Of a DNA stretch of 64,000 bases, positions 1 through 64,000 are shown one piece after another. Where the stretch lies: assembly GCA_021414225.1 (NCBI GenBank), contig JAIOOX010000002.1:97118-161117 (forward strand), in the 5' to 3' direction. This DNA comes from Candidatus Vogelbacteria bacterium. GTDB taxonomy: Bacteria; Patescibacteriota; Minisyncoccia; Phycocordibacterales; XYD1-FULL-46-19. How positions within the stretch are numbered: the first letter of the stretch is position 1; every line of letters begins with the position of its first letter. The translations under genes were made by a program, and so were the position numbers. The notes beneath the pieces were generated by a model. That model was given only the letters and a program-made list of their open reading frames with translations, ran no database searches and was not told where the DNA came from.

Positions 1-1974
1 ACCCATAGTCCCTGTCTGACAAATCGGACAAGTGATACCAGTATCACCGGCTTGTTCGGCGTTAGGGTCTTTTTTGATAAATTTACATTTTGGATAATTG
101 GCGCAGGCAATAAATTTTCCAAAACGGCCTTCGCGTTCGATCAAATTTCCCTTCTCGCATTTTGGGCAAAGTTCGCCAGTATCTTTTGGGCCTTCCAAGG
201 CTTTACCTTCCAAAGTGAGAGCGCCGTTACAATCAGGGAATTTAGCACAGCTATAAAACTTGCCATTCCTGGCTAGTTTTATAATCATCTCACCACCACA
301 GACAGGGCAGATCATATCGGCGGGCGCTGAGCCGAGATTAGTTATTTTTTCAATTTTCTTTTTACTTTTGATTGCTTGAGTAAAAGGTCCATAAAAATCT
401 TTTAAGGTTTTTACATAAGCTCGGTCACCACTAGCGATTTCGTCTAATTCATTTTCCATTTCTGCTGTGAAAGAGTCACTGATATATTCACCGAAATGTT
501 CTTCAAGAAAACCACTGACGGTCTCGCCGGTATCGGTTGGTTTGAGTGAGCGGCTTTCTTTTTCCACGTAACCACGAGTTAAAAGAGTGGAGATAATAGC
601 GGCATAAGTGGATGGGCGACCAATACCTCTTTTTTCTAATTCTTTGACCAAACCTGCTTCAGAAAAGCGAGTTGGCCCGGCAGTTTCTTTGCCTTCGCTG
701 TTTATCGATTCCAAATTTAATTTATCACCCACCGTCACTTTAGGTAGGTCAACATCTTCACCCCGCGCTCGCGGATCGGCTAACAACCAACCTGGAAAAA
801 TGACGCGCGAACCATTGGCTTGAAAGTTGGGTACTACTTGATCGCTAGCTTTTGCGATTAGAACGGTCTTTTTTACCTGAGCCTCTTTCATCTGGGATGC
901 GATAGTTCGAGCCCAAATCAATTCATATAATTTTTTCTCTTGAGGAGAGTTACCAACAGACCTTTTGTTGGCGTGAGTTGGTCGGACACCTTCGTGAGCT
1001 TCTTGAGCGTTTTTACTTTTGGTGGCATAGACTTGGCGCGCATGAAGGTCTGGGCCAAAAATATCTTTAACTACTGTTTCTATTTCGGCTAAAGCAACCG
1101 GTGACAAGTTGGTGCTATCTGTACGCATATAGGTGATGTGTCCTGCTTCGTATAATTTTTGCGCTAAACGCATAGTAATGGATGGAGAATAGCCGAGACG
1201 GGATGAAGCGGCTTGTTGGAGAGTTGAGGTGGTGAATGGGGCTCGGGCTTTGCGGACCGCGTCAGATTCTTTGAGTTCAGCCACTGTCCAAGTACTAGTC
1301 TCTGCCGCTTTGACTATTTTTTCGGCTTCTTCGGCGGTCTTTGGTTCAACCGAACAGACAAAAGGAATGAACTCTTTTTTAGCGGTCGACATTTCAGCAC
1401 TGATTACCCAATAGGCTTCCGGTATAAAAGCACGGATTTCTCGCTCGCGTTCGACTAAAATTCGAAGAGCTGGGGATTGAACTCGGCCGGCTGATAAGCC
1501 ATAACGCAGTTTGGTCCAGATCAAACCAGATAAATCGTAACCAAAGAGACGATCAAGAACTCGCCGAGCTTCTTGGGCTTGTTTCAAATTATCATCGATT
1601 TGGCGAGGGTGCTTGATCGCTTCTTGAACAGCTCCTTCGGTGATTTCGTGAAAAGCGACACGTTTCGGATTTTTTAGACCCAAGCTTTCGGCAATGTGCC
1701 AAGCGATAGCCTCACCTTCACGGTCGGGGTCTGTTGCTAAGATAACTTCAGTCGCTTTTTTCGCGAGTTGCTTTAACTCACTAACGACTTTTTCTTTGCC
1801 TTTTGAAATTTCGTAATGGGGAATAAAACCACCTTCAATATCGATGGCGTTCTTGTTTGATTTTGGTAAATCACGAATATGTCCGACAGAGGCTCGGACC
1901 GTGTATTCGTTATTTAAATATTTAGAAATTGTTTTCGCTTTAGCTGGCGACTCTACAATCAAAAGTTTTGACAT
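1..1974 (-). CDS. topA: DNA topoisomerase I (3' end runs off window start)
   Basis: Reverse-complement translation from ATG (complement of 1972-1974) gives MSKLLIVESPAKAKTISKYLNNEYTVRASVGHIRDLPKS..., the Toprim N-terminus of TopA. Near position 100-180 the minus strand encodes CPKCEKGNLIEREGRFGKFIAC, the TopA C-terminal zinc ribbon. The ORF-track plus-strand ORFs here are antisense artefacts. Confidence 0.9.
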   Translation of the reverse strand, partial: MSKLLIVESPAKAKTISKYLNNEYTVRASVGHIRDLPKSNKNAIDIEGGFIPHYEISKGKEKVVSELKQLAKKATEVILATDPDREGEAIAWHIAESLGLKNPKRVAFHEITEGAVQEAIKHPRQIDDNLKQAQEARRVLDRLFGYDLSGLIWTKLRYGLSAGRVQSPALRILVEREREIRAFIPEAYWVISAEMSTAKKEFIPFVCSVEPKTAEEAEKIVKAAETSTWTVAELKESDAVRKARAPFTTSTLQQAASSRLGYSPSITMRLAQKLYEAGHITYMRTDSTNLSPVALAEIETVVKDIFGPDLHARQVYATKSKNAQEAHEGVRPTHANKRSVGNSPQEKKLYELIWARTIASQMKEAQVKKTVLIAKASDQVVPNFQANGSRVIFPGWLLADPRARGEDVDLPKVTVGDKLNLESINSEGKETAGPTRFSEAGLVKELEKRGIGRPSTYAAIISTLLTRGYVEKESRSLKPTDTGETVSGFLEEHFGEYISDSFTAEMENELDEIASGDRAYVKTLKDFYGPFTQAIKSKKKIEKITNLGSAPADMICPVCGGEMIIKLARNGKFYSCAKFPDCNGALTLEGKALEGPKDTGELCPKCEKGNLIEREGRFGKFIACANYPKCKFIKKDPNAEQAGDTGITCPICQTGTMG

Positions 1975-2128
1975 TGTGTCATAAGTAATACTACAGATAT
2001 TTTTATCTGGCAAATAATTACGTGAGTAATACCAGAAAAGGGTACGGATTTTTTGAAGCTTAAAAAATCCTGAAGTTGCCTCGTCGCCACTTGGCAAACC
2101 CCCTTTTCTGGTATTACTCACTCCAGGC

Positions 2129-2998
2129 TCATAAAAGTCTGAATTCGCCGCCGACTTCTTTGATAAGCCCTTTGATTTCCATGATCGATAAGGTGCTATT
2201 TATTGTTTGAATATCAAAATCAAGTTGGTCAATCAGAAGATCTCGTGGCAGAGTTTCCTGAGCTAATAATTCACAGATCATTTTTTCGGGGTCGGACAGA
2301 GAATCAAATAAAGTGGGGTTCATTTTTGTTTCTTCGGTCGTCTGGTCAAAGCCGAAGATTGATAAAATGTCAGCACTGGAAGTAATAGGTGTAGCCCCGT
2401 CACGAATCAATCGGTTTGGTCCACTTGAACCTTGATTGAAGATCGAGCCTGGGACCGCCAAGACTTCGCGATTGTAGTCGAGAGCCATCCGGGCGGTGAT
2501 CAAAGTACCAGACTTATCAGAGGCTTCTATTATTAGAGTGGCTTTAGCTAATCCGGCCATCAAGCGGTTGCGTTGAGGAAAGGTATAAGGGGCGCCACGC
2601 AGAAGAGGGTCAAATTCGGAGATCAGAGCACCACCCGCCTCGACTATTTTTCTGGCTAGTCTGAGGTTAGTATGTGGATATAAAACTTTTTCATCTAGGC
2701 CAGAACCAGGGAAGGCGATGGTGGTTAGATTGTTGGCTAAAGCAGCTTCGTGGGCTAGGCTATCGATCCCTAAAGCCAGGCCGGAGACAATAATAATAGG
2801 ATAACCAGCTAAACCGCTGATTAAGTGTCCGCAAACTTCCTGGCCATAACGGGAAAATTTGCGAGAACCGACGACGGTCAGAAAATTGGCGTCCCAATCT
2901 GGTAAGGTGCCTTGATAATATAGTTCTTTCGGGGGTTGGGGGATGTGGTCGAATTGGGGTGGCCAGCTAGCACGAATAAGAGGCTTGATAGGGCTCAT
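2129..2998 (-). CDS. dprA: DNA processing protein DprA/Smf
   Basis: 289-aa ORF with a DprA Rossmann-like core (VVGSRKFSRYG...GLALGIDSLAHEAAL...AVPGSIFN). It sits immediately upstream of and co-directional with topA, the classic dprA-topA arrangement. Confidence 0.85.
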   Translation of the reverse strand: MSPIKPLIRASWPPQFDHIPQPPKELYYQGTLPDWDANFLTVVGSRKFSRYGQEVCGHLISGLAGYPIIIVSGLALGIDSLAHEAALANNLTTIAFPGSGLDEKVLYPHTNLRLARKIVEAGGALISEFDPLLRGAPYTFPQRNRLMAGLAKATLIIEASDKSGTLITARMALDYNREVLAVPGSIFNQGSSGPNRLIRDGATPITSSADILSIFGFDQTTEETKMNPTLFDSLSDPEKMICELLAQETLPRDLLIDQLDFDIQTINSTLSIMEIKGLIKEVGGEFRLL

Positions 2999-3110
2999 AC
3001 TTAGATTATTGTTGCATATTATCCATAGGTGTGCTATAGTGACATATAGAAGTTGGGGAGAAGTAGCACCAAGGGGGTGTTTTTTTATTCCCTATTAAGG
3101 AGATCTTAAG

Positions 3111-3320
3111 TTGGAGATTGAGCGGGCGTTGAGAAGTGGTAAAGGGGTAACCCTTGGAGAGGCGGTCCAGATATGGGAAAGAGAAGGTCGTCCGACAAAT
3201 TTTAATCTCGTTGAAGGACAGGATGGATATGACGATCGTCACCTGAAAGGGGATGTTGGCCGTCGGCACCATCGGCAACAACAGCCTCGACAGAGTTTTG
3301 CTGGCGGTGGTCGGCGGTAG
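3111..3320 (+). CDS. hypothetical small protein (69 aa, TTG start)
   Basis: An AAGGAG Shine-Dalgarno at 3097-3102 lies 8 nt before the TTG. The ORF ends in a Gly/Arg-rich tail (GGGRR) and is followed by a hairpin plus T-tract at 3343-3380. Local GC is higher than the flanks. It could instead be non-coding. Confidence 0.3.
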   Translation: MEIERALRSGKGVTLGEAVQIWEREGRPTNFNLVEGQDGYDDRHLKGDVGRRHHRQQQPRQSFAGGGRR

Positions 3321-3342
3321 TCCTTGGGGAAGGACAAATACA

Positions 3343-3380
3343 GGGCCCATGCGTTCGCGCGTGTGGCCCGCTTTTTTTTA
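3343..3380 (+). terminator. rho-independent terminator-like hairpin
   Basis: GGGCCCA...TGGCCC stem followed by a run of eight T, just upstream of the serS promoter region. Confidence 0.5.
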
Positions 3381-3407
3381 AGATAACTTTCTGTTATTCT
3401 ATTTATT

Positions 3408-4670
3408 ATGTTGGACATCAAATTCATCCGAGAAAATAGTGAGTTGGTAGCAGAAGCGGCTCGCAAGAAGCGGATTACTTTTGATGTGAAAGAATTGCTA
3501 ACTGCTGATGATGTTCGCTTGGCTCTTTTGTTGGAAGTGGAAACAATGCGGGCCAAACAAAATACAGTTTCCGATGAAGTAGCCAAAACTCAGGACCCAG
3601 TTAAACGGAATGAATTAATTGCTGAGATGAAGGCACTGAAAGAAACTTTGCAAATAAAAGAAGGGGAATTAAAAGAAGTAATGATAGCTTGGCAAAAACT
3701 AATGGTCCAAGTGCCAAACCTACCGGATGCGACAGTGCCCGAAGGTGAGAGTGATGCTGATAATCAAGAGATTCGGACTTGGGGTGAAAAAACTAGTTTT
3801 GCTTTTCAAGCCAAAAGTCATGTGGAGATCATGGAAGCTCTTGATATGGCGGATTTTGCTAAGGGGGTAGAGGTGTCTGGCTTCCGGGGGTACTTTTTAA
3901 AGAATGGTGGAGCGGAGTTGTCGTTTGCGATTTGGCAGTACGCCAAAGATTTTTGGTTAAAGCGCGGTTTTCAATTTATGATCGTGCCGTCCTTGGTTCG
4001 TAAACAAACTTTGCTAGGTAGTGGTTATTTACCACAAGGGGAAGATGATTTATATAAAACTCAAGATGAAGATTATTTAGCTGGTACTGGTGAAGTGGGA
4101 GCGATGAGTTATTTTGCTGATACAGTTATAGAAAAAAGTAAATTTCCAATCAAGGTGCTGGCTTTCTCTACTTGTTTTAGACGAGAAGCGGGGAGTCATA
4201 GTAAAGATGTAAAAGGTTTAATTCGAGTTCATGAATTTTTCAAACTAGAACAAATTGTTTTATGTGAAGCCAGTCATGCAGAAAGTGTTAAATACCACGA
4301 AGAGATCAATAACAATACTGAAGAATTTATTCAGTCGCTCGGTATCCCGTATCACACTGTAGCCAACTGTGGCGGCGATCTCGGTCTTGGTCAGGTCAAA
4401 AAATATGATATCGAATTGTGGGTGCCTGGGGAACAGACTTATCGCGAGATTAGTTCCGCATCTTATTTCCATGACTTTCAAACCCGTCGTTTAAATATTC
4501 GTTATCGGGATTATGAAAATAAACTAAAATTTGCCCACTCTCTAAACTGTACCGCTATCCCCACCCCTCGTATCCTGGTGTCGCTAGTAGAAAATTTTCA
4601 ACAAGCTGACGGTTCTATTATCGTGCCGGAAGTTCTTAGACCATATTTAGGTCGCGAGGTAATCAAATAA
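3408..4670 (+). CDS. serS: seryl-tRNA synthetase
   Basis: 420 aa. It has an N-terminal coiled-coil arm followed by a class II aaRS core (GYLPQGEDDLYKT, FRRE, GLIRVHEFFKLEQ, GDLGLGQVKKYDIELWVPG). Confidence 0.9.
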   Translation: MLDIKFIRENSELVAEAARKKRITFDVKELLTADDVRLALLLEVETMRAKQNTVSDEVAKTQDPVKRNELIAEMKALKETLQIKEGELKEVMIAWQKLMVQVPNLPDATVPEGESDADNQEIRTWGEKTSFAFQAKSHVEIMEALDMADFAKGVEVSGFRGYFLKNGGAELSFAIWQYAKDFWLKRGFQFMIVPSLVRKQTLLGSGYLPQGEDDLYKTQDEDYLAGTGEVGAMSYFADTVIEKSKFPIKVLAFSTCFRREAGSHSKDVKGLIRVHEFFKLEQIVLCEASHAESVKYHEEINNNTEEFIQSLGIPYHTVANCGGDLGLGQVKKYDIELWVPGEQTYREISSASYFHDFQTRRLNIRYRDYENKLKFAHSLNCTAIPTPRILVSLVENFQQADGSIIVPEVLRPYLGREVIK

Positions 4671-4675
4671 ATTTT

Positions 4676-5560
4676 ATGGGGAAACCCGTTGACGCTCGGA
4701 AGGAACTGTTTAAGGAGTCCAAGAAACGCTCACTTCGTCGGCGGAAGATTTTACTGTCTTTGTTTATAGGGTTGGTGGTGGTTTTTTTGATCGGTTTTGT
4801 GTTGGTGTTGCGATTAAATATTTTTATAATTCAGGAAATAAATATCGTTGGTAATAAGGTTGTCAAAACTGAATCTCTGATGTCTTTGACTGAAAAAAGA
4901 CTAGCTGGTAATTATCTGTTTGTTATTCCTAAAAATAATAATTTCTTGTTCAGTCCTTTTTATTTAGGTCAGAATATTATTAAAAATTTTCCTGATATTG
5001 AAAATGTGACTGTTCAGCGGGAGGGTTTTACTAAGTTGGAAGTTAAAGTTTCAGAACGTTCGCCAAAGCTGCTCTGGTGTTTATCGGCAGTGGAGGGTGA
5101 TGAGTGTTTTTACGCTGATAAAACTGGATTTTTGTTTGCTCCAGCCCCAAACTTTTCTGACAATATTTTGTTTAAAGTTTATGGCTTGATTGATTCCGAT
5201 CCGATTGGGGGCAGACCTTTATCGGCTGAGAGGTTTTCTGGCTTGCTGTCTATTATTGATTCTTTGCCTGGTTTAGTAAAAAGTGCTGGTATCACTCCCG
5301 CCGTCCCTCGACGTTTAACTATTGATCGAGCTGGGGACTGCCGAGTACTAATTAGTGGATCAAACACTACCGCTTCTTCGACGACGGCCGGTACTTGGAC
5401 GATTGTTTTTAATCAAACTCAAGACTTACCAACCTTGGCTAGTAACTTAAATACAGTTTTTGCTACTCCAGAATTTCAAGCTGATTTAATTTCAGCCGAT
5501 CATCAATTAGATTATATTGATTTGCGATTTGGTAAAAAAGTGTTCTACAAGTTTAAATAG
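4676..5560 (+). CDS. cell division protein FtsQ/DivIB-like (N-terminal TM plus POTRA-like)
   Basis: Basic N-terminus, a single TM helix (LLSLFIGLVVVFLIGFVLVL), then an IQEINIVGNKVV POTRA-like motif typical of FtsQ. The assignment rests on architecture. Confidence 0.5.
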   Translation: MGKPVDARKELFKESKKRSLRRRKILLSLFIGLVVVFLIGFVLVLRLNIFIIQEINIVGNKVVKTESLMSLTEKRLAGNYLFVIPKNNNFLFSPFYLGQNIIKNFPDIENVTVQREGFTKLEVKVSERSPKLLWCLSAVEGDECFYADKTGFLFAPAPNFSDNILFKVYGLIDSDPIGGRPLSAERFSGLLSIIDSLPGLVKSAGITPAVPRRLTIDRAGDCRVLISGSNTTASSTTAGTWTIVFNQTQDLPTLASNLNTVFATPEFQADLISADHQLDYIDLRFGKKVFYKFK

Positions 5561-5965
5561 TTGTATACTAGAGTTATGAATTTGGTGACTTTCTCGATTG
5601 CTTATATGGAGTGGCATTATACTCGAGCGATTCGTAATCTATTAGCTGCTATTTCTAATGTTTTAACTTTTTTGCTTAACTTTTTTTCTATTCCGATTTT
5701 GGCGGGAACTTTATTTACTCCTTGGCGCCGACTAGGCGAGGAACGTAAAGAAGGTTTTGATTTGGAAGACTTTGCTACTGTCGTTATTGTTAATACTTTA
5801 ATGAGAGTGGTGGGATTTGTGATTAGGTTTATTACCATCACGGTTGGCTTGGTGGTTCTGACCTCGGCCTTATTGGTCAGTGGATTGCTGGTGGTGTTGT
5901 GGTTATTGTGGCCGTTGCTGATTTTTATTTTATTCGTTAATGGTTTGTATTTTATTTTACGCTAA
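5561..5965 (+). CDS. hypothetical membrane protein
   Basis: 134-aa ORF with 3 predicted hydrophobic helices, abutting the neighbouring genes. Confidence 0.4.
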   Translation: MYTRVMNLVTFSIAYMEWHYTRAIRNLLAAISNVLTFLLNFFSIPILAGTLFTPWRRLGEERKEGFDLEDFATVVIVNTLMRVVGFVIRFITITVGLVVLTSALLVSGLLVVLWLLWPLLIFILFVNGLYFILR

Positions 5966-8468
5966 CTCCATGTATCCACTTCGTCGTTATACCAAACTAA
6001 GTCCGTGGCGCTCTGTCTTAACCCTGGAAACTTATTTACCACACCGGGTTAGACATTGGATTATCAACGCGACTGTCGGGGTCGGGGTGTTGGGTAGCTT
6101 GGCGGTTGTTCTACGTTTTGGTTTATCGCGGCTGTCTTTAACGGTTCCACTTGATCCTACTTTTTTGAAAGTTTTAGATCTATTTTTATCTAGCCAATTT
6201 ATTGGTCTACTGTTTGTTTTGATTTCCGTGGCGATGTTTTGTGTGAGCTTGGAGTCTTTTTTCCGATCACATTACTTTGATGATATTAGTGGTAAGGCCA
6301 CGCTGGCTAGTACCTTATTTTCCTTTGAAGTAGCTTGGGTTTTACACTGGTCTCGATCGATGGATCCCTTGGTAGCTTTTTTAACTTCAATTTATGGGCG
6401 GAAGATTATGCGCCGGTTGGGCATTACTGAGGATCAGATCAATATTTTTGTTGAAAAATTAGTTAATAATCCAGAGGCTTTTACTGTGCCAGAGTTACCG
6501 ATTGATAAGACTGATGAGATTACTTTGCCGGAATTTGTTACCTTGTTGACCTCTGTTTATCCAACCTTCGTTACTTTCTTAGCGGAAAATGGTGTTCAAC
6601 CAGTCGAAGCTACGGGAGCGGCTGATTGGGTAGTGTGGAAGCAAGAAGTGGTTGATCGTAAAGAACGCTGGTGGAGTAAAGAAAACTTGGATCAGATACC
6701 TAGTGTCGGTGCCTCGTGGGGTTACGGTTATACTTTTTTGTTAGACAAATACAGTCGAGATTTATTTGACGACCCTGCTTTATATTTAGAAAGATTTAAG
6801 ATTGGTAGTCGGGAACGAGAGGTGAGGTTGTTGGAGACAGTTTTATCTAGGCAGTTGGAGGCTAATGCGATCTTGGTGGCGGAGACTGGTGGGACCAAGA
6901 TGGATGTTATTTACGAATTGGTCTCTAAGATCAGAGAGGGTAATGTGGTGCCAGAACTCAAATACAAACGGCCAATTTTATTTCAAACGGGAGTCTTTTT
7001 GGCGGGTTTTAAAGATAAAGCTAGTTTTGAAACAGCTTTCTTATCTTTGTTTAATCAAGTGGTCAAAGCGGGTAATATTTTATTTGTGATTGATGATTTG
7101 CCAAACCTGGTAAAAGGGGCGATGGCTCTAGAATCTAATTTGACCGCTTTGTTGGATCCTTATTTGGCTTCCTCTTTGACTCAAGTAATTGCTTTGGCTG
7201 ATACCGATGCTTTTTATCAAGTGATAAATCCTCAACCGGGTCTACTTAATCGGTTTGAAAAAATCCAAGTAGAGGATCTGTCTTATGATGAGTTGGTGCG
7301 AATGTTGGAAATTAAATTGTTGGATTTTGAATACGCTTCTGGGGTAAGAATCACCTATCCCGCTCTGACAGCCATTATTGAAAGTGCGGAAAATTATTTT
7401 CAAGATGGTGGTTTGCAGGACAAGGCGGTTGATTTGTTGGTGGAGATTATTTCTGCTTACGGTTCTCGTTTGGATGCTGATATTACCAAAAAAGATGTTT
7501 ATGCTTATATCAAATCTAAAACCAACGTTCCAATTGGCGAGATTGAAGAAATAGAAAAAGATAAATTACTCAATCTAGAAGCTTTCTTGGGGGCAAGAGT
7601 GGTTGGTCAAACAGAGGCAGTCTCAGTGGTGTCCAATGCGATGCGTCGGGCTCGAACCGCTATTCGTAATCCTAAAAAACCGATCGGTTCCTTTTTGTTT
7701 TTGGGTCCAACGGGAGTGGGTAAAACCGAAACAGCTAAAGCTTTAGCGGAAGCTTTCTTTGGCTCCGACGAAGCGATGAATCGGCTAGATATGTCCGAGT
7801 ACCAAGGAGAGGGAGCTTTAGAGAAATTGATTGGCTCATTTACGGATAATAAACCAGGTGTTCTTTCTACGATGATGCGAGAACGACCATATGGTGTGCT
7901 TTTGTTGGATGAATTCGAAAAGACCACTGACGAAGTTCATAACCTCTTTTTGCAAGTGTTAGACGAAGGTTTCTTCTCTGACATGTTGGGTAAACGAATT
8001 AATATTCGTAATACGATTGTGATCGCTACTTCCAATGCCGGTTCAGATTTTATTTGGACCTTGTCTGAGCAGGGAAAAAATTTAGTCGAGGCTCAAGATG
8101 AATTGGTTAACCAGATTATTAAGGGTGGTATTTATAAACCAGAGTTGATCAACCGTTTCGATGGGGTTGTTATCTTCCATCCACTGTTGCCAGACGAGTT
8201 AAACAAGATTGCTGGTTTGATGTTGAAAAAATTAGTTAAAAGGTTGTCTACTCAGGGAGTAGAATTACAACTAACACCAGAATTAATTTCGTTTGTGGCT
8301 AATCAAGGGGCCAATAAAGCTTTCGGCGCTCGACCAATGCAACGCTTTATTCAAGATAATGTCGAACAAGTGGTGGCTCAAAAGCTGATTGCTGGCACTG
8401 TCGGTCGTGGTTCTAAAATTTCTATTTCTCCAGATGCGACTGGGGTGCTCAATGTTTTGGTTGGTTAA
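5940..8468 (+). CDS. ClpB/ClpC-family AAA+ ATPase with a multi-TM N-terminal domain and a degenerate D1
   Basis: The C-terminal half has an intact Clp D2 module: VVGQTEAVSVVSNAMRRARTAIRNPKKPIGSFLFLGPTGVGKTETAKALAE, LLLDEFEKTTDEVHNLFLQVLDEGFFSD, IVIATSNAGS and the D2 small domain. The middle segment aligns to a ClpB D1 but reads ETGGTKM where EPGVGKT is expected, and IDDL in place of the IDE(L/I)H Walker B. The first ~250 aa contain several hydrophobic helices. The start may be at the ATG at 5970, because 5940 overlaps the upstream ORF. Confidence 0.75.
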   Translation: MVCILFYANSMYPLRRYTKLSPWRSVLTLETYLPHRVRHWIINATVGVGVLGSLAVVLRFGLSRLSLTVPLDPTFLKVLDLFLSSQFIGLLFVLISVAMFCVSLESFFRSHYFDDISGKATLASTLFSFEVAWVLHWSRSMDPLVAFLTSIYGRKIMRRLGITEDQINIFVEKLVNNPEAFTVPELPIDKTDEITLPEFVTLLTSVYPTFVTFLAENGVQPVEATGAADWVVWKQEVVDRKERWWSKENLDQIPSVGASWGYGYTFLLDKYSRDLFDDPALYLERFKIGSREREVRLLETVLSRQLEANAILVAETGGTKMDVIYELVSKIREGNVVPELKYKRPILFQTGVFLAGFKDKASFETAFLSLFNQVVKAGNILFVIDDLPNLVKGAMALESNLTALLDPYLASSLTQVIALADTDAFYQVINPQPGLLNRFEKIQVEDLSYDELVRMLEIKLLDFEYASGVRITYPALTAIIESAENYFQDGGLQDKAVDLLVEIISAYGSRLDADITKKDVYAYIKSKTNVPIGEIEEIEKDKLLNLEAFLGARVVGQTEAVSVVSNAMRRARTAIRNPKKPIGSFLFLGPTGVGKTETAKALAEAFFGSDEAMNRLDMSEYQGEGALEKLIGSFTDNKPGVLSTMMRERPYGVLLLDEFEKTTDEVHNLFLQVLDEGFFSDMLGKRINIRNTIVIATSNAGSDFIWTLSEQGKNLVEAQDELVNQIIKGGIYKPELINRFDGVVIFHPLLPDELNKIAGLMLKKLVKRLSTQGVELQLTPELISFVANQGANKAFGARPMQRFIQDNVEQVVAQKLIAGTVGRGSKISISPDATGVLNVLVG

Positions 8469-8473
8469 ATAAT

Positions 8474-9460
8474 ATGAAATATTTTTATTTGATTGCTCTG
8501 GTTGTCTTTGTGGCCTTTTCTCTTTTGGCTATTCCTTTTTTTATTCCTCAAGCACCTGGCTTTATAGAGAACTTATCCTGGGAAAATGGTTTTGTGCCAA
8601 CAGAGCCCGAGGTTTCCTTGGTTTTTGTCGGTGACATGATGCTTGACCGAGGGGTGAATTTTTCTGTTCAGAAAAACTTTGGTGGTGATTTTAATCAATT
8701 GTTTACTGAACTAGATTTTATTCGAGAAGCGGATATTGCTTTTGGTAACCTAGAGGGACCAGTCAGTGATAAGGGTCGTAATATTGGCAGTATTTATTCT
8801 TTTCGGATGAAACCAGAATCATTGCAAGCTGTGGCCGCGGCTGGTTTTGATGTGTTGTCAGTGGCCAATAATCACGCGGGTGATTGGACTAGTGAAGCGT
8901 TTGTTGATACGGTCGCTCGAATTAAAAATTTAAATATCTTGCCGATTGGTGGTGGAAATAATTATCAAGAGGCTAGTTTGGTGAAGATAAAAGAGGTGAG
9001 AGGGGTGAAGGTTGGCTTTATTGGTTTCTCAGACGTCGGTCCCAACTGGTTAGCCGTCGGTAGTTCTAGTCCGGGTATCTTGTTGGCTTCCGATCCTCAA
9101 TTTGATCAGATTATCAAAACCGCGGCCGAATCTGTGGATGTTCTAGTCACCTCCTTTCATTTTGGTGAAGAATATCTGGCCACTTCAACCAGTAGACAAC
9201 AAGTTTTAGCTCGACGGGCGATTGATAACGGGGCTAGTTTGGTGATTGGTCACCACCCACATGTGATTGAAGAATTAGAGCGTTATAAAAATGGGGTGAT
9301 TATTTATAGTTTAGGTAATTTTATTTTTGATCAAGGTTTTTCTAAAGAAACCATGGAAGGGGGAGTTTTGTTTGTAAAATTAGATGGCAAAAAAATAGAA
9401 TCAGCTGAACTCAAAAAGGTAAAATTAGATTCTCGTTTCAAACCTTCACCAGCTTGGTAA
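8474..9460 (+). CDS. CapA/PgsA-family poly-gamma-glutamate synthesis/metallophosphatase protein
   Basis: N-terminal TM, then CapA-like motifs (VFVGDMMLDRG, GNLEGP, ANNHAGDW, GHHPHVIEE). Confidence 0.7.
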   Translation: MKYFYLIALVVFVAFSLLAIPFFIPQAPGFIENLSWENGFVPTEPEVSLVFVGDMMLDRGVNFSVQKNFGGDFNQLFTELDFIREADIAFGNLEGPVSDKGRNIGSIYSFRMKPESLQAVAAAGFDVLSVANNHAGDWTSEAFVDTVARIKNLNILPIGGGNNYQEASLVKIKEVRGVKVGFIGFSDVGPNWLAVGSSSPGILLASDPQFDQIIKTAAESVDVLVTSFHFGEEYLATSTSRQQVLARRAIDNGASLVIGHHPHVIEELERYKNGVIIYSLGNFIFDQGFSKETMEGGVLFVKLDGKKIESAELKKVKLDSRFKPSPAW

Positions 9461-9463
9461 ATT

Positions 9464-10489
9464 TTGCAAAATGGGTTTTTTCGGCTAAGCTATTGCGACA
9501 TGTCTAATAATTTCTGGCAAGCATTAAAGAAGCCAATTTTGGTTTTGGCGCCTATGGCCGATGTCACCGACGCGGCTTTTCGGCAGGTGATTGCTAAATA
9601 TTCTCGGCCAGCCGGACCAACGGTCTTTTTTACCGAGTTCACTTCGGCTGATGGTTTGTGTCATCCGTCTGGTCACGAAAAGTTATTAAGAGAGCTTTAC
9701 TTTGTACCTGAAGAAAAACCGATTGTCGCTCAACTCTTTTCGTCACGACCGGAGAAAATGTATGAGGCCTCTAAAATGGTGGCGGAACTTGGTTTTGACG
9801 GAGTGGATATTAATATGGGTTGTCCGGATAAGAATATTGAAAAACAAGGTTGTGGAGCGGCGATGATCAAAAATCCTAACCTGGCTCAAGAATTAATCAA
9901 AGCGGCTCAAGAAGGTTCTGGTTTGCCAGTGTCAGTCAAAACCCGGATTGGTTATAACAAAGTGGAGATTGATACCTGGATTCCCAAAATTATTGAAGCG
10001 AAGCCAGCTCTGCTAACTGTTCACTTACGCACTCGCAAAGAAATGTCACTCGTGCCAGCTCATTGGGAACTAATGCCGGAAGTCAAAAAAGTGGTTGGTG
10101 ATTCTGGTGTTCTATTGTTGGGTAATGGTGATGTAACTGATGTGGCTGACGCTAAAGCCAAGGTGGCGGAATATGGTATTGATGGAGTAATGCTCGGCCG
10201 AGCGATTTACGGCAACCCGTGGCTTTTTAGTGAACACGTGCCAACAATCACCGAACGACTCAATGTTTTAGTTGAACACTCAGAATTATTTGCCAAATTA
10301 TTCCGACCAGGGGAGACGAATGATAAATTATTCAACGGTCATACCAAAAGTTTTGCCATTATGAAAAAGCACTTTAAAGCCTATGTGAATGATTTTAGTC
10401 ATGCTCACGATCTGCGGGCCAAACTAATGGAAACTGAATCTGCTGATCAGGTGAGAGCCTTGGTGGCAGATTTTTTGAATCGGGGTTAG
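9464..10489 (+). CDS. dus: tRNA-dihydrouridine synthase
   Basis: LVLAPMADVTDAAFRQ, INMGCPDKNI..GCGAAM and VKTRIG motifs of Dus TIM-barrel flavoenzymes. The likely true start is the ATG at 9500 (MSNNFWQ...). Confidence 0.85.
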   Translation: MQNGFFRLSYCDMSNNFWQALKKPILVLAPMADVTDAAFRQVIAKYSRPAGPTVFFTEFTSADGLCHPSGHEKLLRELYFVPEEKPIVAQLFSSRPEKMYEASKMVAELGFDGVDINMGCPDKNIEKQGCGAAMIKNPNLAQELIKAAQEGSGLPVSVKTRIGYNKVEIDTWIPKIIEAKPALLTVHLRTRKEMSLVPAHWELMPEVKKVVGDSGVLLLGNGDVTDVADAKAKVAEYGIDGVMLGRAIYGNPWLFSEHVPTITERLNVLVEHSELFAKLFRPGETNDKLFNGHTKSFAIMKKHFKAYVNDFSHAHDLRAKLMETESADQVRALVADFLNRG

Positions 10490-10507
10490 TTTTGCTATAC
10501 TAACTCC

Positions 10508-11554
10508 ATGTCTGAACAATCACTTTATCGTAAGTACCGCCCTCAGAAGTTTAAGGAGGTGGTGGGACAAGAGCATATTGTCTCTGTCTTGGAAGGGGCT
10601 TTAGAGAACAAAACCACCGCTCATGCCTATCTCTTTGTGGGTTCTCGTGGAACTGGCAAAACTTCAGTGGCTCGAATTTTGGCTCGAGAACTAGGTTGCC
10701 ACCCGGAAGATTTGGTGGAAATCGATGCGGCTTCTAACCGTGGAGTGGAAGATGTCCGAGAATTGCGTGAAGGGGTGGCTAGTCTACCTTTTCGTTCACC
10801 GATCAAAGTCTATATTATCGATGAAGTGCACATGCTCACTCGGGAGGCTTTTAATGCTTTGCTCAAAACTCTCGAAGAGCCACCAGCTCACGTTGTCTTT
10901 ATCTTAGCCACCACTGATTTTCATAAAGTACCAGATACTATTATCTCGCGCTGTGAAGTGCATACTTTCCGTCGACCTAGTAACGAAGTGTTGACTGAGA
11001 CACTCAAAAAGATCGCCAAGAAAGAAGAATTGGCGATTGATACCGAATCTTTAGAATTGATTGCTTTGTTGGGAGATGGTTCTTTCCGTGACTCACTAGG
11101 TCTACTCCAAAAGGTGATGAGTTTGTCGAGTGATAAGAAAATAACTTCAGCCGAGGTGGCAACAATTACCGGGGCAGCGCCTTTGTCCCTAGTCCGTAGT
11201 ATGGTCTCGGCGATTCTTGATCAAAACTTGGAAGAAGCCCTTAAAACTGTTAAACAAGCGACTAGTGATAGTCGAGATATGAAAATTTTTCTCAAAATGT
11301 TATTGCGTCAAATTCGCTTAGTCATGCTGTTAGCTTTTGCGCCTGTCTTAGCTAAAGAAATGACCGCTGGTCTAGGGACTGATGAACAGAAGTGGTTGGC
11401 CGAAACCCAAACCCATCCCAAAGCTAAAGATTTACCAGGAGTGTTGCGAGAACTGCTCGAAGCTTATGAATTAACCACTTTTGCAGCGGTCCCTGAATTG
11501 CCATTAGAATTGGCTTTGATTAAATTGCTCCAAAACAATGACGGAACAAAATAA
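10508..11554 (+). CDS. dnaX: DNA polymerase III subunit gamma/tau (short form)
   Basis: Clamp-loader motifs: YRPQKFKEVVGQEHIV, FVGSRGTGKTSVARILA, IIDEVHMLT, SRC-like SRCEV. At 348 aa it is shorter than typical DnaX. Confidence 0.85.
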   Translation: MSEQSLYRKYRPQKFKEVVGQEHIVSVLEGALENKTTAHAYLFVGSRGTGKTSVARILARELGCHPEDLVEIDAASNRGVEDVRELREGVASLPFRSPIKVYIIDEVHMLTREAFNALLKTLEEPPAHVVFILATTDFHKVPDTIISRCEVHTFRRPSNEVLTETLKKIAKKEELAIDTESLELIALLGDGSFRDSLGLLQKVMSLSSDKKITSAEVATITGAAPLSLVRSMVSAILDQNLEEALKTVKQATSDSRDMKIFLKMLLRQIRLVMLLAFAPVLAKEMTAGLGTDEQKWLAETQTHPKAKDLPGVLRELLEAYELTTFAAVPELPLELALIKLLQNNDGTK

Positions 11555-12224
11555 TAAAAAAACATTTTATTTCGTGCGTCATGGTGAGAGTGAATCTAAT
11601 GCTGGTGGCTTGCGTCAGGGTGGTAATTCACCACTTACTCCAAAAGGTTTTAAACAGGCTGAAGTAATTGGTCGACGACTTGCTCAACTACCTGTTGATA
11701 TTGTTGTTTCAAGTGATTTTGTGCGAGCTAAACAAACAGCCGAAACCATAGCCGCTATTACTGGACATTCATCAATTACTGAATCAAGTTTATTGGTTGA
11801 GAGATCGATACCGAGTCGTTTCGACAACACTACTGTTCACGATCCAGAATCAAAAGATATTGTTTGGTTGATTCAGGGAAAATATGGAGATTTAGATTGG
11901 CGATGTGAAGATGCTGAAAGTGGTAGAGAATTAGTTGATCGAGCAAAAGCCGCCTTACAGTTTCTTGTGAGTTTGCCTCAAGATAATATTGCTGTGGTAA
12001 CGCATGGATATTTTATGCGCTTTTTGGTTGCGGAAATGATGTTTAAAGGAGAATTACATGGTGAACATTTGGTTAATTTTTTAGGTACTCTTATAACCAA
12101 AAACACCGGGATTACTATTTGCGAGTATCATTCAGCTAGGACTATCCCCTGGAAATTACTTACCTGGAATGACCATGCTCATCTGCAAGATCTGATCGAG
12201 GAATTGCCAGAAGGGCAAAAATAA
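11538..12224 (+). CDS. histidine phosphatase family protein (phosphoglycerate-mutase-like)
   Basis: N-terminal RHGES catalytic motif (FYFVRHGESESNA) and a distal VVTHGYF histidine motif. Confidence 0.75.
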   Translation: MTEQNNKKTFYFVRHGESESNAGGLRQGGNSPLTPKGFKQAEVIGRRLAQLPVDIVVSSDFVRAKQTAETIAAITGHSSITESSLLVERSIPSRFDNTTVHDPESKDIVWLIQGKYGDLDWRCEDAESGRELVDRAKAALQFLVSLPQDNIAVVTHGYFMRFLVAEMMFKGELHGEHLVNFLGTLITKNTGITICEYHSARTIPWKLLTWNDHAHLQDLIEELPEGQK

Positions 12225-12253
12225 GGCAGAATAATCAGGTATTTGTTTGATAT

Positions 12254-12327
12254 TGCCAGATCGTCTAACGGTAGGACAGCAGCCTTTGAAGCTGTTTATC
12301 TAGGTTCGATTCCTAGTCTGGCAGCCA
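12254..12327 (+). tRNA. tRNA-Gln (anticodon UUG)
   Basis: Manual cloverleaf fold: acceptor TGCCAGA/TCTGGCA, D-arm GTCT-AACGGTA-GGAC, anticodon stem GCAGC/GCTGT with loop CTTTGAA (anticodon TTG), T-arm TAGGTTCGATTCCTA, discriminator G, and an encoded CCA. Confidence 0.85.
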
Positions 12328-12453
12328 GGAGTTTTTTAATAAAAAAAACGACACAGATGTCAGACTAGGAGAGAGGGGTCGGGAGAGAAAGTCTCTCCCG
12401 TGGAGGAAGGTATGGGAGAACCGTGGGTTCCCCAGCTCCGTATGTCTGGCAGC
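12316..12453 (+). repeat. 10-bp direct repeat GTCTGGCAGC (tRNA-Gln 3' end at 12316-12325 repeated at 12444-12453)
   Basis: An exact 10-mer copy of the tRNA 3' acceptor/T-arm junction lies ~120 bp downstream. The two copies flank a GC-rich hairpin-dense stretch (12340-12443). This is an att-like signature. Confidence 0.5.
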
Positions 12454-12608
12454 GAATATGAGCTAGCACGAGTTACCTAGGTAAACGTGCAGGTTTCTAA
12501 TCAAATTTTAGCCTCAGCTAATTTAGCTTATTGTGTTAAAATGGTTCAAATGAAAGTTGTTAAAAAGAAGAATATTGAAGATCTTACTAAAAAACAATAA
12601 ACATCATT

Positions 12609-12794
12609 ATGGAAAATCAAAACGATACTTATAAAGCAGAAGTTTACTGCGGTAACTGTGATTTAAGAGAGGAGATTAATATACTCAAAGGTCAAACTAT
12701 TAATGAAACAAAGTGTCCAAATTGTGGTACGTGTGAACTTGACAAAGATCATAAAGCGGTAACATTAAGACCCTATATTGAAAATTACAGGTAG
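12609..12794 (+). CDS. small zinc-ribbon protein (CxxC...CPNCGTC)
   Basis: 61-aa ORF with two CxxC pairs. It is the first gene of a tightly packed AT-rich operon: its stop lies 3 nt before the next start. Confidence 0.55.
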   Translation: MENQNDTYKAEVYCGNCDLREEINILKGQTINETKCPNCGTCELDKDHKAVTLRPYIENYR

Positions 12795-12797
12795 ATT

Positions 12798-13397
12798 ATG
12801 AACGATAATGACTTAATAAGAGAGAATATTTTAAAGTATCTTTATAAGATAAATAAAGAGGCTTCTATTATAGATAGAACAAGGTGTAATGAACGTCAGA
12901 TCTTTCTTAATTTGCAAGAAAAACATTCTCGGCCTGAGGTAGTAAGTAATCTGGATTATTTAATAAAGACAGGTTGGGTTAAATTAGAGAAGATTAATAA
13001 ATTACCGTATTATTCGATTAGTGATAAGGGGATCAATCATTTTGAAGGATCGTCATTTTTTCAAAAATCTCATTGGGTAACTGGAATAAATATAAACAAT
13101 ATTCAAGGTGTTACAGTTATAGGAGATCACAATTTTGTGCATCAGGAATTTGGTGATTTATATAAAAATTTGGATCTTTTGAAGGAGGAAGTTACTAAAT
13201 CAGGAACTATTTCTGATGAAGATAAGCTCGATTATCAATCAGAAATAGAGACTATTAAAAGCCAGCTGGCTAAAAAAGAACCCAATAAGAATATCATAAA
13301 ACAAGCTTGGGCTGGGTTATCAGTGCTATCAACTCTTGAAGGTGTCGTACAGTTTTACCAAATGGCTGAAGAATATATAGAGCCGTTTTTAACATAA
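12798..13397 (+). CDS. hypothetical protein, possible N-terminal winged-helix domain
   Basis: 199 aa. The N-terminal ~85 aa have a wHTH-like pattern (ENILKYLYKINKEASIIDRTRCNERQIFLNLQEKHSRPEVVSNLDYLIKTGWVKLEK) and the C-terminus is coiled-coil-like. No confident family assignment. Confidence 0.5.
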   Translation: MNDNDLIRENILKYLYKINKEASIIDRTRCNERQIFLNLQEKHSRPEVVSNLDYLIKTGWVKLEKINKLPYYSISDKGINHFEGSSFFQKSHWVTGININNIQGVTVIGDHNFVHQEFGDLYKNLDLLKEEVTKSGTISDEDKLDYQSEIETIKSQLAKKEPNKNIIKQAWAGLSVLSTLEGVVQFYQMAEEYIEPFLT

Positions 13398-13987
13398 TGG
13401 ATGGTGTAGGAAATATCAAAGAATACCAAATAGCAGGTTTACTGCGTGTTGCTAATGAGCAATTGGCATATTGTAATTTGATTACGGAGTATCCTGGGCT
13501 TTCTAGTAAAAAGAACTTTGATCCCTTGTCAGCTGTAGATCAGTTCTATAAAAGTGTCTGCAATGTATTTTTTCACGACAGCTTATTAATCATTAGCTCT
13601 TTGCTTGATAGTAAGGATTCTAGAGTGATTGGGCTTTGGAATTGGAAAGACTTTACTAGTTATAAATCTTCTGAATTGAAACTCATAACAGATTCATTTA
13701 ATAATGGACCATTAAAAACAATAAGAGATCAGTTAATTGCTCATCAAGATGTAAGTAACCCTAATAATCAATTTCCAGATTCTAGAAGGACAGGAATTAT
13801 AAAGGAAAACCTTATCATGCTAGCTCAAAGCACCCTTGATAGCATTATTAATGAGTTTTGTGATTATGCACAAAAATTTAGTACCCCGTATAGTGAACAG
13901 TATTTTGATACAGAGGAAGCAAAAAATCAGCTAACCTCAGTAATGAGATTAGCTGTACCAACTCTAACTAATAATGATGTTATTTAA
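13397..13987 (+). CDS. hypothetical protein with possible HEPN-like Rx(4-6)H motif
   Basis: 196 aa. Its start overlaps the upstream stop (ATAATGG). It contains TIRDQLIAHQD, which fits the HEPN RNase signature Rx4-6H. This is a motif-level observation only. Confidence 0.5.
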   Translation: MDGVGNIKEYQIAGLLRVANEQLAYCNLITEYPGLSSKKNFDPLSAVDQFYKSVCNVFFHDSLLIISSLLDSKDSRVIGLWNWKDFTSYKSSELKLITDSFNNGPLKTIRDQLIAHQDVSNPNNQFPDSRRTGIIKENLIMLAQSTLDSIINEFCDYAQKFSTPYSEQYFDTEEAKNQLTSVMRLAVPTLTNNDVI

Positions 13988-14065
13988 AAAAGTTTCATAA
14001 TGTTTCACTTTTTAACGAGTATTAGATCTGTTGTTTTAGCAAGGGTATAGGAAATGATATAATTC

Positions 14066-14093
14066 AATGAATAATGAATAATGAATAATGAAA
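14066..14093 (+). repeat. tandem heptamer AATGAAT x3.5 spanning the start codon region
   Basis: AATGAAT AATGAAT AATGAAT AATGAAA. Each unit carries an ATG. The first two open 4-codon mini-ORFs (MNNE-stop) and the third is the ORF start at 14081. Confidence 0.8.
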
Positions 14094-14713
14094 AGGATTT
14101 GGGAGATCTTAACTCTACAATCGAGACCGGATACGTCAAAATATCCAAGCATGGGAATGCTCGACTCGCTAATCTCCAGGATGCCATTAGCTCTACAACA
14201 AAAGAACTCTTAGCTGTCTATTCAAATGATATGCGTAATTTAGGAATTGTGGCTGGTACGGTCGCGCCTTTTTCGCTCACTTTACTTGGAGCGAATCAAT
14301 TCGATATAAACAATTTAGCTTTAATGTTTGGATTTTCTTTTCTGCTTTATGCGATCATCTTATCTCAATTTTTTTTATTTAGACTTTCAGATGCTTATGA
14401 ACACAGAACGAGTCGAGCTGAAATTAGTTGGGTATTTGCACAATTTGGTCTTTGGCAAATGGAGGATGTTAACAATGACTCAACTAAACGAATAAATGGA
14501 ATGTTTGATTACCAAAAGAGGACCCGAGAGGTGGAGGGTCATCTTGGTCTAAACAACACTCCATCTCCACACCTCCTGGTTTTAAGAAAGAAACTACGTT
14601 CCTATAACCTAATTACGTTACTTCTCGTTACTTCTGGGATTATTCTAATCTTGGGATCGGTTGTAATAAACCCAATTTCTGCTTGGATAATCATAAACGT
14701 TTATAATCCATAG
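14081..14713 (+). CDS. hypothetical membrane protein (2-3 TM)
   Basis: 210-aa ORF. The hydrophobic segments are VAGTVAPFSLTLLGA, FGFSFLLYAIILSQFFLF and LITLLLVTSGIILILGSVVI. It is the last gene of the AT-rich cassette. Confidence 0.5.
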   Translation: MNNEKDLGDLNSTIETGYVKISKHGNARLANLQDAISSTTKELLAVYSNDMRNLGIVAGTVAPFSLTLLGANQFDINNLALMFGFSFLLYAIILSQFFLFRLSDAYEHRTSRAEISWVFAQFGLWQMEDVNNDSTKRINGMFDYQKRTREVEGHLGLNNTPSPHLLVLRKKLRSYNLITLLLVTSGIILILGSVVINPISAWIIINVYNP

Positions 14714-14864
14714 TGAACGAGACGCGTCGTTCCGATAAGCTAAACGAAGTAAGTGGGGCTTGATCGAAAACGGTTCTAGCTCGAGAAGGTCAGCCAACTT
14801 GAGATAGGTTCGGAGTCCGAGAAGTATTACAACTTTCTTGTGGATGAGTGTTATAATGCCAAAC

Positions 14865-15767
14865 ATGAAAAAGATAGCTATTACAGGTAATTTCCCCTTT
14901 ACTGAAGAGCAAAAGTCACGATTGGAAGCACTTGGAGAAGTTTCAACCGTCTCCAGTTTTTCTTCGTCAGAAGAATGGCTTTCATCTGTACAAGGTGCAG
15001 ATGTTATCCTGAGTGATGGTAGTTATCTTCTAGAAAATCTCTCAAATCTCAAGAATGTTTTTATAACATACCCATATATCGAACTTGGCGCATTCGATTC
15101 AGAGAAACTAAAAGCTAACGGAGTTGTGGTCGCTAATACCCAAGGAAGTAATCGTGACTCGATTATTGAATGGACTATGTTTATGATACTTTCGCTTTTT
15201 CGTAAGTTTCCGACATATTTAAATACTGCACAAAGTCACGAGTTCACTCTTAATCAAAGCTTGGCTGGAAAGAGAGTTCTTGTTGTTGGTAAAGGCAGTA
15301 TCGGTACTGGGATCGGTGAAGTCTGTCAGGGTTTTAAGATGGAAGTTGATTACTTTACGAGACAAGACGATTTAAAAACAAAGGCTGCTAATGCGGACTT
15401 GATTATCAATGCTCTTAATTGCAATTCCTCAAGCAAGAATCTACTAGATGAAGAATTTTTTATGTCATTGAAAAAAGGTAGTTATTATGTTTCCTTTGTT
15501 CGAGGATATACTTATGACATCGACGGAATGATCAGGTCGCTTGATTCGGACATTCTCGTTGGTGCTGGAATAGACTGCGATCCGGAAGATCCCTACGATG
15601 TAACAAATGCGTTCTATCAAAAGTGTGTCCAGCATAGAAAGATATTAGTTACACCTCATATTGCTTTTGCTACAAAAGAGGCAAGCGCGCAGGGGAGAGA
15701 AATAGCGATACAAAATATCGAAGCATATATTTCAGAAAAACCTCAAAACATTCTTACTAAAATTTAA
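14865..15767 (+). CDS. D-isomer-specific 2-hydroxyacid dehydrogenase family protein
   Basis: NAD-binding GKRVLVVGKGSIGTGIG Rossmann motif and the C-terminal catalytic region (VTPHIAF). The ORF track begins at 14838; the ATG at 14865 (MKKIAITG) is more plausible. Confidence 0.7.
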   Translation: MKKIAITGNFPFTEEQKSRLEALGEVSTVSSFSSSEEWLSSVQGADVILSDGSYLLENLSNLKNVFITYPYIELGAFDSEKLKANGVVVANTQGSNRDSIIEWTMFMILSLFRKFPTYLNTAQSHEFTLNQSLAGKRVLVVGKGSIGTGIGEVCQGFKMEVDYFTRQDDLKTKAANADLIINALNCNSSSKNLLDEEFFMSLKKGSYYVSFVRGYTYDIDGMIRSLDSDILVGAGIDCDPEDPYDVTNAFYQKCVQHRKILVTPHIAFATKEASAQGREIAIQNIEAYISEKPQNILTKI

Positions 15768-15787
15768 ATGAGAATTGCTCTATAGCT

Positions 15788-16198
15788 ATGAAAATCCTAT
15801 TTATCTGTCGTGGTAACGTGGGCCGGAGCCAAATAGCCGAAACCTTGGCTAAGTCTTTATTAGATGATAAACATATTATTACCTCAGCCGGAACTAAGCT
15901 GAGTGGCCCAGAACAGCCTATTGGAGAGTTGTCGCCCTCTACTGATAATGTTATTGAAGTGATGAAAGAAGAAGGTTTTGATGTGACTGGCAATCTACGG
16001 AAGCAGGTCACGGAAGAAATGGCAGAGGATGCTGACAAAATAATTTTGGTGGTAGATGACGATGATCCAATTCCAAACTACCTACTCAATAATCCCAAAG
16101 TCACTCGTTGGGATGTCCAAGATCCAAAAGGTCAGACACTTGAATTTACTCGCAATGTTAGAGATCAAATTAAAAGTAAGATAACCTCGTTAATTTAA
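15788..16198 (+). CDS. low-molecular-weight protein-tyrosine phosphatase / ArsC-family protein
   Basis: N-terminal CX5R P-loop (ILFICRGNVGRSQIAE) and a distal DP motif, as in LMW-PTP/ArsC. Confidence 0.75.
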   Translation: MKILFICRGNVGRSQIAETLAKSLLDDKHIITSAGTKLSGPEQPIGELSPSTDNVIEVMKEEGFDVTGNLRKQVTEEMAEDADKIILVVDDDDPIPNYLLNNPKVTRWDVQDPKGQTLEFTRNVRDQIKSKITSLI

Positions 16199-16200
16199 CT

Positions 16201-16572
16201 ATGGACAAAAAACCAGGCCGAACAGTTGCGTTTGATTTTGATGGAGTTATTGCAAATTACTCGGGCTTCAAAGGCAAAGATCATGCTGAAGAACCAATTG
16301 GAGAAACTATCAAGGCAATCAAACTGCTTAAAGAAAAAGAATTTAAAATTCTCCTCCATTCAACGCGCGGGGATGATTTTTTGCGCAATTATTGCACACA
16401 ATACGATATTCCTTTTGATTACATTAATCGAAGACCCGACAAAGAAGGGGACAACCCTGGTAAACCAATAGCGTATGTCTATGTAGATGATCGATCTATA
16501 TGCTTTAAGGGTCAGAAAGCTGAAGAGCTAGTGGAAGAGATTGATAACTTTAAAGCCTATTGGGAGGAATAA
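16201..16572 (+). CDS. HAD-superfamily phosphatase-like small protein
   Basis: HAD motif I DxDG(V/T) in VAFDFDGVIANYS. It may be a truncated form at 123 aa. Confidence 0.45.
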   Translation: MDKKPGRTVAFDFDGVIANYSGFKGKDHAEEPIGETIKAIKLLKEKEFKILLHSTRGDDFLRNYCTQYDIPFDYINRRPDKEGDNPGKPIAYVYVDDRSICFKGQKAEELVEEIDNFKAYWEE

Positions 16573-16692
16573 TAAAAATATACGAAGACTCATTGAATAT
16601 GTAAACTAACCCCAGTTCTAATTTTTTCTTTAAATAAACGTTTGTGATCGAAAATCCCGAGTTGTTTGGGGTGCTTATGGAGAAACTGTAAT

Positions 16693-16740
16693 GCCGCTTC
16701 TACCGACAGGCAAAAGTCGGGGAGGCGGCTTTTGTTGTTA
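16693..16740 (+). terminator. compound GC hairpin plus T-rich tract
   Basis: GCCGCTTC-TACCGAC-AGGCAAAA-GTCGGG-GAGGCGGC followed by TTTTGTTGTT. It lies at the left edge of the high-GC island, upstream of the lysA-like gene. Confidence 0.45.
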
Positions 16741-16848
16741 ATATTTACTTTACCTAAAAATGTGGTAGAAATATATCCGGACGCCAAGGTATGTATGCCT
16801 TGGTATTTTTGGAAACTAGAGGACCTTGAAAGAGGAGGATTTAGACAG

Positions 16849-18111
16849 ATGCCTATGTCAAAGGCGTTCGAGGACAGGCTACACCCTGATCTTCGAAAAA
16901 TCGCCGATCACTTCGGCACCCCCTTCCACATCTATGATGAGGCGGGGATCAAGGGGACTGGCAAACGCCTTAAACAAGCATTTGCGAATCTCCCGTCAGG
17001 TTTTGGGGAGTTTTTTGCGGTGAAGGCCCTGCCCAATCCGCGCATTCTCCAGATCATGTACGAAATGGGTTTCGGGTTTGACTGCAGCAGTATTCCCGAA
17101 CTTGTTTTGGCTCGCGAAGCCGGAGCCATGCCCGGTCAGATCATGTTCACGTCAAACAATACTTCGCAAGAAGAGTTTGACGCGGCTATGGCTGACGGCG
17201 GTTGCCGGCTCAATCTCGACGATATCAGCTTCATTTCGAAAGTACCGGAACCTTTTCCTCGCGGAATCTGTTTCCGGTACAACCCCGGCGAAAAGCGAAC
17301 CGGCAATGCCATCATCGGTAATCCGGTGGAGGCGAAGTATGGCGTGTCCGATGTCCAAATCGTGGACGCCTACGGCCAAGCCATTCTTCGGGGAGCCGAA
17401 TGCTTCGGGTTGCACACCATGCTCTGCTCGAACGAACGGAACTACACCTATATGGTGGAAACTATCAAGATGTTGCTCGAACTGGTCGAGCGGATCAGCT
17501 TGGCCCACAAGATCAAGTTCGACTACATCAATTTCGGCGGCGGTCTGGGAATACCCTATCGCCCCGAAGATAACCCGCTCGATCTAGAATCATTGGGCAA
17601 CGAAGCCTTTGGTTTGTTGGAAGCTTTCAAGCAGAAGCATGGCTACGCGCCGGAGTTGTGTATGGAAAGTGGTCGGTTTATGACCGGCCCTCACGGTGTT
17701 TTGGTGGCTGAAGCGATCAATCGCAAATCCACCTATCGTGAGTATGTCGGTGTCGATGCTTGCCAAACGGCACTCATGCGCCCGGCCCTCTACGATGCCT
17801 ATCACCACATCACAGTGCTTAATGGCGATGGCCGCCCCACTGAAGTGGTGGACATTGTCGGAGCCATCTGCGAAAACTGCGACAAGTTCGCCAAGCAACG
17901 CGAACTGCCGGTCATCAGCGAGGGTGATCTGCTGATGATCCACGACACTGGGGCTCATGGTCTGGCTATGGGCTTCAACTACAACGGTCGCTTGCGGCCG
18001 AAGGAACTTTTGCTTCGATCTGATGGAACGGTGGAACTCATCCGCCGAGCCGAAACCATTGACGATCTTTTCGCAACCTTAACCTTCGAACCCGAAAGCT
18101 TGGCGCTTTAA
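16849..18111 (+). CDS. lysA: diaminopimelate decarboxylase-like PLP enzyme (Orn/DAP/Arg decarboxylase family 2)
   Basis: An AGAGGAGGA Shine-Dalgarno precedes the ATG at 16849 (MPMSKAF...). Motifs include FAVKALPNP (PLP-lysine), GFGFDCSSIPEL, GGGLGIPY, ESGRFMTGPHG and DTGAHGLAMGFNYN. GC is ~58%, against ~40% in the flanks. Confidence 0.8.
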   Translation: MPMSKAFEDRLHPDLRKIADHFGTPFHIYDEAGIKGTGKRLKQAFANLPSGFGEFFAVKALPNPRILQIMYEMGFGFDCSSIPELVLAREAGAMPGQIMFTSNNTSQEEFDAAMADGGCRLNLDDISFISKVPEPFPRGICFRYNPGEKRTGNAIIGNPVEAKYGVSDVQIVDAYGQAILRGAECFGLHTMLCSNERNYTYMVETIKMLLELVERISLAHKIKFDYINFGGGLGIPYRPEDNPLDLESLGNEAFGLLEAFKQKHGYAPELCMESGRFMTGPHGVLVAEAINRKSTYREYVGVDACQTALMRPALYDAYHHITVLNGDGRPTEVVDIVGAICENCDKFAKQRELPVISEGDLLMIHDTGAHGLAMGFNYNGRLRPKELLLRSDGTVELIRRAETIDDLFATLTFEPESLAL

Positions 18112-18137
18112 CGCCAGGAAAAAGTGAGGAATCTGAA

Positions 18138-19346
18138 ATGTTGAGACCACGCATTCAGACTGGAGCAAACCTGTTCCAGTTGATCAAGGCCATCTGCCGT
18201 GAGGCGGAAGAAGAGGGGAAGCAGCTTTTTCGGCTGTCCATCGGACAACCGACGGGGCCGGCTTTCCTCTCGGCCAGAGTCAAAGCGGCCGAACTCATCA
18301 TGAGCGACGAGGAGAAGTGGCATGAGTACCAGGACAACGGCTGTGTGATTCCGAATTTCGCTCAGCGTTTCGTGCAAGCTCATGTGCCGACAACTCGTTT
18401 CGACCAGTTCGGCGAACGGCTGGCCTATCTCCCGATTCCCGGCATCAAGTCGATGCTGGAGATTGTGATCATGGCTTGTCTTCATGGTTTGCCGCCAATG
18501 GAGAAGCCGCTCCGGGTGTACACCACAACCAAACCGGGGTATCCCACTCCGGCGGATCAGTGCCGTTATCTGGAGGACAACGGGGCGCAAGTGCGTCATC
18601 AAGCGCTGGAGACTAATCCCGGAAATCAGTTCCGTTTCGATCCGGAAGATCTCAACGTGATCGGGTCAAGTTTGGTCATGACCAATTACCCGAGCAATCC
18701 GACCGGGCAAGTCGCTTCGCGGGAGTATTGGAAAGCCCTCTGCGCCTACTGCGAACTTTATGGCTTGCGACTGTTCAACGACGCCGCCTACGCGGCGCTG
18801 CCTCACACCAATGAGCACTGTACCCTGGCGGCGGTGGCGGTGGATTACCCGAACCTGTCCTGGATCGAAGCCTACTCCGGTTCCAAGATAGGCAACTTCA
18901 CTGGTTGGCGAGTCGGCGCAATGGTCGGTTCGGCCGATTTCATTGCCGACGTGGCCAATGTGAAAGGCAACAGTGACAGTGGCTTCAACGCAGCGTTGGC
19001 TGGTGGAATTCTGCACGTTCTGGAACATGATCGGGAGTCGCTGGATGCGACGCGACGGCTGTACACCGGACGGACAGAACTCCTCACCAACGTCCTTCAG
19101 GAGTATGGTTTGGAGTTGGCTGTCCAACCTCAAGCCGGGTTCTTCACTCTGTGGCAGTGTCCGAAACGCGCCTTCGGTCAGGTGATTGAAAACTCCGAGG
19201 AGTTCAATCGTCTGATGATCATGAAAACGGGTATTGTTGGTGTTCACTTCAATCCGTACATGCGCTACGCGGTGTGCGGCGATGTGGAAGCGATGATCGG
19301 CCCGATCACTGAGGGCTTCAAGGAAGCCAACGTCAGCTACAAGTAA
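18138..19346 (+). CDS. dapL: class I/II PLP aminotransferase, LL-diaminopimelate aminotransferase-like
   Basis: Block-by-block similarity to the DapL family: LSIGQPTGP, KPGYPTPAD, TNYPSNPTGQVA, SGSKIGNFTGWRVGAMVGS (PLP-Lys), NVKGNSDSGFNAALA, QAGFFTLWQCP. A GTGAGGAA RBS sits 27 nt after the lysA-like stop and the high GC continues. Confidence 0.7.
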   Translation: MLRPRIQTGANLFQLIKAICREAEEEGKQLFRLSIGQPTGPAFLSARVKAAELIMSDEEKWHEYQDNGCVIPNFAQRFVQAHVPTTRFDQFGERLAYLPIPGIKSMLEIVIMACLHGLPPMEKPLRVYTTTKPGYPTPADQCRYLEDNGAQVRHQALETNPGNQFRFDPEDLNVIGSSLVMTNYPSNPTGQVASREYWKALCAYCELYGLRLFNDAAYAALPHTNEHCTLAAVAVDYPNLSWIEAYSGSKIGNFTGWRVGAMVGSADFIADVANVKGNSDSGFNAALAGGILHVLEHDRESLDATRRLYTGRTELLTNVLQEYGLELAVQPQAGFFTLWQCPKRAFGQVIENSEEFNRLMIMKTGIVGVHFNPYMRYAVCGDVEAMIGPITEGFKEANVSYK

Positions 19347-19368
19347 TACTCCTTTTGGTTCCAAAAAC

Positions 19369-19408
19369 GGTCTGCGAGTCCTTTCAGGATTCGCAGACCT
19401 TTCTTTTT
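19369..19408 (+). terminator. rho-independent terminator (13-bp stem)
   Basis: GGTCTGCGAGTCC-tttca-GGATTCGCAGACC followed by TTTCTTTTT, immediately after the dapL-like stop at the right edge of the high-GC island. Confidence 0.8.
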
Positions 19409-19494
19409 ATATAAAATATTTATTCAAAATTAGGATAGTTAAATAATATTATTAGTTTGCCCCAAAAACCCCTGTGCGGTAAAGTGTAAACACA

Positions 19495-19566
19495 TGGAAA
19501 CTAAACTATTAATATTTGATCTCGATGGAGTAATCTTTGATTCAATCAAAGTGGTTGAGGATTAAT
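19495..19566 (+). pseudogene. remnant of a HAD-IA hydrolase N-terminus (23 codons)
   Basis: Encodes METKLLIFDLDGVIFDSIKVVED-stop, the canonical HAD motif-I N-terminus, with nothing downstream. It is flanked by 9-bp direct repeats of GTAAACACA at ~19481 and ~19639. Confidence 0.5.
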
Positions 19567-19678
19567 TACAAAGGGGGTTAAAATTTTCTAACTAAGTTTT
19601 GTGGGGGTAAATTTATCGCCCTTGCCACGTGTTAGTAAACACAGTAAAGTAGAATCATTAATATTTTACTAGATTTTT

Positions 19679-20080
19679 ATGTTGAATGAATTTAAAACCT
19701 TTCTCTTAAGAGGAAATGTAGTTGATCTGGCTGTCGGTGTCGTGATTGGTGCTGCTTTTGGAACAATTGTCACGGCTTTGGTGTCTGATCTTCTGACTCC
19801 ACTGATTGCCGCTATTGCTAAAGTGCCAGATTTTAGTGGTCTTTATTTTACCTTAAACGGTAGTCAGTTTATGTATGGTCATTTTATTAATACCCTCATT
19901 TCATTTTTGTTGGTAGCTGGCTCAGTCTTCTTCTTTGTGGTGAAGCCGATGAATGTGCTTATTGCTAAGTCTCGTAAAGAACCATCAGTTGATCCAACAA
20001 CCAAGAAATGCAAAGAGTGTTTAAGTGAAATTCCACTTGAAGCTAAGCGTTGTTCGCATTGTGCTCAGGCGGTAGTTTAA
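19679..20080 (+). CDS. mscL: large-conductance mechanosensitive channel MscL with C-terminal CxxC...CxxC extension
   Basis: MLNEFKTFLLRGNVVDLAVGVVIGAAFGTIV is the hallmark MscL N-terminus/TM1. The C-terminal tail CKECLSEIPLEAKRCSHC forms a zinc-ribbon-like addition. Confidence 0.85.
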   Translation: MLNEFKTFLLRGNVVDLAVGVVIGAAFGTIVTALVSDLLTPLIAAIAKVPDFSGLYFTLNGSQFMYGHFINTLISFLLVAGSVFFFVVKPMNVLIAKSRKEPSVDPTTKKCKECLSEIPLEAKRCSHCAQAVV

Positions 20081-20111
20081 ATTTTTAGTAGGATTTTAAA
20101 TAACTATTCTA

Positions 20112-20573
20112 ATGCGCTCCACCCCAAAACTAATTTTTGAAACTGATAATTTCCAAGTGATTACTCTGGGTAACCCACACTTGAGTCGAACTGATGGTGG
20201 TCATTTGATTATCGATCCTAAAGTGCCAGTCGAAGATCGAACCAAACTAAGTCTAGAGTTAGCTAAAGAATTGATAATGCTAACCATGGTGGCGGGTGAG
20301 GCTATGAAAATTGGTTTAGCAAAAAATGGTATAGACCTAGGCCGAATTAACTACCAAGACAATGGTAACTGGAGGCACGAGTTGCATATTCATCTGTACG
20401 GTCGAGCCAAGGGAGCGACTAATCAACAATATGGCTGGGCTTTAAGATTTCCTCTGACCGCTGAGGCTTTCGAACAAGAGGTGGGCCAACTAGAGCCACT
20501 AACTGATCAAGATATTGTCGATATTCAGACGGAAATTAAAAGGCTGTTGCAGACAGAGAAGTATTTACATTAA
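20112..20573 (+). CDS. HIT-family (histidine triad)-like protein
   Basis: FETDNF...GGHLIIDPK...HELHIHLYGR matches the HIT fold pattern with a variant triad. Confidence 0.5.
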   Translation: MRSTPKLIFETDNFQVITLGNPHLSRTDGGHLIIDPKVPVEDRTKLSLELAKELIMLTMVAGEAMKIGLAKNGIDLGRINYQDNGNWRHELHIHLYGRAKGATNQQYGWALRFPLTAEAFEQEVGQLEPLTDQDIVDIQTEIKRLLQTEKYLH

Positions 20574-20641
20574 ACAAGATTAGAGAGGTTGGCGCCTCAC
20601 TGATAGTCAAAAATTTTACAAATTAGTATAATGACATCAAT

Positions 20642-21097
20642 ATGAAAGAAACAATGCATTTTGAGATAGTAATAAACACACCCGTACAAAAGGTATGGAA
20701 TACGATGTTAGAGTTAGAAACGTACAAAGAGTGGACTAGTGTTTTTGAGCCAACTTCTTACTACGAAGGTTCTTGGGACAAGGGAAGTAAAATAAAATTT
20801 TTGGGATCCGGTGGATCGGGGATGGTATCAGAAATAGCTGAAAATGTTCCGTATGAATTTGTTTCCATTAAACATCTAGGAGAAATGAAAAATGGGGTAG
20901 AAGACACCACTAGTGAAGCTGTGAAGAAGTGGCTTCCAGCTTTTGAGAACTATACTTTCACTGACAAAGGCGTAGAAACTTTACTGGCCATAGATATGGA
21001 GATGGAATCAAGTCCGGAATCTCAAGCGATGAAAGAAATGTTTGAAGGAATGTGGCCCAAAGCCCTTTTAAAGCTAAAGGAAATATGCGAACGATAA
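20642..21097 (+). CDS. SRPBCC/AHSA1-like domain protein
   Basis: 151-aa ORF. The N-terminus VINTPVQKVWNTMLELETYKEWT is typical of activator-of-Hsp90-ATPase/polyketide-cyclase-like SRPBCC proteins. Confidence 0.5.
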   Translation: MKETMHFEIVINTPVQKVWNTMLELETYKEWTSVFEPTSYYEGSWDKGSKIKFLGSGGSGMVSEIAENVPYEFVSIKHLGEMKNGVEDTTSEAVKKWLPAFENYTFTDKGVETLLAIDMEMESSPESQAMKEMFEGMWPKALLKLKEICER

Positions 21098-21495
21098 AAA
21101 ATGAACTATCGATTGAGATTCAAAAATATAACCAAAACTTATCTAAAAAAGATAAAGACGTGTGTGATGTACTAGCGGCAGAGATAACCCTAAATCTTCC
21201 AAACGCAGAAAATAAAATCTGGCACGCTAATCCCGTTTGGTTTTTAGACGGCAATCCAATTGTTGGCTATGATAGGTTGAAAGATTGTGTCCGGCTTCTT
21301 TTCTGGAGTGGACAATCTTTTGATGAGGAGGATTTACTTAAATCAGGTAGCTTTAAGGCGGCTGAAATTAGATACACAGATGTGGTGCAAATCAATAAGA
21401 AGAACCTAAAACGCTGGTTGAAAAAGGCTAAAGAGATACAGTGGGATTATAAAAATATAGTCAAAAGGAAAGGGGTGCTAAAAAAGATTACATAG
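21085..21495 (+). CDS. hypothetical protein
   Basis: The ORF track starts at 21052, inside the previous gene. The ATG at 21085 (MRTIKNEL...) gives a minimal overlap. No family assignment is possible. Confidence 0.4.
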   Translation: MRTIKNELSIEIQKYNQNLSKKDKDVCDVLAAEITLNLPNAENKIWHANPVWFLDGNPIVGYDRLKDCVRLLFWSGQSFDEEDLLKSGSFKAAEIRYTDVVQINKKNLKRWLKKAKEIQWDYKNIVKRKGVLKKIT

Positions 21496-21576
21496 AAATT
21501 TCTTTATACTCGTCAGGTGGGAGTTGTCTTTTTAAGTGCTATAATCTAATTAATTAGTAGTTTTAATAAAAATATT

Positions 21577-21996
21577 ATGTTTCCATTCAGTTTACTTAGT
21601 GTTTTAGTAGCAGCTATCGTGGCTTTTGTGATCGGTTTTCTATTACACGGTCCGATCGGAGGGAAATTGTGGATGAAACTCGCCGATATTCATCCGACAG
21701 GGAAGGAAAAGTTTGCCGATATGATTCCGCAAATGTTATGGAACCTTTTGGCTAACTTTGTGACTGCTTTTGTGATGGCGGGTATTATTTGGGCTGTGTC
21801 TACATCACCGGTCATGGGTCAGATGACAGCGTCTCGAGGTGCTATTTTTGGTATTTGGCTAGCGGTTGGTTTCTTGGCTACTTCATCGTCAATGGATGTT
21901 ATTTGGATGGGTAAAAATTATAAATTATGGCTGTATGAGGTTGGCTGCTCAATATTAATGATGGCGGCTATGGGTGCGATTTTGGCAGCTTGGTAA
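21577..21996 (+). CDS. DUF1761-like small membrane protein (paralog of 27181..27591)
   Basis: The N-terminus [23 protein letters not shown] mirrors VIGFVWYGPLFGKLWLKV in the ORF at 27181, so the two are a paralogous pair. Confidence 0.55.
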
Positions 21997-22268
21997 AAAT
22001 AAAGCTAATTAATAAATATTTTGTGACCCATTTTGTTTACATTTTAGAATGTGCAGATGGGTCACTTTATGTTGGCTGTACTAACAATCTCGAAAAAAGA
22101 TTACATCAACATAATAACTCTAAATCAGGGGCTCATTACACGAAGGTGCGTCGGCCGGTGGTGTTAAGATACCAAGAAGAGTTGGCTACTTTGGCTGAAG
22201 GTCGAAAACGAGAGGCGGAAATAAAGAGTTGGAAAAGGGAAAAGAAATTGGGTTTGTTTTGTGACTGA
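21990..22268 (+). CDS. GIY-YIG nuclease-family protein (UPF0213-like)
   Basis: [28 protein letters not shown]...EAEIKSW is the GIY-YIG/YhbQ-like signature. Confidence 0.7.
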
Positions 22269-22299
22269 TGAATTCATAAAATATCCAGGCATTTACTTT

Positions 22300-22560
22300 T
22301 TAATAATATGATGTATTATATTGGACTGGTTCACATCGCCGGGCTGGGTAAGGCCACAGTCCGGTACAGACTTCAACCCTCGGTCTAGAACGAGGCGATT
22401 GACGAGAAGATTAGCCCGAGCCAGTACGGTCAAAAGCTAGTCCAATCGGTGTGAATTCTGGTCAGGTTGTCTGCCTGTGTCAGATGCAACGAATCCGTTT
22501 TACGGGTCTCGCCATAGTCTATGGGCGCCTCGACGATGTCGAGGCGCCCGTTTCTTTTTT
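22300..22560 (+). ncRNA. candidate structured non-coding RNA (~230-260 nt), class unassigned
   Basis: A GC-rich non-coding block in a ~40% GC region with no plausible ORF. It has a promoter-like TAATAT just upstream. TTGGACTGG near the start (within 22310-22325) could pair with CTAGTCCAA ~120 nt downstream. There are internal hairpins (e.g. CCTCG-GTCTAGAA-CGAGG). It ends in a perfect 12-bp stem plus a T-tract at 22523-22560. Confidence 0.4.
22523..22560 (+). terminator. rho-independent terminator
   Basis: GGGCGCCTCGAC-gatg-GTCGAGGCGCCC followed by TTTCTTTTTT. Confidence 0.8.
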
Positions 22561-22585
22561 CCGTGATATTATTTTTACTTAGATT

Positions 22586-23149
22586 ATGGAATATATCATT
22601 AAGAAAAACCGACTAGCCAAAAATTTACGAATCACTGTTCGATCTGATGGTTCGGTGTTGGTGACAGTGCCTTGGCGAGTGCCTCTTAGGCTGGCCGAAA
22701 AGTTTGTCGCTGATAAGCAGGATTGGATTAAACGTCAGGTGGAGATCAGTCATAATCGTCTGGCTGAGGCTGAAAAACTTGGTTTGCCCAAGAGGCTAAC
22801 TCCAACAGAAAAGAAAAAACACTATCTTAGTCACAAAGAACAGGTCCGGAAAAATATTGTTAAACGAGTGGCAGAGTTAAATGAAAATTATGGTTTTAAA
22901 TATGGTGCCATTTCGATTCGTAATCAGAGCACTCGCTGGGGTAGTTGTTCGAAGAAGGGGAATTTAAATTTTAATTATAAAGTGGGTTTATTGCCTCAAT
23001 CTTTATCTGATTACGTTATCGTTCACGAATTGTGTCATTTAAAAGAATTTAATCATTCATCTCGGTTTTGGCTTTTGGTTGCCGAAACAATACCCGATTA
23101 TTTAGTACTCAGACGAGAATTGCAAAGAAAGGGTCTTGTGTTGTCCTAA
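22586..23149 (+). CDS. YgjP-like metal-dependent hydrolase (DUF45/M48-like, HExxH)
   Basis: C-terminal zinc-binding motif VIVHELCHLKEFNHSSRFW, typical of the YgjP/UTP pyrophosphatase family. Confidence 0.7.
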   Translation: MEYIIKKNRLAKNLRITVRSDGSVLVTVPWRVPLRLAEKFVADKQDWIKRQVEISHNRLAEAEKLGLPKRLTPTEKKKHYLSHKEQVRKNIVKRVAELNENYGFKYGAISIRNQSTRWGSCSKKGNLNFNYKVGLLPQSLSDYVIVHELCHLKEFNHSSRFWLLVAETIPDYLVLRRELQRKGLVLS

Positions 23150-23193
23150 AAAAGGAATAAAATCAAGACTAATTATTAAATTGCAAAATATAT

Positions 23194-23718
23194 ATGTCAT
23201 CACAAGTAAAGATAGTAGCTTTGGTTTTGGTGGGTCTGGTGGTAGTAGGTGGTGGTTACTTTATTTTTAAATCAAATCAGACGGTTGGTTTGGTTAATGA
23301 GTCAGAAACTATCACTAAGGCGGGTGATAGTAAGAAAATTCCTTTTTCGGAATTTATTAAAATCGGCGGTTCTTACAAATGTACTATCAACCAATCGATT
23401 GGAGGAGTCGATACCCAAGGCTTAACTTATCTGAACAACAAAATGATCAGAGGAGAATATAATACCAAAGTCCAAGGGGTGAGTATTGATACCACCTTGA
23501 TTGTGCGTGATGGTTTTACTTACACCTGGACGTCTATGGCCCCAACTATGGGTTTCAAAGCTAAGGTGGCAGATCAAAAAGTAGTCGATAATCAAACAGG
23601 AACGTCTGGAACCTACTCATTTAACGCTGAGCAGATTGGAGATTATGATTGCCAGACTTGGAATTCAGATGATTCTAAATTTGTTTTACCAACTGGGGTA
23701 ACTTTCCGCGAGGTTTAA
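23194..23718 (+). CDS. hypothetical secreted/membrane-anchored protein
   Basis: N-terminal signal anchor VALVLVGLVVVGGGYFIF and a Thr/Gly-rich body. Confidence 0.45.
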   Translation: MSSQVKIVALVLVGLVVVGGGYFIFKSNQTVGLVNESETITKAGDSKKIPFSEFIKIGGSYKCTINQSIGGVDTQGLTYLNNKMIRGEYNTKVQGVSIDTTLIVRDGFTYTWTSMAPTMGFKAKVADQKVVDNQTGTSGTYSFNAEQIGDYDCQTWNSDDSKFVLPTGVTFREV

Positions 23719-23720
23719 TT

Positions 23721-24116
23721 ATGAATATTATTATTTACTTAGTCACCTTGGTGACGTTGGCTGTGTTTGATGGTATTTGGTTATCACTGATGGTCTCTAA
23801 CTATAAAGGTTGGCTTGGCCACTTGTTTGCGTCGACAGTTAGTTTTACGCCGGTTGTTATTTTCTACTTGATTTATACCTTAGGAGTTTCTTTGTTTGTT
23901 GTTTCTCCTGGTTTGAAACAGGGTTCTAGTTTGGTCTGGATTTTTGTCATGGGGGCTTTATTTGGTCTCGTGGCTTACGCTACTTATGATTTGACGAACC
24001 AGGCTACTTTGAAAGATTGGCCCCTAGTCGTCACTTTAGTTGATTTGGCGTGGGGATCATTTTTTACAGGAGCCGCCAGTGTGGTGGTGGTCTCTATCAT
24101 CAACTACTTCAAATAA
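23721..24116 (+). CDS. hypothetical membrane protein (DUF2177-like)
   Basis: 131 aa with 4 predicted TM helices. Confidence 0.45.
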   Translation: MNIIIYLVTLVTLAVFDGIWLSLMVSNYKGWLGHLFASTVSFTPVVIFYLIYTLGVSLFVVSPGLKQGSSLVWIFVMGALFGLVAYATYDLTNQATLKDWPLVVTLVDLAWGSFFTGAASVVVVSIINYFK

Positions 24117-24186
24117 ATTAGGTATTATTGTCTTAGTCGTATATACTCCGTCCAGTCGCCTTAGCAGACTTAATGAAAATATTGTT

Positions 24187-24303
24187 ATGTCAGATGAAAC
24201 AACAACTACAACTACTACAGTTACCCCAGCTGAAGTAGAGACCGAAGTAGAGACAACTGTGGGTGAACCAGAAGTAGAAGTAGAAACAGAGACAAAAGAA
24301 TAA
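24187..24303 (+). CDS. small acidic Thr/Glu-rich peptide (38 aa)
   Basis: MSDETTTTTTTVTPAEVETEVETTVGEPEVEVETETKE. The ORF-track ORF at 24040 is an overlapping out-of-frame extension. A CACCC...GGGTG hairpin plus T-run follows. Confidence 0.3.
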   Translation: MSDETTTTTTTVTPAEVETEVETTVGEPEVEVETETKE

Positions 24304-24446
24304 GTTTTGTCTAAGTAAAAGCACCCTTGGAGTAATCTGGGGGTGTTTTTCGGTTAAATTTGCTTATTGGCCAGAAAAAGCGTACACTTTACAATATAAT
24401 AATAACAACTTGTCTAGGCAGGTAAGTAACTAATACAAATAACTAT

Positions 24447-25004
24447 ATGGGAAACTATCAAGGAGGAGGAAATAGAGGTGGCGGTTTCAGAGGCGGTAAC
24501 GGTGGTGGCCGACCAAGCTTTCCTAAAAAGAGTTGGGGTAATGACCGAGACGGTGATCGACCAATGCATAAAGCCACTTGTGCTGAATGTGGCAAGATTT
24601 GTGAAGTGCCTTTCCGTCCAACTGGCGACAAACCAGTTTACTGTAGCGACTGTTTTAGTAGTAAAAAGGGTTTAGACGATCGCGGACCACGACGTGATTT
24701 TGGCGACCGAGCCCCTCGTCGAGATTTCAATGATCGATCAGCGTCTGCTCGACCAGATTTTTCTCGTCCTTCAGCTCCAGGTGGTGATGAAATGAAAAAA
24801 CAACTAAGTGAAATTAGTCTAAAATTAGATCGTTTGGTTAATGCGGTTGAGCGATTGACTGAAAATAAAAAAGAGGTAGTTGCACCAAAAGTATCTTCAG
24901 AATCAAAAAAGGAAGTTAAAAAAACAGCCAACCTAAAAGCGGTAATTAAAAAAGCGGTGAGTACTAAGGCGCCGGCTAAAAAGTCAGTCAGTAAAAAGAA
25001 ATAG
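24447..25004 (+). CDS. RGG-box / zinc-ribbon / Lys-Ala-rich-tail protein (putative nucleic-acid binding)
   Basis: N-terminal GGGNRGGGFRGGNGGGR, a CxxC-x17-CxxC ribbon (CAECGKICEVPFRPTGDKPVYCSDCF), RRDF/DR repeats, a helical segment, and a histone-H1-like KKAVSTKAPAKKSVSKKK tail. Confidence 0.6.
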   Translation: MGNYQGGGNRGGGFRGGNGGGRPSFPKKSWGNDRDGDRPMHKATCAECGKICEVPFRPTGDKPVYCSDCFSSKKGLDDRGPRRDFGDRAPRRDFNDRSASARPDFSRPSAPGGDEMKKQLSEISLKLDRLVNAVERLTENKKEVVAPKVSSESKKEVKKTANLKAVIKKAVSTKAPAKKSVSKKK

Positions 25005-25024
25005 CTTAATTAAGGATAACTATT

Positions 25025-26497
25025 ATGGCACACGGTGAAGTGGTTATCCGCTTTGAAAAAGTTTCATTTGATTATGGTCACAACAAACCCATCCTAGATG
25101 AGGTGGATTTTGCTATTAGACGAGGAATGAAAGTGACGATCATGGGTCAAAATGGAGCAGGGAAAAGTACCCTCTTTTCTTTGATTACGGGAGCCAATGA
25201 GCCAGCAGAAGGTAGTGTTCACTTAGCTCCTCGAACCACGATCGCTTTGTCTCGACAGGTGATTCCACGGGAAGAGATGGACTTAACAGTCAGGGAATTT
25301 TTCCAGAAATGTTTTAAAGATAAAGTTTATGATATTGATCCACGAATCGATGAGGTTTTGGAAGTGGTCAACCTCAAGGGTCACGAACAGGTTCATGATC
25401 GGATCATTAAATCATTTTCTGGTGGTCAACAGGCTCGACTGGTTTTAGCTTCGGCTTTGATTCAAGAACCAGATATTTTATTACTAGACGAGCCAACCAA
25501 CAACTTAGATAAAGCGGGTATCACTCACTTAACAGATTTCTTGATTAACTATCAAAAAACGGTCGTGGTTATTTCTCACGATGCCACTTTCTTGAACGCT
25601 TTTACTGATGCGGTTTTGTATCTAGATGTTTATACTAGAAAAATTGAACAATATGTTGGAGACTACTCCGATGTGAGAAACCAGATTGAAGCTCGAATGG
25701 AAAGAGAAAACCGTAAAAACGCTTTACTGGCCAAAGAGATTCAGGCTAAGAAGGATCAGGCTAATGCTTTTGCGATGAAGGGGGGTAATTTACGTATGGT
25801 GGCTAAACGGATGAGAACTTTGGCGGAGAACTTAGAAGAGGAAAAAGTTGATGTGCGCAAAGAAGACAAAACTATTCGCCCGTTTGTGATCCCAGCTCAG
25901 CCGGATATTTTGGGAGATTTGATTACATTATCATCAGTGTCTGTTTTGAAAAATGGTAAGCCTAAAAAACTAACTGTTAATCTTAAGTTGCGTAAAAATA
26001 AACATTTATTATTGGCTGGTCCTAATGGTATTGGAAAGAGTACTTTGCTAGAGGCTTTGGCTTCCGGTAAAGCTGAAGGGGCGACTTTGTTGGCTGATGT
26101 GCGGGTTGGTTATTATCGTCAAGATTTTTCAACCTTAAATTTTAATGAGACTGTTTATAAATCTTTAGCGGATGCGTCGTTTAAACTAACCGGCCGACTA
26201 GATGAAGAAAAAATCCGCTCAATCGCTTCTGGTTTTCTTATTACTAGTGATGTGATCAATACAAAAATTGGTAATCTGTCAGAAGGTCAAAAAGGTTTGG
26301 TGGCTTTTGCTCGCTTGGTGATCGAACAACCAGGGATTTTGATTTTGGACGAGCCAACCAACCACATTAACTTCCGTCATTTACCAGTCATTGCCAAAGC
26401 CTTAGATCAGTATCAAGGGGCGATGATCTTGGTATCTCACGTGCCAGAATTCGTAGAGCAGATTAGAATAGATGAGACTTTGGATTTGGCTAAATAG
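25025..26497 (+). CDS. ABC-F family ATPase (tandem ABC domains, EttA-like)
   Basis: Two Walker A motifs (GQNGAGKST, GPNGIGKST), two ABC signatures (FSGGQQARL, LSEGQKGLVAF) and an inter-domain charged linker. There is no TMD. Confidence 0.8.
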   Translation: MAHGEVVIRFEKVSFDYGHNKPILDEVDFAIRRGMKVTIMGQNGAGKSTLFSLITGANEPAEGSVHLAPRTTIALSRQVIPREEMDLTVREFFQKCFKDKVYDIDPRIDEVLEVVNLKGHEQVHDRIIKSFSGGQQARLVLASALIQEPDILLLDEPTNNLDKAGITHLTDFLINYQKTVVVISHDATFLNAFTDAVLYLDVYTRKIEQYVGDYSDVRNQIEARMERENRKNALLAKEIQAKKDQANAFAMKGGNLRMVAKRMRTLAENLEEEKVDVRKEDKTIRPFVIPAQPDILGDLITLSSVSVLKNGKPKKLTVNLKLRKNKHLLLAGPNGIGKSTLLEALASGKAEGATLLADVRVGYYRQDFSTLNFNETVYKSLADASFKLTGRLDEEKIRSIASGFLITSDVINTKIGNLSEGQKGLVAFARLVIEQPGILILDEPTNHINFRHLPVIAKALDQYQGAMILVSHVPEFVEQIRIDETLDLAK

Positions 26498-26544
26498 CTC
26501 GGTTGAGCCATATTTTAGATTAAAAAATATGTTATAATAAGGTT

Positions 26545-27168
26545 ATGAAAATAACCAAATTCGAACAATCAGGATTTGTTTTAGAGACCGATCAGGGTTA
26601 TAAATTAGCGGTAGATATTGGTTCTTATACACCAATTGAAAAACTTGATGGGTTGTCGGTTGACGCTGTTCTAGTCTCTCATCTTCATGGTGATCATTTT
26701 TCGTTGGAACATATCAAACAATTAAAGCCTAAAAAGCTTTTTCTTAACCGGGAATGTTTAGAAATAATAGGCGAAGAAAACTTAGACTGTGAAATCATTG
26801 AGATTAAAACTGGAGACAGGTTTAATATTGAAGATATTCAAGTAACTGTTTTTGATGTTGACCATGGGCCCAATACAAAAGTTAAACCTAGAGAAAACTT
26901 TGGTTTTTTGATGACTGTTGATGAGCAAAAATTATACTTTGCTGGTGATATGTTTTATCCGTCCGGCTTACAAGTAACTGACCTAGAAGTTCAATACGCT
27001 CTTATTCCTGTGGGAACTTTTTATACTTTTGGTCCAACGGAAGCTTTGGAGTTTATTAAGCAATTCAAAAAAATTGAGATGGTTGTTCCTATGCATTACG
27101 AGAAAATAGAAGAAACTAAAACTGAGTTTATGTTTTTGGCTAAAAATAGTGGTTTTAATATTATTTAA
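26545..27168 (+). CDS. MBL-fold metallo-hydrolase
   Basis: VSHLHGDHF histidine motif of metallo-beta-lactamase fold proteins. Confidence 0.7.
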   Translation: MKITKFEQSGFVLETDQGYKLAVDIGSYTPIEKLDGLSVDAVLVSHLHGDHFSLEHIKQLKPKKLFLNRECLEIIGEENLDCEIIEIKTGDRFNIEDIQVTVFDVDHGPNTKVKPRENFGFLMTVDEQKLYFAGDMFYPSGLQVTDLEVQYALIPVGTFYTFGPTEALEFIKQFKKIEMVVPMHYEKIEETKTEFMFLAKNSGFNII

Positions 27169-27180
27169 TAATTAATTTTT

Positions 27181-27591
27181 ATGATTTATTTATTGATTCT
27201 CGTCTGTACAGCGATTTCTCTAGTTATTGGTTTTGTGTGGTATGGGCCCTTGTTTGGTAAATTATGGTTGAAGGTTATTAAGGCTGACGATCTAACATTA
27301 CAGGCTCGAGCAGAAATGCAGAAAAAAGCTAAACCGCTTTATTTTTTACAATTTTTGATGACGGCGGTTCAGGTGTCCGTCTTAGCTATTTTAATTACGG
27401 GTTTGAATGGTGTTCAGGCTTTGAATTACGCTTTGTTGGCGTGGTTGGGTTTTGTGGTGCCAATCTTGGCAGGTAGTGCTCTGTGGAATAACGATTCCAA
27501 AGAAGTAGCGAAAGCTAGATTTTTAATTCAAGCTGGTTACCAATTGGTTTTATTTGTCGTTTTTGGTCTTATTCTTGGTTTTTGGGCCTAA
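27181..27591 (+). CDS. DUF1761-like small membrane protein (paralog of 21577..21996)
   Basis: See the paralog at 21577. The shared motif is GxxxxGPxxGKLWxK. Confidence 0.55.
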   Translation: MIYLLILVCTAISLVIGFVWYGPLFGKLWLKVIKADDLTLQARAEMQKKAKPLYFLQFLMTAVQVSVLAILITGLNGVQALNYALLAWLGFVVPILAGSALWNNDSKEVAKARFLIQAGYQLVLFVVFGLILGFWA

Positions 27592-27634
27592 TTTGGCAGT
27601 CTGGATTGAGGATGATATAGTAGGTGGTAATATT

Positions 27635-28195
27635 ATGATTATCGTTGGTATTACTGGAACATTAGGAGCAGGAAAAGGAACGGTAGTTGATCATCTTAAA
27701 GATAAATACGACTTCAAACACTACTCGGCGCGAGATTTTTTAACAGCTGAAGTGATCAAGCGAGGTTTGCCGGTCAATCGCGATAGTATGGTGGAAGTGG
27801 GTAACGATTTGCGAGCCAAAAATCACCCTGGTTATATCGTAGAGCAATTATATAAACTAGCTTTTGCTGACGGCCACAATGCGGTGATCGAGTCAGTTAG
27901 AACTCCGGGAGAAATTGACGTTTTGGAAAATTTGCCAAATTTTTATTTGGTGGCGGTAGACGCTGAAACAAAAATCCGTTACGACCGGATTGTTTTGCGT
28001 AACTCTAGTACTGACAATGTGTCTTTTGATCACTTTAAAGCTGATGAGGAAAGGGAGATGACTAGTGTTGATCCCAATAAACAAAATTTAGCCGCTTGTA
28101 TTAAAAGGGCAAAGTATTTGTTTTTAAATAATGGTTCATTTGAAGATTTATTTGTCCAAGTTGATGAGATGGTTAATCAAATAAATCATGTATAA
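27635..28195 (+). CDS. P-loop nucleotide/nucleoside kinase-like protein
   Basis: Walker A IVGITGTLGAGKGTV shortly after the ATG at 27635. The ORF track begins at 27554 and overlaps the previous gene. Confidence 0.5.
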   Translation: MIIVGITGTLGAGKGTVVDHLKDKYDFKHYSARDFLTAEVIKRGLPVNRDSMVEVGNDLRAKNHPGYIVEQLYKLAFADGHNAVIESVRTPGEIDVLENLPNFYLVAVDAETKIRYDRIVLRNSSTDNVSFDHFKADEEREMTSVDPNKQNLAACIKRAKYLFLNNGSFEDLFVQVDEMVNQINHV

Positions 28196-28904
28196 AAGAG
28201 TATTGCTAAAGTTGTCGGGTGAACAATTTGCTGGTAAACAAGCTTTCGGTATTGATGTTGATTTTGTGGCTACTTTAGCAGAAGAAATAAAAGTACTACT
28301 GGCTGATACCAAAGTTCAGTTGGCGATTGTAGTTGGTGGAGGTAACTTTTTGCGAGGAGCAACTCTAGCTAAAAACGAATCAATGATCGAACGAGCAACT
28401 GCTGACTATATGGGTATGTTGGCAACAGTGATGAACGGGATGGCCTTGGTGGATATTTTGGAAAAGAAAGGTCAGCCTGCCCGGTTGCAAACGAGAGTTC
28501 AGATCAACTCAGTGGCTGAGCCATATATTCGCCGTCGAGCGATTCGTCATTTAGAAAAAGGCCGAGTGGTAATCGTGGCTGGTGGAACCGGTAATCCTTA
28601 TGTGACCACTGACACCGCGGCTGTTTCAACTGCTTTGGAGATTGATTGTGAATTAGTATTGAAAGCGACTAAAGTTGATAAAGTTTACACCAAAGATCCC
28701 AACAAATATCCTGACGCCGAAGCAATTTCTAAAATCTCTTATTTAGATGTCTTAAAAAACCAAGAAATAAATGTCATGGATAATGCGGCTATTTCTTTAG
28801 CGATGGACCATCACCTGCCGATTCGTGTTTTTGATCTTTTAACCAAAGGTAATGTCAGTCAGATTGTGAGTGGGGCTGACGTGGGTACTTTGATTTCTAA
28901 TTAG
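28188..28904 (+). CDS. pyrH: UMP kinase
   Basis: YKRVLLKLSGE, VVGGGN and MDNAAI motifs of the UMPK amino-acid-kinase fold. Confidence 0.9.
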   Translation: MYKRVLLKLSGEQFAGKQAFGIDVDFVATLAEEIKVLLADTKVQLAIVVGGGNFLRGATLAKNESMIERATADYMGMLATVMNGMALVDILEKKGQPARLQTRVQINSVAEPYIRRRAIRHLEKGRVVIVAGGTGNPYVTTDTAAVSTALEIDCELVLKATKVDKVYTKDPNKYPDAEAISKISYLDVLKNQEINVMDNAAISLAMDHHLPIRVFDLLTKGNVSQIVSGADVGTLISN

Positions 28905-30159
28905 GTTTCTTGGTGCTAGCTTCGCCGGCGACGTGACCAGTAGTCCAGCATAGTTGGAGGCTGTAGCCACCAGAAGGACGGTTGATATCTAGTAAGTCAC
29001 CAATGATATAAAGATTGGAGTAATGACGAGATTGCATGGTTCTAAAATCAACCTCAGTTAGTTTGACTCCGCCACTAGAGGTTACGGCTTTATCTTCACC
29101 TAACAAACCTTTTACTTCAGCGGGTAGGTGTTTTAGGGTTTTGATTAGTTTTAGTCTTTCCTCGCGAGTAACACTATGACAAGGTTGGTCGGGGTTGATC
29201 TGGGCTAGCTCTAAAATGGTGGCAACTAAACCAGAGGGAATTAGAAGGTTGAGAACATTTTTTATTTTTTTGTTACTGTCCTGGTGAAGGGTAGCCACTA
29301 GCTCAGTATTTAATTTATCTTCAGCTAGATTAGGGAGGGTGTCGATAGTCATGGAGACTTCGCCGTATTTCAATAATTCACCAATCTCTCGGCTCATATT
29401 TAAGATGGTCGGACCGGTGACACCAAAATGGGTAAATAAGATTTTACCGTGCTGTTTTGCTTGTTTGACACCATTTTGAAAAATAGTGATTTTAACGTCG
29501 GGCAGGCTAATCCCTTGGAGATTTTTGAGCCAGGAATTTTTTAGACTAACGGGAACTAAAGCTGTGCTTGGTGGTGTGACTTGGTGGCCTAGTTCTTCCA
29601 ACCATTTAAATCCGTCACCAGTTGAGCCGGTTTCTGGTCGAGATTGTCCACCGGTAGCTAGGATAAAAGAGTGGCTAGTAATAATAGTATTATTTTTTAG
29701 TTGGACACCCGTAATCCGTCCTTGATCAGTTAAGATTTTTTTGACTGGGGAGTTGGATAAAATTTCTACATTGTGGTTCTTGAGTTCACTGACTAAAACA
29801 TCCCAAACTGATTGAGATTTGTTGCTGACTGGGAAGACTCGTCCCTCGGCTTCGACCTTGGTGTCCAGTTGATGTTGGTGGAAAAAATCTAGCGTGTGTT
29901 GTACGCTCCACTTCGCAAAAGCGGAAAACAAAAATTTATCACTGTCTTTAAATTTGGCTAGCAGTTTTCGATTATCAAATTCGGCGTTGGTTAGATTACA
30001 GCGGCCACCACCAGTGATGAGAAGTTTTTTGCCAAGACTGTCGTTTTTCTCAATCAACAAAACTTGGGCGCCAGTGGCGGCGGCAGTACCCGCTGCCATC
30101 ATGCCAGCTGGTCCAGCACCGATCACGACCACATCATAAATTGAATTTGTTTTATCCAT
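28897..30159 (-). CDS. FAD-dependent oxidoreductase (HI0933/BaiN-like)
   Basis: N-terminal GxGxxG (VVVIGAGPAGMMAAGTAA), internal THFGVTGP and a C-terminal HI0933-like region. Confidence 0.75.
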   Translation of the reverse strand: MDKTNSIYDVVVIGAGPAGMMAAGTAAATGAQVLLIEKNDSLGKKLLITGGGRCNLTNAEFDNRKLLAKFKDSDKFLFSAFAKWSVQHTLDFFHQHQLDTKVEAEGRVFPVSNKSQSVWDVLVSELKNHNVEILSNSPVKKILTDQGRITGVQLKNNTIITSHSFILATGGQSRPETGSTGDGFKWLEELGHQVTPPSTALVPVSLKNSWLKNLQGISLPDVKITIFQNGVKQAKQHGKILFTHFGVTGPTILNMSREIGELLKYGEVSMTIDTLPNLAEDKLNTELVATLHQDSNKKIKNVLNLLIPSGLVATILELAQINPDQPCHSVTREERLKLIKTLKHLPAEVKGLLGEDKAVTSSGGVKLTEVDFRTMQSRHYSNLYIIGDLLDINRPSGGYSLQLCWTTGHVAGEASTKKPN

Positions 30160-30379
30160 GCTTGTCTATCATGGCAAATTATATGACAGAATGCCACTCA
30201 ATGAGCATTTTACTATACTAATCTAAGTTAATTTATGTACGGCTAATTATTTAATTTTATTATCACTTATAGCTATTTTGTTGGCTAGTTTTTTGCTCAT
30301 GCAAGGTGTCTATCAATAGCGGTTAGCCTGGTTGCAGGCAATCCACCAGAGGCGCTAAAAAGTGTTATACTAGATAAAT

Positions 30380-30721
30380 ATGAACACTAGAAATTTTATT
30401 TTAGTTATTTTAATTGTATTGGTGGGTGGACTTATTTATGCCTATGAACAAGGTTTATTGAGTCGTTTGACTGACAATGGTCGCGCTTTTGTTTTCACTT
30501 GTGCTGAAGGGGAAACTATTAAAGCCACTTTTGCCAATAGTCAGGTCGACCTGGTTTTGTCTGATGGTCGAACTCTGATTTTACCTCAAGTGATGTCTGC
30601 CTCGGGTGCTCGTTATGCTAATACGGAGGAATCTTTTGTTTTTTGGAATAAGGGTAACACCGCTTTTGTTGAGGAAAATGGTAAGATGACTATCGGTGGT
30701 TGTGTGAATGATAATAATTAA
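30380..30721 (+). CDS. MliC-family lysozyme-inhibitor-like lipoprotein
   Basis: Signal anchor followed by ...CAEGETIKATF...SASGARYAN...FVFWNKGNTAFVEENGK...C, matching the MliC fold signature with its Cys pair. Confidence 0.6.
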   Translation: MNTRNFILVILIVLVGGLIYAYEQGLLSRLTDNGRAFVFTCAEGETIKATFANSQVDLVLSDGRTLILPQVMSASGARYANTEESFVFWNKGNTAFVEENGKMTIGGCVNDNN

Positions 30722-30727
30722 TTTAAT

Positions 30728-31504
30728 ATGGCAAAAAAACAAAACAACTTCAAAACGATCACTATCCTGCTGCTACTCCTAGTGGCGGTGGTGATTGGCG
30801 GCTATGTCTATATAACTTATCTAAAGAACCCAACTTTTAAGTCTCTTTTTGGTGATCAGGCTTCTAGTACTCCGGTTACCTTGAGTCTTGGTGAAGCGGA
30901 GCAATTACTTAAGACAGCTACCATCGACCTAGATGATGTGTCTCAGGGGGTGACCCTGGTCAATGGTAATGCGGAATTTTCAGCGGAAGATACTCCTATC
31001 AAAGGAAGTGTGACACTAGGTAATATAATCGAGATTCAAAAAGTAGGTGATCGAGTTGATGTTTTGACTACAATGGTGGTTGATTATGGTGGTAGCGGTA
31101 ACTTTGTTTATTTAGTCTTGTTTGAAAACAAACAAGGGAAGTTAGTCCAAAAATCTATGGTCTTGCTGGGTGATCGAGTTAAGGTTAGTGAAGTAGAGAC
31201 TGGTAATTCAATTAAGACAGGTGTTGATTATTTAGTTGATGTTTTTATTCTTGATCGAGGTGAAAACGAATCGATGGCAGCGGTGCCAAGTGTACCTAAA
31301 ACTATCAATTTGTCAGTTAAGTCTGGGCAATTAAGTGTGATTGAACCGGTGACGGTCTCTGATCCTAAGCCGGTGACTCCACCAACTGAAGCGGTCTTTT
31401 GTACGATGGATGCCAAAATGTGTCCTGATGGTTCTTATGTTGGTCGGTCTGGTCCAAACTGTGAGTTCAAGTGCCCAGTTGGCGAGTCTACCTCAACTAA
31501 CTAA
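30728..31504 (+). CDS. hypothetical membrane-anchored secreted protein
   Basis: N-terminal TM, then beta-rich segments and a C-terminal Cys cluster (CTMDAKMCPDG...CEFKCP). Confidence 0.45.
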   Translation: MAKKQNNFKTITILLLLLVAVVIGGYVYITYLKNPTFKSLFGDQASSTPVTLSLGEAEQLLKTATIDLDDVSQGVTLVNGNAEFSAEDTPIKGSVTLGNIIEIQKVGDRVDVLTTMVVDYGGSGNFVYLVLFENKQGKLVQKSMVLLGDRVKVSEVETGNSIKTGVDYLVDVFILDRGENESMAAVPSVPKTINLSVKSGQLSVIEPVTVSDPKPVTPPTEAVFCTMDAKMCPDGSYVGRSGPNCEFKCPVGESTSTN

Positions 31505-31508
31505 TTTT

Positions 31509-31907
31509 ATGGATAATACTTATAGCTGGTATCAAACTTTGATCAAGCCGACCTGGGCCCCACCAGCTTGGCTCTTTGGTCCAGTGTGGACTGTTCTCTA
31601 TGTGATCATTGCGGGGTCATTTGGCTATGTTGGTTATCTGTTCCTAAACAAAAGAGTCTCCTTTATGGTAGTGCTACCATTTTTACTGAATCTTTTGTTT
31701 AATTTTATTTTCTCACCAATCCAATTCGGCCTGCAAAACAATTATCTAGCGGCTTTGGATATTTTATTGGTTTTGATCACTCTAGTCTGGGCTCTGGTGG
31801 CTATTTATCCTTATGCCTCTTGGGTCTCCTTCGTCAATTTGCCTTATCTAGCGTGGGTCTGCTTTGCGACCGTTCTTCAGTTAACGGTGACGTATATCAA
31901 TCGTTAA
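31509..31907 (+). CDS. TspO/MBR family tryptophan-rich sensory protein
   Basis: YSWYQTLIKPTWAPPAWLFGPVWTVLY is the TspO signature. The ATG at 31509 follows the upstream stop, whereas the track start at 31410 overlaps the upstream gene. Confidence 0.7.
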   Translation: MDNTYSWYQTLIKPTWAPPAWLFGPVWTVLYVIIAGSFGYVGYLFLNKRVSFMVVLPFLLNLLFNFIFSPIQFGLQNNYLAALDILLVLITLVWALVAIYPYASWVSFVNLPYLAWVCFATVLQLTVTYINR

Positions 31908-31909
31908 AA

Positions 31910-32476
31910 ATGTCCAAAGACTTTTTTATCACCGGTATTCCAACTTCTGGTAAATCATATTTAGCAGAAAAGTTAGCTAAAGAGACTGGTGGGGTACATG
32001 TGCGGATTGATGATTGGCGAGAGAAAGAGGCTGGCGATCCACGATTTAAACAAGCGATTAATTTCTATCTAGACCAAGACGAAAAAACTTATTACACGAC
32101 CACTACTTTTGACGAACAATGGGTCAACTTGGTCTGGCAATCAGAAGAGTTGTGGCCGGGGATTATAGAATATATCCAGTCTTTTGCTGGTGAAGCTCGA
32201 CCGGTTATTTTTGAAGGGGTTAATCTTTTACCTCATTTAGTTAAACGAGATTTAGATTGGTCTGGTCTTTGTTTGATCGGAACCACTTTTGAGGAAACAT
32301 TGCGACGTAATATAGCTGACCCACGTTGGGGTGACACTGAGGAATTGCAAAAATTAGAAGCCGAGTCTTTTTTCTACGGTGAACGTCCACGATATCAAGC
32401 TGAAGCGCAAAAGTATGGTTATTCAGTCTTTACGAGTGCTGAAGAAGCCTATCCTGAGGTCTTAAAATTGCTGTAG
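31910..32476 (+). CDS. P-loop NTPase/kinase-like protein
   Basis: Walker A GIPTSGKSY near the N-terminus, after the ATG at 31910. Confidence 0.5.
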   Translation: MSKDFFITGIPTSGKSYLAEKLAKETGGVHVRIDDWREKEAGDPRFKQAINFYLDQDEKTYYTTTTFDEQWVNLVWQSEELWPGIIEYIQSFAGEARPVIFEGVNLLPHLVKRDLDWSGLCLIGTTFEETLRRNIADPRWGDTEELQKLEAESFFYGERPRYQAEAQKYGYSVFTSAEEAYPEVLKLL

Positions 32477-32481
32477 CTTGG

Positions 32482-32901
32482 GTGTATAATACTGGGTATA
32501 TGAAAAGGACTATTTTAATCCTGAGTATTGGCGGGACAATTTTTGCCGGCTATCTCAGTGCAGTCAAATTATTAAGTAATAACTGTGCTTTAAAAGAATC
32601 GTGCCCGATTTTCTTTGGTTATCCAGCTTGTTACTATGGTTTTGCTATCTATCTGACTTTAGCTATTTTGGCTTATTTGTTGGTTAGTAATCGTTTGAAG
32701 ATTAATTCGGCTTTAAATTGGATCATGACTGTGTCGGCCGTAGGAATATTGTTTGCCGGCTATTCTAGTTATTTAGATCTACCAGTCTGGATGACGAGTG
32801 GTGTAGGTGCTTTCTCACTAGGTGTACCTAGTTGTTTTATTGGCCTACTGTTTTATATTGCCATTTTCTTTATGGCTTTATCAGAGAAGTCTAAAGTGTA
32901 G
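32482..32901 (+). CDS. VKOR/DsbB-like thiol-oxidoreductase membrane protein (tentative)
   Basis: 4 TM helices with a loop Cys pair (CALKESC) and further conserved Cys residues (PACYYG, PSC), reminiscent of vitamin-K-epoxide-reductase-family proteins. Confidence 0.4.
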   Translation: MYNTGYMKRTILILSIGGTIFAGYLSAVKLLSNNCALKESCPIFFGYPACYYGFAIYLTLAILAYLLVSNRLKINSALNWIMTVSAVGILFAGYSSYLDLPVWMTSGVGAFSLGVPSCFIGLLFYIAIFFMALSEKSKV

Positions 32902-32924
32902 TTATTAATTTAATTTTAAAAAAT

Positions 32925-33314
32925 ATGTCTAAACCTTATATTACAAATATTGAAGAAGAAACAATTACTAATACTAATTTTCGGCAGGTGGTTTTCACCG
33001 CTCCTCACAGTCAGGTGGTGTTGATGTCTTTGTTGCCTGGAGAAGAGATTGGGGTAGAGGTGCATAAGGTTGATCAATTTTTCCGGATCGAAGCAGGGCA
33101 AGGGAAGGCGGTGGTTGATGATGAGGAGTATCCTTTGGCAGATGGGACCGCTTTGTTGGTACCAGCTGGCTCAGAGCACAACCTGATTAATACTGGTGAT
33201 GTAGATCTTAAGCTCTACACTATTTATTCTCCCGCTAACCATATCGACGGTCGAGTTCACGCTACCAAAGATGATGCGGTGGCTGACGAAGAGGACGAGG
33301 CTTTTGGGAACTAG
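32925..33314 (+). CDS. cupin-domain protein
   Basis: The cupin_2 pattern GEEIGVEVHKVDQFFRIEAGQGKAVV...LLVPAGSEHNLINTG, carrying H/E metal ligands. Confidence 0.7.
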   Translation: MSKPYITNIEEETITNTNFRQVVFTAPHSQVVLMSLLPGEEIGVEVHKVDQFFRIEAGQGKAVVDDEEYPLADGTALLVPAGSEHNLINTGDVDLKLYTIYSPANHIDGRVHATKDDAVADEEDEAFGN

Positions 33315-33381
33315 AGCTTTAAATTAAAGATATAAACCACAAAACCGGCGAAGAGTCGGTTTTGTGGTAAAATACTAAATC

Positions 33382-34224
33382 ATGGCTATAGACAAGTATA
33401 CAGCGGTGTGGGTCTCGCACTCCTCAATGGGGGATTTTTTGAAATGCCCGCGCGCTTATTTTTTACATAATGTTTATAAAGACCCTAAGACTAATCACAA
33501 AATTAGTTTGGTTAGTCCGGCAATGTCACTTGGTCAGGCGGTTCATAATACGATTGAAGCTCTGAAGACTATACCCGTAGCTGACCGGTTGAAACGAGAT
33601 TTACTGTCTGATTTTGAAATAAATTGGCAAGAAGTGTCTGGCCGGAAGGGTGGTTTCAAATCCGAAGGAGAAGAGAGTGAAGCTAAAGCGCGCGGCCGAG
33701 CCATGATCGAGAGAGTGATTAATCAGCCTGGACCTTTAGCTCAAAAAACAGTTAAGTTACCAGAGGCTCACAACTCCATGCCGCCCAACTTTTATTTATC
33801 AGAGGATGATAATATTATTCTGTGTGGTTTGATAGACTGGTTGGAATATATTGAAGCCGACGACAGTGTGAAAGTGTTAGATTTTAAAACTGGCAAGCAT
33901 GAAGAAAGTGATGATTCATTGCAATTGCCGATATATTTATTGTTGTTAAATGCTTTGCAAAAGCGCAAAGTGTCGGGCGCGGCTTATTGGTATCTCGATC
34001 GAGATGATGAGCCAGTTGATATGGTTTTGCCGGATCCTGATGAGGCTAAAGCCAAAGTGTTGGCGGTAGCTCGACAGGTTAAACAAGCTCGCGAAACAAA
34101 AACTTTCTTATGCCCAAAAGGGGAGGGTGGTTGCTTTGCTTGCAAACCTTATGAGCAAATTGTGGCTGGTCAGGCGGAATATTTGGGAGTTGGTGGTTAT
34201 GGAGCTGATCTTTATATTATTTAG
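33382..34224 (+). CDS. PD-(D/E)XK nuclease with 4-Cys cluster (Cas4/RecB-family-like)
   Basis: An N-terminal Cys (FLKCPRAYF), CGLIDWLEY (motif II D), VLDFKTGK (D-x-K), QLPIYLLLL (the QxxxY motif of RecB-family nucleases) and C-terminal CPKGEGGCFACKPY (Cx5CxxC). Confidence 0.7.
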   Translation: MAIDKYTAVWVSHSSMGDFLKCPRAYFLHNVYKDPKTNHKISLVSPAMSLGQAVHNTIEALKTIPVADRLKRDLLSDFEINWQEVSGRKGGFKSEGEESEAKARGRAMIERVINQPGPLAQKTVKLPEAHNSMPPNFYLSEDDNIILCGLIDWLEYIEADDSVKVLDFKTGKHEESDDSLQLPIYLLLLNALQKRKVSGAAYWYLDRDDEPVDMVLPDPDEAKAKVLAVARQVKQARETKTFLCPKGEGGCFACKPYEQIVAGQAEYLGVGGYGADLYII

Positions 34225-34227
34225 CTT

Positions 34228-35928
34228 ATGACTCAAACCGACGCTCTTAATATTTTAAAAACTGGGGCCAGTATTTTTCTGACTGGTAACGCTGGTAGTG
34301 GTAAGACCTATTTACTCAATCGGTATATTGAGTGGCTGAGTGATTGTGGAATTGGTTTTGCGGTCACCGCTTCGACTGGTATTGCCGCCACTCACCTAGG
34401 TGGCCAAACTATCCACTCTTTTACAGGGATTGGAATTAGACAAGAGTTGAGTCCTTATGATTTAGACGAATTAGGTAGTCGAAAATATTTACACGATCGG
34501 TTTAGTAAAGTTAAAGTGTTGATTATTGATGAGGTGTCGATGCTGCACGCTAGCACCCTTGATTTGGTCGACGAGGTTTGTCGCTTGTTTAAAGATGGAG
34601 ACAAACCATTTGGTGGGTTACAGATTATTATGTCGGGTGATTTTTTCCAATTACCGCCGATTGACCGTAATCGAGAATCAGATGACGTGACCGCTTTTGC
34701 TTATAATGCTCGAGCGTGGCGAGCGCTGGATCCGGTTATTTGTTATCTTACCGAACAACATCGTCAACATGATGATAATTTTTCTAATATTTTAAATGCT
34801 ATTCGTAATGGGTCGGTGGACCAGGATGTGGTCGACCAGTTGTCGTCTCGAGTGGGTCTGGATGAGGCTGAGATGACGGTGACGAGACTTTATGCTCACA
34901 ATCATGATATTGACCGGGTCAACCTCGCTGAACTCGCTACCTTGGAAGAAGATGTTCATTATTACGACATGGTCACCAAAGGTAAAAGTAACTTAGTTGA
35001 AACTCTCAAAAAAAGTGTCTTAGCGCCAGAACATTTAGCTTTGAAACCCGGGGCTTTGGTAATGTGTGTTAAAAATAATTATGAACGCGGTTATGTGAAC
35101 GGCACTTTGGGGACAGTGGTGTCCTGTGAAGCTGATGCGCCAGTGATCAAAACCAAGCAGGGTAAAATTATTAAAGTTTTTCCTGAATCTTGGGCGATCG
35201 AAGAAGATGGCAAAATAAAAGCCGAGGTTGCTCAGGTGCCGTTGCGCTTAGCTTGGGCGATTACTATCCATAAAAGTCAGGGAATGAGTTTGGATTCGGC
35301 GGTGATCGACCTATCTCGCTCTTTTACTCACGGGATGGGTTATGTGGCATTATCTCGATTGCGGACTCTCGATGGTCTGTATCTGCAGGGGTTCAACAAT
35401 ATGGCTTTGTCGGTTCATCCTGGGGTGGCAAGTCTTGATGTGGGATTACATAAACAGTCACGTTTAGCTGAACGAGCGGTGCAAAGCCTGGGGGAAGAAA
35501 AAATGGCAGATAAACATCGAGCTTTTGTGGCTCGGGTGGGTGGGACTTGGCCTGAAGTTGGAACAGTTAAAGATAAAAAAACTAGCAAACAAAAAAGATC
35601 TTTGGTGGACAAAACCAAGGGAGCGACGGAAGTGGAGACCGCGAAAATGATTTCTGAAGGTAAAACTATTGCTCAGGTAGCCAAAGAACGAAAATTGACG
35701 ACGAGTACTATTTTCACCCATTTAGAAAAAGCTTTAACCAACGAGGTACCAGTAAAATTAGATCACCTGAAGCCGAATCACGATCTGTTAACTAAGATTA
35801 AAAAAGCTTTTCATAAAACCAAAGATAATAAATTGTCACCGGTCAAAACTATTTTAGATAAAGAAGGTTTTGATTGTTCTTTTGATGATATTCGGTTAGC
35901 TCGATTATTTGTTGAGTTTAAGAAATAA
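34228..35928 (+). CDS. Pif1/RecD-family SF1 DNA helicase with C-terminal HTH
   Basis: Walker A TGNAGSGKTYLL, TASTGIAA, Walker B LIIDEVSML, plus motifs LYAHNHDIDRVN and ITIHKSQG. A C-terminal HTH-like segment (TIAQVAKERKLTTSTIFTHL) follows. The start lies 4 nt after the nuclease stop. Confidence 0.8.
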   Translation: MTQTDALNILKTGASIFLTGNAGSGKTYLLNRYIEWLSDCGIGFAVTASTGIAATHLGGQTIHSFTGIGIRQELSPYDLDELGSRKYLHDRFSKVKVLIIDEVSMLHASTLDLVDEVCRLFKDGDKPFGGLQIIMSGDFFQLPPIDRNRESDDVTAFAYNARAWRALDPVICYLTEQHRQHDDNFSNILNAIRNGSVDQDVVDQLSSRVGLDEAEMTVTRLYAHNHDIDRVNLAELATLEEDVHYYDMVTKGKSNLVETLKKSVLAPEHLALKPGALVMCVKNNYERGYVNGTLGTVVSCEADAPVIKTKQGKIIKVFPESWAIEEDGKIKAEVAQVPLRLAWAITIHKSQGMSLDSAVIDLSRSFTHGMGYVALSRLRTLDGLYLQGFNNMALSVHPGVASLDVGLHKQSRLAERAVQSLGEEKMADKHRAFVARVGGTWPEVGTVKDKKTSKQKRSLVDKTKGATEVETAKMISEGKTIAQVAKERKLTTSTIFTHLEKALTNEVPVKLDHLKPNHDLLTKIKKAFHKTKDNKLSPVKTILDKEGFDCSFDDIRLARLFVEFKK

Positions 35929-35932
35929 AATT

Positions 35933-36442
35933 ATGAAAAAAATTGTGACTGTTAACGATAAAATGCAGCAGGGTTATAAATATGAGCTGGTTGCGCCCGT
36001 GGGGAAAAAATTTGACCCAGACTTTAAACCAGATTTAACTCCAGCTGAGATGTTAAAGTTGGGAGTTTTTGGTGGTAAGTATATGACTGACTGCCGAGGC
36101 GAGTTTCCAGCTAGCTGGTTTAAAGAAGCTAAATTGTCACCAGAGAAAGCTTATCCTAAATTAAATTTTTTCAAAATTAAAGCCTCTCAACCACTCGCGA
36201 TTTGGCGCCAGAAAGGTTGGATCAATGAAGATCATGACCCGCGCGGTTGGTTTCAATGGTACTGTCGTTATTATCAAGGTCGTCGCTTGCCAGTAGAGGA
36301 TGAAAGACAAATTAAACGTTGGAAAAATATGAGACGTCACTTGGCTCAGATTGCCCATCATTGTCGAGTAGGAGATTTTGGTTGTCGTCCTCGCCAACGT
36401 CAAGCTTTGCTTCATTGGGCTTACGACAGCCGTAAAATTTAA
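35933..36442 (+). CDS. hypothetical protein
   Basis: 169 aa, Trp/Arg-rich (GWFQWYCRYYQGRR). It sits between the helicase and the alkD-like gene. No family assignment. Confidence 0.45.
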   Translation: MKKIVTVNDKMQQGYKYELVAPVGKKFDPDFKPDLTPAEMLKLGVFGGKYMTDCRGEFPASWFKEAKLSPEKAYPKLNFFKIKASQPLAIWRQKGWINEDHDPRGWFQWYCRYYQGRRLPVEDERQIKRWKNMRRHLAQIAHHCRVGDFGCRPRQRQALLHWAYDSRKI

Positions 36443-36445
36443 TTT

Positions 36446-37141
36446 ATGTCGCCTCAACTGGCTTTAAAAAGATTAAGTAATAAAAATCGGGCCAAGATCT
36501 CAGTTTCTTTTTTTAAGACTGGACCAGGTCAGTATGGTGAAGGTGATATTTTTATGGGGGTGTCAGTGCCTGAGACCAGGCGAGTTGCTAAGCAATTTTC
36601 CAAGTTGTCTCTACTGGAAGTTAAGAAATTACTCCAGAGCAAGATTCACGAAGAGCGATTACTAGCCTTATTAATCTTGGTTGAGCAATTTAATCATGGT
36701 GGTAGCCAAACTAGGACTAAGATCTTCAATTTTTACCAACAAAATATTAAACAAGTTAATAATTGGGATTTGGTTGATTTGTCAGCCGATAAAATAGTTG
36801 GTGCCTATCTCTTAGATAAACCAAAAGATTGGTTGGATGTATTGGCTAAGTCTAAGAACTTATGGGAGAGACGAATTGCGATTGTATCGACTTTTTACTT
36901 TATTAAACAAAATAAATTTGATAAAACTTTCGCTCTAGCTGAAATTTTATTAAATGATACTCATGATTTAATTCACAAAGCAGTTGGTTGGATGTTGCGA
37001 GAGATTGGTAAAAGAAATGAATTGGTTTTAGAAAAATTCTTAAACAAACATTATCAGCAAATGCCTAGGACGATGTTGCGTTATGCAATTGAAAGATTGG
37101 AAGAAAATAAAAGGTTGGCTTATTTAAAAAATAATATATGA
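36446..37141 (+). CDS. DNA alkylation repair protein (AlkD/AlkC-like HEAT-repeat glycosylase)
   Basis: FKTGPGQYGEGDIFMGVSVPETRRVAK, NNWDLVDLSADKIVG and WERRIAIVSTF match the AlkD-family repeats. Confidence 0.7.
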   Translation: MSPQLALKRLSNKNRAKISVSFFKTGPGQYGEGDIFMGVSVPETRRVAKQFSKLSLLEVKKLLQSKIHEERLLALLILVEQFNHGGSQTRTKIFNFYQQNIKQVNNWDLVDLSADKIVGAYLLDKPKDWLDVLAKSKNLWERRIAIVSTFYFIKQNKFDKTFALAEILLNDTHDLIHKAVGWMLREIGKRNELVLEKFLNKHYQQMPRTMLRYAIERLEENKRLAYLKNNI

Positions 37142-37485
37142 CCTCATCAGAATTTTGTGATTATGTAGTTTATGATTTATTGGCCCACATGTCTGGAGTG
37201 ACTTTCAAGCGGATGTTTAGTGGGTTTGGTTTATATCTAGATGGAGTAGTTTTTGGGATTATTGCCGATGGAGAATTGTATTTTAAAGTTGATGAAACAA
37301 ATCGGGTTAAATATGAATTAGCCGGTAGTCACCCCTTTGTTTATTTTAATGGTAAAAAAGATACAACCTTGTCTTATTGGCAGGTGCCGGCGGAAATTTT
37401 GGAACAACCAAGGGAATTGGAAGAGTGGGTGTTGGATTCGGTGCAAATAAATTTACTCAAAACGAAAAAAGAAAAGAAAAAATAA
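37138..37485 (+). CDS. TfoX/Sxy N-terminal-domain protein
   Basis: The TfoX_N pattern VTFKRMFSGFGLYLDGVVFGIIADGELYFKVDE. Confidence 0.65.
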   Translation: MTSSEFCDYVVYDLLAHMSGVTFKRMFSGFGLYLDGVVFGIIADGELYFKVDETNRVKYELAGSHPFVYFNGKKDTTLSYWQVPAEILEQPRELEEWVLDSVQINLLKTKKEKKK

Positions 37486-37549
37486 TTTTATAAAAATGAT
37501 ATCCAGTGTTTATCTTTGGTGTCTCTTTAAAAATCATTTACAATAAGTA

Positions 37550-38827
37550 GTGATGAAAGTGGCTTCAACTAAATCGGTGTCTACTAAACCGCATATTGTT
37601 GTGTTGGGGGCCGGTTTTGGTGGTCTGTATACGGTTAAAGAATTGTTATGGTATTTTAAAGATGAAGAAGTTGATATTACCATAGTAAATCAAACTAATT
37701 ATTTTTTGTTTACGCCTATGCTTCATGAAGTGGCGACTGGGAGTGTTGGTCATCATCAAGTAGTTGAGTCGTTGAGAGAGCTTTTGTATCGCACTACAGT
37801 AAAATTGGTGGTGAGTGAAGTGGGCTCTATTGATTTAGCAAAAAAAACAGTTAGTACCAAACAAGGTTTAATTAATTTTGATTATTTAGTAGTAGCCCTG
37901 GGTTCGACGACTAATTTTTATGGTGTACCAGGAGCGGATAAATACACTTTAACTCTTAAAGATTTGCGTAATGCTATCACTTTACGCGCCCGAATTATTG
38001 AATCGTTTGAGAAGGCGGCCAATACTACAGATAAAGTTAAACGAAAGGAATTACTAACTTTTGGGGTGATTGGTGGCGGTCCGACTGGAGTAGAATTGGT
38101 AGCGGAAATGGCGGAATTGTTTTGGGATAATATGATCAATCTCTACCCTAATGTTTTTAAACCTAGTGAAATTAGATTATATTTGTTTTCTCAAGCGCCA
38201 GAATTACTGACTCAATTGCACCAATCCTTAAGGCAAGAAGCTTTACGGGTTTTAAAAGATAGGGGAATAGATGTTCATCTGGCTTCGACTATTATTGAAG
38301 TTAAAAAAGATGGGGTAATGTTGGCTGGCAAAACTTTTATTAAAATGGGGACTATTATCTGGACGGCTGGGACCACTCCCAATACCCCTAAATTTAAACA
38401 AGAAGTAGCTCTTGATCCTGGGCGTCGGCTAATGGCTAATAACTTTTTGCAAATGACCGGTTGGGCTAATGTTTATACTTTAGGTGACGTGGCTTCAGTT
38501 ATTGATTCTAAATCTGGTAAACCACTCCCAATGTTAGCTCAAGTGGCGGTTCGCCAAGCTGATACGGTAGCTTACAATTTGGCGGAAGAGATTCGTGGGA
38601 CTAAAAATTTTCAATCTTTTAAATATCGATCAATGGGTTCGCTGGTGTCGCTGGGTCAATGGAATGCGGTGGCTGAGATGATGTTTCTAAGGTTTTCCGG
38701 CCGGGTAGCTTGGTATTTATGGCGCACTATTTATCTGTTTAAATTTATTTCTTGGGAAAAGCGTTTCAAAATTGCTTTAGATTGGACGTTGGGTATTTTC
38801 TCTTATCGCGATATTACTAAAGCCTAA
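37550..38827 (+). CDS. ndh: type II NADH dehydrogenase (NDH-2)
   Basis: Two dinucleotide folds (HIVVLGAGFGGL and FGVIGGGPTGVE), the motif IWTAGTTP, and a C-terminal membrane-anchor helix. Confidence 0.8.
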   Translation: MMKVASTKSVSTKPHIVVLGAGFGGLYTVKELLWYFKDEEVDITIVNQTNYFLFTPMLHEVATGSVGHHQVVESLRELLYRTTVKLVVSEVGSIDLAKKTVSTKQGLINFDYLVVALGSTTNFYGVPGADKYTLTLKDLRNAITLRARIIESFEKAANTTDKVKRKELLTFGVIGGGPTGVELVAEMAELFWDNMINLYPNVFKPSEIRLYLFSQAPELLTQLHQSLRQEALRVLKDRGIDVHLASTIIEVKKDGVMLAGKTFIKMGTIIWTAGTTPNTPKFKQEVALDPGRRLMANNFLQMTGWANVYTLGDVASVIDSKSGKPLPMLAQVAVRQADTVAYNLAEEIRGTKNFQSFKYRSMGSLVSLGQWNAVAEMMFLRFSGRVAWYLWRTIYLFKFISWEKRFKIALDWTLGIFSYRDITKA

Positions 38828-38839
38828 TTTAAATATTAT

Positions 38840-39244
38840 ATGGATAAAGAAGAGTTGAGGCAGAGGTTAACTCCAGAGCAGTATACTGTCACTCAAGAAA
38901 AGGGAACGGAAGCTCCCTTTACTGGTCAGTATGTAAGTACTAAAGATTCTGGGATGTATAACTGTATTGTTTGTGGAGCGAAACTATTTGATTCTAATAC
39001 CAAATTTGATTCAGGGACTGGTTGGCCGAGTTTTGATCAGGCTTTACCGGGAGCAGTAAAAGAAATCTCAGACGAAAGTCACGGTATGATTCGGACTGAA
39101 GTGGTTTGCAATAATTGTGGCGCTCATTTAGGTCACGTATTCAATGACGGACCAAAAGACCCTTCGATAGGCTCAGGGCAAGTAACTGGTAAGCGGTTTT
39201 GTATTAACTCTTGTTCACTTGATTTGAAAACGGAAGAAAAATAA
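38840..39244 (+). CDS. msrB: peptide-methionine (R)-S-oxide reductase
   Basis: Two CxxC pairs ([25 protein letters not shown]) plus the GWPSF active-site region. Confidence 0.9.
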
Positions 39245-39246
39245 GC

Positions 39247-39285
39247 GCCTCGCGAACTGGGAAGTTCGCGAGGCTGTGGGTGTTT
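39247..39285. terminator. bidirectional GC hairpin (12-bp stem)
   Basis: GCCTCGCGAACT-ggga-AGTTCGCGAGGC, between the convergent msrB and a minus-strand small ORF. Confidence 0.6.
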
Positions 39286-39295
39286 GGAGTGAAGT

Positions 39296-39529
39296 TTATA
39301 CAAAATACAACATCTCCATACTGGTTTTTTCTTGGTAGAGCCTTTCCAGCTCAGCTATGGCTGGTTTTATTTGATCCGTTAATTCCTCTCGTTGCTCGTC
39401 GGCAGACTCAAGGAACATCTCGAGTGACCAAATTCGGAAACCGATAAGCAGGAGCTGGAGACATATTATCGGATGGTAAAACATAAAGTTCTTCCCCCTA
39501 TGGTTGTTGTCTATAGGTTCTAATACCAA
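39296..39529 (-). CDS. hypothetical small protein (TTG start; alternative 62-aa form from internal ATG with GGGGGAAG RBS)
   Basis: The minus-strand ORF begins MVLEPIDNNH... and has an N-terminal hydrophobic helix and an acidic C-terminus. It lies between two hairpin terminators. Confidence 0.3.
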   Translation of the reverse strand: MVLEPIDNNHRGKNFMFYHPIICLQLLLIGFRIWSLEMFLESADEQREELTDQIKPAIAELERLYQEKTSMEMLYFV

Positions 39530-39573
39530 TAATAACTTTACAAGGACTAAAGTTTTAAGTCAATTTAACTAAA

Positions 39574-39612
39574 AGAAAAAAACCGTTCCCGCGAAGATGA
39601 TCGCGGGAACGG
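39574..39612 (-). terminator. rho-independent terminator on minus strand
   Basis: CCGTTCCCGCGA-tcatct-TCGCGGGAACGG, followed on the minus strand by a run of seven T. It directly follows the stop of the +1-frame continuation of the bS20-like ORF. Confidence 0.8.
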
Positions 39613-39619
39613 CCGTATG

Positions 39620-39993
39620 AGTGCGGCGGTTATGATGGAAGTCCTTCTCGGCGCATTCTGGCTTCTAGATTACGGAGTTTCCGTTTCAGGTTGCCAGAGC
39701 CAGATTCCTGGACCTTTTTCAACAAGGTCCTGTGGCGACCCAAGATCTTTCTCTGTTTATGCAGCTGATTCTTGGTTGGCGACATCGGCCCCTCCTTTGA
39801 GTTTATCGAGCTTCTTTTTCATCGATCTTTCTGCTGTCTGGAGACGAATTTTGTTCTCCACATTTCGACGTGGGTTGCCCCACTTGCTTTCGATGTTGGC
39901 ATTGATGATAACTAGTTCTTTTTGGATCCTCCTCAGTTCCATTTCCCAGAACCAAATCATTAGCCAATTTCTAAGACTCAACATCCACTTCAT
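39620..39993 (-). pseudogene. rpsT: bS20-like ribosomal protein gene with apparent +1 frame disruption
   Basis: Frame A (39757..39993, GGAGGAAG RBS) encodes ...INANIESKWGNPRRNVENKIRLQTAERSMKKKLDKLKGGADVANQESAA-stop. This resembles the S20 N-terminus (ANIKSAKKR...RRSMMRTFIKKV...AIEAGDKAAA). The +1 frame continues without a stop (KNQLHKQRKILGRHRTLLKKVQ...EGLPS) to 39620, immediately before the terminator, resembling the S20 C-terminus (GLIHKNKAARHKANL). GC is higher than the surroundings. Confidence 0.4.
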
Positions 39994-40111
39994 CCTGACA
40001 CTTCCTCCATGGTTACTGTGTCGGTCCTTTGAGACTATACATATTTAATAAAACAAAGTCAATTATACTAAAATATTTTGAATCAATTATCAAACGCGCT
40101 ATAATTTCTCT

Positions 40112-41293
40112 ATGTCTGAACAAGAAACTCTTATCGCGGAAATTTTAACCCGCAGTGTTGATAATATTGTCGATCGGGCTCATCTAGAAGCTCGTCTCAA
40201 AGCCGGTGAAAAATTAAGAGTAAAATTAGGTATCGATCCAACTAGTCCCAATCTTCACATCGGCCGAGCTATCCCTTTATTAAAACTGAGGAAATTTCAA
40301 GATCTTGGTCACCAGATTATTTTTTTGATTGGTGATTTTACGGCCGTGATTGGTGACACTAGTGACAAAGACGCCGAACGACCAATGCTTTCTCGAGAGA
40401 TTGTTACAGAAAATATGCAGGCTTACTTACGCCAAGCAGAAAAGATTTTAAATATTAATTTGGTTGAAGTGGTTTATAACTCGCATTGGTTGGGTGGTTT
40501 GTTATATAACGAAATAGGCGAGCAAGCCGACGTTTTCTCTCTCAATGATTTTATTGCTCGTTCAAATATTAAAGCCCGTTTAGACAAAGGGACTCGAGTG
40601 TCTTTGCGAGAAGTATTGTATCCGATCATGCAAGGTTATGACTCTGTAGCCGTCCGAGCTGACGTGGAGTTGGGTGGGGCTGACCAATGGTTTAACTTGC
40701 TGGCCGGCCGAAAATTACAGAAACATTATGATCAAGAACCACAGGATATTCTAACGACGGTTTTAATTGAAGGTTTGGATGGCCGGAAAATGAGTTCTAG
40801 TTGGGGAAATACTATCAATCTTCTTGATGAACCAAAAGATATGTTTGGAAAAGTAATGAGTTTGCGAGATGATCTGATTGGTAAATATTTCGAACACTGT
40901 ACTACTTTGCCGGTGGCCGAAGTAAAAAAATATCAACAACAGTTAGAGCAAGGAGAAATCAACCCTCGTGACTTAAAAGAAATTTTGGCTTTAGAAATTA
41001 CCAAGTTGTATCACGGTGAAGAGGGAGCGAAAGAAGGGCAACAATATTTTCAGACTGTTTTTCGAGATAAGGGTTTACCAGAAGAGATTCCAGAAGTAAA
41101 AGTGACTAGTGCTAATATCCTCGACGTTTTAGTGGAAACAGGTTTAGTTGAAAGTAAAAGCGAGGCTCGGCGAGTGATTGACCAGGGTGGGGTGAGGATG
41201 AATGATGAGGTGGTGAAATCAGTTGATGTAGAAGTAACTCCCGAAGCCATCATTCAAAAAGGTAAGCGTCAGGTGGTGAAGGTTTTGTTATAG
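40112..41293 (+). CDS. tyrS: tyrosyl-tRNA synthetase (with C-terminal S4 domain)
   Basis: Class I HIGH-like PNLHIGRAIPL, KMSSS (the KMSKS equivalent), and a C-terminal S4-like RNA-binding domain (SEARRVIDQGGVRMNDEVV). Confidence 0.85.
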   Translation: MSEQETLIAEILTRSVDNIVDRAHLEARLKAGEKLRVKLGIDPTSPNLHIGRAIPLLKLRKFQDLGHQIIFLIGDFTAVIGDTSDKDAERPMLSREIVTENMQAYLRQAEKILNINLVEVVYNSHWLGGLLYNEIGEQADVFSLNDFIARSNIKARLDKGTRVSLREVLYPIMQGYDSVAVRADVELGGADQWFNLLAGRKLQKHYDQEPQDILTTVLIEGLDGRKMSSSWGNTINLLDEPKDMFGKVMSLRDDLIGKYFEHCTTLPVAEVKKYQQQLEQGEINPRDLKEILALEITKLYHGEEGAKEGQQYFQTVFRDKGLPEEIPEVKVTSANILDVLVETGLVESKSEARRVIDQGGVRMNDEVVKSVDVEVTPEAIIQKGKRQVVKVLL

Positions 41294-41403
41294 ACACAAA
41301 AGCCTTGCTTTTTAGTTTTAGGTGTCCCATACTATTTGCTGGCATTTAATCAGAAGGGGCCTGTCGTCCCTTTTGTGCGTTTAGTTCTTTTCAACTGGAG
41401 GGT

Positions 41404-42096
41404 GTGTGTATGTGTCGCTTTTGGTCCAAGGCTATTTTCTTGTTTTTCCTGACTGGTTGGCCTGGCACCGGCAAAGGAACTCTCTGTGGATTCCTGGCCA
41501 AAATCCCAGGTATTATCTGTCTCGAGACTTCTGGGCTTTTGCGTGACTATGCCAAAGCCCACCCGGAATCCGCAAATCAGATCTTGGGGGCAATGGACAA
41601 CGGCCTGTTGGTGCCTATCGAATTCGTGAAAGTGGCGGTCGAGGAAGGTGTTAAGGCGGCTGTTGATAATGGCCATCAATTCATCTTTCTCGACGGCTTC
41701 CCGCGAGACGAGGAGCAAGCGAGGTTGGTGTCATTGTTGAGACAATCGCTGCCTTTCAATGTTTCTTTCTGTTGGATTAATCTGTTACTCTCTCGCGACC
41801 AGGCGGAGCAGAGAATCTTTAAACGGATTGAAGAAGACCGGCTGGCTGGTCGTACTCCTCGGGCGGACGACATTGATCCTGTTAAACGAAAAATCCGTCT
41901 CGATGGCCACGAATTGAGGGCCCGTCAGGTGGATTGGGTCCTCTCCGATTTGGATGGGTCAGTCCTGGCCCAAAAGATTGACATCGACGCTACCCCAGCT
42001 CCGGGAGTAATTCTCACGGAGTGTCTTGATATCCTGATGCCTCTTGGTGTTGGCGATATCCCTGACGAAGTTATGGAGGAAATCCTGACTTCGTAA
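41404..42096 (+). CDS. adenylate-kinase-like nucleoside-monophosphate kinase (compositionally foreign)
   Basis: P-loop GWPGTGKGT, the NMP-binding region, LDGFPRDEEQA and a lid-like RIEEDRLAGRTPRADD. GC is ~52%, against ~40% in the flanks. The start is uncertain (41404 or 41410). Confidence 0.6.
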   Translation: MCMCRFWSKAIFLFFLTGWPGTGKGTLCGFLAKIPGIICLETSGLLRDYAKAHPESANQILGAMDNGLLVPIEFVKVAVEEGVKAAVDNGHQFIFLDGFPRDEEQARLVSLLRQSLPFNVSFCWINLLLSRDQAEQRIFKRIEEDRLAGRTPRADDIDPVKRKIRLDGHELRARQVDWVLSDLDGSVLAQKIDIDATPAPGVILTECLDILMPLGVGDIPDEVMEEILTS

Positions 42097-42118
42097 TTCT
42101 AGTTTTTCCCTAGTGCGT

Positions 42119-42160
42119 CCCCGCCGCCTGTTTAGACAGGCGGCGGGGATTTCTTTTTTT
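42119..42160 (+). terminator. rho-independent terminator (12-bp GC stem)
   Basis: CCCCGCCGCCTG-tttaga-CAGGCGGCGGGG followed by ATTTCTTTTTTT. Confidence 0.85.
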
Positions 42161-42219
42161 ATTAATAAGTTTCTGGAAGTCTGATAAACAAAAAGCTTTT
42201 TTTATGCTAGAATCCGCCA

Positions 42220-42744
42220 ATGAAAGTAACTCTATTTGGTTTAGCGGGAACAGGGACATCTAGTACTGGTAAAGCGGTGGCTGATAAGTTGGGCTTGGAA
42301 TTTTTGTCGACCGGCAATATGTTTAGGGCTCAAGCCAAGGAATTGGGTTTAACTATTAATGAATTAGATAAACTGTCTTTGACTGATCCGGTCTACGATA
42401 AGATGTTGGATCAAAAAATAGCTGACTATGGTAAAAATAATGATGATTTTATAATTGAAAGCCGAATGGCTTGGTTTTTTGTTCCAGATTCAATCAAGAT
42501 TAAATTACACTGTGATTTTGATACTCGGTTAGCTAGAGTGGCTAGTCGTGATGATGTGTCTTTAGATGATGCTCGCCGGCTAACCCTTGAGAGGGAAGAT
42601 GCTATTTTTGACCGTTATGCTCGATATTATGGGGTGACTGATTGTCAGGCTGACGTTAATTTTGATTTAGTGATTGAAAATACTAATCTGCCATTTAGTG
42701 AAGTTGTCGATCGAGTGATTGATTTTATTGATCAACAGCGTTAA
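42220..42744 (+). CDS. cmk: cytidylate kinase (short (d)CMP kinase type)
   Basis: P-loop LFGLAGTGTSSTGK, FRAQAKELGL and IIESRMA, as in short-form CMP kinases. Confidence 0.65.
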   Translation: MKVTLFGLAGTGTSSTGKAVADKLGLEFLSTGNMFRAQAKELGLTINELDKLSLTDPVYDKMLDQKIADYGKNNDDFIIESRMAWFFVPDSIKIKLHCDFDTRLARVASRDDVSLDDARRLTLEREDAIFDRYARYYGVTDCQADVNFDLVIENTNLPFSEVVDRVIDFIDQQR

Positions 42745-42755
42745 TATTTTTCCAT

Positions 42756-43634
42756 ATGGAGTACCAAGTTTTACTTTACTATAAATATATAACCATTGAT
42801 AATCCTGAAGAGCTGATGTTGGCTCATAAGGAATTTGGTAAAACCCACAATCTCAAGGGGCGAATTATTATTGCTAAGGAAGGTATCAATGGAACTTTGG
42901 AAGGCGCTTTGGCTGATACACAAGCTTATGAACAGTGGCTAACAGCTGACCCGCGTTTTGCTGATATGTGGTTTAAACGTAGTCCTGGTACGGGAGAGGC
43001 TTTTCCCAAGTTATCTGTTAAAGTGCGACCAGAAATAGTTAGTCTTCATTTAGGAGAAGAAGATTTTAACCCGGCCGAGTTTACTGCCCCTCATTTGCCA
43101 GCGGAGAAGCTACACGAATGGTTAGAACAAGGGGAAGACTTGGTTATTATTGATATGCGCAATCAGTATGAAATGAAAGTGGGTAGATTTGCTGACTCGG
43201 TTTTACCGCCACTTAATAATTTTAGAGACTTACGACAAGTGGTAGATGATCTACAAGAATTTAAAGACAAAAAAGTAGTGCCTATCTGTACTGGTGGAGT
43301 ACGCTGCGAAAAGGCGTCTGGGTATTTATTAAAAAAAGGTTTTAAAGATGTTTATCAGTTGGAAGGAGGGATTGTAACCTACATGGAAAAATTTCCGATG
43401 GGTCATTTTAAAGGCAAACTTTATGTTTTTGATAATCGATTAGTGATGGGAATGCCTGGTGGTGAGGGGCAAGAGGTGATCGGTAAGTGTGACATCTGTG
43501 GTGATCCATCCGAAAAATATATCAATTGTGCTAATCAAACTTGCCACGACCATATTATTATTTGTGATACTTGTTTTGAAAAATCACCAACCTGCTCTAA
43601 AACTTGTGCCGAAGCAATAATGGCGACCGTCTAA
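42756..43634 (+). CDS. trhO: tRNA uridine(34) hydroxylase TrhO (UPF0176 rhodanese-like)
   Basis: N-terminal YYKY motif and a rhodanese domain with catalytic Cys in CTGGVRCEKAS. A Cys-rich C-terminal tail is present. Confidence 0.75.
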   Translation: MEYQVLLYYKYITIDNPEELMLAHKEFGKTHNLKGRIIIAKEGINGTLEGALADTQAYEQWLTADPRFADMWFKRSPGTGEAFPKLSVKVRPEIVSLHLGEEDFNPAEFTAPHLPAEKLHEWLEQGEDLVIIDMRNQYEMKVGRFADSVLPPLNNFRDLRQVVDDLQEFKDKKVVPICTGGVRCEKASGYLLKKGFKDVYQLEGGIVTYMEKFPMGHFKGKLYVFDNRLVMGMPGGEGQEVIGKCDICGDPSEKYINCANQTCHDHIIICDTCFEKSPTCSKTCAEAIMATV

Positions 43635-43640
43635 AGCTGT

Positions 43641-44834
43641 ATGTCTCCAATAAAATTTACTAATTTAAAAACTTTACCCAATGGCCTTGGGCGAGCTGGG
43701 GTAATTCATACTCCCCATGGTGATATTGAAACACCAGCATTTGTGGTGGTGGGTACTAAAGCCACAGTTAAAGCTCTGACTCCAGAACAAGTGGCTACTC
43801 TGGGAACTCAGGTTACCTTGGCTAATACTTATCATTTATATTTACAACCCGGTGATGAGATTGTGGCTCAGGCTGGTGGTTTGCATTGCTTTATGAATTG
43901 GCCAGGTCCAATGATGACTGACTCGGGAGGTTTTCAGGTCTTTTCCTTAGGAGCTGCTTATGGTGAAGGTGGTGTAACTAAGTTTGCTAAAAAGGGTAAT
44001 CAAGGGGTGGACAGAGATCCGGTCGAGGTGGCGGCTAAACTAGCTAAAATAGATGATGATGGGGTAACTTTTCGATCGCATATTGATGGTAGTGAACACC
44101 GCTTCACCCCTGAAAGCTCGATCAAGATTCAACATAATCTGGGTGCTGATATTATTTTTGCTTTTGATGAATGTACTTCACCAAACGCTGATTATAATTA
44201 TCAAAAAGAAGCAATGAACAGGACTCATGCTTGGGCGGAGCGTAGTTTGGCAGAGCATCAACGTCTAGGGGATGAAAAACAAGGTTTGTTTGGTATTGTT
44301 CAAGGTGGTAAATATCAAGATTTGCGAGAAGAGTCGGCTAGAGTGATAGGTGGGATGGATTTTGCTGGTTTCGGGATTGGTGGTTCATTTGATAAAGAGG
44401 ATATTGGACAATCTGTAGCGGTGGTTAATGCTATTTTACCAGCTGACAAACCAAGACATTTGTTAGGAATTGGGGAAGTGGAGGACTTAATTTTGGGAGT
44501 GGAAAATGGCATTGATACCTTTGATTGCGTGGCACCTACTCGGATGGCCAGAAATGGAGCCCTGCAAACAAAGACTGGGCGGATCAATATTCGCAATGCT
44601 GAATATAAAGCTGATTTTACACCGATTGAAGCCGACTGTGGTTGTTATACTTGTCAGAACTATACGAAAGCTTATTTGTCACATTTATTTAGAGCTGAGG
44701 AAATGGTGGCTGGGACTTTGGCTTCGATCCATAATTTGTATTTTTCAGTTAATTTAGTAAAACAGTTACGCCGGGCGATTTTAGATGATAATTTTGAGGA
44801 AGTGAAAAATAATATTTTGACTAGACGTAAATAA
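43641..44834 (+). CDS. tgt: queuine tRNA-ribosyltransferase
   Basis: TDSGGFQVFSL, LGIGE..., the zinc site CxCxxC...H (CGCYTCQNY...H), plus the LHTPHG region. Confidence 0.9.
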   Translation: MSPIKFTNLKTLPNGLGRAGVIHTPHGDIETPAFVVVGTKATVKALTPEQVATLGTQVTLANTYHLYLQPGDEIVAQAGGLHCFMNWPGPMMTDSGGFQVFSLGAAYGEGGVTKFAKKGNQGVDRDPVEVAAKLAKIDDDGVTFRSHIDGSEHRFTPESSIKIQHNLGADIIFAFDECTSPNADYNYQKEAMNRTHAWAERSLAEHQRLGDEKQGLFGIVQGGKYQDLREESARVIGGMDFAGFGIGGSFDKEDIGQSVAVVNAILPADKPRHLLGIGEVEDLILGVENGIDTFDCVAPTRMARNGALQTKTGRINIRNAEYKADFTPIEADCGCYTCQNYTKAYLSHLFRAEEMVAGTLASIHNLYFSVNLVKQLRRAILDDNFEEVKNNILTRRK

Positions 44835-44923
44835 AGTTTCTTTATTTAGCATAAGTACCGTTGCTTTTTCGGTGTTTTGTGTTTAAATAGGGTCGGATTA
44901 TTGAATACCCTAGGAGATCTCTG

Positions 44924-45031
44924 ATGAGGTGGAAATTGGTGGCTTTGTTTTACGCTGCTACTCACACTGTGTGGGTAGTAATACTCTTTGTGCAGTCGGG
45001 CATCTGGATCTCCAGGTACCCACCAAAATAG
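44924..45031 (+). CDS. small hydrophobic peptide (35 aa), first of a tandem pair
   Basis: An AGGAGA Shine-Dalgarno lies 7 nt upstream. The product MRWKLVALFYAATHTVWVVILFVQSGIWISRYPPK has a single TM helix and a basic/Pro C-terminus. It is absent from the ORF track, which uses a 60-aa cutoff. Confidence 0.3.
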   Translation: MRWKLVALFYAATHTVWVVILFVQSGIWISRYPPK

Positions 45032-45041
45032 GGACTTTGAT

Positions 45042-45161
45042 ATGAGAATGGTCTTAAAGGCGGTATGGACGTGCTTTGTGCTAGTCTGTGGGCTAGCGCT
45101 CATGGTTGTACTATCTTTAGGCTACTACTTGTTGAGTGGCCACAAAGTCGAGAGGGGGTGA
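45042..45161 (+). CDS. small hydrophobic peptide (39 aa), second of a tandem pair
   Basis: MRMVLKAVWTCFVLVCGLALMVVLSLGYYLLSGHKVERG, followed at 45179-45219 by a hairpin (GGGTCGG...CCGACCC) and a T-run. The same MR-start, single-TM, charged-tail architecture as the first peptide. Confidence 0.3.
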   Translation: MRMVLKAVWTCFVLVCGLALMVVLSLGYYLLSGHKVERG

Positions 45162-45237
45162 GTTTTGTTTACTTCAAAGGGTCGGTGGAGCTGAGTGCTT
45201 CCCCGACCCGTTAGTTTTTGTTAGATTAAGATAACTA

Positions 45238-47244
45238 ATGGCAGATAAATTTAAATTAGTCACTGACTATCAACCAGCCGGAGATCAACCTCAAGCGATT
45301 GAAGGTTTGCTTAAAGGTCTCAAAAAAGGTTTCAAACACCAGACGCTTTTGGGTGTGACTGGATCTGGTAAAACTTTTACCATGGCTAATGTTATTGCCC
45401 AGATGAATAAGCCGACTTTGGTAATTGCTCACAACAAAACTCTGGCCGCACAACTGGCCCAAGAGTATCAAGATTTTTTTCCGGAGAACGCCGTCCATTA
45501 TTTTGTGTCTTACTACGACTATTATCAACCGGAGGCCTACATGCCGGTGACGGATACATATATTGAAAAAGATGCCTCTATCAACGAAGAGATTGATCGC
45601 TTGCGTCACGCCTCGACCCAAGCTCTCCTGACTCGTAGGGATGTGATTATTGTGGCGTCGGTGTCGTGTATTTACGGTTTGGGTAGCCCGAAAGATTATG
45701 CTCGAGAACATTTATTGATTAAAAAAGGTCAGACCATTTCACGAAATGAATTTCTAAAATCATTAGTTAGTATTTATTATGATCGAACTAGTGCTGATTT
45801 GACCCCAGGTACTTTTCGGGTGACTGGTAATTCGATTGAGATTATGCCGCCGTCTGAAAAAGAAGTTTACAATATTGTGGTTAGTGGGAATACGATTGAA
45901 AATATTTTACATATTGATGCTATTAGTCGTTCTATTCTTAGTGAGCCAGAGGAATTTTTCTTATTCCCAGCTAAACACTTTATTACGAGTGGTGATGCTC
46001 GCCAAAAAGCGATTAAGACTATTAAGGCTGAATTAGACCAGCAATTAAAGAAGCTAGAAAAAGAAGGCAAGTTGTTGGAGGTGGAGAGGTTAAAAAGGCG
46101 GACTACTTATGACTTGGCCATGATTGCTGAGATTGGTTACACCAGTGGGATAGAAAACTATTCTCGCCATATGTCAGGACGGAAAGCTGGTGAAGCTCCT
46201 GATACTCTCTTGGAATACTTTCCAAAAAAAGCGGACGGCTCTCCAGATTTTCTCACGGTGATTGATGAGTCGCATGTCACTATTCCGCAAGTGGGTGGGA
46301 TGTATGCAGGGGATGCTAGTCGGAAAAAAACTTTGATTGAGTTTGGTTTTAGGTTGCCTAGTGCTCTGGATAACAGACCACTTAAATTTGATGAATTTGA
46401 AAAGCGGATAGGACAAGCGGTCTATACTAGTGCTACACCTAGTAACTATGAACGAGATCATTCCGAGCAAGTGGTTGAGCAAATCATTCGTCCGACTGGT
46501 TTGATTGATCCAGAGTTAACTATTCGACCAGTAGTGCAAAAAGGTCCTTACCCAGGCCAAGTGCAAGATTTTATTACTCAAGCCAAAATAGAAATCAAAA
46601 AAGGTTTTCGAGCGATTGGGACGACACTGACTAAAAAGATGGCCGAAGATTTGGCAGAATTTCTAAAAGCGGAGGGTATTAAAGCGGAATATTTACACAG
46701 TGAAATAAAAACTTTAGAGCGAATTCAAATTTTAACTAACTTCCGCAAAGGAACCTTTGATTGTTTGATTGGGGTCAACTTACTGCGCGAAGGTCTCGAT
46801 CTACCAGAGGTGTCATTTATTGGTATCCTCGACGCTGACAAAGAAGGGTTTTTGCGATCTGAGACATCGTTAATTCAAACGATTGGCCGAGCGGCACGTA
46901 ATAGTGCAGGGCGGGTAACTCTCTATGCTGATGTGGTAACTGGTTCGATGCAGAAAGCGATTGATGAGACTAATCGTCGCCGGAAGATTCAGGTGGCTTA
47001 CAATACTAAACATGGCATTACCCCAACCACCATTAAGAAAAATATTAAAGATATTACCGAAAACTTAATGAGCGAACGGGAGAAAGCGGTGCGCAATTTG
47101 CTAGCTATCGATCAGGTAGCTTATGGTGGCAATATCAAAAAACTAATTAAAGATAAAGAAAAGCAAATGAGCCAGGCGGTTAAAGACTTGGATTTTGAAA
47201 CCGCGGCTATCTTACGGGATGAGATTAAAGCATTGACAAATTAG
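45238..47244 (+). CDS. uvrB: excinuclease ABC subunit B
   Basis: GVTGSGKTFTMA Walker A, the beta-hairpin region, DESH Walker B, helicase motifs and the C-terminal UvrB-UvrC interaction helix (AAILRDEIKAL). Confidence 0.95.
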   Translation: MADKFKLVTDYQPAGDQPQAIEGLLKGLKKGFKHQTLLGVTGSGKTFTMANVIAQMNKPTLVIAHNKTLAAQLAQEYQDFFPENAVHYFVSYYDYYQPEAYMPVTDTYIEKDASINEEIDRLRHASTQALLTRRDVIIVASVSCIYGLGSPKDYAREHLLIKKGQTISRNEFLKSLVSIYYDRTSADLTPGTFRVTGNSIEIMPPSEKEVYNIVVSGNTIENILHIDAISRSILSEPEEFFLFPAKHFITSGDARQKAIKTIKAELDQQLKKLEKEGKLLEVERLKRRTTYDLAMIAEIGYTSGIENYSRHMSGRKAGEAPDTLLEYFPKKADGSPDFLTVIDESHVTIPQVGGMYAGDASRKKTLIEFGFRLPSALDNRPLKFDEFEKRIGQAVYTSATPSNYERDHSEQVVEQIIRPTGLIDPELTIRPVVQKGPYPGQVQDFITQAKIEIKKGFRAIGTTLTKKMAEDLAEFLKAEGIKAEYLHSEIKTLERIQILTNFRKGTFDCLIGVNLLREGLDLPEVSFIGILDADKEGFLRSETSLIQTIGRAARNSAGRVTLYADVVTGSMQKAIDETNRRRKIQVAYNTKHGITPTTIKKNIKDITENLMSEREKAVRNLLAIDQVAYGGNIKKLIKDKEKQMSQAVKDLDFETAAILRDEIKALTN

Positions 47245-47345
47245 ATTAATAGGTGTATAATCAATAATAGGATATAGTTAGGTCTGAAAGAATTTCAAAC
47301 CAGTTGTTTGAGGTTTTGTTAGATCTTTTCAAAAGGAATAGAAAG

Positions 47346-47714
47346 ATGAAGACGAAAGGGTTTACCTTTATTGAGACGGTGATTGCGGTGCTTGTGGTTG
47401 TTGTCATAATGGCGTCCACAATCCCTCTTCTCAATAATTCTGGTCGGGATCAGGGCCAGATCATGGACAACTTCAGCGACCTGCTGTCAGATAAGGATAC
47501 TGTCTGGATTCATTCGGCGGTAATACTTGCTCCCCCGCACGATAAGAAATGGCTGATCCTATTCTCCCGCTCCGCAGGTCAACCATTGAGAGCGGTGTGG
47601 TTTGAGGATCGGTTGGATTCTGGTGAGTATGTCTGGTTGGCAACAGACAAAAAAATGCTTCTTGTTCCACCGACGCCAATTGGCAAGGTTGGAGTGAAGC
47701 CTGGCGAAGGCTAA
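47346..47714 (+). CDS. prepilin-type N-terminal cleavage/methylation-domain protein (pilin/pseudopilin-like)
   Basis: An AAGGAATAGAAAG RBS, then MKTKGFTFIETVIAVLVVVVIMA, a class III signal peptide (G-F-T-x-x-E). GC is high relative to the flanks. The track ORF starts earlier, at 47304. The gene is inserted between uvrB and uvrA. Confidence 0.65.
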   Translation: MKTKGFTFIETVIAVLVVVVIMASTIPLLNNSGRDQGQIMDNFSDLLSDKDTVWIHSAVILAPPHDKKWLILFSRSAGQPLRAVWFEDRLDSGEYVWLATDKKMLLVPPTPIGKVGVKPGEG

Positions 47715-47737
47715 AAACTTTGCCAATAATCTTAAGT

Positions 47738-47774
47738 CGGGCGCGTCCATCGAGGCGCGCCCGGTTTTTCTTTT
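47738..47774 (+). terminator. rho-independent terminator
   Basis: CGGGCGCG-tccatcgagg-CGCGCCCG followed by GTTTTTCTTTTC. Confidence 0.7.
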
Positions 47775-47844
47775 CTCTGAAGAATATGCTAAAGTACGAT
47801 ACACATACCCTAGAGCAAGTGCTCGGGGCTTTGTCTGTAACTAT

Positions 47845-50499
47845 ATGAAGCACTCAGAAGAAAAATATATCAATATTAAGGGGGCGCGAACTCACAACCT
47901 CAAGAATATCGACGTCAAAATCCCTCGAGATAAGATGACGGTTATTACTGGTCTCTCTGGCTCGGGTAAATCAAGCCTTGCTTTTGATACTATTTTTGCG
48001 GAAGGTCAGCGCCGTTATGTAGAATCTTTGTCGGCCTATGCCAGACAGTTTTTGCGTCAGATGCAAAAGCCAGATGTTGATGAGATTACCGGTCTTTCTC
48101 CAGCGATTTCTATTGATCAAAAATCTCGGTCCCAAAACCCGCGCTCGACTGTGGCGACTATTACTGAAATATATGATTATTTGCGCGTGTTATTTGCGCG
48201 GATTGGCCGACCGCATTGTCTAGTTTGTGGTGAAGAGATAAAAAAACTTTCCAATGAAGAAATAGTTGGATTAGTGCTAGATAAAGTAACGGGCAAGCCT
48301 GGTAAAGAGTATGAGACTGGTTTTACCTTGCAAATTTACGCACCACTCGTGCGTGGTCGGAAGGGGGAATACTATCAACTACTGTATGATTTGTTGGATA
48401 AAGGTTATAGCCAAGTTCTAATTGATACTAAACGTTATAAATTACGCGAGCAGATAGTGTTGGGAAAAACTAGTAAGCACGATATCGATGTATTAGTTGA
48501 TGAAATAGATGTACCAGATTTTAATCGCGAAGTAGCCAAGAAGGGTAGTAATTTGAGTAAAAGTATTGATACGGCAGTTTACGATAATGCAATTAGTCGG
48601 TTATCTGAAGGAGTGGAGAGAGCCTTAAAAGAAACTGATGGGTTGGTGCGAATTGTGGTTGGTAAAGATACTGATAAAACTGATATTTTGGCAAAGGCGA
48701 AGGAGTCTTTTTTGTTGTCGGCTAAGTTCTCTTGTCCTAACGATGGTTTTTCTTACCCAGAAATTGAACCACGCTTGTTCTCTTTTAACTCACCATATGG
48801 GGCTTGTCCTGAGTGTCATGGTTTGGGTACTAAACATATGTTTGGTGAAGAAGCTTGTCCGGTCTGTGGTGGCTCACGACTCCGCCAAGAATCACTCCAT
48901 GTTTTCTTGAAGGATGCAAAAAATAAATTAAATATTGTAAATGTTACCAGTTTATCAATCAAAGACGCTTTTGAATTTTTTGGAGGTTTAAAATTAACCA
49001 AAAAAGAGCAGGAGATTGCTGAAGCGGTTTTGAAAGAAATAGAATCACGGATCAAATTTTTACTGGATGTTGGTTTGGACTACATTTCCCTTGATCGTAA
49101 AGCCAACACCTTATCCGGAGGGGAAGCTCAGCGTATTCGACTGGCTTCACAGCTTGGTTCACGACTAGTGGGAACGCTTTATGTACTTGATGAGCCGACT
49201 ATTGGTCTGCATAGTCGTGATAATGATCGCTTGATCACAACGTTACTTAACTTGCGGGATTTGGGTAACACTATTGTGGTGGTAGAACATGATGAGGATA
49301 CAATCTTTGCGTCTGATTATTTGGTTGATATTGGTCCAGGAGCGGGGATTCACGGTGGTAATGTGGTGGTGGCTGATGAGACTGAAACACTTTTGACAGC
49401 TAAGAAGAACATTTTTAATTCTTTAACGGTAGACTACTTGCGTGGTGATAAAATGGTGACCGCCCCAGATAAGCGGCGGACTTCAGAGAAGGGTCAAATA
49501 AAAATCAGAAACGGCAATATTTTTAATATTAAAAACTTAAATGTTGATATTCCTTTAGGGCGATTGGTGGCGATTACTGGCGTTTCTGGCTCAGGTAAAT
49601 CCTCTTTTGTGTATGAAATTTTACACAAAAATCTTCAAGCTCGGTTTGATCGACGTTATCGGTCTAATGAAACTTTTAACTGTGCTGAATTTTCTGGTAG
49701 TGAATATCTCGGTCGAGCTATTTTAATTGACCAATCTCCAATTGGTCGCACACCACGCTCTAATCCTGTTACTTATACTGGTTCTTTTTCTTTTATGCGA
49801 GAGTTGTTTGCTTCGACTGAGTTGGCCAAAGTGCGTGGTTGGAAACCGTCTCGCTTTTCTTTTAACGTGAAAGGTGGTCGCTGTGAAGCTTGTCAGGGTA
49901 ATGGGACGATTGCAGTGGAAATGCACTTTTTGCCAACGGTGTATGTAAACTGTGACGTCTGCAATGGCACCCGTTACCAAAAAGAGACTTTGGAGATTTT
50001 GTATAAAAAGAAAAATATTAAAGATGTGTTAGATATGACTGTAGAAGAGGCTCTAACTTTCTTCGAAGATATTCCAGCTATTTATGATCGGATAAAAACA
50101 TTGTCAGAGGTTGGTTTGGGTTATTTGAAGCTTGGTCAATCTGCTACGACCCTCTCTGGTGGGGAGGCTCAGCGAGTGAAGATTTCTTCAGAACTTTACC
50201 GACCGTTTGTCCAAAGATCAATTTATATTTTAGATGAGCCTACTGTTGGCTTACACTATGAAGACGTTAATAATCTGGTGGCTATCTTACAAAAGCTTGT
50301 AGACAAAGGTAATACGGTGGTGGTGATTGAACACAACCTAGACGTGATTAAATGTGCTGATTATATTGTTGATCTTGGTCCGGAAGGTGGTAAAGGGGGA
50401 GGTGATTTGGTGGCTAAAGGCACACCAGAAGAGGTGATTAACAATTATGACTCACATACGGCAAACTATTTACGAAAAATTTTGAAGCGGAAGAAATAA
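47845..50499 (+). CDS. uvrA: excinuclease ABC subunit A
   Basis: Two ABC modules ([12 protein letters not shown] and [11 protein letters not shown]), the signatures [12 protein letters not shown] and [10 protein letters not shown], and zinc-finger Cys clusters ([14 protein letters not shown]; [14 protein letters not shown]). Confidence 0.95.
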
Positions 50500-50876
50500 A
50501 AAAGAAGAGCCCGGCAGCGTAAAAGCGTACCGAGCCCCAGGTGAGGAGAAATTTCCTAACAGTTCTAGCTAAAGGTAAACAGAACAACACTACCTTCTTT
50601 ACTACGTTTTGGGCCGTAGTACCTTCATCTGCCGCAGAGTCCGACAGATTATGGTTTTGGGGAGAGTGTGTTCAAATGCTCTTTAGTATAACTTTTTTGG
50701 GTTCTCCTGTCTCCGTAATGAATCCTACCACTATCTATTTTTATGTCAATAGTTTTTATAAAAAATATGGAAGAAAAAAGGCCCCGGTAACTCATCTTGC
50801 GACAAGTTAGCAACGGGACCAGAATGGGGATGAGGATTTCGGTGAGTCAGACACCATCCACTTGTTGCCGGATTGT

Positions 50877-50975
50877 TCAATTTGCTTGCGCAAATAATTT
50901 TACAATCTGTGTTAGTAACAGAGCAAGAGTGACAGTAAATCCAACCAGACCTAGTATCCATATTTTATTATACAT
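50877..50975 (-). CDS. possible mini membrane peptide (32 aa)
   Basis: The minus strand encodes MYNKIWILGLVGFTVTLALLLTQIVKLFAQAN. There is no obvious SD. It lies inside a ~520-bp uvrA-uvrC intergenic region. Confidence 0.15.
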   Translation of the reverse strand: MYNKIWILGLVGFTVTLALLLTQIVKLFAQAN

Positions 50976-51022
50976 TTACATAGTCTTTTGTCAAGTATTT
51001 TTAAGTATGGTACATTTAAACA

Positions 51023-52240
51023 ATGGAAAATAAGGCTGTTTTAGTAAAAACCCTTCCCGATAAACCGGGGGTCTATTTCTTCAAAACCAAGAAGAAGCTT
51101 TTATATATTGGTAAAGCTACTTCGCTGAAAGATCGAGTTAAAAGCTATTTTAATAAAGATATAGTTGCCACTCGCGGACCAAAGATTGAAAAAATGATTG
51201 CCTTGGCTGACTCGGTTGAGTTTGAGGAAACAAACTCAGTTTTAGAAGCCCTTATTTTAGAAGCAGCTTTAATTAAAAAACATCAACCAGAATATAATAC
51301 TCGAGAAAAAGATGATAAGAGTTTTTGGTCGGTGATTATTACTAAAGAAGATTGGCCTCGATTACTGTCAGTTAGAGGAAAGGATCTGATAACTGATATT
51401 GATCCAGATACTATTAAGTATAGTTTTGGTCCCTTTCCCCACGGATCTGAATTAAAAGAGGCGTTGAAAATTATTCGTCGGATTTTTCCGTATCGTGATA
51501 AGTGTGAACCAGAGTCAGGTAAGCCGTGTTTTAATCGACAGATTGGTCTTTGTCCGGGGGTGTGTTCGGGAGAAATTTCCAAAGCGGATTATGCGAAAGT
51601 GATCAGAAACTTGAAGTTATTTTTTGATGGTAAAAAATCGGAATTGATAAAAACTCTGGAAAAGGAGATGAAACAACTGGCTAAGTTAAAAAAATTTGAA
51701 CTAGCCGCTAAAATTCGTAACCAGATTTTTGCCCTTAATCATATTCGAGATGTGGCTTTAATTAAGAATCAACCAACGACGGAAAATAGAGGCTTTAAAA
51801 TTGAAGCTTACGATATCGCTCACTTGTCTGGACAGGATACGGTGGGGGTGATGGTGGTGTCGATTGGGAATGATTTAGATAAAACTAGTTATCGGAAGTT
51901 TAAACTAAAAGGTTTAACTAAAAACAAGGCCGACGATACTGCTAATTTGGCTGAAGTGTTACAACGACGGTTTACTCACCAAGAGTGGCGTTACCCAGAT
52001 CTAATTGTGGTTGATGGGGGACAAGCCCAGATCAATCGAGCCAAAAAAGTGTTAGCTGGTTTAGATGTGGTTATTCCTGTTGTGTCGGTGGTTAAAGATG
52101 AACGTCATAAACCGCGAGACTTTATGGGAGATGAGATGCTAATAAAAAAATATGAATCAGAAATTTTATTGGCCAACAACGAAGCCCACAGATTTGCACT
52201 CGCTTATCATAGGAATCGTCGCGACCGCATGGTAAAATAG
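51023..52240 (+). CDS. uvrC: excinuclease ABC subunit C-like (short, GIY-YIG plus endonuclease domain)
   Basis: N-terminal GIY-YIG (PGVYFFKTKKKLLYIGKATSLKDRVKSYF...EALILEAALIKKHQPEYN), a Cys-rich UvrB-binding-like region and an RNase-H-like region (YDIAHLSGQDTVGVMVV). Only 405 aa, so the C-terminal (HhH)2 is probably absent. Confidence 0.75.
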   Translation: MENKAVLVKTLPDKPGVYFFKTKKKLLYIGKATSLKDRVKSYFNKDIVATRGPKIEKMIALADSVEFEETNSVLEALILEAALIKKHQPEYNTREKDDKSFWSVIITKEDWPRLLSVRGKDLITDIDPDTIKYSFGPFPHGSELKEALKIIRRIFPYRDKCEPESGKPCFNRQIGLCPGVCSGEISKADYAKVIRNLKLFFDGKKSELIKTLEKEMKQLAKLKKFELAAKIRNQIFALNHIRDVALIKNQPTTENRGFKIEAYDIAHLSGQDTVGVMVVSIGNDLDKTSYRKFKLKGLTKNKADDTANLAEVLQRRFTHQEWRYPDLIVVDGGQAQINRAKKVLAGLDVVIPVVSVVKDERHKPRDFMGDEMLIKKYESEILLANNEAHRFALAYHRNRRDRMVK

Positions 52241-52359
52241 TTACGTAATCCTAACTTTAATTTAATACACATAAAAATTTGTTAATTTTTTGTTCTGCTC
52301 GTCTACCCGCCTGCGCAAGATTAAATTAACATTAGGATTATTCCACTTTCTATAATAAC

Positions 52360-53817
52360 GTGAACGAAATAGAGCAATTTAGAATAGAATCAAATATCCG
52401 CTTCGTTTTGATGAGGTGGTTTTATTTGATATTGGGAATAGGTTTTTCCGCTCTAATTATTTATTTACAAAGTCAGACCTCTTCCGCCTTAGCTCTGCCC
52501 ACCCAAACAGTTGGGGTGGTGGGACCTTTAATGATTGTTTTTTTTGGATCGGCGTTGTTTAACTTCGTTCTTCTTTTTCTTTGTCAGTACATTGAGAACA
52601 AACAATCAGTTTTACTAAGTCAGTTAATTAGCTGTCTGCAGATTTGTGTTGATTTAATACTGACAGGGGTGGTGGTTTTGTTCTTGTATCCAGAATTTAC
52701 TTGGTCAGCTTGGTTGCTACTTATTCCTCTGGTTGAAGCTGTTGTCTTGTTTAACTCATTTGGGCCGATTATGGTTGGCTTGATCTCTGGATTGATTTTG
52801 ATAGTTGTTCGATTGGGTGGTCTTTACCTACCAAGTCCTCTTTTAATAGGCTCGGAGTTGGCTTATGGGGCTAGTTACTTACTAATAGCTTTGGTCTTGT
52901 CTCATAACTATCAACTGATCAAGCCTTTTAATATTTTCTCTGTTCATAAAAAGGTAGTAAAACAAAATCTGGCTCATGATGAGCAACTGCAGTGGGTGCG
53001 GAAATATGGTCAAAAAATGGAAGAAAATAACCGCAAGCTTTACGCTAAAGAACTGGAGTTGAAACTAGCAAAACAAGAATTAGCTGCTTTAGATGAAGCT
53101 AAGTCAAAATTTATTTCAGTGACCGCTCACCAGATGAGAACACCGCTATCTGGTATTAAATGGACCTTTAATATGTTGATGTCTGGTCAATTAGGCTCGG
53201 TTAATGATGAACAAAAGAAGTTTATTAACCAAGGTTCAGAAGGGGTGGAAAAAATGATTTCCATTGTTAACAATTTACTTCATGTTGATAATATCGAAAC
53301 TAAATGGTCAGAAATTAAGCTAAACGAAGTGGATGTTGAGTCGCTGTTAGATAATGTATTGGCAGAGTTTTCTAACCAAATAGCTAGTAAGAAAATTAAC
53401 TTTAAATTAGAAAAACCAGAAAAGGCTTTACCGGTAGTTGAAGCGGATCCGGGTAAATTGAGAATGGTGCTAGAAAACCTGATTGATAATGCTATTAAAT
53501 ATACCCCAGAAGGTGGTACGGTAATACTTAAAGTTGACGATCAAAAAATTAATACAGCCAATAATTCCTTGGAGATTATTGTCAAAGATAGTGGTATTGG
53601 TATCCCTAAGAGTGAACAATCTAAAGTGTTTCAGAAGTTTTTCCGAGCTTCTAATGCAGTAGCTACTGAGCCAGATGGTAGTGGGGTTGGTTTATACATC
53701 ACCAAAGACATTATAGAAGGCCATCATGGAGCTTTGTGGTTTGAAAGTAACCCTAATCAGGGAACGGAATTTCATTTCACCTTGCCAATTCGCCAACCCT
53801 TAGTGGCTAAGGTATAA
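52360..53817 (+). CDS. sensor histidine kinase (multi-TM N-terminus)
   Basis: At least 5 TM helices, then a HisKA phospho-acceptor box (SVTAHQMRTPLSGI) and HATPase_c N/G1/G2 boxes (NLIDNAIKYT, DSGIGI, GSGVGL). Confidence 0.85.
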   Translation: MNEIEQFRIESNIRFVLMRWFYLILGIGFSALIIYLQSQTSSALALPTQTVGVVGPLMIVFFGSALFNFVLLFLCQYIENKQSVLLSQLISCLQICVDLILTGVVVLFLYPEFTWSAWLLLIPLVEAVVLFNSFGPIMVGLISGLILIVVRLGGLYLPSPLLIGSELAYGASYLLIALVLSHNYQLIKPFNIFSVHKKVVKQNLAHDEQLQWVRKYGQKMEENNRKLYAKELELKLAKQELAALDEAKSKFISVTAHQMRTPLSGIKWTFNMLMSGQLGSVNDEQKKFINQGSEGVEKMISIVNNLLHVDNIETKWSEIKLNEVDVESLLDNVLAEFSNQIASKKINFKLEKPEKALPVVEADPGKLRMVLENLIDNAIKYTPEGGTVILKVDDQKINTANNSLEIIVKDSGIGIPKSEQSKVFQKFFRASNAVATEPDGSGVGLYITKDIIEGHHGALWFESNPNQGTEFHFTLPIRQPLVAKV

Positions 53818-53857
53818 TACCAGTAAGGTTTTTAATAAGTTTAAAATTTCTATATTT

Positions 53858-54232
53858 ATGGCCAAACAAAAGATATTAATAGTGGAAGACGATGAATTTC
53901 TTCGTTCTTTGACCGCTAAACGTCTAGAGAAGGAGGGATATGATCTGGCTATTGCGGCTGATGGCGACAGTGCTGTTACTACTGCTGAGAAAGAAAAACC
54001 AGATCTAATCTTACTGGATTTATTGTTGCCTGGGACGAATGGTTTTCAAGCACTAGAAAAGATGCGAGCGATTGATGGTTTAGGTAAAACACCAGTGGTG
54101 GTGTTTTCCAACTTAGGTCAAAAAGAAGATATTGAAAAAGCTAAAGGTTTGGGGGCTAACGACTTTCTAATTAAAGCCAACTTCACTCTTGATGATGTTG
54201 TAGCCAAAGTTAAATCTTATTTGCCACAGTAA
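53858..54232 (+). CDS. single-domain response regulator (CheY-like receiver)
   Basis: The receiver fold is ILIVEDDE...PDLILLDLLLP...SNLGQKED...K. The phospho-acceptor Asp is in the LDLLLP context. There is no output domain. Confidence 0.8.
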   Translation: MAKQKILIVEDDEFLRSLTAKRLEKEGYDLAIAADGDSAVTTAEKEKPDLILLDLLLPGTNGFQALEKMRAIDGLGKTPVVVFSNLGQKEDIEKAKGLGANDFLIKANFTLDDVVAKVKSYLPQ

Positions 54233-54238
54233 ATTTAT

Positions 54239-55207
54239 ATGTCAAAGACACGAGTTGGAGTCCTACGAGGGGGAGTTGGACACGAATATGACGTGTCCTT
54301 GTCTACTGGTGCTGGTGTCTTAAAAACTTTATCTCGGGATAAATATGAACCAGTTGATTTGTTGATCACCAAAAACGGTGACTGGCATGTTCACGGTGTG
54401 CCTGTGATTCCAGGGGCTTTGCCTAAATATGTTGACGTTGTTTTCAATGCTTTGCATGGTGAATTTGGTGAAGACGGCCAAGTTCAAAAAGTCTTAGATA
54501 CGATTGGTATACCCTACACTGGTTCAGGTCATTACGCCTCGGCGGTTAGTATTAATAAAACCCAAACCAATGCAATTTTAAAAAATAAGGGACTGAAAGT
54601 GCCTCATAATATAAGTTTTGCTTTCGATGGGCGCGAAGTTGATGATTATGCTCGAGAAGTTTTTTTAAAAGTATCTCCACCGTGGATAGTTAAGCCGGCT
54701 GATCGAGGCTCATCAGTAGGAATTACAGTAGTTAAACATTTTCCTGATTTGGCAGACGCCATTGCTAAAGCCTTTACCGTTTCTGACTACGTATTGGTTG
54801 AAGAATATATCAAAGGTAAAGAAGCAACTTGTGGGGTGATTAATAATTTTCGCGGTCAGGCTCAATATGCTTTACCACCAATTGAAATTCGCCGACCAGG
54901 GGAGTCAGCGTTTTGGAATTATGATGACAAGTATTCAGGGGTCACTCAAGAAATTTGTCCTGGCAATTTTACTGCTGAAGAAAAAAAACAAATGGAGGAT
55001 ATAGCGGTTATGGTCCATGATTATCTAGATTTGCGCCACTATTCACGAACAGACTTCATCCTTTCTCCGAGAGGAATCTATGTGTTAGAGACAAACACTT
55101 TACCAGGTTTGACTCCGAACTCTACTTTGCCGAAAGCTTTGGAAGCGGTCGGGTGTTCCTATTCAGATTTTCTTGATCATTTGATTGTCTTAGCCTTAAA
55201 TAAGTAA
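54239..55207 (+). CDS. ddl: D-alanine--D-alanine ligase
   Basis: N-terminal VGVLRGGVGHEYDVSL and an ATP-grasp core (VKPADRGSSVGI, ...ETNTLPGLT). Confidence 0.85.
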   Translation: MSKTRVGVLRGGVGHEYDVSLSTGAGVLKTLSRDKYEPVDLLITKNGDWHVHGVPVIPGALPKYVDVVFNALHGEFGEDGQVQKVLDTIGIPYTGSGHYASAVSINKTQTNAILKNKGLKVPHNISFAFDGREVDDYAREVFLKVSPPWIVKPADRGSSVGITVVKHFPDLADAIAKAFTVSDYVLVEEYIKGKEATCGVINNFRGQAQYALPPIEIRRPGESAFWNYDDKYSGVTQEICPGNFTAEEKKQMEDIAVMVHDYLDLRHYSRTDFILSPRGIYVLETNTLPGLTPNSTLPKALEAVGCSYSDFLDHLIVLALNK

Positions 55208-55211
55208 CTAT

Positions 55212-55523
55212 ATGAGAAAAATTGAAACTTTGGATAATGAGCCAGCTTGGAATGAAATTTCCCTAGAGGAGAAAAAGCAATTAGCGGAATATTTAGAATA
55301 TACAGACACTGGAGCAGTCGCAGATCTATCTTTTGAAGAATTAGAAATACAAAAAATTAGATTGGAAGGAGAAATTAAAGAAATTTTGGAGGAAATTAAG
55401 AAGTTAGATAAAACAGAAGCTGAAGGTGTTAAAATGAGAGTTGCTTATCTAGAAGAGGTTAGTAATATTATGGCTAAATTATTAGGCACCGGTCAGATTA
55501 TCAGATTAGAACTCAGACAATAA
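55212..55523 (+). CDS. hypothetical coiled-coil protein
   Basis: 103 aa, Glu/Lys-rich with heptad-like repeats. The start lies 4 nt after the ddl stop. Confidence 0.4.
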   Translation: MRKIETLDNEPAWNEISLEEKKQLAEYLEYTDTGAVADLSFEELEIQKIRLEGEIKEILEEIKKLDKTEAEGVKMRVAYLEEVSNIMAKLLGTGQIIRLELRQ

Positions 55524-55524
55524 T

Positions 55525-56667
55525 ATGGATATTAAACAAGCCGCTCTCGATTTTCACCTTAAACTCAAAGGCAAAATAGAAATAACTGTTAAAGCTAAGG
55601 TGGACACCAGGGAAGAGTTAAGTTTGGCTTACACTCCTGGTGTGGCTGAGCCTTGTAAAGAGATTGCTGCTGATCCGACCAAGGTCTGGGATTATACAGG
55701 TAAAGGGAACTTGGTGGCTGTGGTGACCGATGGTACAGCAGTGCTAGGTTTGGGTGATATTGGCCCAGAAGCGGCTATCCCAGTGATGGAAGGTAAAGCC
55801 TTGTTATTTAAAGAATTTGCTGGAATCGATGCGATGCCGATTTGTTTAAGAACTAAAAACGTTGATGAGATTGTCATGATTGTGAAAGCTTTGGAACCAA
55901 CTTTTGGAGGAATAAATTTAGAGGATATTAGCGCCCCCCGTTGCTTTGAAGTTGAAGAGAGATTAAAGGCCGATATGAATATTCCAGTTTTTCATGACGA
56001 TCAACATGGAACAGCGGTAGTTGTTTTGGCTGGTTTAATTAATGCTGTTAAGGTATCAGGTAAAGATCTAACTACTTTAAAGGTGGTGATGAGTGGCTCT
56101 GGAGCAGCTGGGACGGCGATCGCTAAAATTTTGTACTCTCAGGGAGTTAAAGATGTGGTTATGCTTGACCGTCATGGTGTTATTTCATCAAAAAGAGAAG
56201 ACTTAAATGAAGCCAAGAAAAACCTCTTATCTTTTACTAATCCAACTGATATAACTGGTGACTTTAACGAAGCTTTGGTTGGTCGAGATGTTTTTATTGG
56301 AGTCAGCGGTCCGGGTGTTCTAACTGCGGATCATGTCAAATCAATGGCTGATAAACCAATTATTTTTGCCTTAGCAAATCCTACGCCCGAAATTATGCCA
56401 GACGAGGCTAAACAGGCAGGGGCTTATGTGGTGGCCACTGGTCGGAGTGATTTCCCTAATCAGATTAACAATGTCCTGGCCTTCCCGGGGATTTTTAGAG
56501 GCGCTCTTGATGCTCGAGCGAGGGCTATCACTGAACCAATGAAACTAGCCGCCGCTCATGCTTTGGCGGATTATGTAGTTGATCCAACTCCTGATAAAAT
56601 CATTCCTGACCCACTAGATAAAAAAGTAACCGAAAAGGTGGCAGAAGCTGTAAGATTGGCCGTCTAG
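55525..56667 (+). CDS. NAD(P)-dependent malic enzyme (short bacterial type)
   Basis: LAYTPGVAEPC, VVTDGTAVLGLGDIG, VFHDDQHGTA, and an NAD-binding segment GSGAAGTAIA. Confidence 0.85.
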   Translation: MDIKQAALDFHLKLKGKIEITVKAKVDTREELSLAYTPGVAEPCKEIAADPTKVWDYTGKGNLVAVVTDGTAVLGLGDIGPEAAIPVMEGKALLFKEFAGIDAMPICLRTKNVDEIVMIVKALEPTFGGINLEDISAPRCFEVEERLKADMNIPVFHDDQHGTAVVVLAGLINAVKVSGKDLTTLKVVMSGSGAAGTAIAKILYSQGVKDVVMLDRHGVISSKREDLNEAKKNLLSFTNPTDITGDFNEALVGRDVFIGVSGPGVLTADHVKSMADKPIIFALANPTPEIMPDEAKQAGAYVVATGRSDFPNQINNVLAFPGIFRGALDARARAITEPMKLAAAHALADYVVDPTPDKIIPDPLDKKVTEKVAEAVRLAV

Positions 56668-56708
56668 GTTGCTCGTTTTTGACGTTTACTACAAGCTAAT
56701 TTTTCGGT

Positions 56709-57641
56709 ATGATTGTAAGAATGAAAAAAAAGGTTAATCGTCTCTTAGTGGTTGCCACTTTTCTGGTCGGCGTCGTAGTCGTGGTGGTGGCTTTTTCCTT
56801 TAACCAAGATTCACAAATTGTGACCCTTAATACCAATCTTGATCTGGTAAAGGGGGAGATCAAAGATGATCCTGTTGATAAAGAATTTGATTTATTTTTT
56901 GATAATTTACCCCTTAACCAAGTACAGGATCTTATTATTGATAATGTGGCTAGTGTAAATAACGCCATTAACCCTAGTATTAAATATGTTCACATCACAC
57001 AGGGTTTGCGAAAGGAGCAAGTAGCAGAAAGATTTGGAAAGGTTTTAGATTGGCCTCAGACAGAGATGGATCAGTTTGCTAACGCTGACCACCCAAACGG
57101 TCTACCTAATAGTGAGGGGTATTATTATCCTGGCACATATGCTGTTTACAAGGGAGAGAATAGTGCTTCGGCGAGTAAAAAAATGTTTGATCGCTTTGAA
57201 GAGGAAGTTACCAGTAGGTATGGTACCTCTACGGCTAAAATAATAAATATCAATACTGCCTTAAAAATAGCCTCATTAATTGAAAGAGAGGCGGCTGGGA
57301 AACACGATATGCGCCTGATCTCTGGCATTATCTGGAATAGAGTATTTTCTGGGATGAATTTGGAAATTGATGCTACTTTACAGTATGCAAAAGGCACCGA
57401 AGAAAACGGCTGGTGGCCAATGGTTTATTCAAAAGATAAATACATTGATTCTCCTTACAATACTTATAAACACTCCGGCTTCCCACCCACTGCTATTTCT
57501 AACCCTGGTTTAGCCTCAGTTTACGCGGCTTTGAATCCTCAAAAGACTGATTGTATTTTTTATCTACACGATACCCGCCGACAAATTCACTGCACTAAGA
57601 CATATGCAGCTCATAAGAAAAATATTGAAAAATATTACTAG
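56709..57641 (+). CDS. mltG: endolytic murein transglycosylase MltG (YceG-like)
   Basis: N-terminal TM and the YceG motifs (YYYPGTY, ASLIEREA, IIWNR). Confidence 0.8.
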   Translation: MIVRMKKKVNRLLVVATFLVGVVVVVVAFSFNQDSQIVTLNTNLDLVKGEIKDDPVDKEFDLFFDNLPLNQVQDLIIDNVASVNNAINPSIKYVHITQGLRKEQVAERFGKVLDWPQTEMDQFANADHPNGLPNSEGYYYPGTYAVYKGENSASASKKMFDRFEEEVTSRYGTSTAKIININTALKIASLIEREAAGKHDMRLISGIIWNRVFSGMNLEIDATLQYAKGTEENGWWPMVYSKDKYIDSPYNTYKHSGFPPTAISNPGLASVYAALNPQKTDCIFYLHDTRRQIHCTKTYAAHKKNIEKYY

Positions 57642-57665
57642 ACTAGACCAGAGTTCTTGAGATTT

Positions 57666-59081
57666 TTACCAACCAAACATCTTACCTACTTCTTCAGGTA
57701 GTTCTCGCTTACGAGCCACTTTAATTTCGCCATTAACAGCAATTAATTTAGCTGGACTAGATAATAGACAGTGATGACTGGCGAGAGAGTCTTGGTAGGC
57801 ACCAGTGTCTAAGATGGCGATATAAAGATTTTCAGTACTTTCCAGGTCTGGCAAAATAACTTGAGTACCACCAGCGGTATATTTGTCGTCACTGTCACAA
57901 GATGAACCAGCCAACCAACATCTTTTTAGTTTGCGGGTATTTAGAGCATTTACAGGGACGATTTGCCATCGTTGGTGAATAGCCCAACTATCTATTAAGT
58001 CGTTCATAAAACTACCATCAATGACATACCAGCGCTTGTTACTCTTAGTATCAATAGTTTTTTCCGCTAAAATTTTATAAGTGGTAATCTGAGCCGGACC
58101 TGAAACGTAACGACCCCATTCGGTAATTAAGTTTGGATGTTTGATGCCTAATTTATCAGAGTGACTTTTGGCGGTTTTTACTATTCTCTGGATTAAGTTT
58201 CTAATATGGTAAGTTCTTTTTTTATCGTAAGGAATACCTGCACCACCGCCGATGTCGAGAGTATCCAGGGAAGGATTTTTTTCTTGGAGGGTTTTATAAA
58301 CTTGGAGGGCTCTTTTTAGGGGAGCGATAAAACCGTCAATTGATTCTACTTGGCTTGAAATATGATAATGCAAAATGGTTAGATTTCTAACTTTGCCGAT
58401 TTTGAATAATTCGTCTTCAGTGAAACCGAAGCGGTTGAATTTTTTGTCCCAATGGCTCTTAACTTTCACACTTAAGTTAACCCTAATACCAACTGGGCCT
58501 AAAAATTTCTTCATACGTTCAAGTTCGACGTAATCTTCGATAATTGGGACAACACTAACCCCTTTCTTGTATAGCTCCTCAATCAAATCCATGTACTGAG
58601 TGGTTTTTGGACCATTACAGATAATTCTAATATTGTCGTCAAAGTGATCTTTTTCGATCATTTTTTTGACCAAAAAAAGTTCGTTGGCTGAAGAGACATC
58701 CAAGTTGGCGCCTTCGGCAATGGCCGGTAAAACAAATTCCCGGTTTTGGTTGACCTTCATTGGGTAGTGGTAATGATATCGTCCTTTGTAACCCAAAATT
58801 TTAATATAGGCGTTGAAAGTATCAATCAAGTCTCTAACCCTGTTTTCAATCACAGTCGGGAAGACAATCTCGGTGGAAGTACCGTATTTTTTTAGAATAT
58901 TATGGATATTGTACTGGTAGTTACCCTCACGAATAATAAGCTCACCCTCTTCATTTATATCAAAGGAGGCGGTATTGAAATCATCCATGCCAAGTTTCCA
59001 GAACTTTTTATAGCCGTTCTTGGTGGTCTTTTTATAAGAACCCCGATTGGTTTTTGGGGTTTTGGTAGCTTTAGTTAACAT
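57666..59081 (-). CDS. PLP-dependent Orn/Lys/Arg decarboxylase family 2 protein, arginine-decarboxylase (SpeA)-like
   Basis: YHYHYPMKVNQ (PLP-Lys), DIGGGAGIPY, SGPAQITT, DTGAYQDSL. Its low GC, typical of the host, contrasts with the lysA-like gene at 16849. Confidence 0.7.
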   Translation of the reverse strand: MLTKATKTPKTNRGSYKKTTKNGYKKFWKLGMDDFNTASFDINEEGELIIREGNYQYNIHNILKKYGTSTEIVFPTVIENRVRDLIDTFNAYIKILGYKGRYHYHYPMKVNQNREFVLPAIAEGANLDVSSANELFLVKKMIEKDHFDDNIRIICNGPKTTQYMDLIEELYKKGVSVVPIIEDYVELERMKKFLGPVGIRVNLSVKVKSHWDKKFNRFGFTEDELFKIGKVRNLTILHYHISSQVESIDGFIAPLKRALQVYKTLQEKNPSLDTLDIGGGAGIPYDKKRTYHIRNLIQRIVKTAKSHSDKLGIKHPNLITEWGRYVSGPAQITTYKILAEKTIDTKSNKRWYVIDGSFMNDLIDSWAIHQRWQIVPVNALNTRKLKRCWLAGSSCDSDDKYTAGGTQVILPDLESTENLYIAILDTGAYQDSLASHHCLLSSPAKLIAVNGEIKVARKRELPEEVGKMFGW

Positions 59082-59167
59082 TATCTCTTAATTATACACT
59101 TTTATATATAAATGTCAAGTTTTTAGGTGTTGATAGGTTGATAACAAAGGGTTAAATTCCTAATCGT

Positions 59168-60013
59168 TTAGTTTATTGGATTGATTGTAGTAGTCCCTAG
59201 GTCTAAACCTGACTCAAGGTGGAGGTCTTCAGGGTGGTGGTTTTCTTCGTCACCGTGAGCATGTGGTGTCAAAGATAAAACTAAAGCCATTAGGGCTATT
59301 CCGACCAAGAAACAGATAATGTGGGTAATATGATGGATTCTTTTTTCCGAATGTCTGACAGAGTGAGGAATAAGGTCAAAAAAGACAACTAGTAAAAATA
59401 CCCCAGCTGAAATTCCTAGGAGAGGAACTTCTAGTATCTCGAATTTTTCTAGTAAGAAAAAAGATCCCAAGGAACCAATCAAGATGGTGGATGACACGGC
59501 GAAATTTACTAAAAGAGCTTTTTTAACCGAATATCCAGATTGTCTCATAACAAAAAACTCTGACATTTCCTGGATTACTTCATGGAAAAAAATACTAATG
59601 GTTGTGATTACTCCCAGTGCAGGGTTAACAGCAAAAGAACTTACTAGTAATATACCGTCAGCGATATTGTGAATGGCGTCTCCTATAATAATTCTTTTAA
59701 CATCAAGTTGAGAGTGGGGATGACTTTCACCTGACTTGTCATGGTGGTGGTGGAAAGAGGGAAGTAGTTTAAATAATCCATAGATACCCACCAAACCAAC
59801 CACAATCCAACCAAGACCGGTGGCGATAGTGGTAGAGTGTTCGAGAGTCTCAGAGGTTAGTTGAAAAGAGATAACTAAAAATACCCCAGCTGATAGACTA
59901 ACCAGGTATCTTAGATTTTTTTCAATAAAGTCACCTAAACTTTTCCAAAGTAAAATTACTCCAACCAGGGAGGCGGTCATCACAACGAAAGAGGCTAACA
60001 GAATATAAAGCAT
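59168..60013 (-). CDS. ZIP-family divalent metal (zinc) transporter
   Basis: ZIP signature helices (HNIADGILL, HEVIQEMSEF) and a His-rich cytoplasmic loop (FHHHHDKSGESHPH). Confidence 0.8.
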   Translation of the reverse strand: MLYILLASFVVMTASLVGVILLWKSLGDFIEKNLRYLVSLSAGVFLVISFQLTSETLEHSTTIATGLGWIVVGLVGIYGLFKLLPSFHHHHDKSGESHPHSQLDVKRIIIGDAIHNIADGILLVSSFAVNPALGVITTISIFFHEVIQEMSEFFVMRQSGYSVKKALLVNFAVSSTILIGSLGSFFLLEKFEILEVPLLGISAGVFLLVVFFDLIPHSVRHSEKRIHHITHIICFLVGIALMALVLSLTPHAHGDEENHHPEDLHLESGLDLGTTTINPIN

Positions 60014-60049
60014 GTTTATGATTTATTCTTTTAAAATTTGATTAATTAC

Positions 60050-60070
60050 AATTGCGAATGATTCGCATTT
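60050..60070. promoter_or_regulatory. Fur/Zur-box-like palindrome in divergent ZIP-zur promoter region
   Basis: AATTGCGAATGATTCGCATTT. Its core TGCGAAT-g-ATTCGCA is a 7-1-7 inverted repeat within the 73-bp intergenic region between the divergent ZIP transporter and the Fur-family regulator. Confidence 0.6.
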
Positions 60071-60086
60071 ATGTTAGCCTAATCAG

Positions 60087-60494
60087 ATGGAAAAAGCAAC
60101 TGTTGATCAAATACTTAAACAATACGGACTAAAAATAACCACCGCTAGAAGGTTGGTCATTGCTAGTCTGCAGATTATAAGTAAGCCGGTGACGGCTGAG
60201 GAGTTGCAAAAAATTGTAGGTCAAGAGGTGGATCCAGCTACTACCTATCGAGTCTTACAAAAACTAGTTGAAAAGGGAGTTGTCTATCAAACTGATTTTC
60301 GAGATAGAAAAGCTTACTACGAATATCAAGGTAAACATCACCATCATGTGGTGTGTACAAAATGTGGCACAAAAGAAGAAACGGATATTTGTATTGACAC
60401 TAAAAAGGTTAGTAAAAACCTTAAGAACTTCGCTCGTCTTAATAGTCATATACTGGAATTTTTTGGGGTATGTAATAAGTGTTCAAGCTGTTAA
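60087..60494 (+). CDS. zur: Fur-family metalloregulator (Zur-like)
   Basis: Winged-helix N-terminus (TTARRLVIASL), a His cluster HHHHVVC, and paired CxxC (CTKCG, CNKCSSC). Divergent from the ZIP transporter. Confidence 0.8.
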   Translation: MEKATVDQILKQYGLKITTARRLVIASLQIISKPVTAEELQKIVGQEVDPATTYRVLQKLVEKGVVYQTDFRDRKAYYEYQGKHHHHVVCTKCGTKEETDICIDTKKVSKNLKNFARLNSHILEFFGVCNKCSSC

Positions 60495-60504
60495 TATATA
60501 AAAT

Positions 60505-61668
60505 ATGATGGCTCCCAATAGATTTTTAATTAAGCAGGCTTTTAGAGGTGCTGTTGTAACTAGTTTCTTTTTTGGTCTGTTAATTTTAGGGTTTTGGTTA
60601 ATACCAACCGTTAGTAGTGCTCAAGAATTGCACCTTGATTATCAAGGAACTTATCGAGGCAAAGTCATAGAGATTCTTGCTGAAGAGTGGAGAGAGATTC
60701 CTGGAACTGAAACTGATCACTTATATCAGACTATTAAAGCGGAAATACTTGATGGTCCTCAAGTGGGAAAAATTTTAACAATTGAAAATGATTACCTAGA
60801 ATTAGATAAAGGGAATAAATTTTATTTTAATTACAATATCGACCTAGGTGGTCAAGAGACTTACGGGATAGTAAACATTGACCGTCGGGATTCTCTAATC
60901 TTACTAACTACCATCTTTATTTTAGCGGTGGTGGTTTTTGGTGGTTGGCAGGGAGTGAGGGCCTTGTTTGCTTTGGTGGGTAGTTTTTTTGTGATTGTTT
61001 TTATTTTAATGCCAGGGTTGCTAAATGGGTGGAACCCACTGTTGGCTAGTTTTTTGGTGGCCTCAGGGATTCTTTTTGCGGCTATCTTTTTTACTCATGG
61101 ATTCAATCGAGAATCAGCGGTAGCGTATGGAGGGACAATGATAGCCGTTTTACTTACTGGAATTTTTGCTATCTTAGCTGTTCACTGGACGGACTTGTCT
61201 GGTTTTGCCGCTGAAGAATCTGTCTACCTGAATTTTAACACTCAAGGTTCTTTGGATTTTACAGCTCTACTTTTAGGGGCAATTATTATTGGAGTGCTGG
61301 GAGTGCTGGATGATATTGCAGTGACTCAAGCCGCGGTGGTAACAGAATTATTTAATAGTAATCCCAAAATAACTAGACAAGAGGCTTATAAACGAGCTTT
61401 GCGAGTTGGTCGTGAACATGTGGGGGCGCTGGTTAATACTCTCGTCTTGGCTTATACCGGAGCGGCCTTACCACTACTCTTATATTTTTATTTATCGCCG
61501 GTTAGTTTTGGGGCGACTGTAAACTCTGAAATATTTGCAACGGAGATTGTCCGAATGATTGTTGGGAGTATCGGTTTAATTATGACTGTCCCAATCGTGA
61601 CTCTATTGGCTGTTATCTATCTTAAAGATTACAAACCTAAAGATGGAAAGACTCATAGTCATCACTAG
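60505..61668 (+). CDS. YibE/F-family membrane protein
   Basis: Signal/TM, an extracytoplasmic domain, then at least 6 TM helices with a Gly-rich YibE/F pattern. Confidence 0.55.
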   Translation: MMAPNRFLIKQAFRGAVVTSFFFGLLILGFWLIPTVSSAQELHLDYQGTYRGKVIEILAEEWREIPGTETDHLYQTIKAEILDGPQVGKILTIENDYLELDKGNKFYFNYNIDLGGQETYGIVNIDRRDSLILLTTIFILAVVVFGGWQGVRALFALVGSFFVIVFILMPGLLNGWNPLLASFLVASGILFAAIFFTHGFNRESAVAYGGTMIAVLLTGIFAILAVHWTDLSGFAAEESVYLNFNTQGSLDFTALLLGAIIIGVLGVLDDIAVTQAAVVTELFNSNPKITRQEAYKRALRVGREHVGALVNTLVLAYTGAALPLLLYFYLSPVSFGATVNSEIFATEIVRMIVGSIGLIMTVPIVTLLAVIYLKDYKPKDGKTHSHH

Positions 61669-61691
61669 ACTAATTATAGTAAACTAAATAA

Positions 61692-62258
61692 ATGGAAATT
61701 TTTCTTTACGGACTTATAATCACATTTGGAGTGTTGTCGTATGTTGTTGGAGTGTGGCAAATGCTTAAGAACAAATATTTACCGAGCACTTTCAGTCGAG
61801 TGATTTGGGTACTGCTTTCAATTAATAGTTTTGCTGGGGTAATTTTGAGCAATAGCAGTACATCCTCTATTCTCTTGGGGTTGATCTTTTTGTCTGGGAA
61901 TATTGCTATCTGCATTGTTAGTTTCTGGAAGGGGATAAAAACGATTGGAAAACTTGAATATTATTGTCTTGTATTACTTTTATTAAGCGGTCTTATCTGG
62001 ATTTTTTTTGATGCTCCGTTGGTAAATCTAATAATAAGTCTTTCTGCTCATTTTATTGGAGGTATTCCGACTTACAAGAAAGTGTGGATTGATCCAACAA
62101 GCGAGAGTTTTGGGTTCTGGTCACTGTTCTTTTTTGCCAGTCTTCTCAGTGTGTTTGTTGCTGACACAACTTCACTGAAAACCATCTTGTTCCCAATTTA
62201 CTTTGTTATTTTTGATGGCGCCATGTCCTTACTTACTTTAAGAAAAAAGAACCTCTAG
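61692..62258 (+). CDS. hypothetical polytopic membrane protein
   Basis: 188 aa with 5-6 predicted TM helices. Confidence 0.45.
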   Translation: MEIFLYGLIITFGVLSYVVGVWQMLKNKYLPSTFSRVIWVLLSINSFAGVILSNSSTSSILLGLIFLSGNIAICIVSFWKGIKTIGKLEYYCLVLLLLSGLIWIFFDAPLVNLIISLSAHFIGGIPTYKKVWIDPTSESFGFWSLFFFASLLSVFVADTTSLKTILFPIYFVIFDGAMSLLTLRKKNL

Positions 62259-62436
62259 ATAAATTTTCTTTTTACCCGTTTGCATATAATAAAATATCAA
62301 TTATAAATATGGAGTAAGGATTAAGATTTATGTTCTTTGTGGTCACGAGTATTTTGAGCTTCGTCAAACTCAAAATCTCGCTACCCCGCCTCGTGTTTTC
62401 GTTTGCTAACGAAACATCACTCCGGCTTCCACTACA

Positions 62437-62467
62437 CGAAAAAACCTCCAGCGGTGGAGGTTTTTTC
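62437..62467. terminator. bidirectional hairpin terminator
   Basis: AAAAAA-CCTCCA-gcgg-TGGAGG-TTTTTT, between the membrane-protein gene and the convergent tRNA-Ala. Confidence 0.7.
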
Positions 62468-62474
62468 TGTTCAG

Positions 62475-62547
62475 TGGACCCTAGCGGATTCGAACCGCTC
62501 ACCTCCGAGGTGCAAGCTCGGCGCTCTACCAAATGAGCTAAGGGCCC
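62475..62547 (-). tRNA. tRNA-Ala (anticodon UGC)
   Basis: The reverse complement GGGCCCTTAGCTCATTTGGTAGAGCGCCGAGCTTGCACCTCGGAGGTGAGCGGTTCGAATCCGCTAGGGTCCA folds into a cloverleaf with a G3:U70 alanine-identity pair and anticodon loop CTTGCAC. CCA is not encoded. The ORF-track ORFs at 62272..62532 and 62330..62536 are artefacts over this tRNA. Confidence 0.9.
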
Positions 62548-62731
62548 TTACAAACTAAGCACTAAGAGATAATATCTAAAAAATACTTAAAAGGCAATCA
62601 CATCTTTTGTTTACAACCACACCAAGGGCAAAACCAATCTTTTTTATTTTTAGGGCAATCACCAATTGACCACCATTTTTGGCATAAGCCACAACGAAAA
62701 TGGTTTAACTGTTCAAGACTTTTTTGGCCCT

Positions 62732-63367
62732 TTATTTCTGTCTTTTTTGGTTGGTTTTTTTGGCCGGTTTCCATTTTTGGTGAGACTTGGTCCTATCTAT
62801 CCACCAAGGGTCCTTGTCATCGTGCCACCAGTCGTCTGGGTGGGTAGAGAGTAAGAGTTTAGCAATCTCCTTACCAGCTGGTGTTTTCATGCGTTTGGAA
62901 GCATCTAGAGCCCAACTTTTAGCCTTGGCGTTACCTTTAGTTTCTTCTTCCCGCATGGTGGCCAGCCATTCTAAATTGTCTGCATCTTTAACAAGCCTAG
63001 CTTCCAAAGTTTCTTTAGCTTGTTCTTCCAAATAAGCTTGTTCGATTTCTTTACCGAAAGGGACACTGACAGCGATATCTTTAACGGCGTTGCCCTCCGC
63101 CAACCGACCATAACGCTGGTGAACATAGTTAAGGTCGGAAACTCGACCCTCACCGATATCATGGACAAGAGCCATGAAAATAACTTTATGTTTATCGGCT
63201 TTAGGAGTTAGATAGCACAAAGCATAAGCGATCATGGTGGTACGGAAAAGATGTTCAGCCACTGATTGTTTGCCACTACCAAGGAACCACAGACCAGAGC
63301 GAGGTGTTTTTTGATGAATTCCCATTTCGTAAACAAAGTGGGTGATTTGCTGGAGGTCTTTCTTAGT
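62732..63367 (-). CDS. HD-domain phosphohydrolase (YfbR-like 5'-deoxynucleotidase family)
   Basis: H...HD...D metal motif (VAEHLFRT..., ALVHDIGEGRVSD, VKDADNLE). The likely start is the internal ATG at 63367 (MTKKDL...). A Trp/Lys-rich C-terminal tail is present. Confidence 0.7.
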   Translation of the reverse strand, partial: TKKDLQQITHFVYEMGIHQKTPRSGLWFLGSGKQSVAEHLFRTTMIAYALCYLTPKADKHKVIFMALVHDIGEGRVSDLNYVHQRYGRLAEGNAVKDIAVSVPFGKEIEQAYLEEQAKETLEARLVKDADNLEWLATMREEETKGNAKAKSWALDASKRMKTPAGKEIAKLLLSTHPDDWWHDDKDPWWIDRTKSHQKWKPAKKTNQKRQK

Positions 63368-63425
63368 CATTGAGACTAGTATAGTTAAGTTTTTAGCAAA
63401 ATGCATCTACCGGTAAAACTGGTGA

Positions 63426-63476
63426 GGTAATTTGAAAAAGATAAAGGGCGCCGACTGTCTACGACAGTCGGCGCCC
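63426..63476 (-). terminator. rho-independent terminator on minus strand (14-bp stem)
   Basis: GGGCGCCGACTGTC-tac-GACAGTCGGCGCCC with TTTATCTTTTT downstream on the minus strand. It follows the stop of the flotillin-like gene. Confidence 0.8.
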
Positions 63477-63494
63477 CATGGGTTCAAGAATAGT

Positions 63495-64000
63495 TTACTG
63501 CGTGACTGCTTCGGCCGGCTGTTCAGTCGGCCGGTTCAGTAGGTGGCCAAATACGGCCGCCGCGCCCTCGAGGTTGTTCCCACCACCGGCGCCGTTGTTG
63601 ACGACGACATCGGGCACGAATTTCTTTGCGTTTTCGATGGCGCTAGTCAACAGCTCCGGATTTTTTTCCATGATTTCCGTGATGGCCTTGAGGCCCTGCT
63701 GGAACATCTGGAGTTGGGCGGTCATTTCCTTGCCGAGTACTTCCGCTTGGGCCTGTTGGCCTTCGGCGAGAGCGAGCAAGTAGGCCTGTTCGCCTTTGGC
63801 TTCCGTTTCCCGGGCTTGCGCACGGTTTTCGGCGGCTTTGGCGAGGATTTCGGCCTTGACCAGTTCGGGTTGCTGTTCGGCAGTCGCCCGGGCGTTTTCC
63901 GTGGCCTGACGCTGGGTCTGAGCCATTTCTTCCTGGACCCAAGCCTTCATCAGCTGCTGGGCCAGCTGTTCACGCTTGCGCGCGATCAGGAGCTCGGACG
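63495..64000 (-). CDS. SPFH/band-7 (flotillin/YqiK-like) protein, C-terminal part (5' end beyond window)
   Basis: The minus-strand frame is open to the window edge (...SELLIARKREQLAQQLMKAWVQEEMAQTQRQATENARATAEQ...). It has an Ala/Gln/Glu-rich coiled-coil tail typical of flotillin-like SPFH proteins. GC is ~60%. Confidence 0.55.
   Translation of the reverse strand, partial: SELLIARKREQLAQQLMKAWVQEEMAQTQRQATENARATAEQQPELVKAEILAKAAENRAQARETEAKGEQAYLLALAEGQQAQAEVLGKEMTAQLQMFQQGLKAITEIMEKNPELLTSAIENAKKFVPDVVVNNGAGGGNNLEGAAAVFGHLLNRPTEQPAEAVTQ

Follow-up and report, generated by a model that had tools for sequence, protein, structure and literature searches.

In Candidatus Vogelbacteria, a tiny, uncultured bacterium, a tRNA-Gln gene with the anticodon UUG is followed on its 3' side by four open reading frames (ORFs), designated here p1 to p4, within a 64-kb stretch of DNA that was analysed as a whole (the window). 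The tRNA gene was recovered by both ARAGORN and Rfam, and the four reading frames proved to be real genes, encoding proteins of 61, 199, 196, and 210 aa. The features of the region, in order, are as follows:

12254..12327, + strand: tRNA-Gln(UUG) (ARAGORN; Rfam tRNA, 64.2 bits)
12317..12340, + strand: terminator-like hairpin and T-run at the tRNA 3' end, TCTGGCAGCCAGG then AGTTTTTTAA (consensus scan only)
12354..12500, + strand: structured RNA-like element, 57% GC, with a conserved core at 12358-12434
12609..12794, + strand: p1, 61 aa, CxxC...CxxC zinc ribbon
12798..13397, + strand: p2, 199 aa, winged helix and helical C-terminal domain
13397..13987, + strand: p3, 196 aa, predicted divergent AbiU2-type HEPN protein
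14036..14063, + strand: promoter-like site upstream of p4, TTAGCA-16-TATAAT with an extended -10 TG (10/12 matches, consensus only)
14081..14713, + strand: p4, 210 aa, membrane protein (hydropathy)
14805..14821, + strand: T-arm-like motif TAGGTTCGGAGTCC, outside the feature (chance match; local alignment score 17)

An earlier note on this DNA had described four tightly coupled ORFs directly downstream of the tRNA, in a block of about 30% GC. The closeness of starts and stops is borne out for the first three genes: p1 and p2 are separated by 3 nt, and p2 and p3 overlap by 1 nt as TAATG at positions 13395-13399. However, a 93-bp interval with the promoter-like site inside it splits p3 from p4; thus, p1-p4 are not four tightly coupled genes. 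Similarly, the genes do lie on the 3' side of the tRNA, but a 281-bp spacer holding the terminator-like hairpin and the structured element intervenes. In composition, p1-p3 are indeed low in GC, at 31-33%, and p2 and p3 have the two lowest GC contents among the 50 ORFs in the window that reach 150 aa (mean 41.1%, sd 5.1), whereas p4, at 37.4%, is host-like and ordinary within the window. A histidine-phosphatase gene flanks the locus on the tRNA-Gln side and a 2-hydroxyacid dehydrogenase gene on the other. Because the GC3 of p1-p3 (0.25-0.26) equals that of the adjoining host histidine-phosphatase gene, the compositional signal is modest here.

The element at 12354-12500 has an MFE of -61.4 kcal/mol (z = -3.6), and a homologous element with conserved flanks is found 3' of tRNA-Gln at a second locus (L108, positions 2999-3103). 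Hairpin 1 shows two to four compensatory pairs between these copies, the only two that the covariance model R1 recovers. Neither copy matches any Rfam family at E up to 10, and SRP RNA (considered for dnaX synteny), tmRNA, and riboswitch were rejected on this basis. A tRNA identity was likewise rejected; at a lowered threshold, ARAGORN returned only a sub-threshold 97-nt pseudo-tRNA in the spacer, whose variable arm is long and whose anticodon loop is non-canonical. A motif search of viral contigs for further copies gave 46 matches, close to the number estimated for chance, all of which scored 17 bits or less with R1. The spacer element is possibly a new structured RNA.

The p1-p2 pair and its relatives

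The four cysteines of p1 are arranged as CxxC...CxxC, and its Pfam zinc-ribbon matches, all sub-threshold, agree with the double-CxxC zinc ribbon first proposed for it. Homologues of p1 with 44-56% identity are encoded immediately 5' of the closest p2 homologues, as two tandem copies in L011 and L108 and as a single copy in L012-14/24/25. The pair has been kept in four independent contexts with differing downstream genes, and in L012-14 it occurs without an adjacent tRNA. The p2 protein begins with a winged helix (aa 1-83), which is joined through a linker (aa 91-114) to a helical domain at the C-terminus (aa 116-198). Its N-terminus, suspected earlier to be wHTH-like, indeed has the H-H-H-beta-beta fold of solved winged helix-turn-helix (MarR/PadR-like) regulators, and the linker, GINxxNIQGVTVIGDxN, is highly conserved and of low confidence. 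Neither p2 nor p3 matched any solved structure in a sequence-profile search or any plasmid, and none of the p1-p4 proteins had a significant match in NCBIfam or PHROGs.

The p2 family is widespread in both archaea and bacteria. At 17 of 32 well-flanked loci, its gene lies between hsdM and hsdS of a type I restriction-modification (R-M) system, with hsdR downstream; the neighbours at the remaining loci include type II/III methylases, Mrr, PLD, a TIR domain, and a NACHT domain. Three viral contigs carry p2, two of them within R-M operons. Unlike those 17, the copy described here is not located between hsd genes, and the 64-kb window contains no hsdM/S/R homologues and no R-M system.

Nesting in hsd operons is also a property of the anticodon nucleases PrrC and RloC, which may serve as a back-up to restriction or keep watch over it; the effector of PrrC is a HEPN RNase. 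In both respects there is a likeness to the present genes, as the p2 family is nested in hsd operons and p3 is a predicted HEPN protein. However, p2 has neither an ATPase nor a nuclease domain, there is no R-M system in the window, and p3 is a separate protein rather than being fused to an ABC ATPase.

All 48 members of the p2 family examined match PDC-M14B, with E-values of 4.5e-8 for p2 itself and down to 3.4e-11 in the family. PDC-M14 is a PADLOC candidate two-gene cassette (FAM_02625>>FAM_00494) nominated through 'guilt-by-embedding' in BREX, DISARM, and type I R-M systems (bioRxiv 10.1101/2024.01.29.577857). The resemblance lies in the helical C-terminal domain, with p2 aa 101-192 aligning to the PDC-M14B C-terminus (model positions ~168-256 of 261-275), in the embedding of the p2 family in type I R-M, and in the presence of a small upstream partner gene. 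Nevertheless, only ~90 of ~265 B-model positions are matched, the N-terminal part of p2 differs in being a winged helix, and most p2 homologues are single embedded genes. Moreover, PDC-M14A was matched by none of p1, p3, and p4 at E up to 1. We infer that p2 does not act as an enzyme but binds nucleic acid, as a sensor or regulator accompanying genes for defence.

The predicted HEPN protein p3 and the membrane protein p4

The p3 protein is all-helical, with a length of ~190 aa, and the R-x5-H motif singled out as HEPN-like in the earlier note withstood comparison: R110 and H116 (codons 13724-13726 and 13742-13744) are the only invariant columns in an alignment of the 48-sequence p3 family. HEPN_AbiU2 (PF18734) is matched by 29 of these 48 members (best, 1e-5), and no other family is matched by more than one. 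p3 itself matches PF18734 at E = 0.008, its 16.1 bits falling below the gathering cut-off of 26.8 bits. The AbiU2 HEPN family, associated with the abortive-infection system AbiU of Lactococcus (Anantharaman et al., 2013), has been reported in R-M operons (PMC3710099). This resembles the occurrence of the p3 family in defence islands and mobile elements. On the other hand, p3 has no AbiU1-like or Sel1-repeat partner, the neighbours are unrelated, neither p3 nor its family is recognised by a PADLOC model, and the family comes from CPR-type metagenomic contigs. On sequence evidence, p3 appears to be a divergent AbiU2-type HEPN protein and a predicted RNase effector, for which R110 and H116 would serve as catalytic residues.

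These assignments do not support the view that the genes match no nameable system, given that p3 resembles AbiU2 and that p2, a member of an R-M-embedded family, has its C-terminal domain in common with PDC-M14B. The proposed check for an absence of PADLOC hits came out as anticipated for p3 and p4 but not for p2.

The distribution of p3 is very patchy (five proteins among 5.8 billion clusters), and its homologues occupy three other, dissimilar contexts. The first is a defence island that includes a serine recombinase, an AAA_15 ATPase, DUF4365, SLFN_AlbA_2, and a type I R-M system with a KAP NTPase; the second is a Rep and serine-recombinase element; in the third, the neighbour is a trypsin-like protease gene. 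Neither p1 nor p2 was found near any p3 homologue, and no relatives of p3 or p4 were detected in viral contigs. HEPN proteins of type II/VII toxin-antitoxin systems are paired with MNT partners (PDB 7ae2, 5yep). Upstream of p3, in contrast, the place of a nucleotidyltransferase is taken by the winged-helix/zinc-ribbon pair, p1, p2, and p4 all lack an NTase domain, and the pairing of p3 with p1-p2 is not conserved in other genomes.

As initially suggested, p4 is a membrane protein; hydropathy gives it two to three transmembrane segments, and no fewer than two stretches (aa 76-103 and 172-208) are strongly hydrophobic. It matches no family in Pfam, PADLOC, PHROGs, or NCBIfam. Only four homologues exist, giving five p4 proteins among 5.8 billion clusters, and their neighbours are unrelated to p1-p3. 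Membership of p4 in an operon with p1-p3 was rejected on account of the 93-bp gap, the promoter-like site, the host-like GC content, and the separate distribution; p4 is probably a separate transcription unit.

The tRNA-Gln boundary and readings of the region

Integration of the genes as an islet docked at tRNA-Gln had been proposed from this locus alone. The comparison supports the idea that defence-type cargo of this kind docks repeatedly at tRNA-Gln. A tRNA-Gln gene is found directly 5' of the p1-p2 homologues in L011 and L108, and in L007 the serine recombinase of a p3-homologue element abuts tRNA-Gln; together with the window, these loci show adjacency to the 3' end of the same tRNA species. 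At the L108 tRNA the GC content drops from 59-62% to 36-46%, at the L011 tRNA from 40-42% to 28-34%, and the flanking genes at the three tRNA-Gln loci are wholly different. A search of genome contigs with the flanking histidine phosphatase gave, among the matches listed, two distant loci, both without a tRNA. Matching the exact protein of the flanking gene showed only that the Logan assembly ends within the tRNA; assemblies commonly stop at conserved tRNAs, so this end is uninformative on strain variants.

The part of the proposal concerning att sites fared less well. The repeat of the tRNA 3' 10-mer GTCTGGCAGC is real. Within the 64 kb this sequence has exactly two copies, at 12316 and 12444, spaced by 128 rather than 120 bp, and only 1.2% of shuffles equal its likeness to the tRNA. 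Because both the first copy and the second (12444-12453, within the structured element) lie upstream of the cassette, they cannot bracket it and do not support an att-like reading. The degenerate T-arm-like TAGGTTCGGAGTCC at 14805-14821 was also put forward as an att site, but its match to the tRNA is equalled by 8.5% of shuffles and by 27% of other 124-bp window segments, and it was ruled out as a distal att site on these chance-level statistics. No distal direct repeat of the tRNA 3' part, no flanking direct repeat, and no recombinase remnant was found in the window; its ORFs include no integrase or recombinase, and tblastn with the L002 and L007 serine recombinases gave no match there.

The region thus resembles tRNA-targeting islands in its position 3' of a tRNA gene, in the recurrence of the same tRNA species, in its AT-richer, patchy cargo, and in its relationship to the p3-bearing serine-recombinase element that abuts tRNA-Gln in L007. 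It departs from them in lacking a recombinase and flanking direct repeats, in its size (~2.4 kb, far below that of typical islands), and in having its short tRNA-end repeat between the tRNA and the genes instead of at the far end. The tight linkage between tRNA-Gln and p1-p2 could alternatively mean that the tRNA belongs to a conserved unit instead of serving as an integration target.

The reading that we favour, with moderate confidence in it as a whole, is that of a small defence-type islet that arrived by horizontal transfer and was put together from three modules, each mobile on its own (p1-p2, p3, and p4), in which p1-p2 forms the conserved tRNA-proximal edge module of a tRNA-Gln-linked islet family. 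An accessory, defence-type character was already suspected, and the occurrence of homologues in R-M operons, defence islands, and recombinase elements, rather than in housekeeping settings, agrees with this. Treatment of the four genes as one module did not survive the co-occurrence check: p2, p3, and p4 share a contig with one another only in this genome, and since no other contig carries more of the four genes than the p1-p2 pair, they are not a conserved cassette. As no recombinase remains, the islet is read as a decayed remnant. As a predicted RNase, p3 would arrest growth or abort infection once activated. It is co-expressed with p1-p2 here, given that its start overlaps the p2 stop, and may be held in check by them. 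The small membrane protein p4 would be transcribed separately. Directly observed are the genes themselves, their folds and motifs, the contexts of their families, the recurrence at tRNA-Gln, and the shift in composition, whereas the RNase activity, the role in defence, any coupling between p2 and p3, and the way of integration are inferred.

Three other explanations were weighed, none of which we consider likely. In the first, p1-p2-p3, with or without p4, would constitute one abortive-infection or toxin-antitoxin-like system, in which the zinc-ribbon/winged-helix pair senses foreign nucleic acid, or represses and neutralises p3, and releases the HEPN RNase, with p4 as a membrane effector. The translational coupling from p1 through p3 and their shared low GC content are what such a system would display, yet p3 homologues elsewhere have no p1 or p2 nearby, most p2 homologues reside in R-M operons without a HEPN neighbour, and p4 has its own promoter-like site and distribution. 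Hints of a HEPN partner come from a truncated gene 3' of p1-p2 in L011 (weak AbiU2 match, E = 0.0018) and from a downstream 422-aa protein in L014 whose R-x4-H aligns to the p3 motif (hhalign E = 0.077), but neither is significant in a profile comparison with the p3 family, and in L108 the pair is followed by unrelated genes.

A comparably improbable alternative is that p1-p2 serves not defence but maintenance or regulation of a tRNA-Gln-specific mobile islet, for example as a transcriptional repressor or as a DNA binder that resembles a recombination directionality factor and acts at the edge of the island, perhaps with the structured RNA, leaving p3 and p4 as cargo. In three of four contexts, p1-p2 comes first after tRNA-Gln and keeps the same orientation, with variable cargo genes downstream; a winged helix is a typical fold for excisionases and repressors, and the structured element between the tRNA and p1 is conserved at two loci. 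Nevertheless, more than half of the well-flanked p2 homologues are found inside type I R-M operons, far from a tRNA or recombinase, p1-p2 lacks an accompanying recombinase in all four contexts, and the L012-14 pairs lack an adjacent tRNA. An ancestral, vertically inherited, tRNA-Gln-linked cellular function, with low GC arising only from amino-acid composition, would fit the host-like GC3, the missing integrase and att site, and the tRNA-Gln linkage in three genomes, but is very unlikely in view of the patchy distribution of p3 and p4, the wholly different flanking genes, the sharp GC switch at the L108 tRNA, and the homologues in R-M operons, defence islands, and recombinase elements.

Returning to the mosaic islet, a more speculative extension, to which we would give little weight, is that it represents an undescribed family of tRNA-Gln-docked defence islets in CPR bacteria. 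The edge of such islets would comprise the structured RNA (12358-12434; L108 2999-3103), one or two zinc ribbons, and a protein with a winged helix that was taken over from type I R-M operons; this edge would sense infection or control expression, switching on interchangeable effectors, here the AbiU2-type HEPN RNase and possibly p4. If true, the family would exemplify an R-M-independent use of an R-M satellite sensor. CPR bacteria (Patescibacteria) have tiny genomes and few recognised defence systems, and knowledge of their accessory defence genes and of the insertion sites helps explain how these episymbionts cope with phages. Current concepts are not overturned; rather, HEPN Abi effectors, R-M satellites, and tRNA-linked islands are extended to a poorly studied lineage, and two "hypothetical" proteins find their place, p3 in the AbiU2 HEPN family and p2 in a type I R-M-embedded family.

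Layout and composition of the proposed islet

The region downstream of tRNA-Gln(UUG) is best read as a mosaic, defence-type islet of three parts: the p1-p2 pair as a conserved edge module, in which p2 would be an R-M-satellite DNA binder and p1 its Zn-ribbon partner; p3, a putative AbiU2-type HEPN effector; and p4, an unrelated membrane protein. Whatever control p1-p2 may exert over p3 we infer, as we do the mode of integration.

Features at tRNA-Gln(UUG), window coordinates
12254-12327, tRNA-Gln(UUG)
12354-12500, GC-rich (57%) RNA-like segment with a strong fold (z = -3.6), core 12358-12434
12609-12794, p1, 61 aa, two CxxC pairs
12798-13397, p2, 199 aa
13397-13987, p3, 196 aa
14036-14063, promoter-like site (good match) inside the p3-p4 gap
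14081-14713, p4, 210 aa

Both the tRNA (ARAGORN and Rfam) and the four ORFs, with sizes matching their description, were borne out as the earlier note had them. The three larger proteins are annotated by NCBI as hypothetical (K8Q91_01235/01240/01245), on a 409-kb contig of a Candidatus Vogelbacteria (CPR) MAG. The tight coupling and low GC content ascribed to the whole block hold for p1-p3 but not for p4: a 3-nt gap separates p1 from p2, and the end of p2 overlaps the start of p3 at TAATG, whereas p4 is set off by 93 bp with the promoter-like site. Likewise, p1, p2 and p3 have 32.8%, 31.0% and 33.0% GC, p2 and p3 being the lowest among the 50 window ORFs of at least 150 aa (mean 41.1%, sd 5.1), whereas p4 (37.4%) is ordinary for the window. 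In GC3, p1-p3 do not differ from the neighbouring host phosphatase gene. No R-M genes were found in the 64-kb window.

Elsewhere, GC reaches 52% at the window end (63001-64000), past tRNA-Ala(UGC) at 62474-62547; Rfam detected no rRNA there at gathering thresholds. Adjacent Orn/DAP/Arg decarboxylase and class I/II aminotransferase genes (16666-19346) have 52-56% GC and 61-68% GC3 in a window of 41% GC and, because this high GC has sharp boundaries, were probably transferred recently from a high-GC donor.

Protein families and their contexts

About 98 homologues of p2 were found, Bathyarchaeia among them. The AF2 model of p2 (pLDDT 83.7) has three parts: a winged helix at aa 1-83, as had been suspected of the N-terminus; a low-confidence stretch (aa 91-114) corresponding to the family's most conserved segment, GINxxNIQGVTVIGDxN; and a helical C-terminal domain. 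For a context survey, 83 further loci were fetched, ORFs called and neighbours clustered; 32 of the 74 distinct p2 proteins had sufficient flanking sequence. In 17 of these 32 loci, Pfam analysis placed the p2-like gene between hsdM (N6_Mtase + HsdM_N) and hsdS (Methylase_S), with hsdR downstream. The remaining loci abound in methylases of types II and III, Mrr, PLD, XhoI, and TIR and NACHT domains. By this gene neighbourhood, p2 belongs to an R-M satellite family. The order hsdM, p2-like gene, hsdS, optional ~290-aa gene, hsdR occurs in L087 (4191-11764), L053, L085, L097, L059 and other loci; the optional gene (283-312 aa), which recurs in several of these type I operons, is uncharacterised and has no Pfam match.

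Zn ribbons homologous to p1 were found only with the closest p2 homologues (59-64% identity), as one copy per locus (L012-14/24/25) or two in tandem (L011 and L108), so p1-p2 is a conserved pair. The tandem genes (L011 5653-6004; L108 3167-3541), present in two of four p1-p2 contexts, encode copies 40-45% identical. What follows p1-p2 is different in each of the four contexts. In the window it is p3; in L011, a truncated gene that matches AbiU2 weakly (E = 0.0018); in L014, an 81-aa and then a 422-aa protein with R-x4-H; and in L108, proteins of 81, 116 and 347 aa. When the L011 and L014 proteins were compared with the p3 family by profile, no significant similarity emerged.

Relatives of p3 form only four other 90%-identity clusters among 5.8 billion, and profile searching brought up 66 matches among 1.84 billion representatives. 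In a 48-sequence alignment, R110 and H116 are the only invariant columns, in line with the Rx5H motif pointed out earlier; 29 of the 48 members match Pfam HEPN_AbiU2 (best E = 1e-5), and any other Pfam family has at most one match. Because of this invariance and these matches, p3, itself sub-threshold against HEPN_AbiU2 (E = 0.008), is accepted as a putative divergent AbiU2-type HEPN; its all-helical AF2 model (pLDDT 77.8, pTM 0.79) is consistent with this fold without deciding it. p3 is a predicted RNase. No PADLOC model matches p3 or its family.

Homologues of p3 occur in three other contexts, in every case without p1, p2 or p4: a defence island (L002) with a serine recombinase, AAA_15 ATPase, DUF4365, SLFN_AlbA_2 and a type I R-M system with an embedded KAP NTPase; a Rep + serine-recombinase element (L007/L008); and a locus adjoining a trypsin-like protease gene (L010). 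The L002 R-M operon (10485-16585), which carries the KAP-family NTPase and a 156-aa gene between hsdM and hsdS, borders the DUF4365, SLFN_AlbA_2 and AAA_15 genes in this dense island.

Two to three hydrophobic segments agree with the membrane-protein assignment of p4, for which no family matches were found; the neighbours of its four homologues are unrelated to anything in the window block. The single four-gene system proposed in the earlier note is unsupported, given these p3 and p4 contexts and the changing genes downstream of p1-p2.

Linkage to tRNA-Gln

When related loci were scanned for tRNAs, a tRNA-Gln(CUG) proved to lie immediately before the Zn-ribbon/p2 genes of both L011 and L108, oriented as in the window; outer flanking genes on both sides differ entirely among the three loci. 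GC switches at the tRNA from 59-62% upstream to 36-46% downstream in L108, and from 40-42% to 28-34% in L011. In L007, the element that carries the p3 homologue has a serine recombinase gene running into the 3' end of a tRNA-Gln(CUG), the classic arrangement at the edge of an integrative element. By a rough estimate, a given gene in a ~1 Mb genome would adjoin a tRNA-Gln by chance with a probability on the order of 1e-3. That the adjacency occurs independently three times indicates that this tRNA either is favoured for docking or forms part of the unit itself. An islet at tRNA-Gln, as first suggested, is thus supported by this linkage and the GC switches, on grounds other than the original ones.

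At the L007 junction (3360-4922), the large serine recombinase has its stop codon inside the 3' end of the oppositely oriented tRNA; besides the p3 homologue, the element carries a Rep (REP_ORF2-G2P) gene. The Logan assembly of SRR15633504 breaks inside the window tRNA-Gln (~12270-12299), where the end of contig L107 and the start of L001 overlap by ~30 bp; population heterogeneity, or a tRNA common to related genomes, could account for this.

RNA-like element and acceptor-strand repeats

The RNA-like segment between tRNA-Gln and p1 has a homologue in L108 (2999-3140), the two loci being otherwise unrelated, and is absent from L011. The flanks (GACUARGAR..GGGUCGG and GUGRAGGAAGG) are conserved; a first hairpin differs in sequence with pairing kept (2-4 compensatory pairs), and a second hairpin (GGAACC-GNG-GGUUCC) is conserved. 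ARAGORN at low threshold reads the element as a 97-nt pseudo-tRNA; no Rfam family matches it, and the covariance model R1 found no further copies in 658 kb of fetched DNA. We do not claim a new RNA family because two copies are too few.

No recombinase, intact or remnant, was found in the window. Of the two att-like sequences proposed earlier, the T-arm-like motif (14805-14821) resembles the tRNA no more than expected by chance: an equal or better match is found in 27% of the other 124-bp windows. It is rejected as an att site. The repeat of the tRNA 3'-terminal 10-mer, GTCTGGCAGC, is real (only 1.2% of shuffles match the tRNA this closely) and restricted in the window to 12316-12325 and 12444-12453; the spacing is 128 bp rather than 120 bp, and both copies lie upstream of p1-p4. 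L108, too, has a downstream repeat of the 3' acceptor strand of its own tRNA-Gln (~2927-2934 and ~3132-3140). At both loci the repeat lies 130-200 bp downstream of the acceptor strand and its sequence tracks the local tRNA (GTCTGGCAGC in the window, CCGGCAAC in L108); its position relative to the conserved element motifs differs between them. These repeats could be an att scar left by some previous event, or could serve for pairing inside the RNA element.

What the first reader, a model, noticed from the sequence alone, without database searches (positions are those of the whole stretch)
16640..19410. High-GC (~58%) two-gene island encoding DapL-like aminotransferase and LysA-like decarboxylase
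Between 16.8 and 19.35 kb, GC jumps from ~40% to ~58% and codon usage shifts to GC3-rich codons. The ORF track shows long antisense ORFs there, typical of high-GC DNA. The two genes are an Orn/DAP/Arg-family decarboxylase (FAVKALPNP, ESGRFMTGPHG) and a class-I aminotransferase with block similarity to LL-diaminopimelate aminotransferase. Together they would form the terminal segment of the DapL-type lysine/meso-DAP route. The island starts after a compound hairpin at 16693-16740 and ends with a 13-bp-stem terminator at 19369-19408. A 23-codon HAD-hydrolase N-terminal remnant sits just beyond. This looks like a recent horizontal acquisition from a high-GC donor into a reduced genome that otherwise appears to carry little biosynthesis.
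Basis: partly seen in the sequence, partly recalled or inferred. Interest (0 to 1): 0.65.

Follow-up and report, generated by a model that had tools for sequence, protein, structure and literature searches.

The report
Foreign lysA–aminotransferase operon in Vogelbacteria
A small-genome Candidatus Vogelbacteria bacterium carries a two-gene, compositionally foreign operon (diaminopimelate decarboxylase plus an uncharacterised DapL-like aminotransferase), one copy of a cassette found in many candidate-phyla-radiation (CPR) bacteria; it is a clear but fairly ordinary case of horizontal gene transfer.

Summary
Two co-oriented genes, lysA-like (16849-18111) and a class-I aminotransferase (18138-19346), have 54-56% GC and GC3 of 0.64-0.68. 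The host background is 40% GC and GC3 0.36. Their dinucleotide and tetranucleotide signatures fall outside every other 2.5-kb window. Strong hairpins flank them, and a 23-codon HAD fragment follows.

Horizontal acquisition is well supported:
- An independent assembly reproduces both junctions.
- A sister strain (about 93-99% nucleotide identity) lacks the genes at this locus; its homology resumes at 19582.
- No variant of the aminotransferase at 90% identity or more exists in the protein database.

The pair is not an oddity from a "high-GC taxon". lysA sits directly beside this aminotransferase in 25 CPR-type loci (Falkow-, Wolfe-, Taylor-, Moran-, Woyke-, Vogelbacteria, CPR2), sometimes with dapB, and the cassette is often GC3-richer than its host. 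The nearest relatives of both genes are on CPR-like contigs. Only LysA has Desulfuromonadota as its next-nearest group.

LysA is credible. The aminotransferase scores far below every DapL threshold, and its DAP role rests on gene context alone. No dapA, dapB or dapF lies in the window.

Verdict: a real island, a new member of a known kind, of moderate interest.

The parts
12798..19581 (.). Strain-specific segment that contains the island. It has no counterpart in the ~93-99%-identical sister strain, whose homology with the window starts at 19582.
   Evidence: blastn of L173 and L175 against the window: matches at 19582-20567 and 22006-30201 only. The sister strain carries GrpB, Cu-ATPase fragments and Thoeris genes upstream of mscL. 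Genes at 12798-21577 have no homologues within 10 kb of the ABC-F gene in 80 related loci, apart from mscL in two.
16693..16739 (+). Intrinsic-terminator-like hairpin plus T-run, closing the upstream host genes. It marks the left edge of the island region.
   Evidence: dG -24.9 kcal/mol, z -4.5, 0 of 200 shuffles as good; also found by the terminator scan.
16783..16804 (+). 9-bp hairpin followed by ATTTTTGG in the lysA leader, 45 nt before the start codon. Possible attenuator; unproven.
   Evidence: Terminator-like scan. The whole-leader fold is not unusual, z -1.7. No Rfam match.
16830..16840 (+). Ribosome-binding site AAGAGGAGGAT for lysA.
   Evidence: Read from the sequence.
16849..18111 (+). 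lysA-like diaminopimelate decarboxylase, 420 aa, GC 53.8%, GC3 0.637.
   Evidence: Pfam Orn_Arg_deC_N and Orn_DAP_Arg_deC. TIGR01048 lysA 291.3 bits against a cutoff of 297.9. The best PDB matches are all LysA. Catalytic motifs are conserved. NCBI names the identical protein diaminopimelate decarboxylase.
18138..19346 (+). Class-I PLP aminotransferase of an uncharacterised DapL-like family, 402 aa, GC 56.2%, GC3 0.680. Preceded by the RBS GTGAGGA.
   Evidence: Pfam Aminotran_1_2. Best NCBIfam match is DapL PRK06290 at 120.8 bits against a cutoff of 585. Family alignment A1 has invariant residues K250, N187, D215, Y218, R258, R376 and K104. AlphaFold model pLDDT 91.5.
19369..19409 (+). Operon terminator: a 14-bp G+C-rich stem followed by TTTCTTTTT.
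   Evidence: dG -25.6 kcal/mol, z -6.7, 0 of 200 shuffles as good; terminator scan.
19496..19567 (+). 23-codon HAD-hydrolase N-terminal fragment (DLDGV motif I) in AT-rich, host-like DNA. It lies in the strain-specific segment, 15 nt before the sister-strain homology breakpoint.
   Evidence: Translation METKLLIFDLDGVIFDSIKVVED*, with no continuation in any frame. Local GC is 0.27-0.30.
19679..20080 (+). mscL, the first host gene shared with the sister strains.
   Evidence: Pfam MscL; blastn at 88.7% identity over 19582-20567.

Best explanation
The 2.5-kb segment is a horizontally acquired two-gene operon, lysA followed by a DapL-like class-I aminotransferase. It sits in a strain-variable region of a Candidatus Vogelbacteria genome.

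It is one copy of a lysA-aminotransferase cassette, sometimes joined by dapB, that occurs in many Patescibacteria (CPR) lineages and appears to move between them. The immediate donor was most likely another, GC-richer bacterium carrying this cassette. That donor was probably a patescibacterium rather than a classical high-GC phylum.

The operon is transcribed from the AT-rich leader after the host terminator at 16693-16739 and ends at the 19369-19399 hairpin.

Function is inferred, not shown. LysA decarboxylates meso-diaminopimelate to L-lysine. The aminotransferase most likely handles the neighbouring DAP-pathway step, tetrahydrodipicolinate to LL-DAP with glutamate as donor. Together they would give an otherwise auxotrophic cell access to lysine and DAP.
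For: **Foreign composition.**
- GC3 is 0.64 and 0.68 against 0.36 +/- 0.08 for host genes.
- delta* is 131 against 50 +/- 17; TETRA r is 0.02 against 0.55 +/- 0.10.
- The codon shift goes to both C- and G-ending codons.

**Not an assembly artefact.** Logan contig L084 matches the window over 17,077 bp with 0 mismatches and spans both junctions.

**Strain-specific.**
- Sister-strain contigs L173 and L175 have GrpB upstream of mscL instead. Homology starts at 19582.
- The 90%-identity cluster of the aminotransferase has a single member, although the sister strain's proteins are in the same database.
- None of 80 related loci has lysA or the aminotransferase near the conserved ABC-F gene.

**Incongruence with the host.** Against L001 the island proteins are 75% and 61% identical, while the one shared host protein (YibE/F) is 33% identical. 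Another Vogelbacteria contig, L038, carries a pair only 58% and 51% identical.

**Cassette nature.**
- lysA is directly adjacent to this aminotransferase in 25 of 77 loci, all CPR-type. No other neighbour is conserved.
- GC3 of the two genes correlates across loci, r = 0.95.
- 9 of 25 CPR cassettes exceed their flanks by more than 0.15 in GC3, against 1 of 40 non-CPR loci.

**DAP link.** dapB lies beside the aminotransferase in L002, L034 and L043.

**LysA is credible.** All catalytic motifs are present. TIGR01048 scores 291 bits, with close relatives at 300 and 309.

**Published context.** Most HGT into Patescibacteria comes from other Patescibacteria (PMC12455944).
Against: - No donor or near-identical copy was found. 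The best matches are 67% (aminotransferase) and 75% (LysA), so the direction and date of transfer are inferred only.
- No integrase, tRNA target or convincing flanking repeat is present.
- The sister strain differs over a much larger segment than the island, so the island's own insertion is not isolated.
- The aminotransferase scores about one fifth of the DapL HMM cutoffs. It is not closer to solved DapL than to AspAT or BacF.
- In non-CPR lineages the same family sits beside SDR, amidohydrolase and Rieske genes, not DAP genes.
- No dapA, dapB or dapF lies in the 64-kb window.
- A small GC3 excess of about +0.05 is seen for this gene even in non-CPR genomes, so part of the excess may be intrinsic to the gene.
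- Pairwise identities of the aminotransferase and LysA correlate only weakly across loci, r = 0.25.
Confidence: 0.7

Rival explanations
1. One reading: the pair was acquired directly and recently from a classical high-GC, non-CPR donor such as Desulfuromonadota/Thermodesulfobacteriota, as the end of a DapL-type lysine pathway.
For: After two or three CPR-like sequences, the next-best LysA hits are Geothermobacter, Desulfuromonas and other Thermodesulfobacteriota at 65-69% identity. The window clade is sister to them in an NJ tree. Island GC3 implies a source genome of roughly 52-58% GC (inference).
Against: - The aminotransferase has no close Desulfuromonadota relative. Its nearest neighbours and the tree backbone are CPR.
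- The Geothermobacter lysA is a solitary gene with GC3 0.91 and no adjacent aminotransferase.
- The lysA-aminotransferase arrangement itself is seen only in CPR-type loci.
- The closest copy of the pair, L001, is in a small-genome contig of about 47% GC.
Confidence: 0.15
2. A functional rival, compatible with HGT. The operon is a salvage or nitrogen-shuffling module, not a biosynthetic pathway end. LysA turns meso-DAP scavenged from host peptidoglycan into lysine, and the aminotransferase is a general Asp/Glu/aromatic-type transaminase with no THDP/LL-DAP activity.
For: - No dapA, dapB or dapF lies in the window, and most cassettes lack them nearby.
- The aminotransferase is far below the DapL cutoffs. 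By sequence profile it is nearest to 2x5d, BacF and AspATs.
- The Lys that binds the distal carboxylate in class-Ib AspATs appears conserved as K104 (by my own motif reading).
- In non-CPR genomes the family sits in catabolic contexts.
- A stand-alone lysA acquired by phagotrophic ciliates has been listed under amino-acid degradation, alongside transferred peptidoglycan and amino-sugar degradation genes (PMC13198582).
Against: - dapB, whose product is the DapL substrate, sits next to the aminotransferase in three independent loci. In L002 this is without lysA.
- The top three NCBIfam hits are all DapL models, 25-40 bits above other transaminase families.
- IMG labels many family members LL-DAP aminotransferase.
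Confidence: 0.3
3. The genes are native and vertically inherited. Their GC-rich codons reflect selection, for example high expression, rather than foreign origin.
For: The aminotransferase is slightly GC3-richer than its flanks in most genomes, including non-CPR ones (median +0.05, 33 of 40 positive). 24 of 25 CPR cassettes are also positive.
Against: - The excess here is +0.335, the largest seen.
- It includes G-ending codons and a changed dinucleotide and tetranucleotide signature.
- The genes are absent from the locus in a 93-99%-identical strain, and no 90% variant exists.
- Between cassettes about 50% identical at the protein level, synonymous sites must be saturated. A GC3 excess therefore cannot be an ancient leftover (inference).
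Confidence: 0.07
4. Assembly chimera or contamination: reads from a GC-richer organism were joined into the Vogelbacteria contig.
For: Both GC boundaries are sharp, and coverage could not be examined.
Against: - Two assemblies, the 409-kb NCBI MAG contig and a 31.9-kb Logan contig, agree base for base across both junctions.
- The boundaries coincide with a terminator, an RBS and a terminator, not with arbitrary breakpoints.
- The same gene pair is embedded in CPR contigs from dozens of unrelated samples, often with a similar GC excess.
Confidence: 0.03

Closest known systems
Diaminopimelate decarboxylase LysA (EC 4.1.1.20; NCBIfam TIGR01048), especially the 'GAHG...NYNGRLRP / CENxD' subgroup of Desulfuromonadota/Thermodesulfobacteriota (e.g. 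Geothermobacter ehrlichii, 69% identity)
   Same: Two-domain fold-type-III PLP decarboxylase. The PLP lysine (AVKA), GGGxGIPY, ExGR, RPxxY..YHH, CExxD and NYNxRxRP motifs are all present. The best solved relatives are all LysA, E 1e-50 to 1e-35.
   Different: It scores 291.3 bits, just under the 297.9 equivalog cutoff, while its relatives score 300-309. Tyr is replaced by His in the GAY motif throughout the subgroup. Here the gene is fused into an operon with an aminotransferase, which the Geothermobacter gene is not.
LL-diaminopimelate aminotransferase DapL (EC 2.6.1.83; NCBIfam PRK06290, PRK09276, TIGR03540)
   Same: Class-I PLP aminotransferase of about 400 aa. DapL models are its three best NCBIfam matches. 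It is genomically tied to lysA in 25 loci and to dapB in 3.
   Different: It scores 106-121 bits against cutoffs of 507-593. Solved plant DapL chains are absent from sequence and profile hits at E <= 1e-8 (only the paralogue ALD1 appears, at 4e-9) and rank 26th or lower by fold. The family has its own invariant motifs (HEYQDN, NYP[HS]NP[ST]GQ). Non-CPR members lie in non-DAP contexts.
Class-Ib aminotransferases with solved structures: P. aeruginosa 'probable aminotransferase' 2X5D, B. subtilis BacF 6L1L, Thermus/Thermotoga AspAT
   Same: These are the best sequence-profile and fold matches (profile E 2e-29 to 1e-18; TM 0.70-0.83). The canonical PLP-binding residues are conserved.
   Different: Identity is only 17-21%. 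None of them is linked to lysA, and substrate specificity cannot be transferred.
Horizontally acquired genes and genomic islands in Patescibacteria (PMC12455944)
   Same: A compositionally deviant segment in a variable region of a streamlined genome. The likely donor is within Patescibacteria, as in 109 of 130 events in that study.
   Different: That study found amino-acid-biosynthesis genes to be rarely transferred into Patescibacteria (11 HT and 18 GI genes) and does not mention lysine or DAP. Here the cargo is exactly such a pair, and the same cassette recurs across CPR classes.

Membership tests
LysA (diaminopimelate decarboxylase) | Orn/DAP/Arg decarboxylase architecture: TIM-barrel PLP domain plus C-terminal beta-sheet domain | tested here: met
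   PF02784 at 99.8 bits and PF00278 at 69.6 bits.
LysA (diaminopimelate decarboxylase) | Score at or above the TIGR01048 equivalog cutoff (297.9 bits) | tested here: inconclusive
   291.3 bits, 6.6 below the cutoff. The closest relatives, P0122 and P0124, score 309.1 and 299.7.
LysA (diaminopimelate decarboxylase) | Catalytic and substrate motifs: PLP-Lys, GGG loop, E-x-G-R, R-P-x-x-Y, C-E-x-x-D, NYN-x-R-x-RP | tested here: met
   Aligned residue by residue to T. maritima, A. aeolicus and M. jannaschii LysA and conserved across the subgroup. The only change is Tyr to His in GAY.
LysA (diaminopimelate decarboxylase) | meso-DAP decarboxylase activity | not testable with these tools
   Needs an enzyme assay or complementation of an E. 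coli lysA mutant.
DapL (LL-diaminopimelate aminotransferase) | Class I/II aminotransferase fold with the Schiff-base lysine and PLP-binding Asn/Asp/Tyr/Arg | tested here: met
   PF00155 at 84.5 bits. N187, D215, Y218, K250, R258 and R376 are invariant in A1. Confident model, pLDDT 91.5.
DapL (LL-diaminopimelate aminotransferase) | Score above a curated DapL model cutoff (PRK06290 585, PRK09276 507, TIGR03540 593) | tested here: not met
   120.8, 107.9 and 106.0 bits. Relatives P0002 and P0003 score similarly.
DapL (LL-diaminopimelate aminotransferase) | Closer to experimentally characterised DapL than to other transaminases | tested here: not met
   No DapL chain among the phmmer or profile hits at E <= 1e-5 and 1e-8. 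Arabidopsis DapL ranks 26-44 by Foldseek, with TM 0.71-0.75, like many AspATs.
DapL (LL-diaminopimelate aminotransferase) | Genomic association with DAP/lysine pathway genes | tested here: met
   lysA is adjacent in 25 loci. dapB is adjacent in L002, L034 and L043.
DapL (LL-diaminopimelate aminotransferase) | The rest of the pathway (asd, dapA, dapB, dapF) is present in the same genome | tested here: inconclusive
   None in the 64-kb window.
DapL (LL-diaminopimelate aminotransferase) | THDP + Glu to LL-DAP + 2-OG activity; DapL-specific substrate residues | not tested
   No reference DapL sequence or coordinates were available for residue mapping, and activity needs an experiment.
Horizontally acquired genomic island | Composition deviates from the host beyond GC alone | tested here: met
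   delta* 131 against a maximum of 101; TETRA r 0.02 against a minimum of 0.30; GC3 z of 5-6.
Horizontally acquired genomic island | Absent from the same locus in close relatives | tested here: met
   L173 and L175 (85-99% nt identity in shared parts) have GrpB before mscL. The protein cluster is a singleton. Caveat: the non-homologous segment is larger than the island.
Horizontally acquired genomic island | Phylogenetic incongruence with host genes | tested here: met
   Against L001 the island proteins are 75% and 61% identical, while host YibE/F is 33%. The Vogelbacteria L038 pair is only 58% and 51% identical. Based on NJ trees and a single host marker.
Horizontally acquired genomic island | Mobility hallmarks: integrase or transposase, tRNA target, direct repeats | tested here: not met
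   No such genes in 12-30 kb. The nearest tRNA is at 12254. Only a 9-nt inverted repeat, matched by 88 of 2000 shuffles. No plasmid or phage relative.

The most novel reading that the evidence does not exclude
The aminotransferase may represent a third, non-orthologous type of LL-diaminopimelate aminotransferase, or another DAP-forming transaminase. Together with LysA, and sometimes DapB, it would form a compact 'lysine/DAP cassette' that is repeatedly exchanged among CPR lineages. This would explain why the cassette is so often GC3-richer than its host. It would also intermittently free these episymbionts from dependence on the host for lysine and for the peptidoglycan diamino acid.
Probability: 0.3. 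Interest if true: 0.6.

Novelty: new member of a known kind. Interest (0 to 1): 0.38.

Why it matters
Patescibacteria are thought to lack amino-acid biosynthesis and to depend on hosts. Here a lysine/DAP gene pair recurs across CPR classes, sits in variable genome regions and often still carries a foreign codon signature. That pattern suggests this capacity is traded horizontally rather than simply lost.

The aminotransferase family has at least 288 loci in species-level genomes and no characterised member. It is a concrete, testable candidate for a missing or alternative DAP-pathway step in CPR, Dehalococcoidia and marine Alphaproteobacteria.

For this particular window the result is modest: a clean, well-bounded HGT example.

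Tried and rejected
- **Riboswitch or leader RNA.** Rfam found nothing at the gathering threshold over the whole window, nor at E <= 1 over 16.5-19.75 kb. The leader fold is not unusual.
- **Mobile-element signatures.** There are no integrase or transposase genes. The flanking 18-nt imperfect inverted repeat reduces to an exact 9-mer that 88 of 2000 shuffles equal, so I treat it as chance.
- **Plasmid or phage vector.** The best plasmid tblastn hit is 26% identical, and phage blastn found nothing.
- **Empty-site search with the flanking 2-hydroxyacid dehydrogenase.** The first metagenome scan found nothing. Relatives at 73-78% identity are not syntenic.
- **Eighty loci around the ABC-F gene.** They show only that 12.8-22 kb is lineage-specific.
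- **Exact look-up of the 842-aa ClpB-like protein.** Not on record.
- **Structure route to substrate specificity.** The model is confident, but Foldseek ranks BacF, prephenate AT, AspAT and DapL within the same narrow band. The afdb50 library was unavailable.
- **Peptidoglycan diamino acid from a MurE motif in relative L091.** The gene turned out to be MurF-like and was uninformative.
- **Congruence of aminotransferase and LysA histories.** Pairwise-identity correlation is weak (r = 0.25), because aminotransferase identities saturate at about 50-57%.
- **Literature.** I found no paper on a CPR lysA-aminotransferase cassette or a CPR DapL.

Full report
**Origin of the window.** The two island proteins and their neighbours are identical to proteins of an NCBI MAG labelled Candidatus Vogelbacteria bacterium. 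The contig is 409,485 bp and the accessions are MCE9628598-MCE9628607. The window is about 40.8% GC. It encodes a typical small-genome repertoire: tRNA synthetases, UvrABC, Ddl, DprA, a ClpB-like ATPase, a two-component system, and ZIP and YibE/F transporters.

**Checking the observation.** The compositional jump is real and sharply bounded.
- In 200-nt windows GC is 0.50-0.605 from about 16.8 to 19.4 kb and 0.27-0.44 on either side.
- The region holds two co-oriented genes. A decarboxylase spans 16849-18111: 420 aa, starting at an ATG nine bases after the RBS AAGAGGAGGA. The longer TTG-initiated ORF from 16666 is an artefact of ORF listing. An aminotransferase spans 18138-19346, 402 aa.
- Their GC is 53.8% and 56.2% and their GC3 0.637 and 0.680. 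The other window genes average GC3 0.361 +/- 0.078.
- The shift is not only GC. The dinucleotide relative-abundance distance to the rest of the window is 131 (x1000), while 114 background 2.5-kb windows give 50 +/- 17 with a maximum of 101.
- The tetranucleotide z-score correlation is 0.02, against 0.55 +/- 0.10 with a minimum of 0.30.
- Codon use moves to both C- and G-ending codons, such as CTG, CCG, GCG, CGG and ATC.
Each is followed by a T-run.
- The 23-codon HAD motif-I fragment is present at 19496-19567.
- Corrections are minor: GC is about 55%, not 58%, and the decarboxylase comes first.

**Is it an artefact?** A Logan assembly of run SRR15633504 (31.9-kb contig, L084) is identical to window 12270-29346 with no mismatch. 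It spans both GC boundaries. The boundaries coincide with functional punctuation: terminator, RBS, terminator. The same gene pair is embedded in CPR contigs from many unrelated samples. I rate a chimera as very unlikely, although read depth could not be examined.

**What the genes are.**
- *Decarboxylase.* It has the two Orn/DAP/Arg decarboxylase domains. Its best solved relatives are all LysA, with E 2e-50 for T. maritima. It keeps every catalytic motif in residue-by-residue alignment. It scores 291.3 bits on TIGR01048, just under the 297.9 cutoff, while its nearest relatives score 300-309. I accept it as a diaminopimelate decarboxylase of a distinct 'GAH / CENxD' subgroup.
- *Aminotransferase.* It is a bona fide class-I PLP enzyme: PF00155, invariant K250/N187/D215/Y218/R258/R376, AlphaFold pLDDT 91.5. 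Its three best NCBIfam hits are DapL models, but at 106-121 bits against cutoffs of 507-593.
- By sequence profile and by fold it is no closer to solved DapL than to AspAT, BacF or the P. aeruginosa 2X5D protein. It therefore fails membership of DapL as currently defined.

**The family and its contexts.** Scanning one genome per species found 288 loci encoding relatives 47-67% identical.
- They fall into two groups. One is CPR/Patescibacteria: Falkow-, Wolfe-, Taylor-, Moran-, Curtiss-, Woyke- and Vogelbacteria, CPR2, and 'Saccharibacteria' TPA bins.
- The other is a set of higher-GC lineages: Dehalococcoidia, marine Alphaproteobacteria, Entotheonella and Planctomycetota. In an NJ tree these nest within the CPR diversity.
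- In 25 of 77 analysed loci, all CPR-type, lysA is the immediate neighbour: 20 times upstream, 5 times downstream. No other neighbour is conserved.
- dapB lies beside the aminotransferase in L002 (without lysA), L034 and L043.
- In the non-CPR genomes the neighbours are short-chain dehydrogenases, amidohydrolases and Rieske oxygenases.
- The DAP/lysine assignment of the aminotransferase therefore rests on guilt by association within CPR. That evidence is real but indirect.
- The 64-kb window has no dapA, dapB or dapF. The rest of the genome could not be searched.

**Evidence for horizontal acquisition.**
1. The foreign composition described above.
2. A sister strain from JGI metagenome 3300056999 (contig Ga0558716_03534) is 93-99% identical in nucleotides and about 98.5% in proteins. 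It aligns with the window only from 19582 rightwards, 97 nt before mscL. Upstream it carries GrpB, copper-ATPase fragments and a Thoeris system instead. An NCBI contig (L175) shows the same GrpB-mscL arrangement.
3. The aminotransferase's 90%-identity cluster contains only the window protein, although proteins of the sister strain are in the same database.
4. None of 80 related loci (ABC-F protein 70-83% identical) has lysA or the aminotransferase within 10 kb. Window genes from 12.8 to 21.6 kb have no counterparts there, except mscL in two loci. The island therefore lies in a variable zone.
5. The closest copy of the pair is L001, at 75% (LysA) and 61% (aminotransferase). It sits in a genome whose one shared host protein is only 33% identical. 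Another Vogelbacteria contig, L038, has a pair only 58% and 51% identical.

No mobility genes, tRNA target or convincing repeats were found, and no plasmid or phage relatives. The mechanism of insertion is therefore unknown. Homologous recombination in flanking DNA is my inference.

This is only half true.
- *LysA.* After three CPR-like sequences (75%, 72% and one more), the next hits are Geothermobacter, Desulfuromonas and other Thermodesulfobacteriota at 65-69%. The window clade is their sister in an NJ tree. However, the Geothermobacter gene is solitary and has GC3 0.91.
- *Aminotransferase.* All near neighbours are CPR.
- *The wider pattern.* The cassette is GC3-richer than its flanks in 24 of 25 CPR loci, by more than 0.15 in 9 of them. 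Examples: L043 0.71/0.71 against 0.38; L038 0.64/0.66 against 0.44; L034, a three-gene aminotransferase-lysA-dapB island; L086 55% against 42% GC. Only 1 of 40 non-CPR loci exceeds 0.15, and the non-CPR median is +0.05. The window is the most extreme case, at +0.335.
- GC3 of the two genes is tightly correlated across loci, r = 0.95.
- Cassettes that are about 50% identical in protein must be saturated at synonymous sites. A GC3 excess therefore cannot be an old inheritance. Each GC-rich copy must have lived recently in a GC-richer genome, or be under unusual selection (inference).
- The simplest reading is repeated transfer of a cassette among CPR, and perhaps other, lineages. This agrees with a published survey in which 109 of 130 HGT events into Patescibacteria came from other Patescibacteria and amino-acid-biosynthesis cargo was rare (PMC12455944).
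- The immediate donor is unsampled.

**How it probably works.**
- The host operon upstream ends at the 16693-16739 terminator.
- Transcription of the island starts in the AT-rich 110-nt leader. The leader contains a small hairpin with a T-run at 16783-16804, of unknown significance.
- Both genes are translated from good Shine-Dalgarno sites, and transcription stops at 19369-19409.
- LysA converts meso-DAP to L-lysine (shown by homology).
- The aminotransferase most likely interconverts tetrahydrodipicolinate and LL-DAP using Glu/2-OG (inferred from context; probability about 0.45). The main alternative is a general transaminase in a DAP-salvage operon (about 0.3). Stand-alone lysA has been listed under amino-acid degradation, alongside transferred peptidoglycan and amino-sugar degradation genes, in ciliates (PMC13198582).
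- An epimerase (dapF) would still be needed between the two steps. None was seen.

**Verdict.** The feature is a genuine, well-delimited horizontally acquired lysA-aminotransferase operon, a new member of a known kind. The more interesting by-product is the uncharacterised aminotransferase family and the recurrent, compositionally 'young' lysine/DAP cassette across CPR, which deserves an enzymatic test.

Noticed in passing
window 63400-64000: A second GC-rich patch (0.56-0.63 against about 0.40) at the window edge. ORF 63495-63950 (-) encodes an Ala/Glu/Gln-rich protein with GC3 0.70 and no Pfam match. It may be another foreign segment running off the window.
   Followed up: partly
window 41293-42118 (gene 41404-42096): An adenylate-kinase-like gene with GC3 0.55. 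This ~0.8-kb stretch does not align with the sister strain (L092 11182-11932), although both flanks do at 94-96%. It looks like a small replaced segment.
   Followed up: partly
window 57666-59081 (-): A second Orn/Arg/DAP-decarboxylase-fold gene with host-like GC. Its best NCBIfam match is biosynthetic arginine decarboxylase at 201 bits (cutoff 369); lysA scores 156. It is not a second LysA and may be polyamine-related.
   Followed up: partly
L173 1-9470 (sister strain), replacing window <=19581: The sister strain carries a Thoeris defence system (ThsA_Macro plus two ThsB_TIR), an S24 peptidase, a CsoR-like repressor, fragmented HMA/P-type ATPase genes and GrpB where the window has its 12.8-19.6-kb segment. 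This is a defence and accessory hot spot next to mscL.
   Followed up: no
window 20568-22005: Three small genes (SRPBCC/AHSA1, DUF1801, DUF1761) lie between the HIT-family gene and the GIY-YIG gene. They are absent from all three sister-strain contigs (L173, L174, L175), where HIT is followed directly by GIY-YIG. This is a second indel, of host-like GC.
   Followed up: partly
window 16806-16814 and 19359-19367: An exact 9-nt inverted repeat, TTTTTGGAA / TTCCAAAAA (18 nt at 83% when extended), brackets the two genes just outside the RBS and the stop codon. 88 of 2000 shuffles of the flanks do as well, so it is probably chance.
   Followed up: yes
L034 7956-11666; L043 5456-9188; L086 8633-11191; L088 2819-4000; L038 6682-9173: Other CPR contigs carry the same aminotransferase, with lysA and sometimes dapB, as GC3-rich islets in low-GC genomes. 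Examples: L034 0.65/0.54/0.54 against ~0.35; L043 0.71/0.71 against 0.38; L088 49.5% against 32% GC. The window is not unique.
   Followed up: partly
window 19486-19517 and 19635-19666: A 32-nt direct repeat (72% identity, GTAAACAC...TTAATATTT). One copy overlaps the start of the HAD fragment and the other lies just upstream of mscL, on either side of the sister-strain homology breakpoint at 19582. They may be duplicated promoter DNA or a recombination scar.
   Followed up: no
P0364/P0366 (3,052-bp JGI/Logan contig): Copies at 90% identity or more of the LMWPc phosphatase and the 123-aa gene immediately left of the island exist on a short contig from another sample.
   Followed up: no
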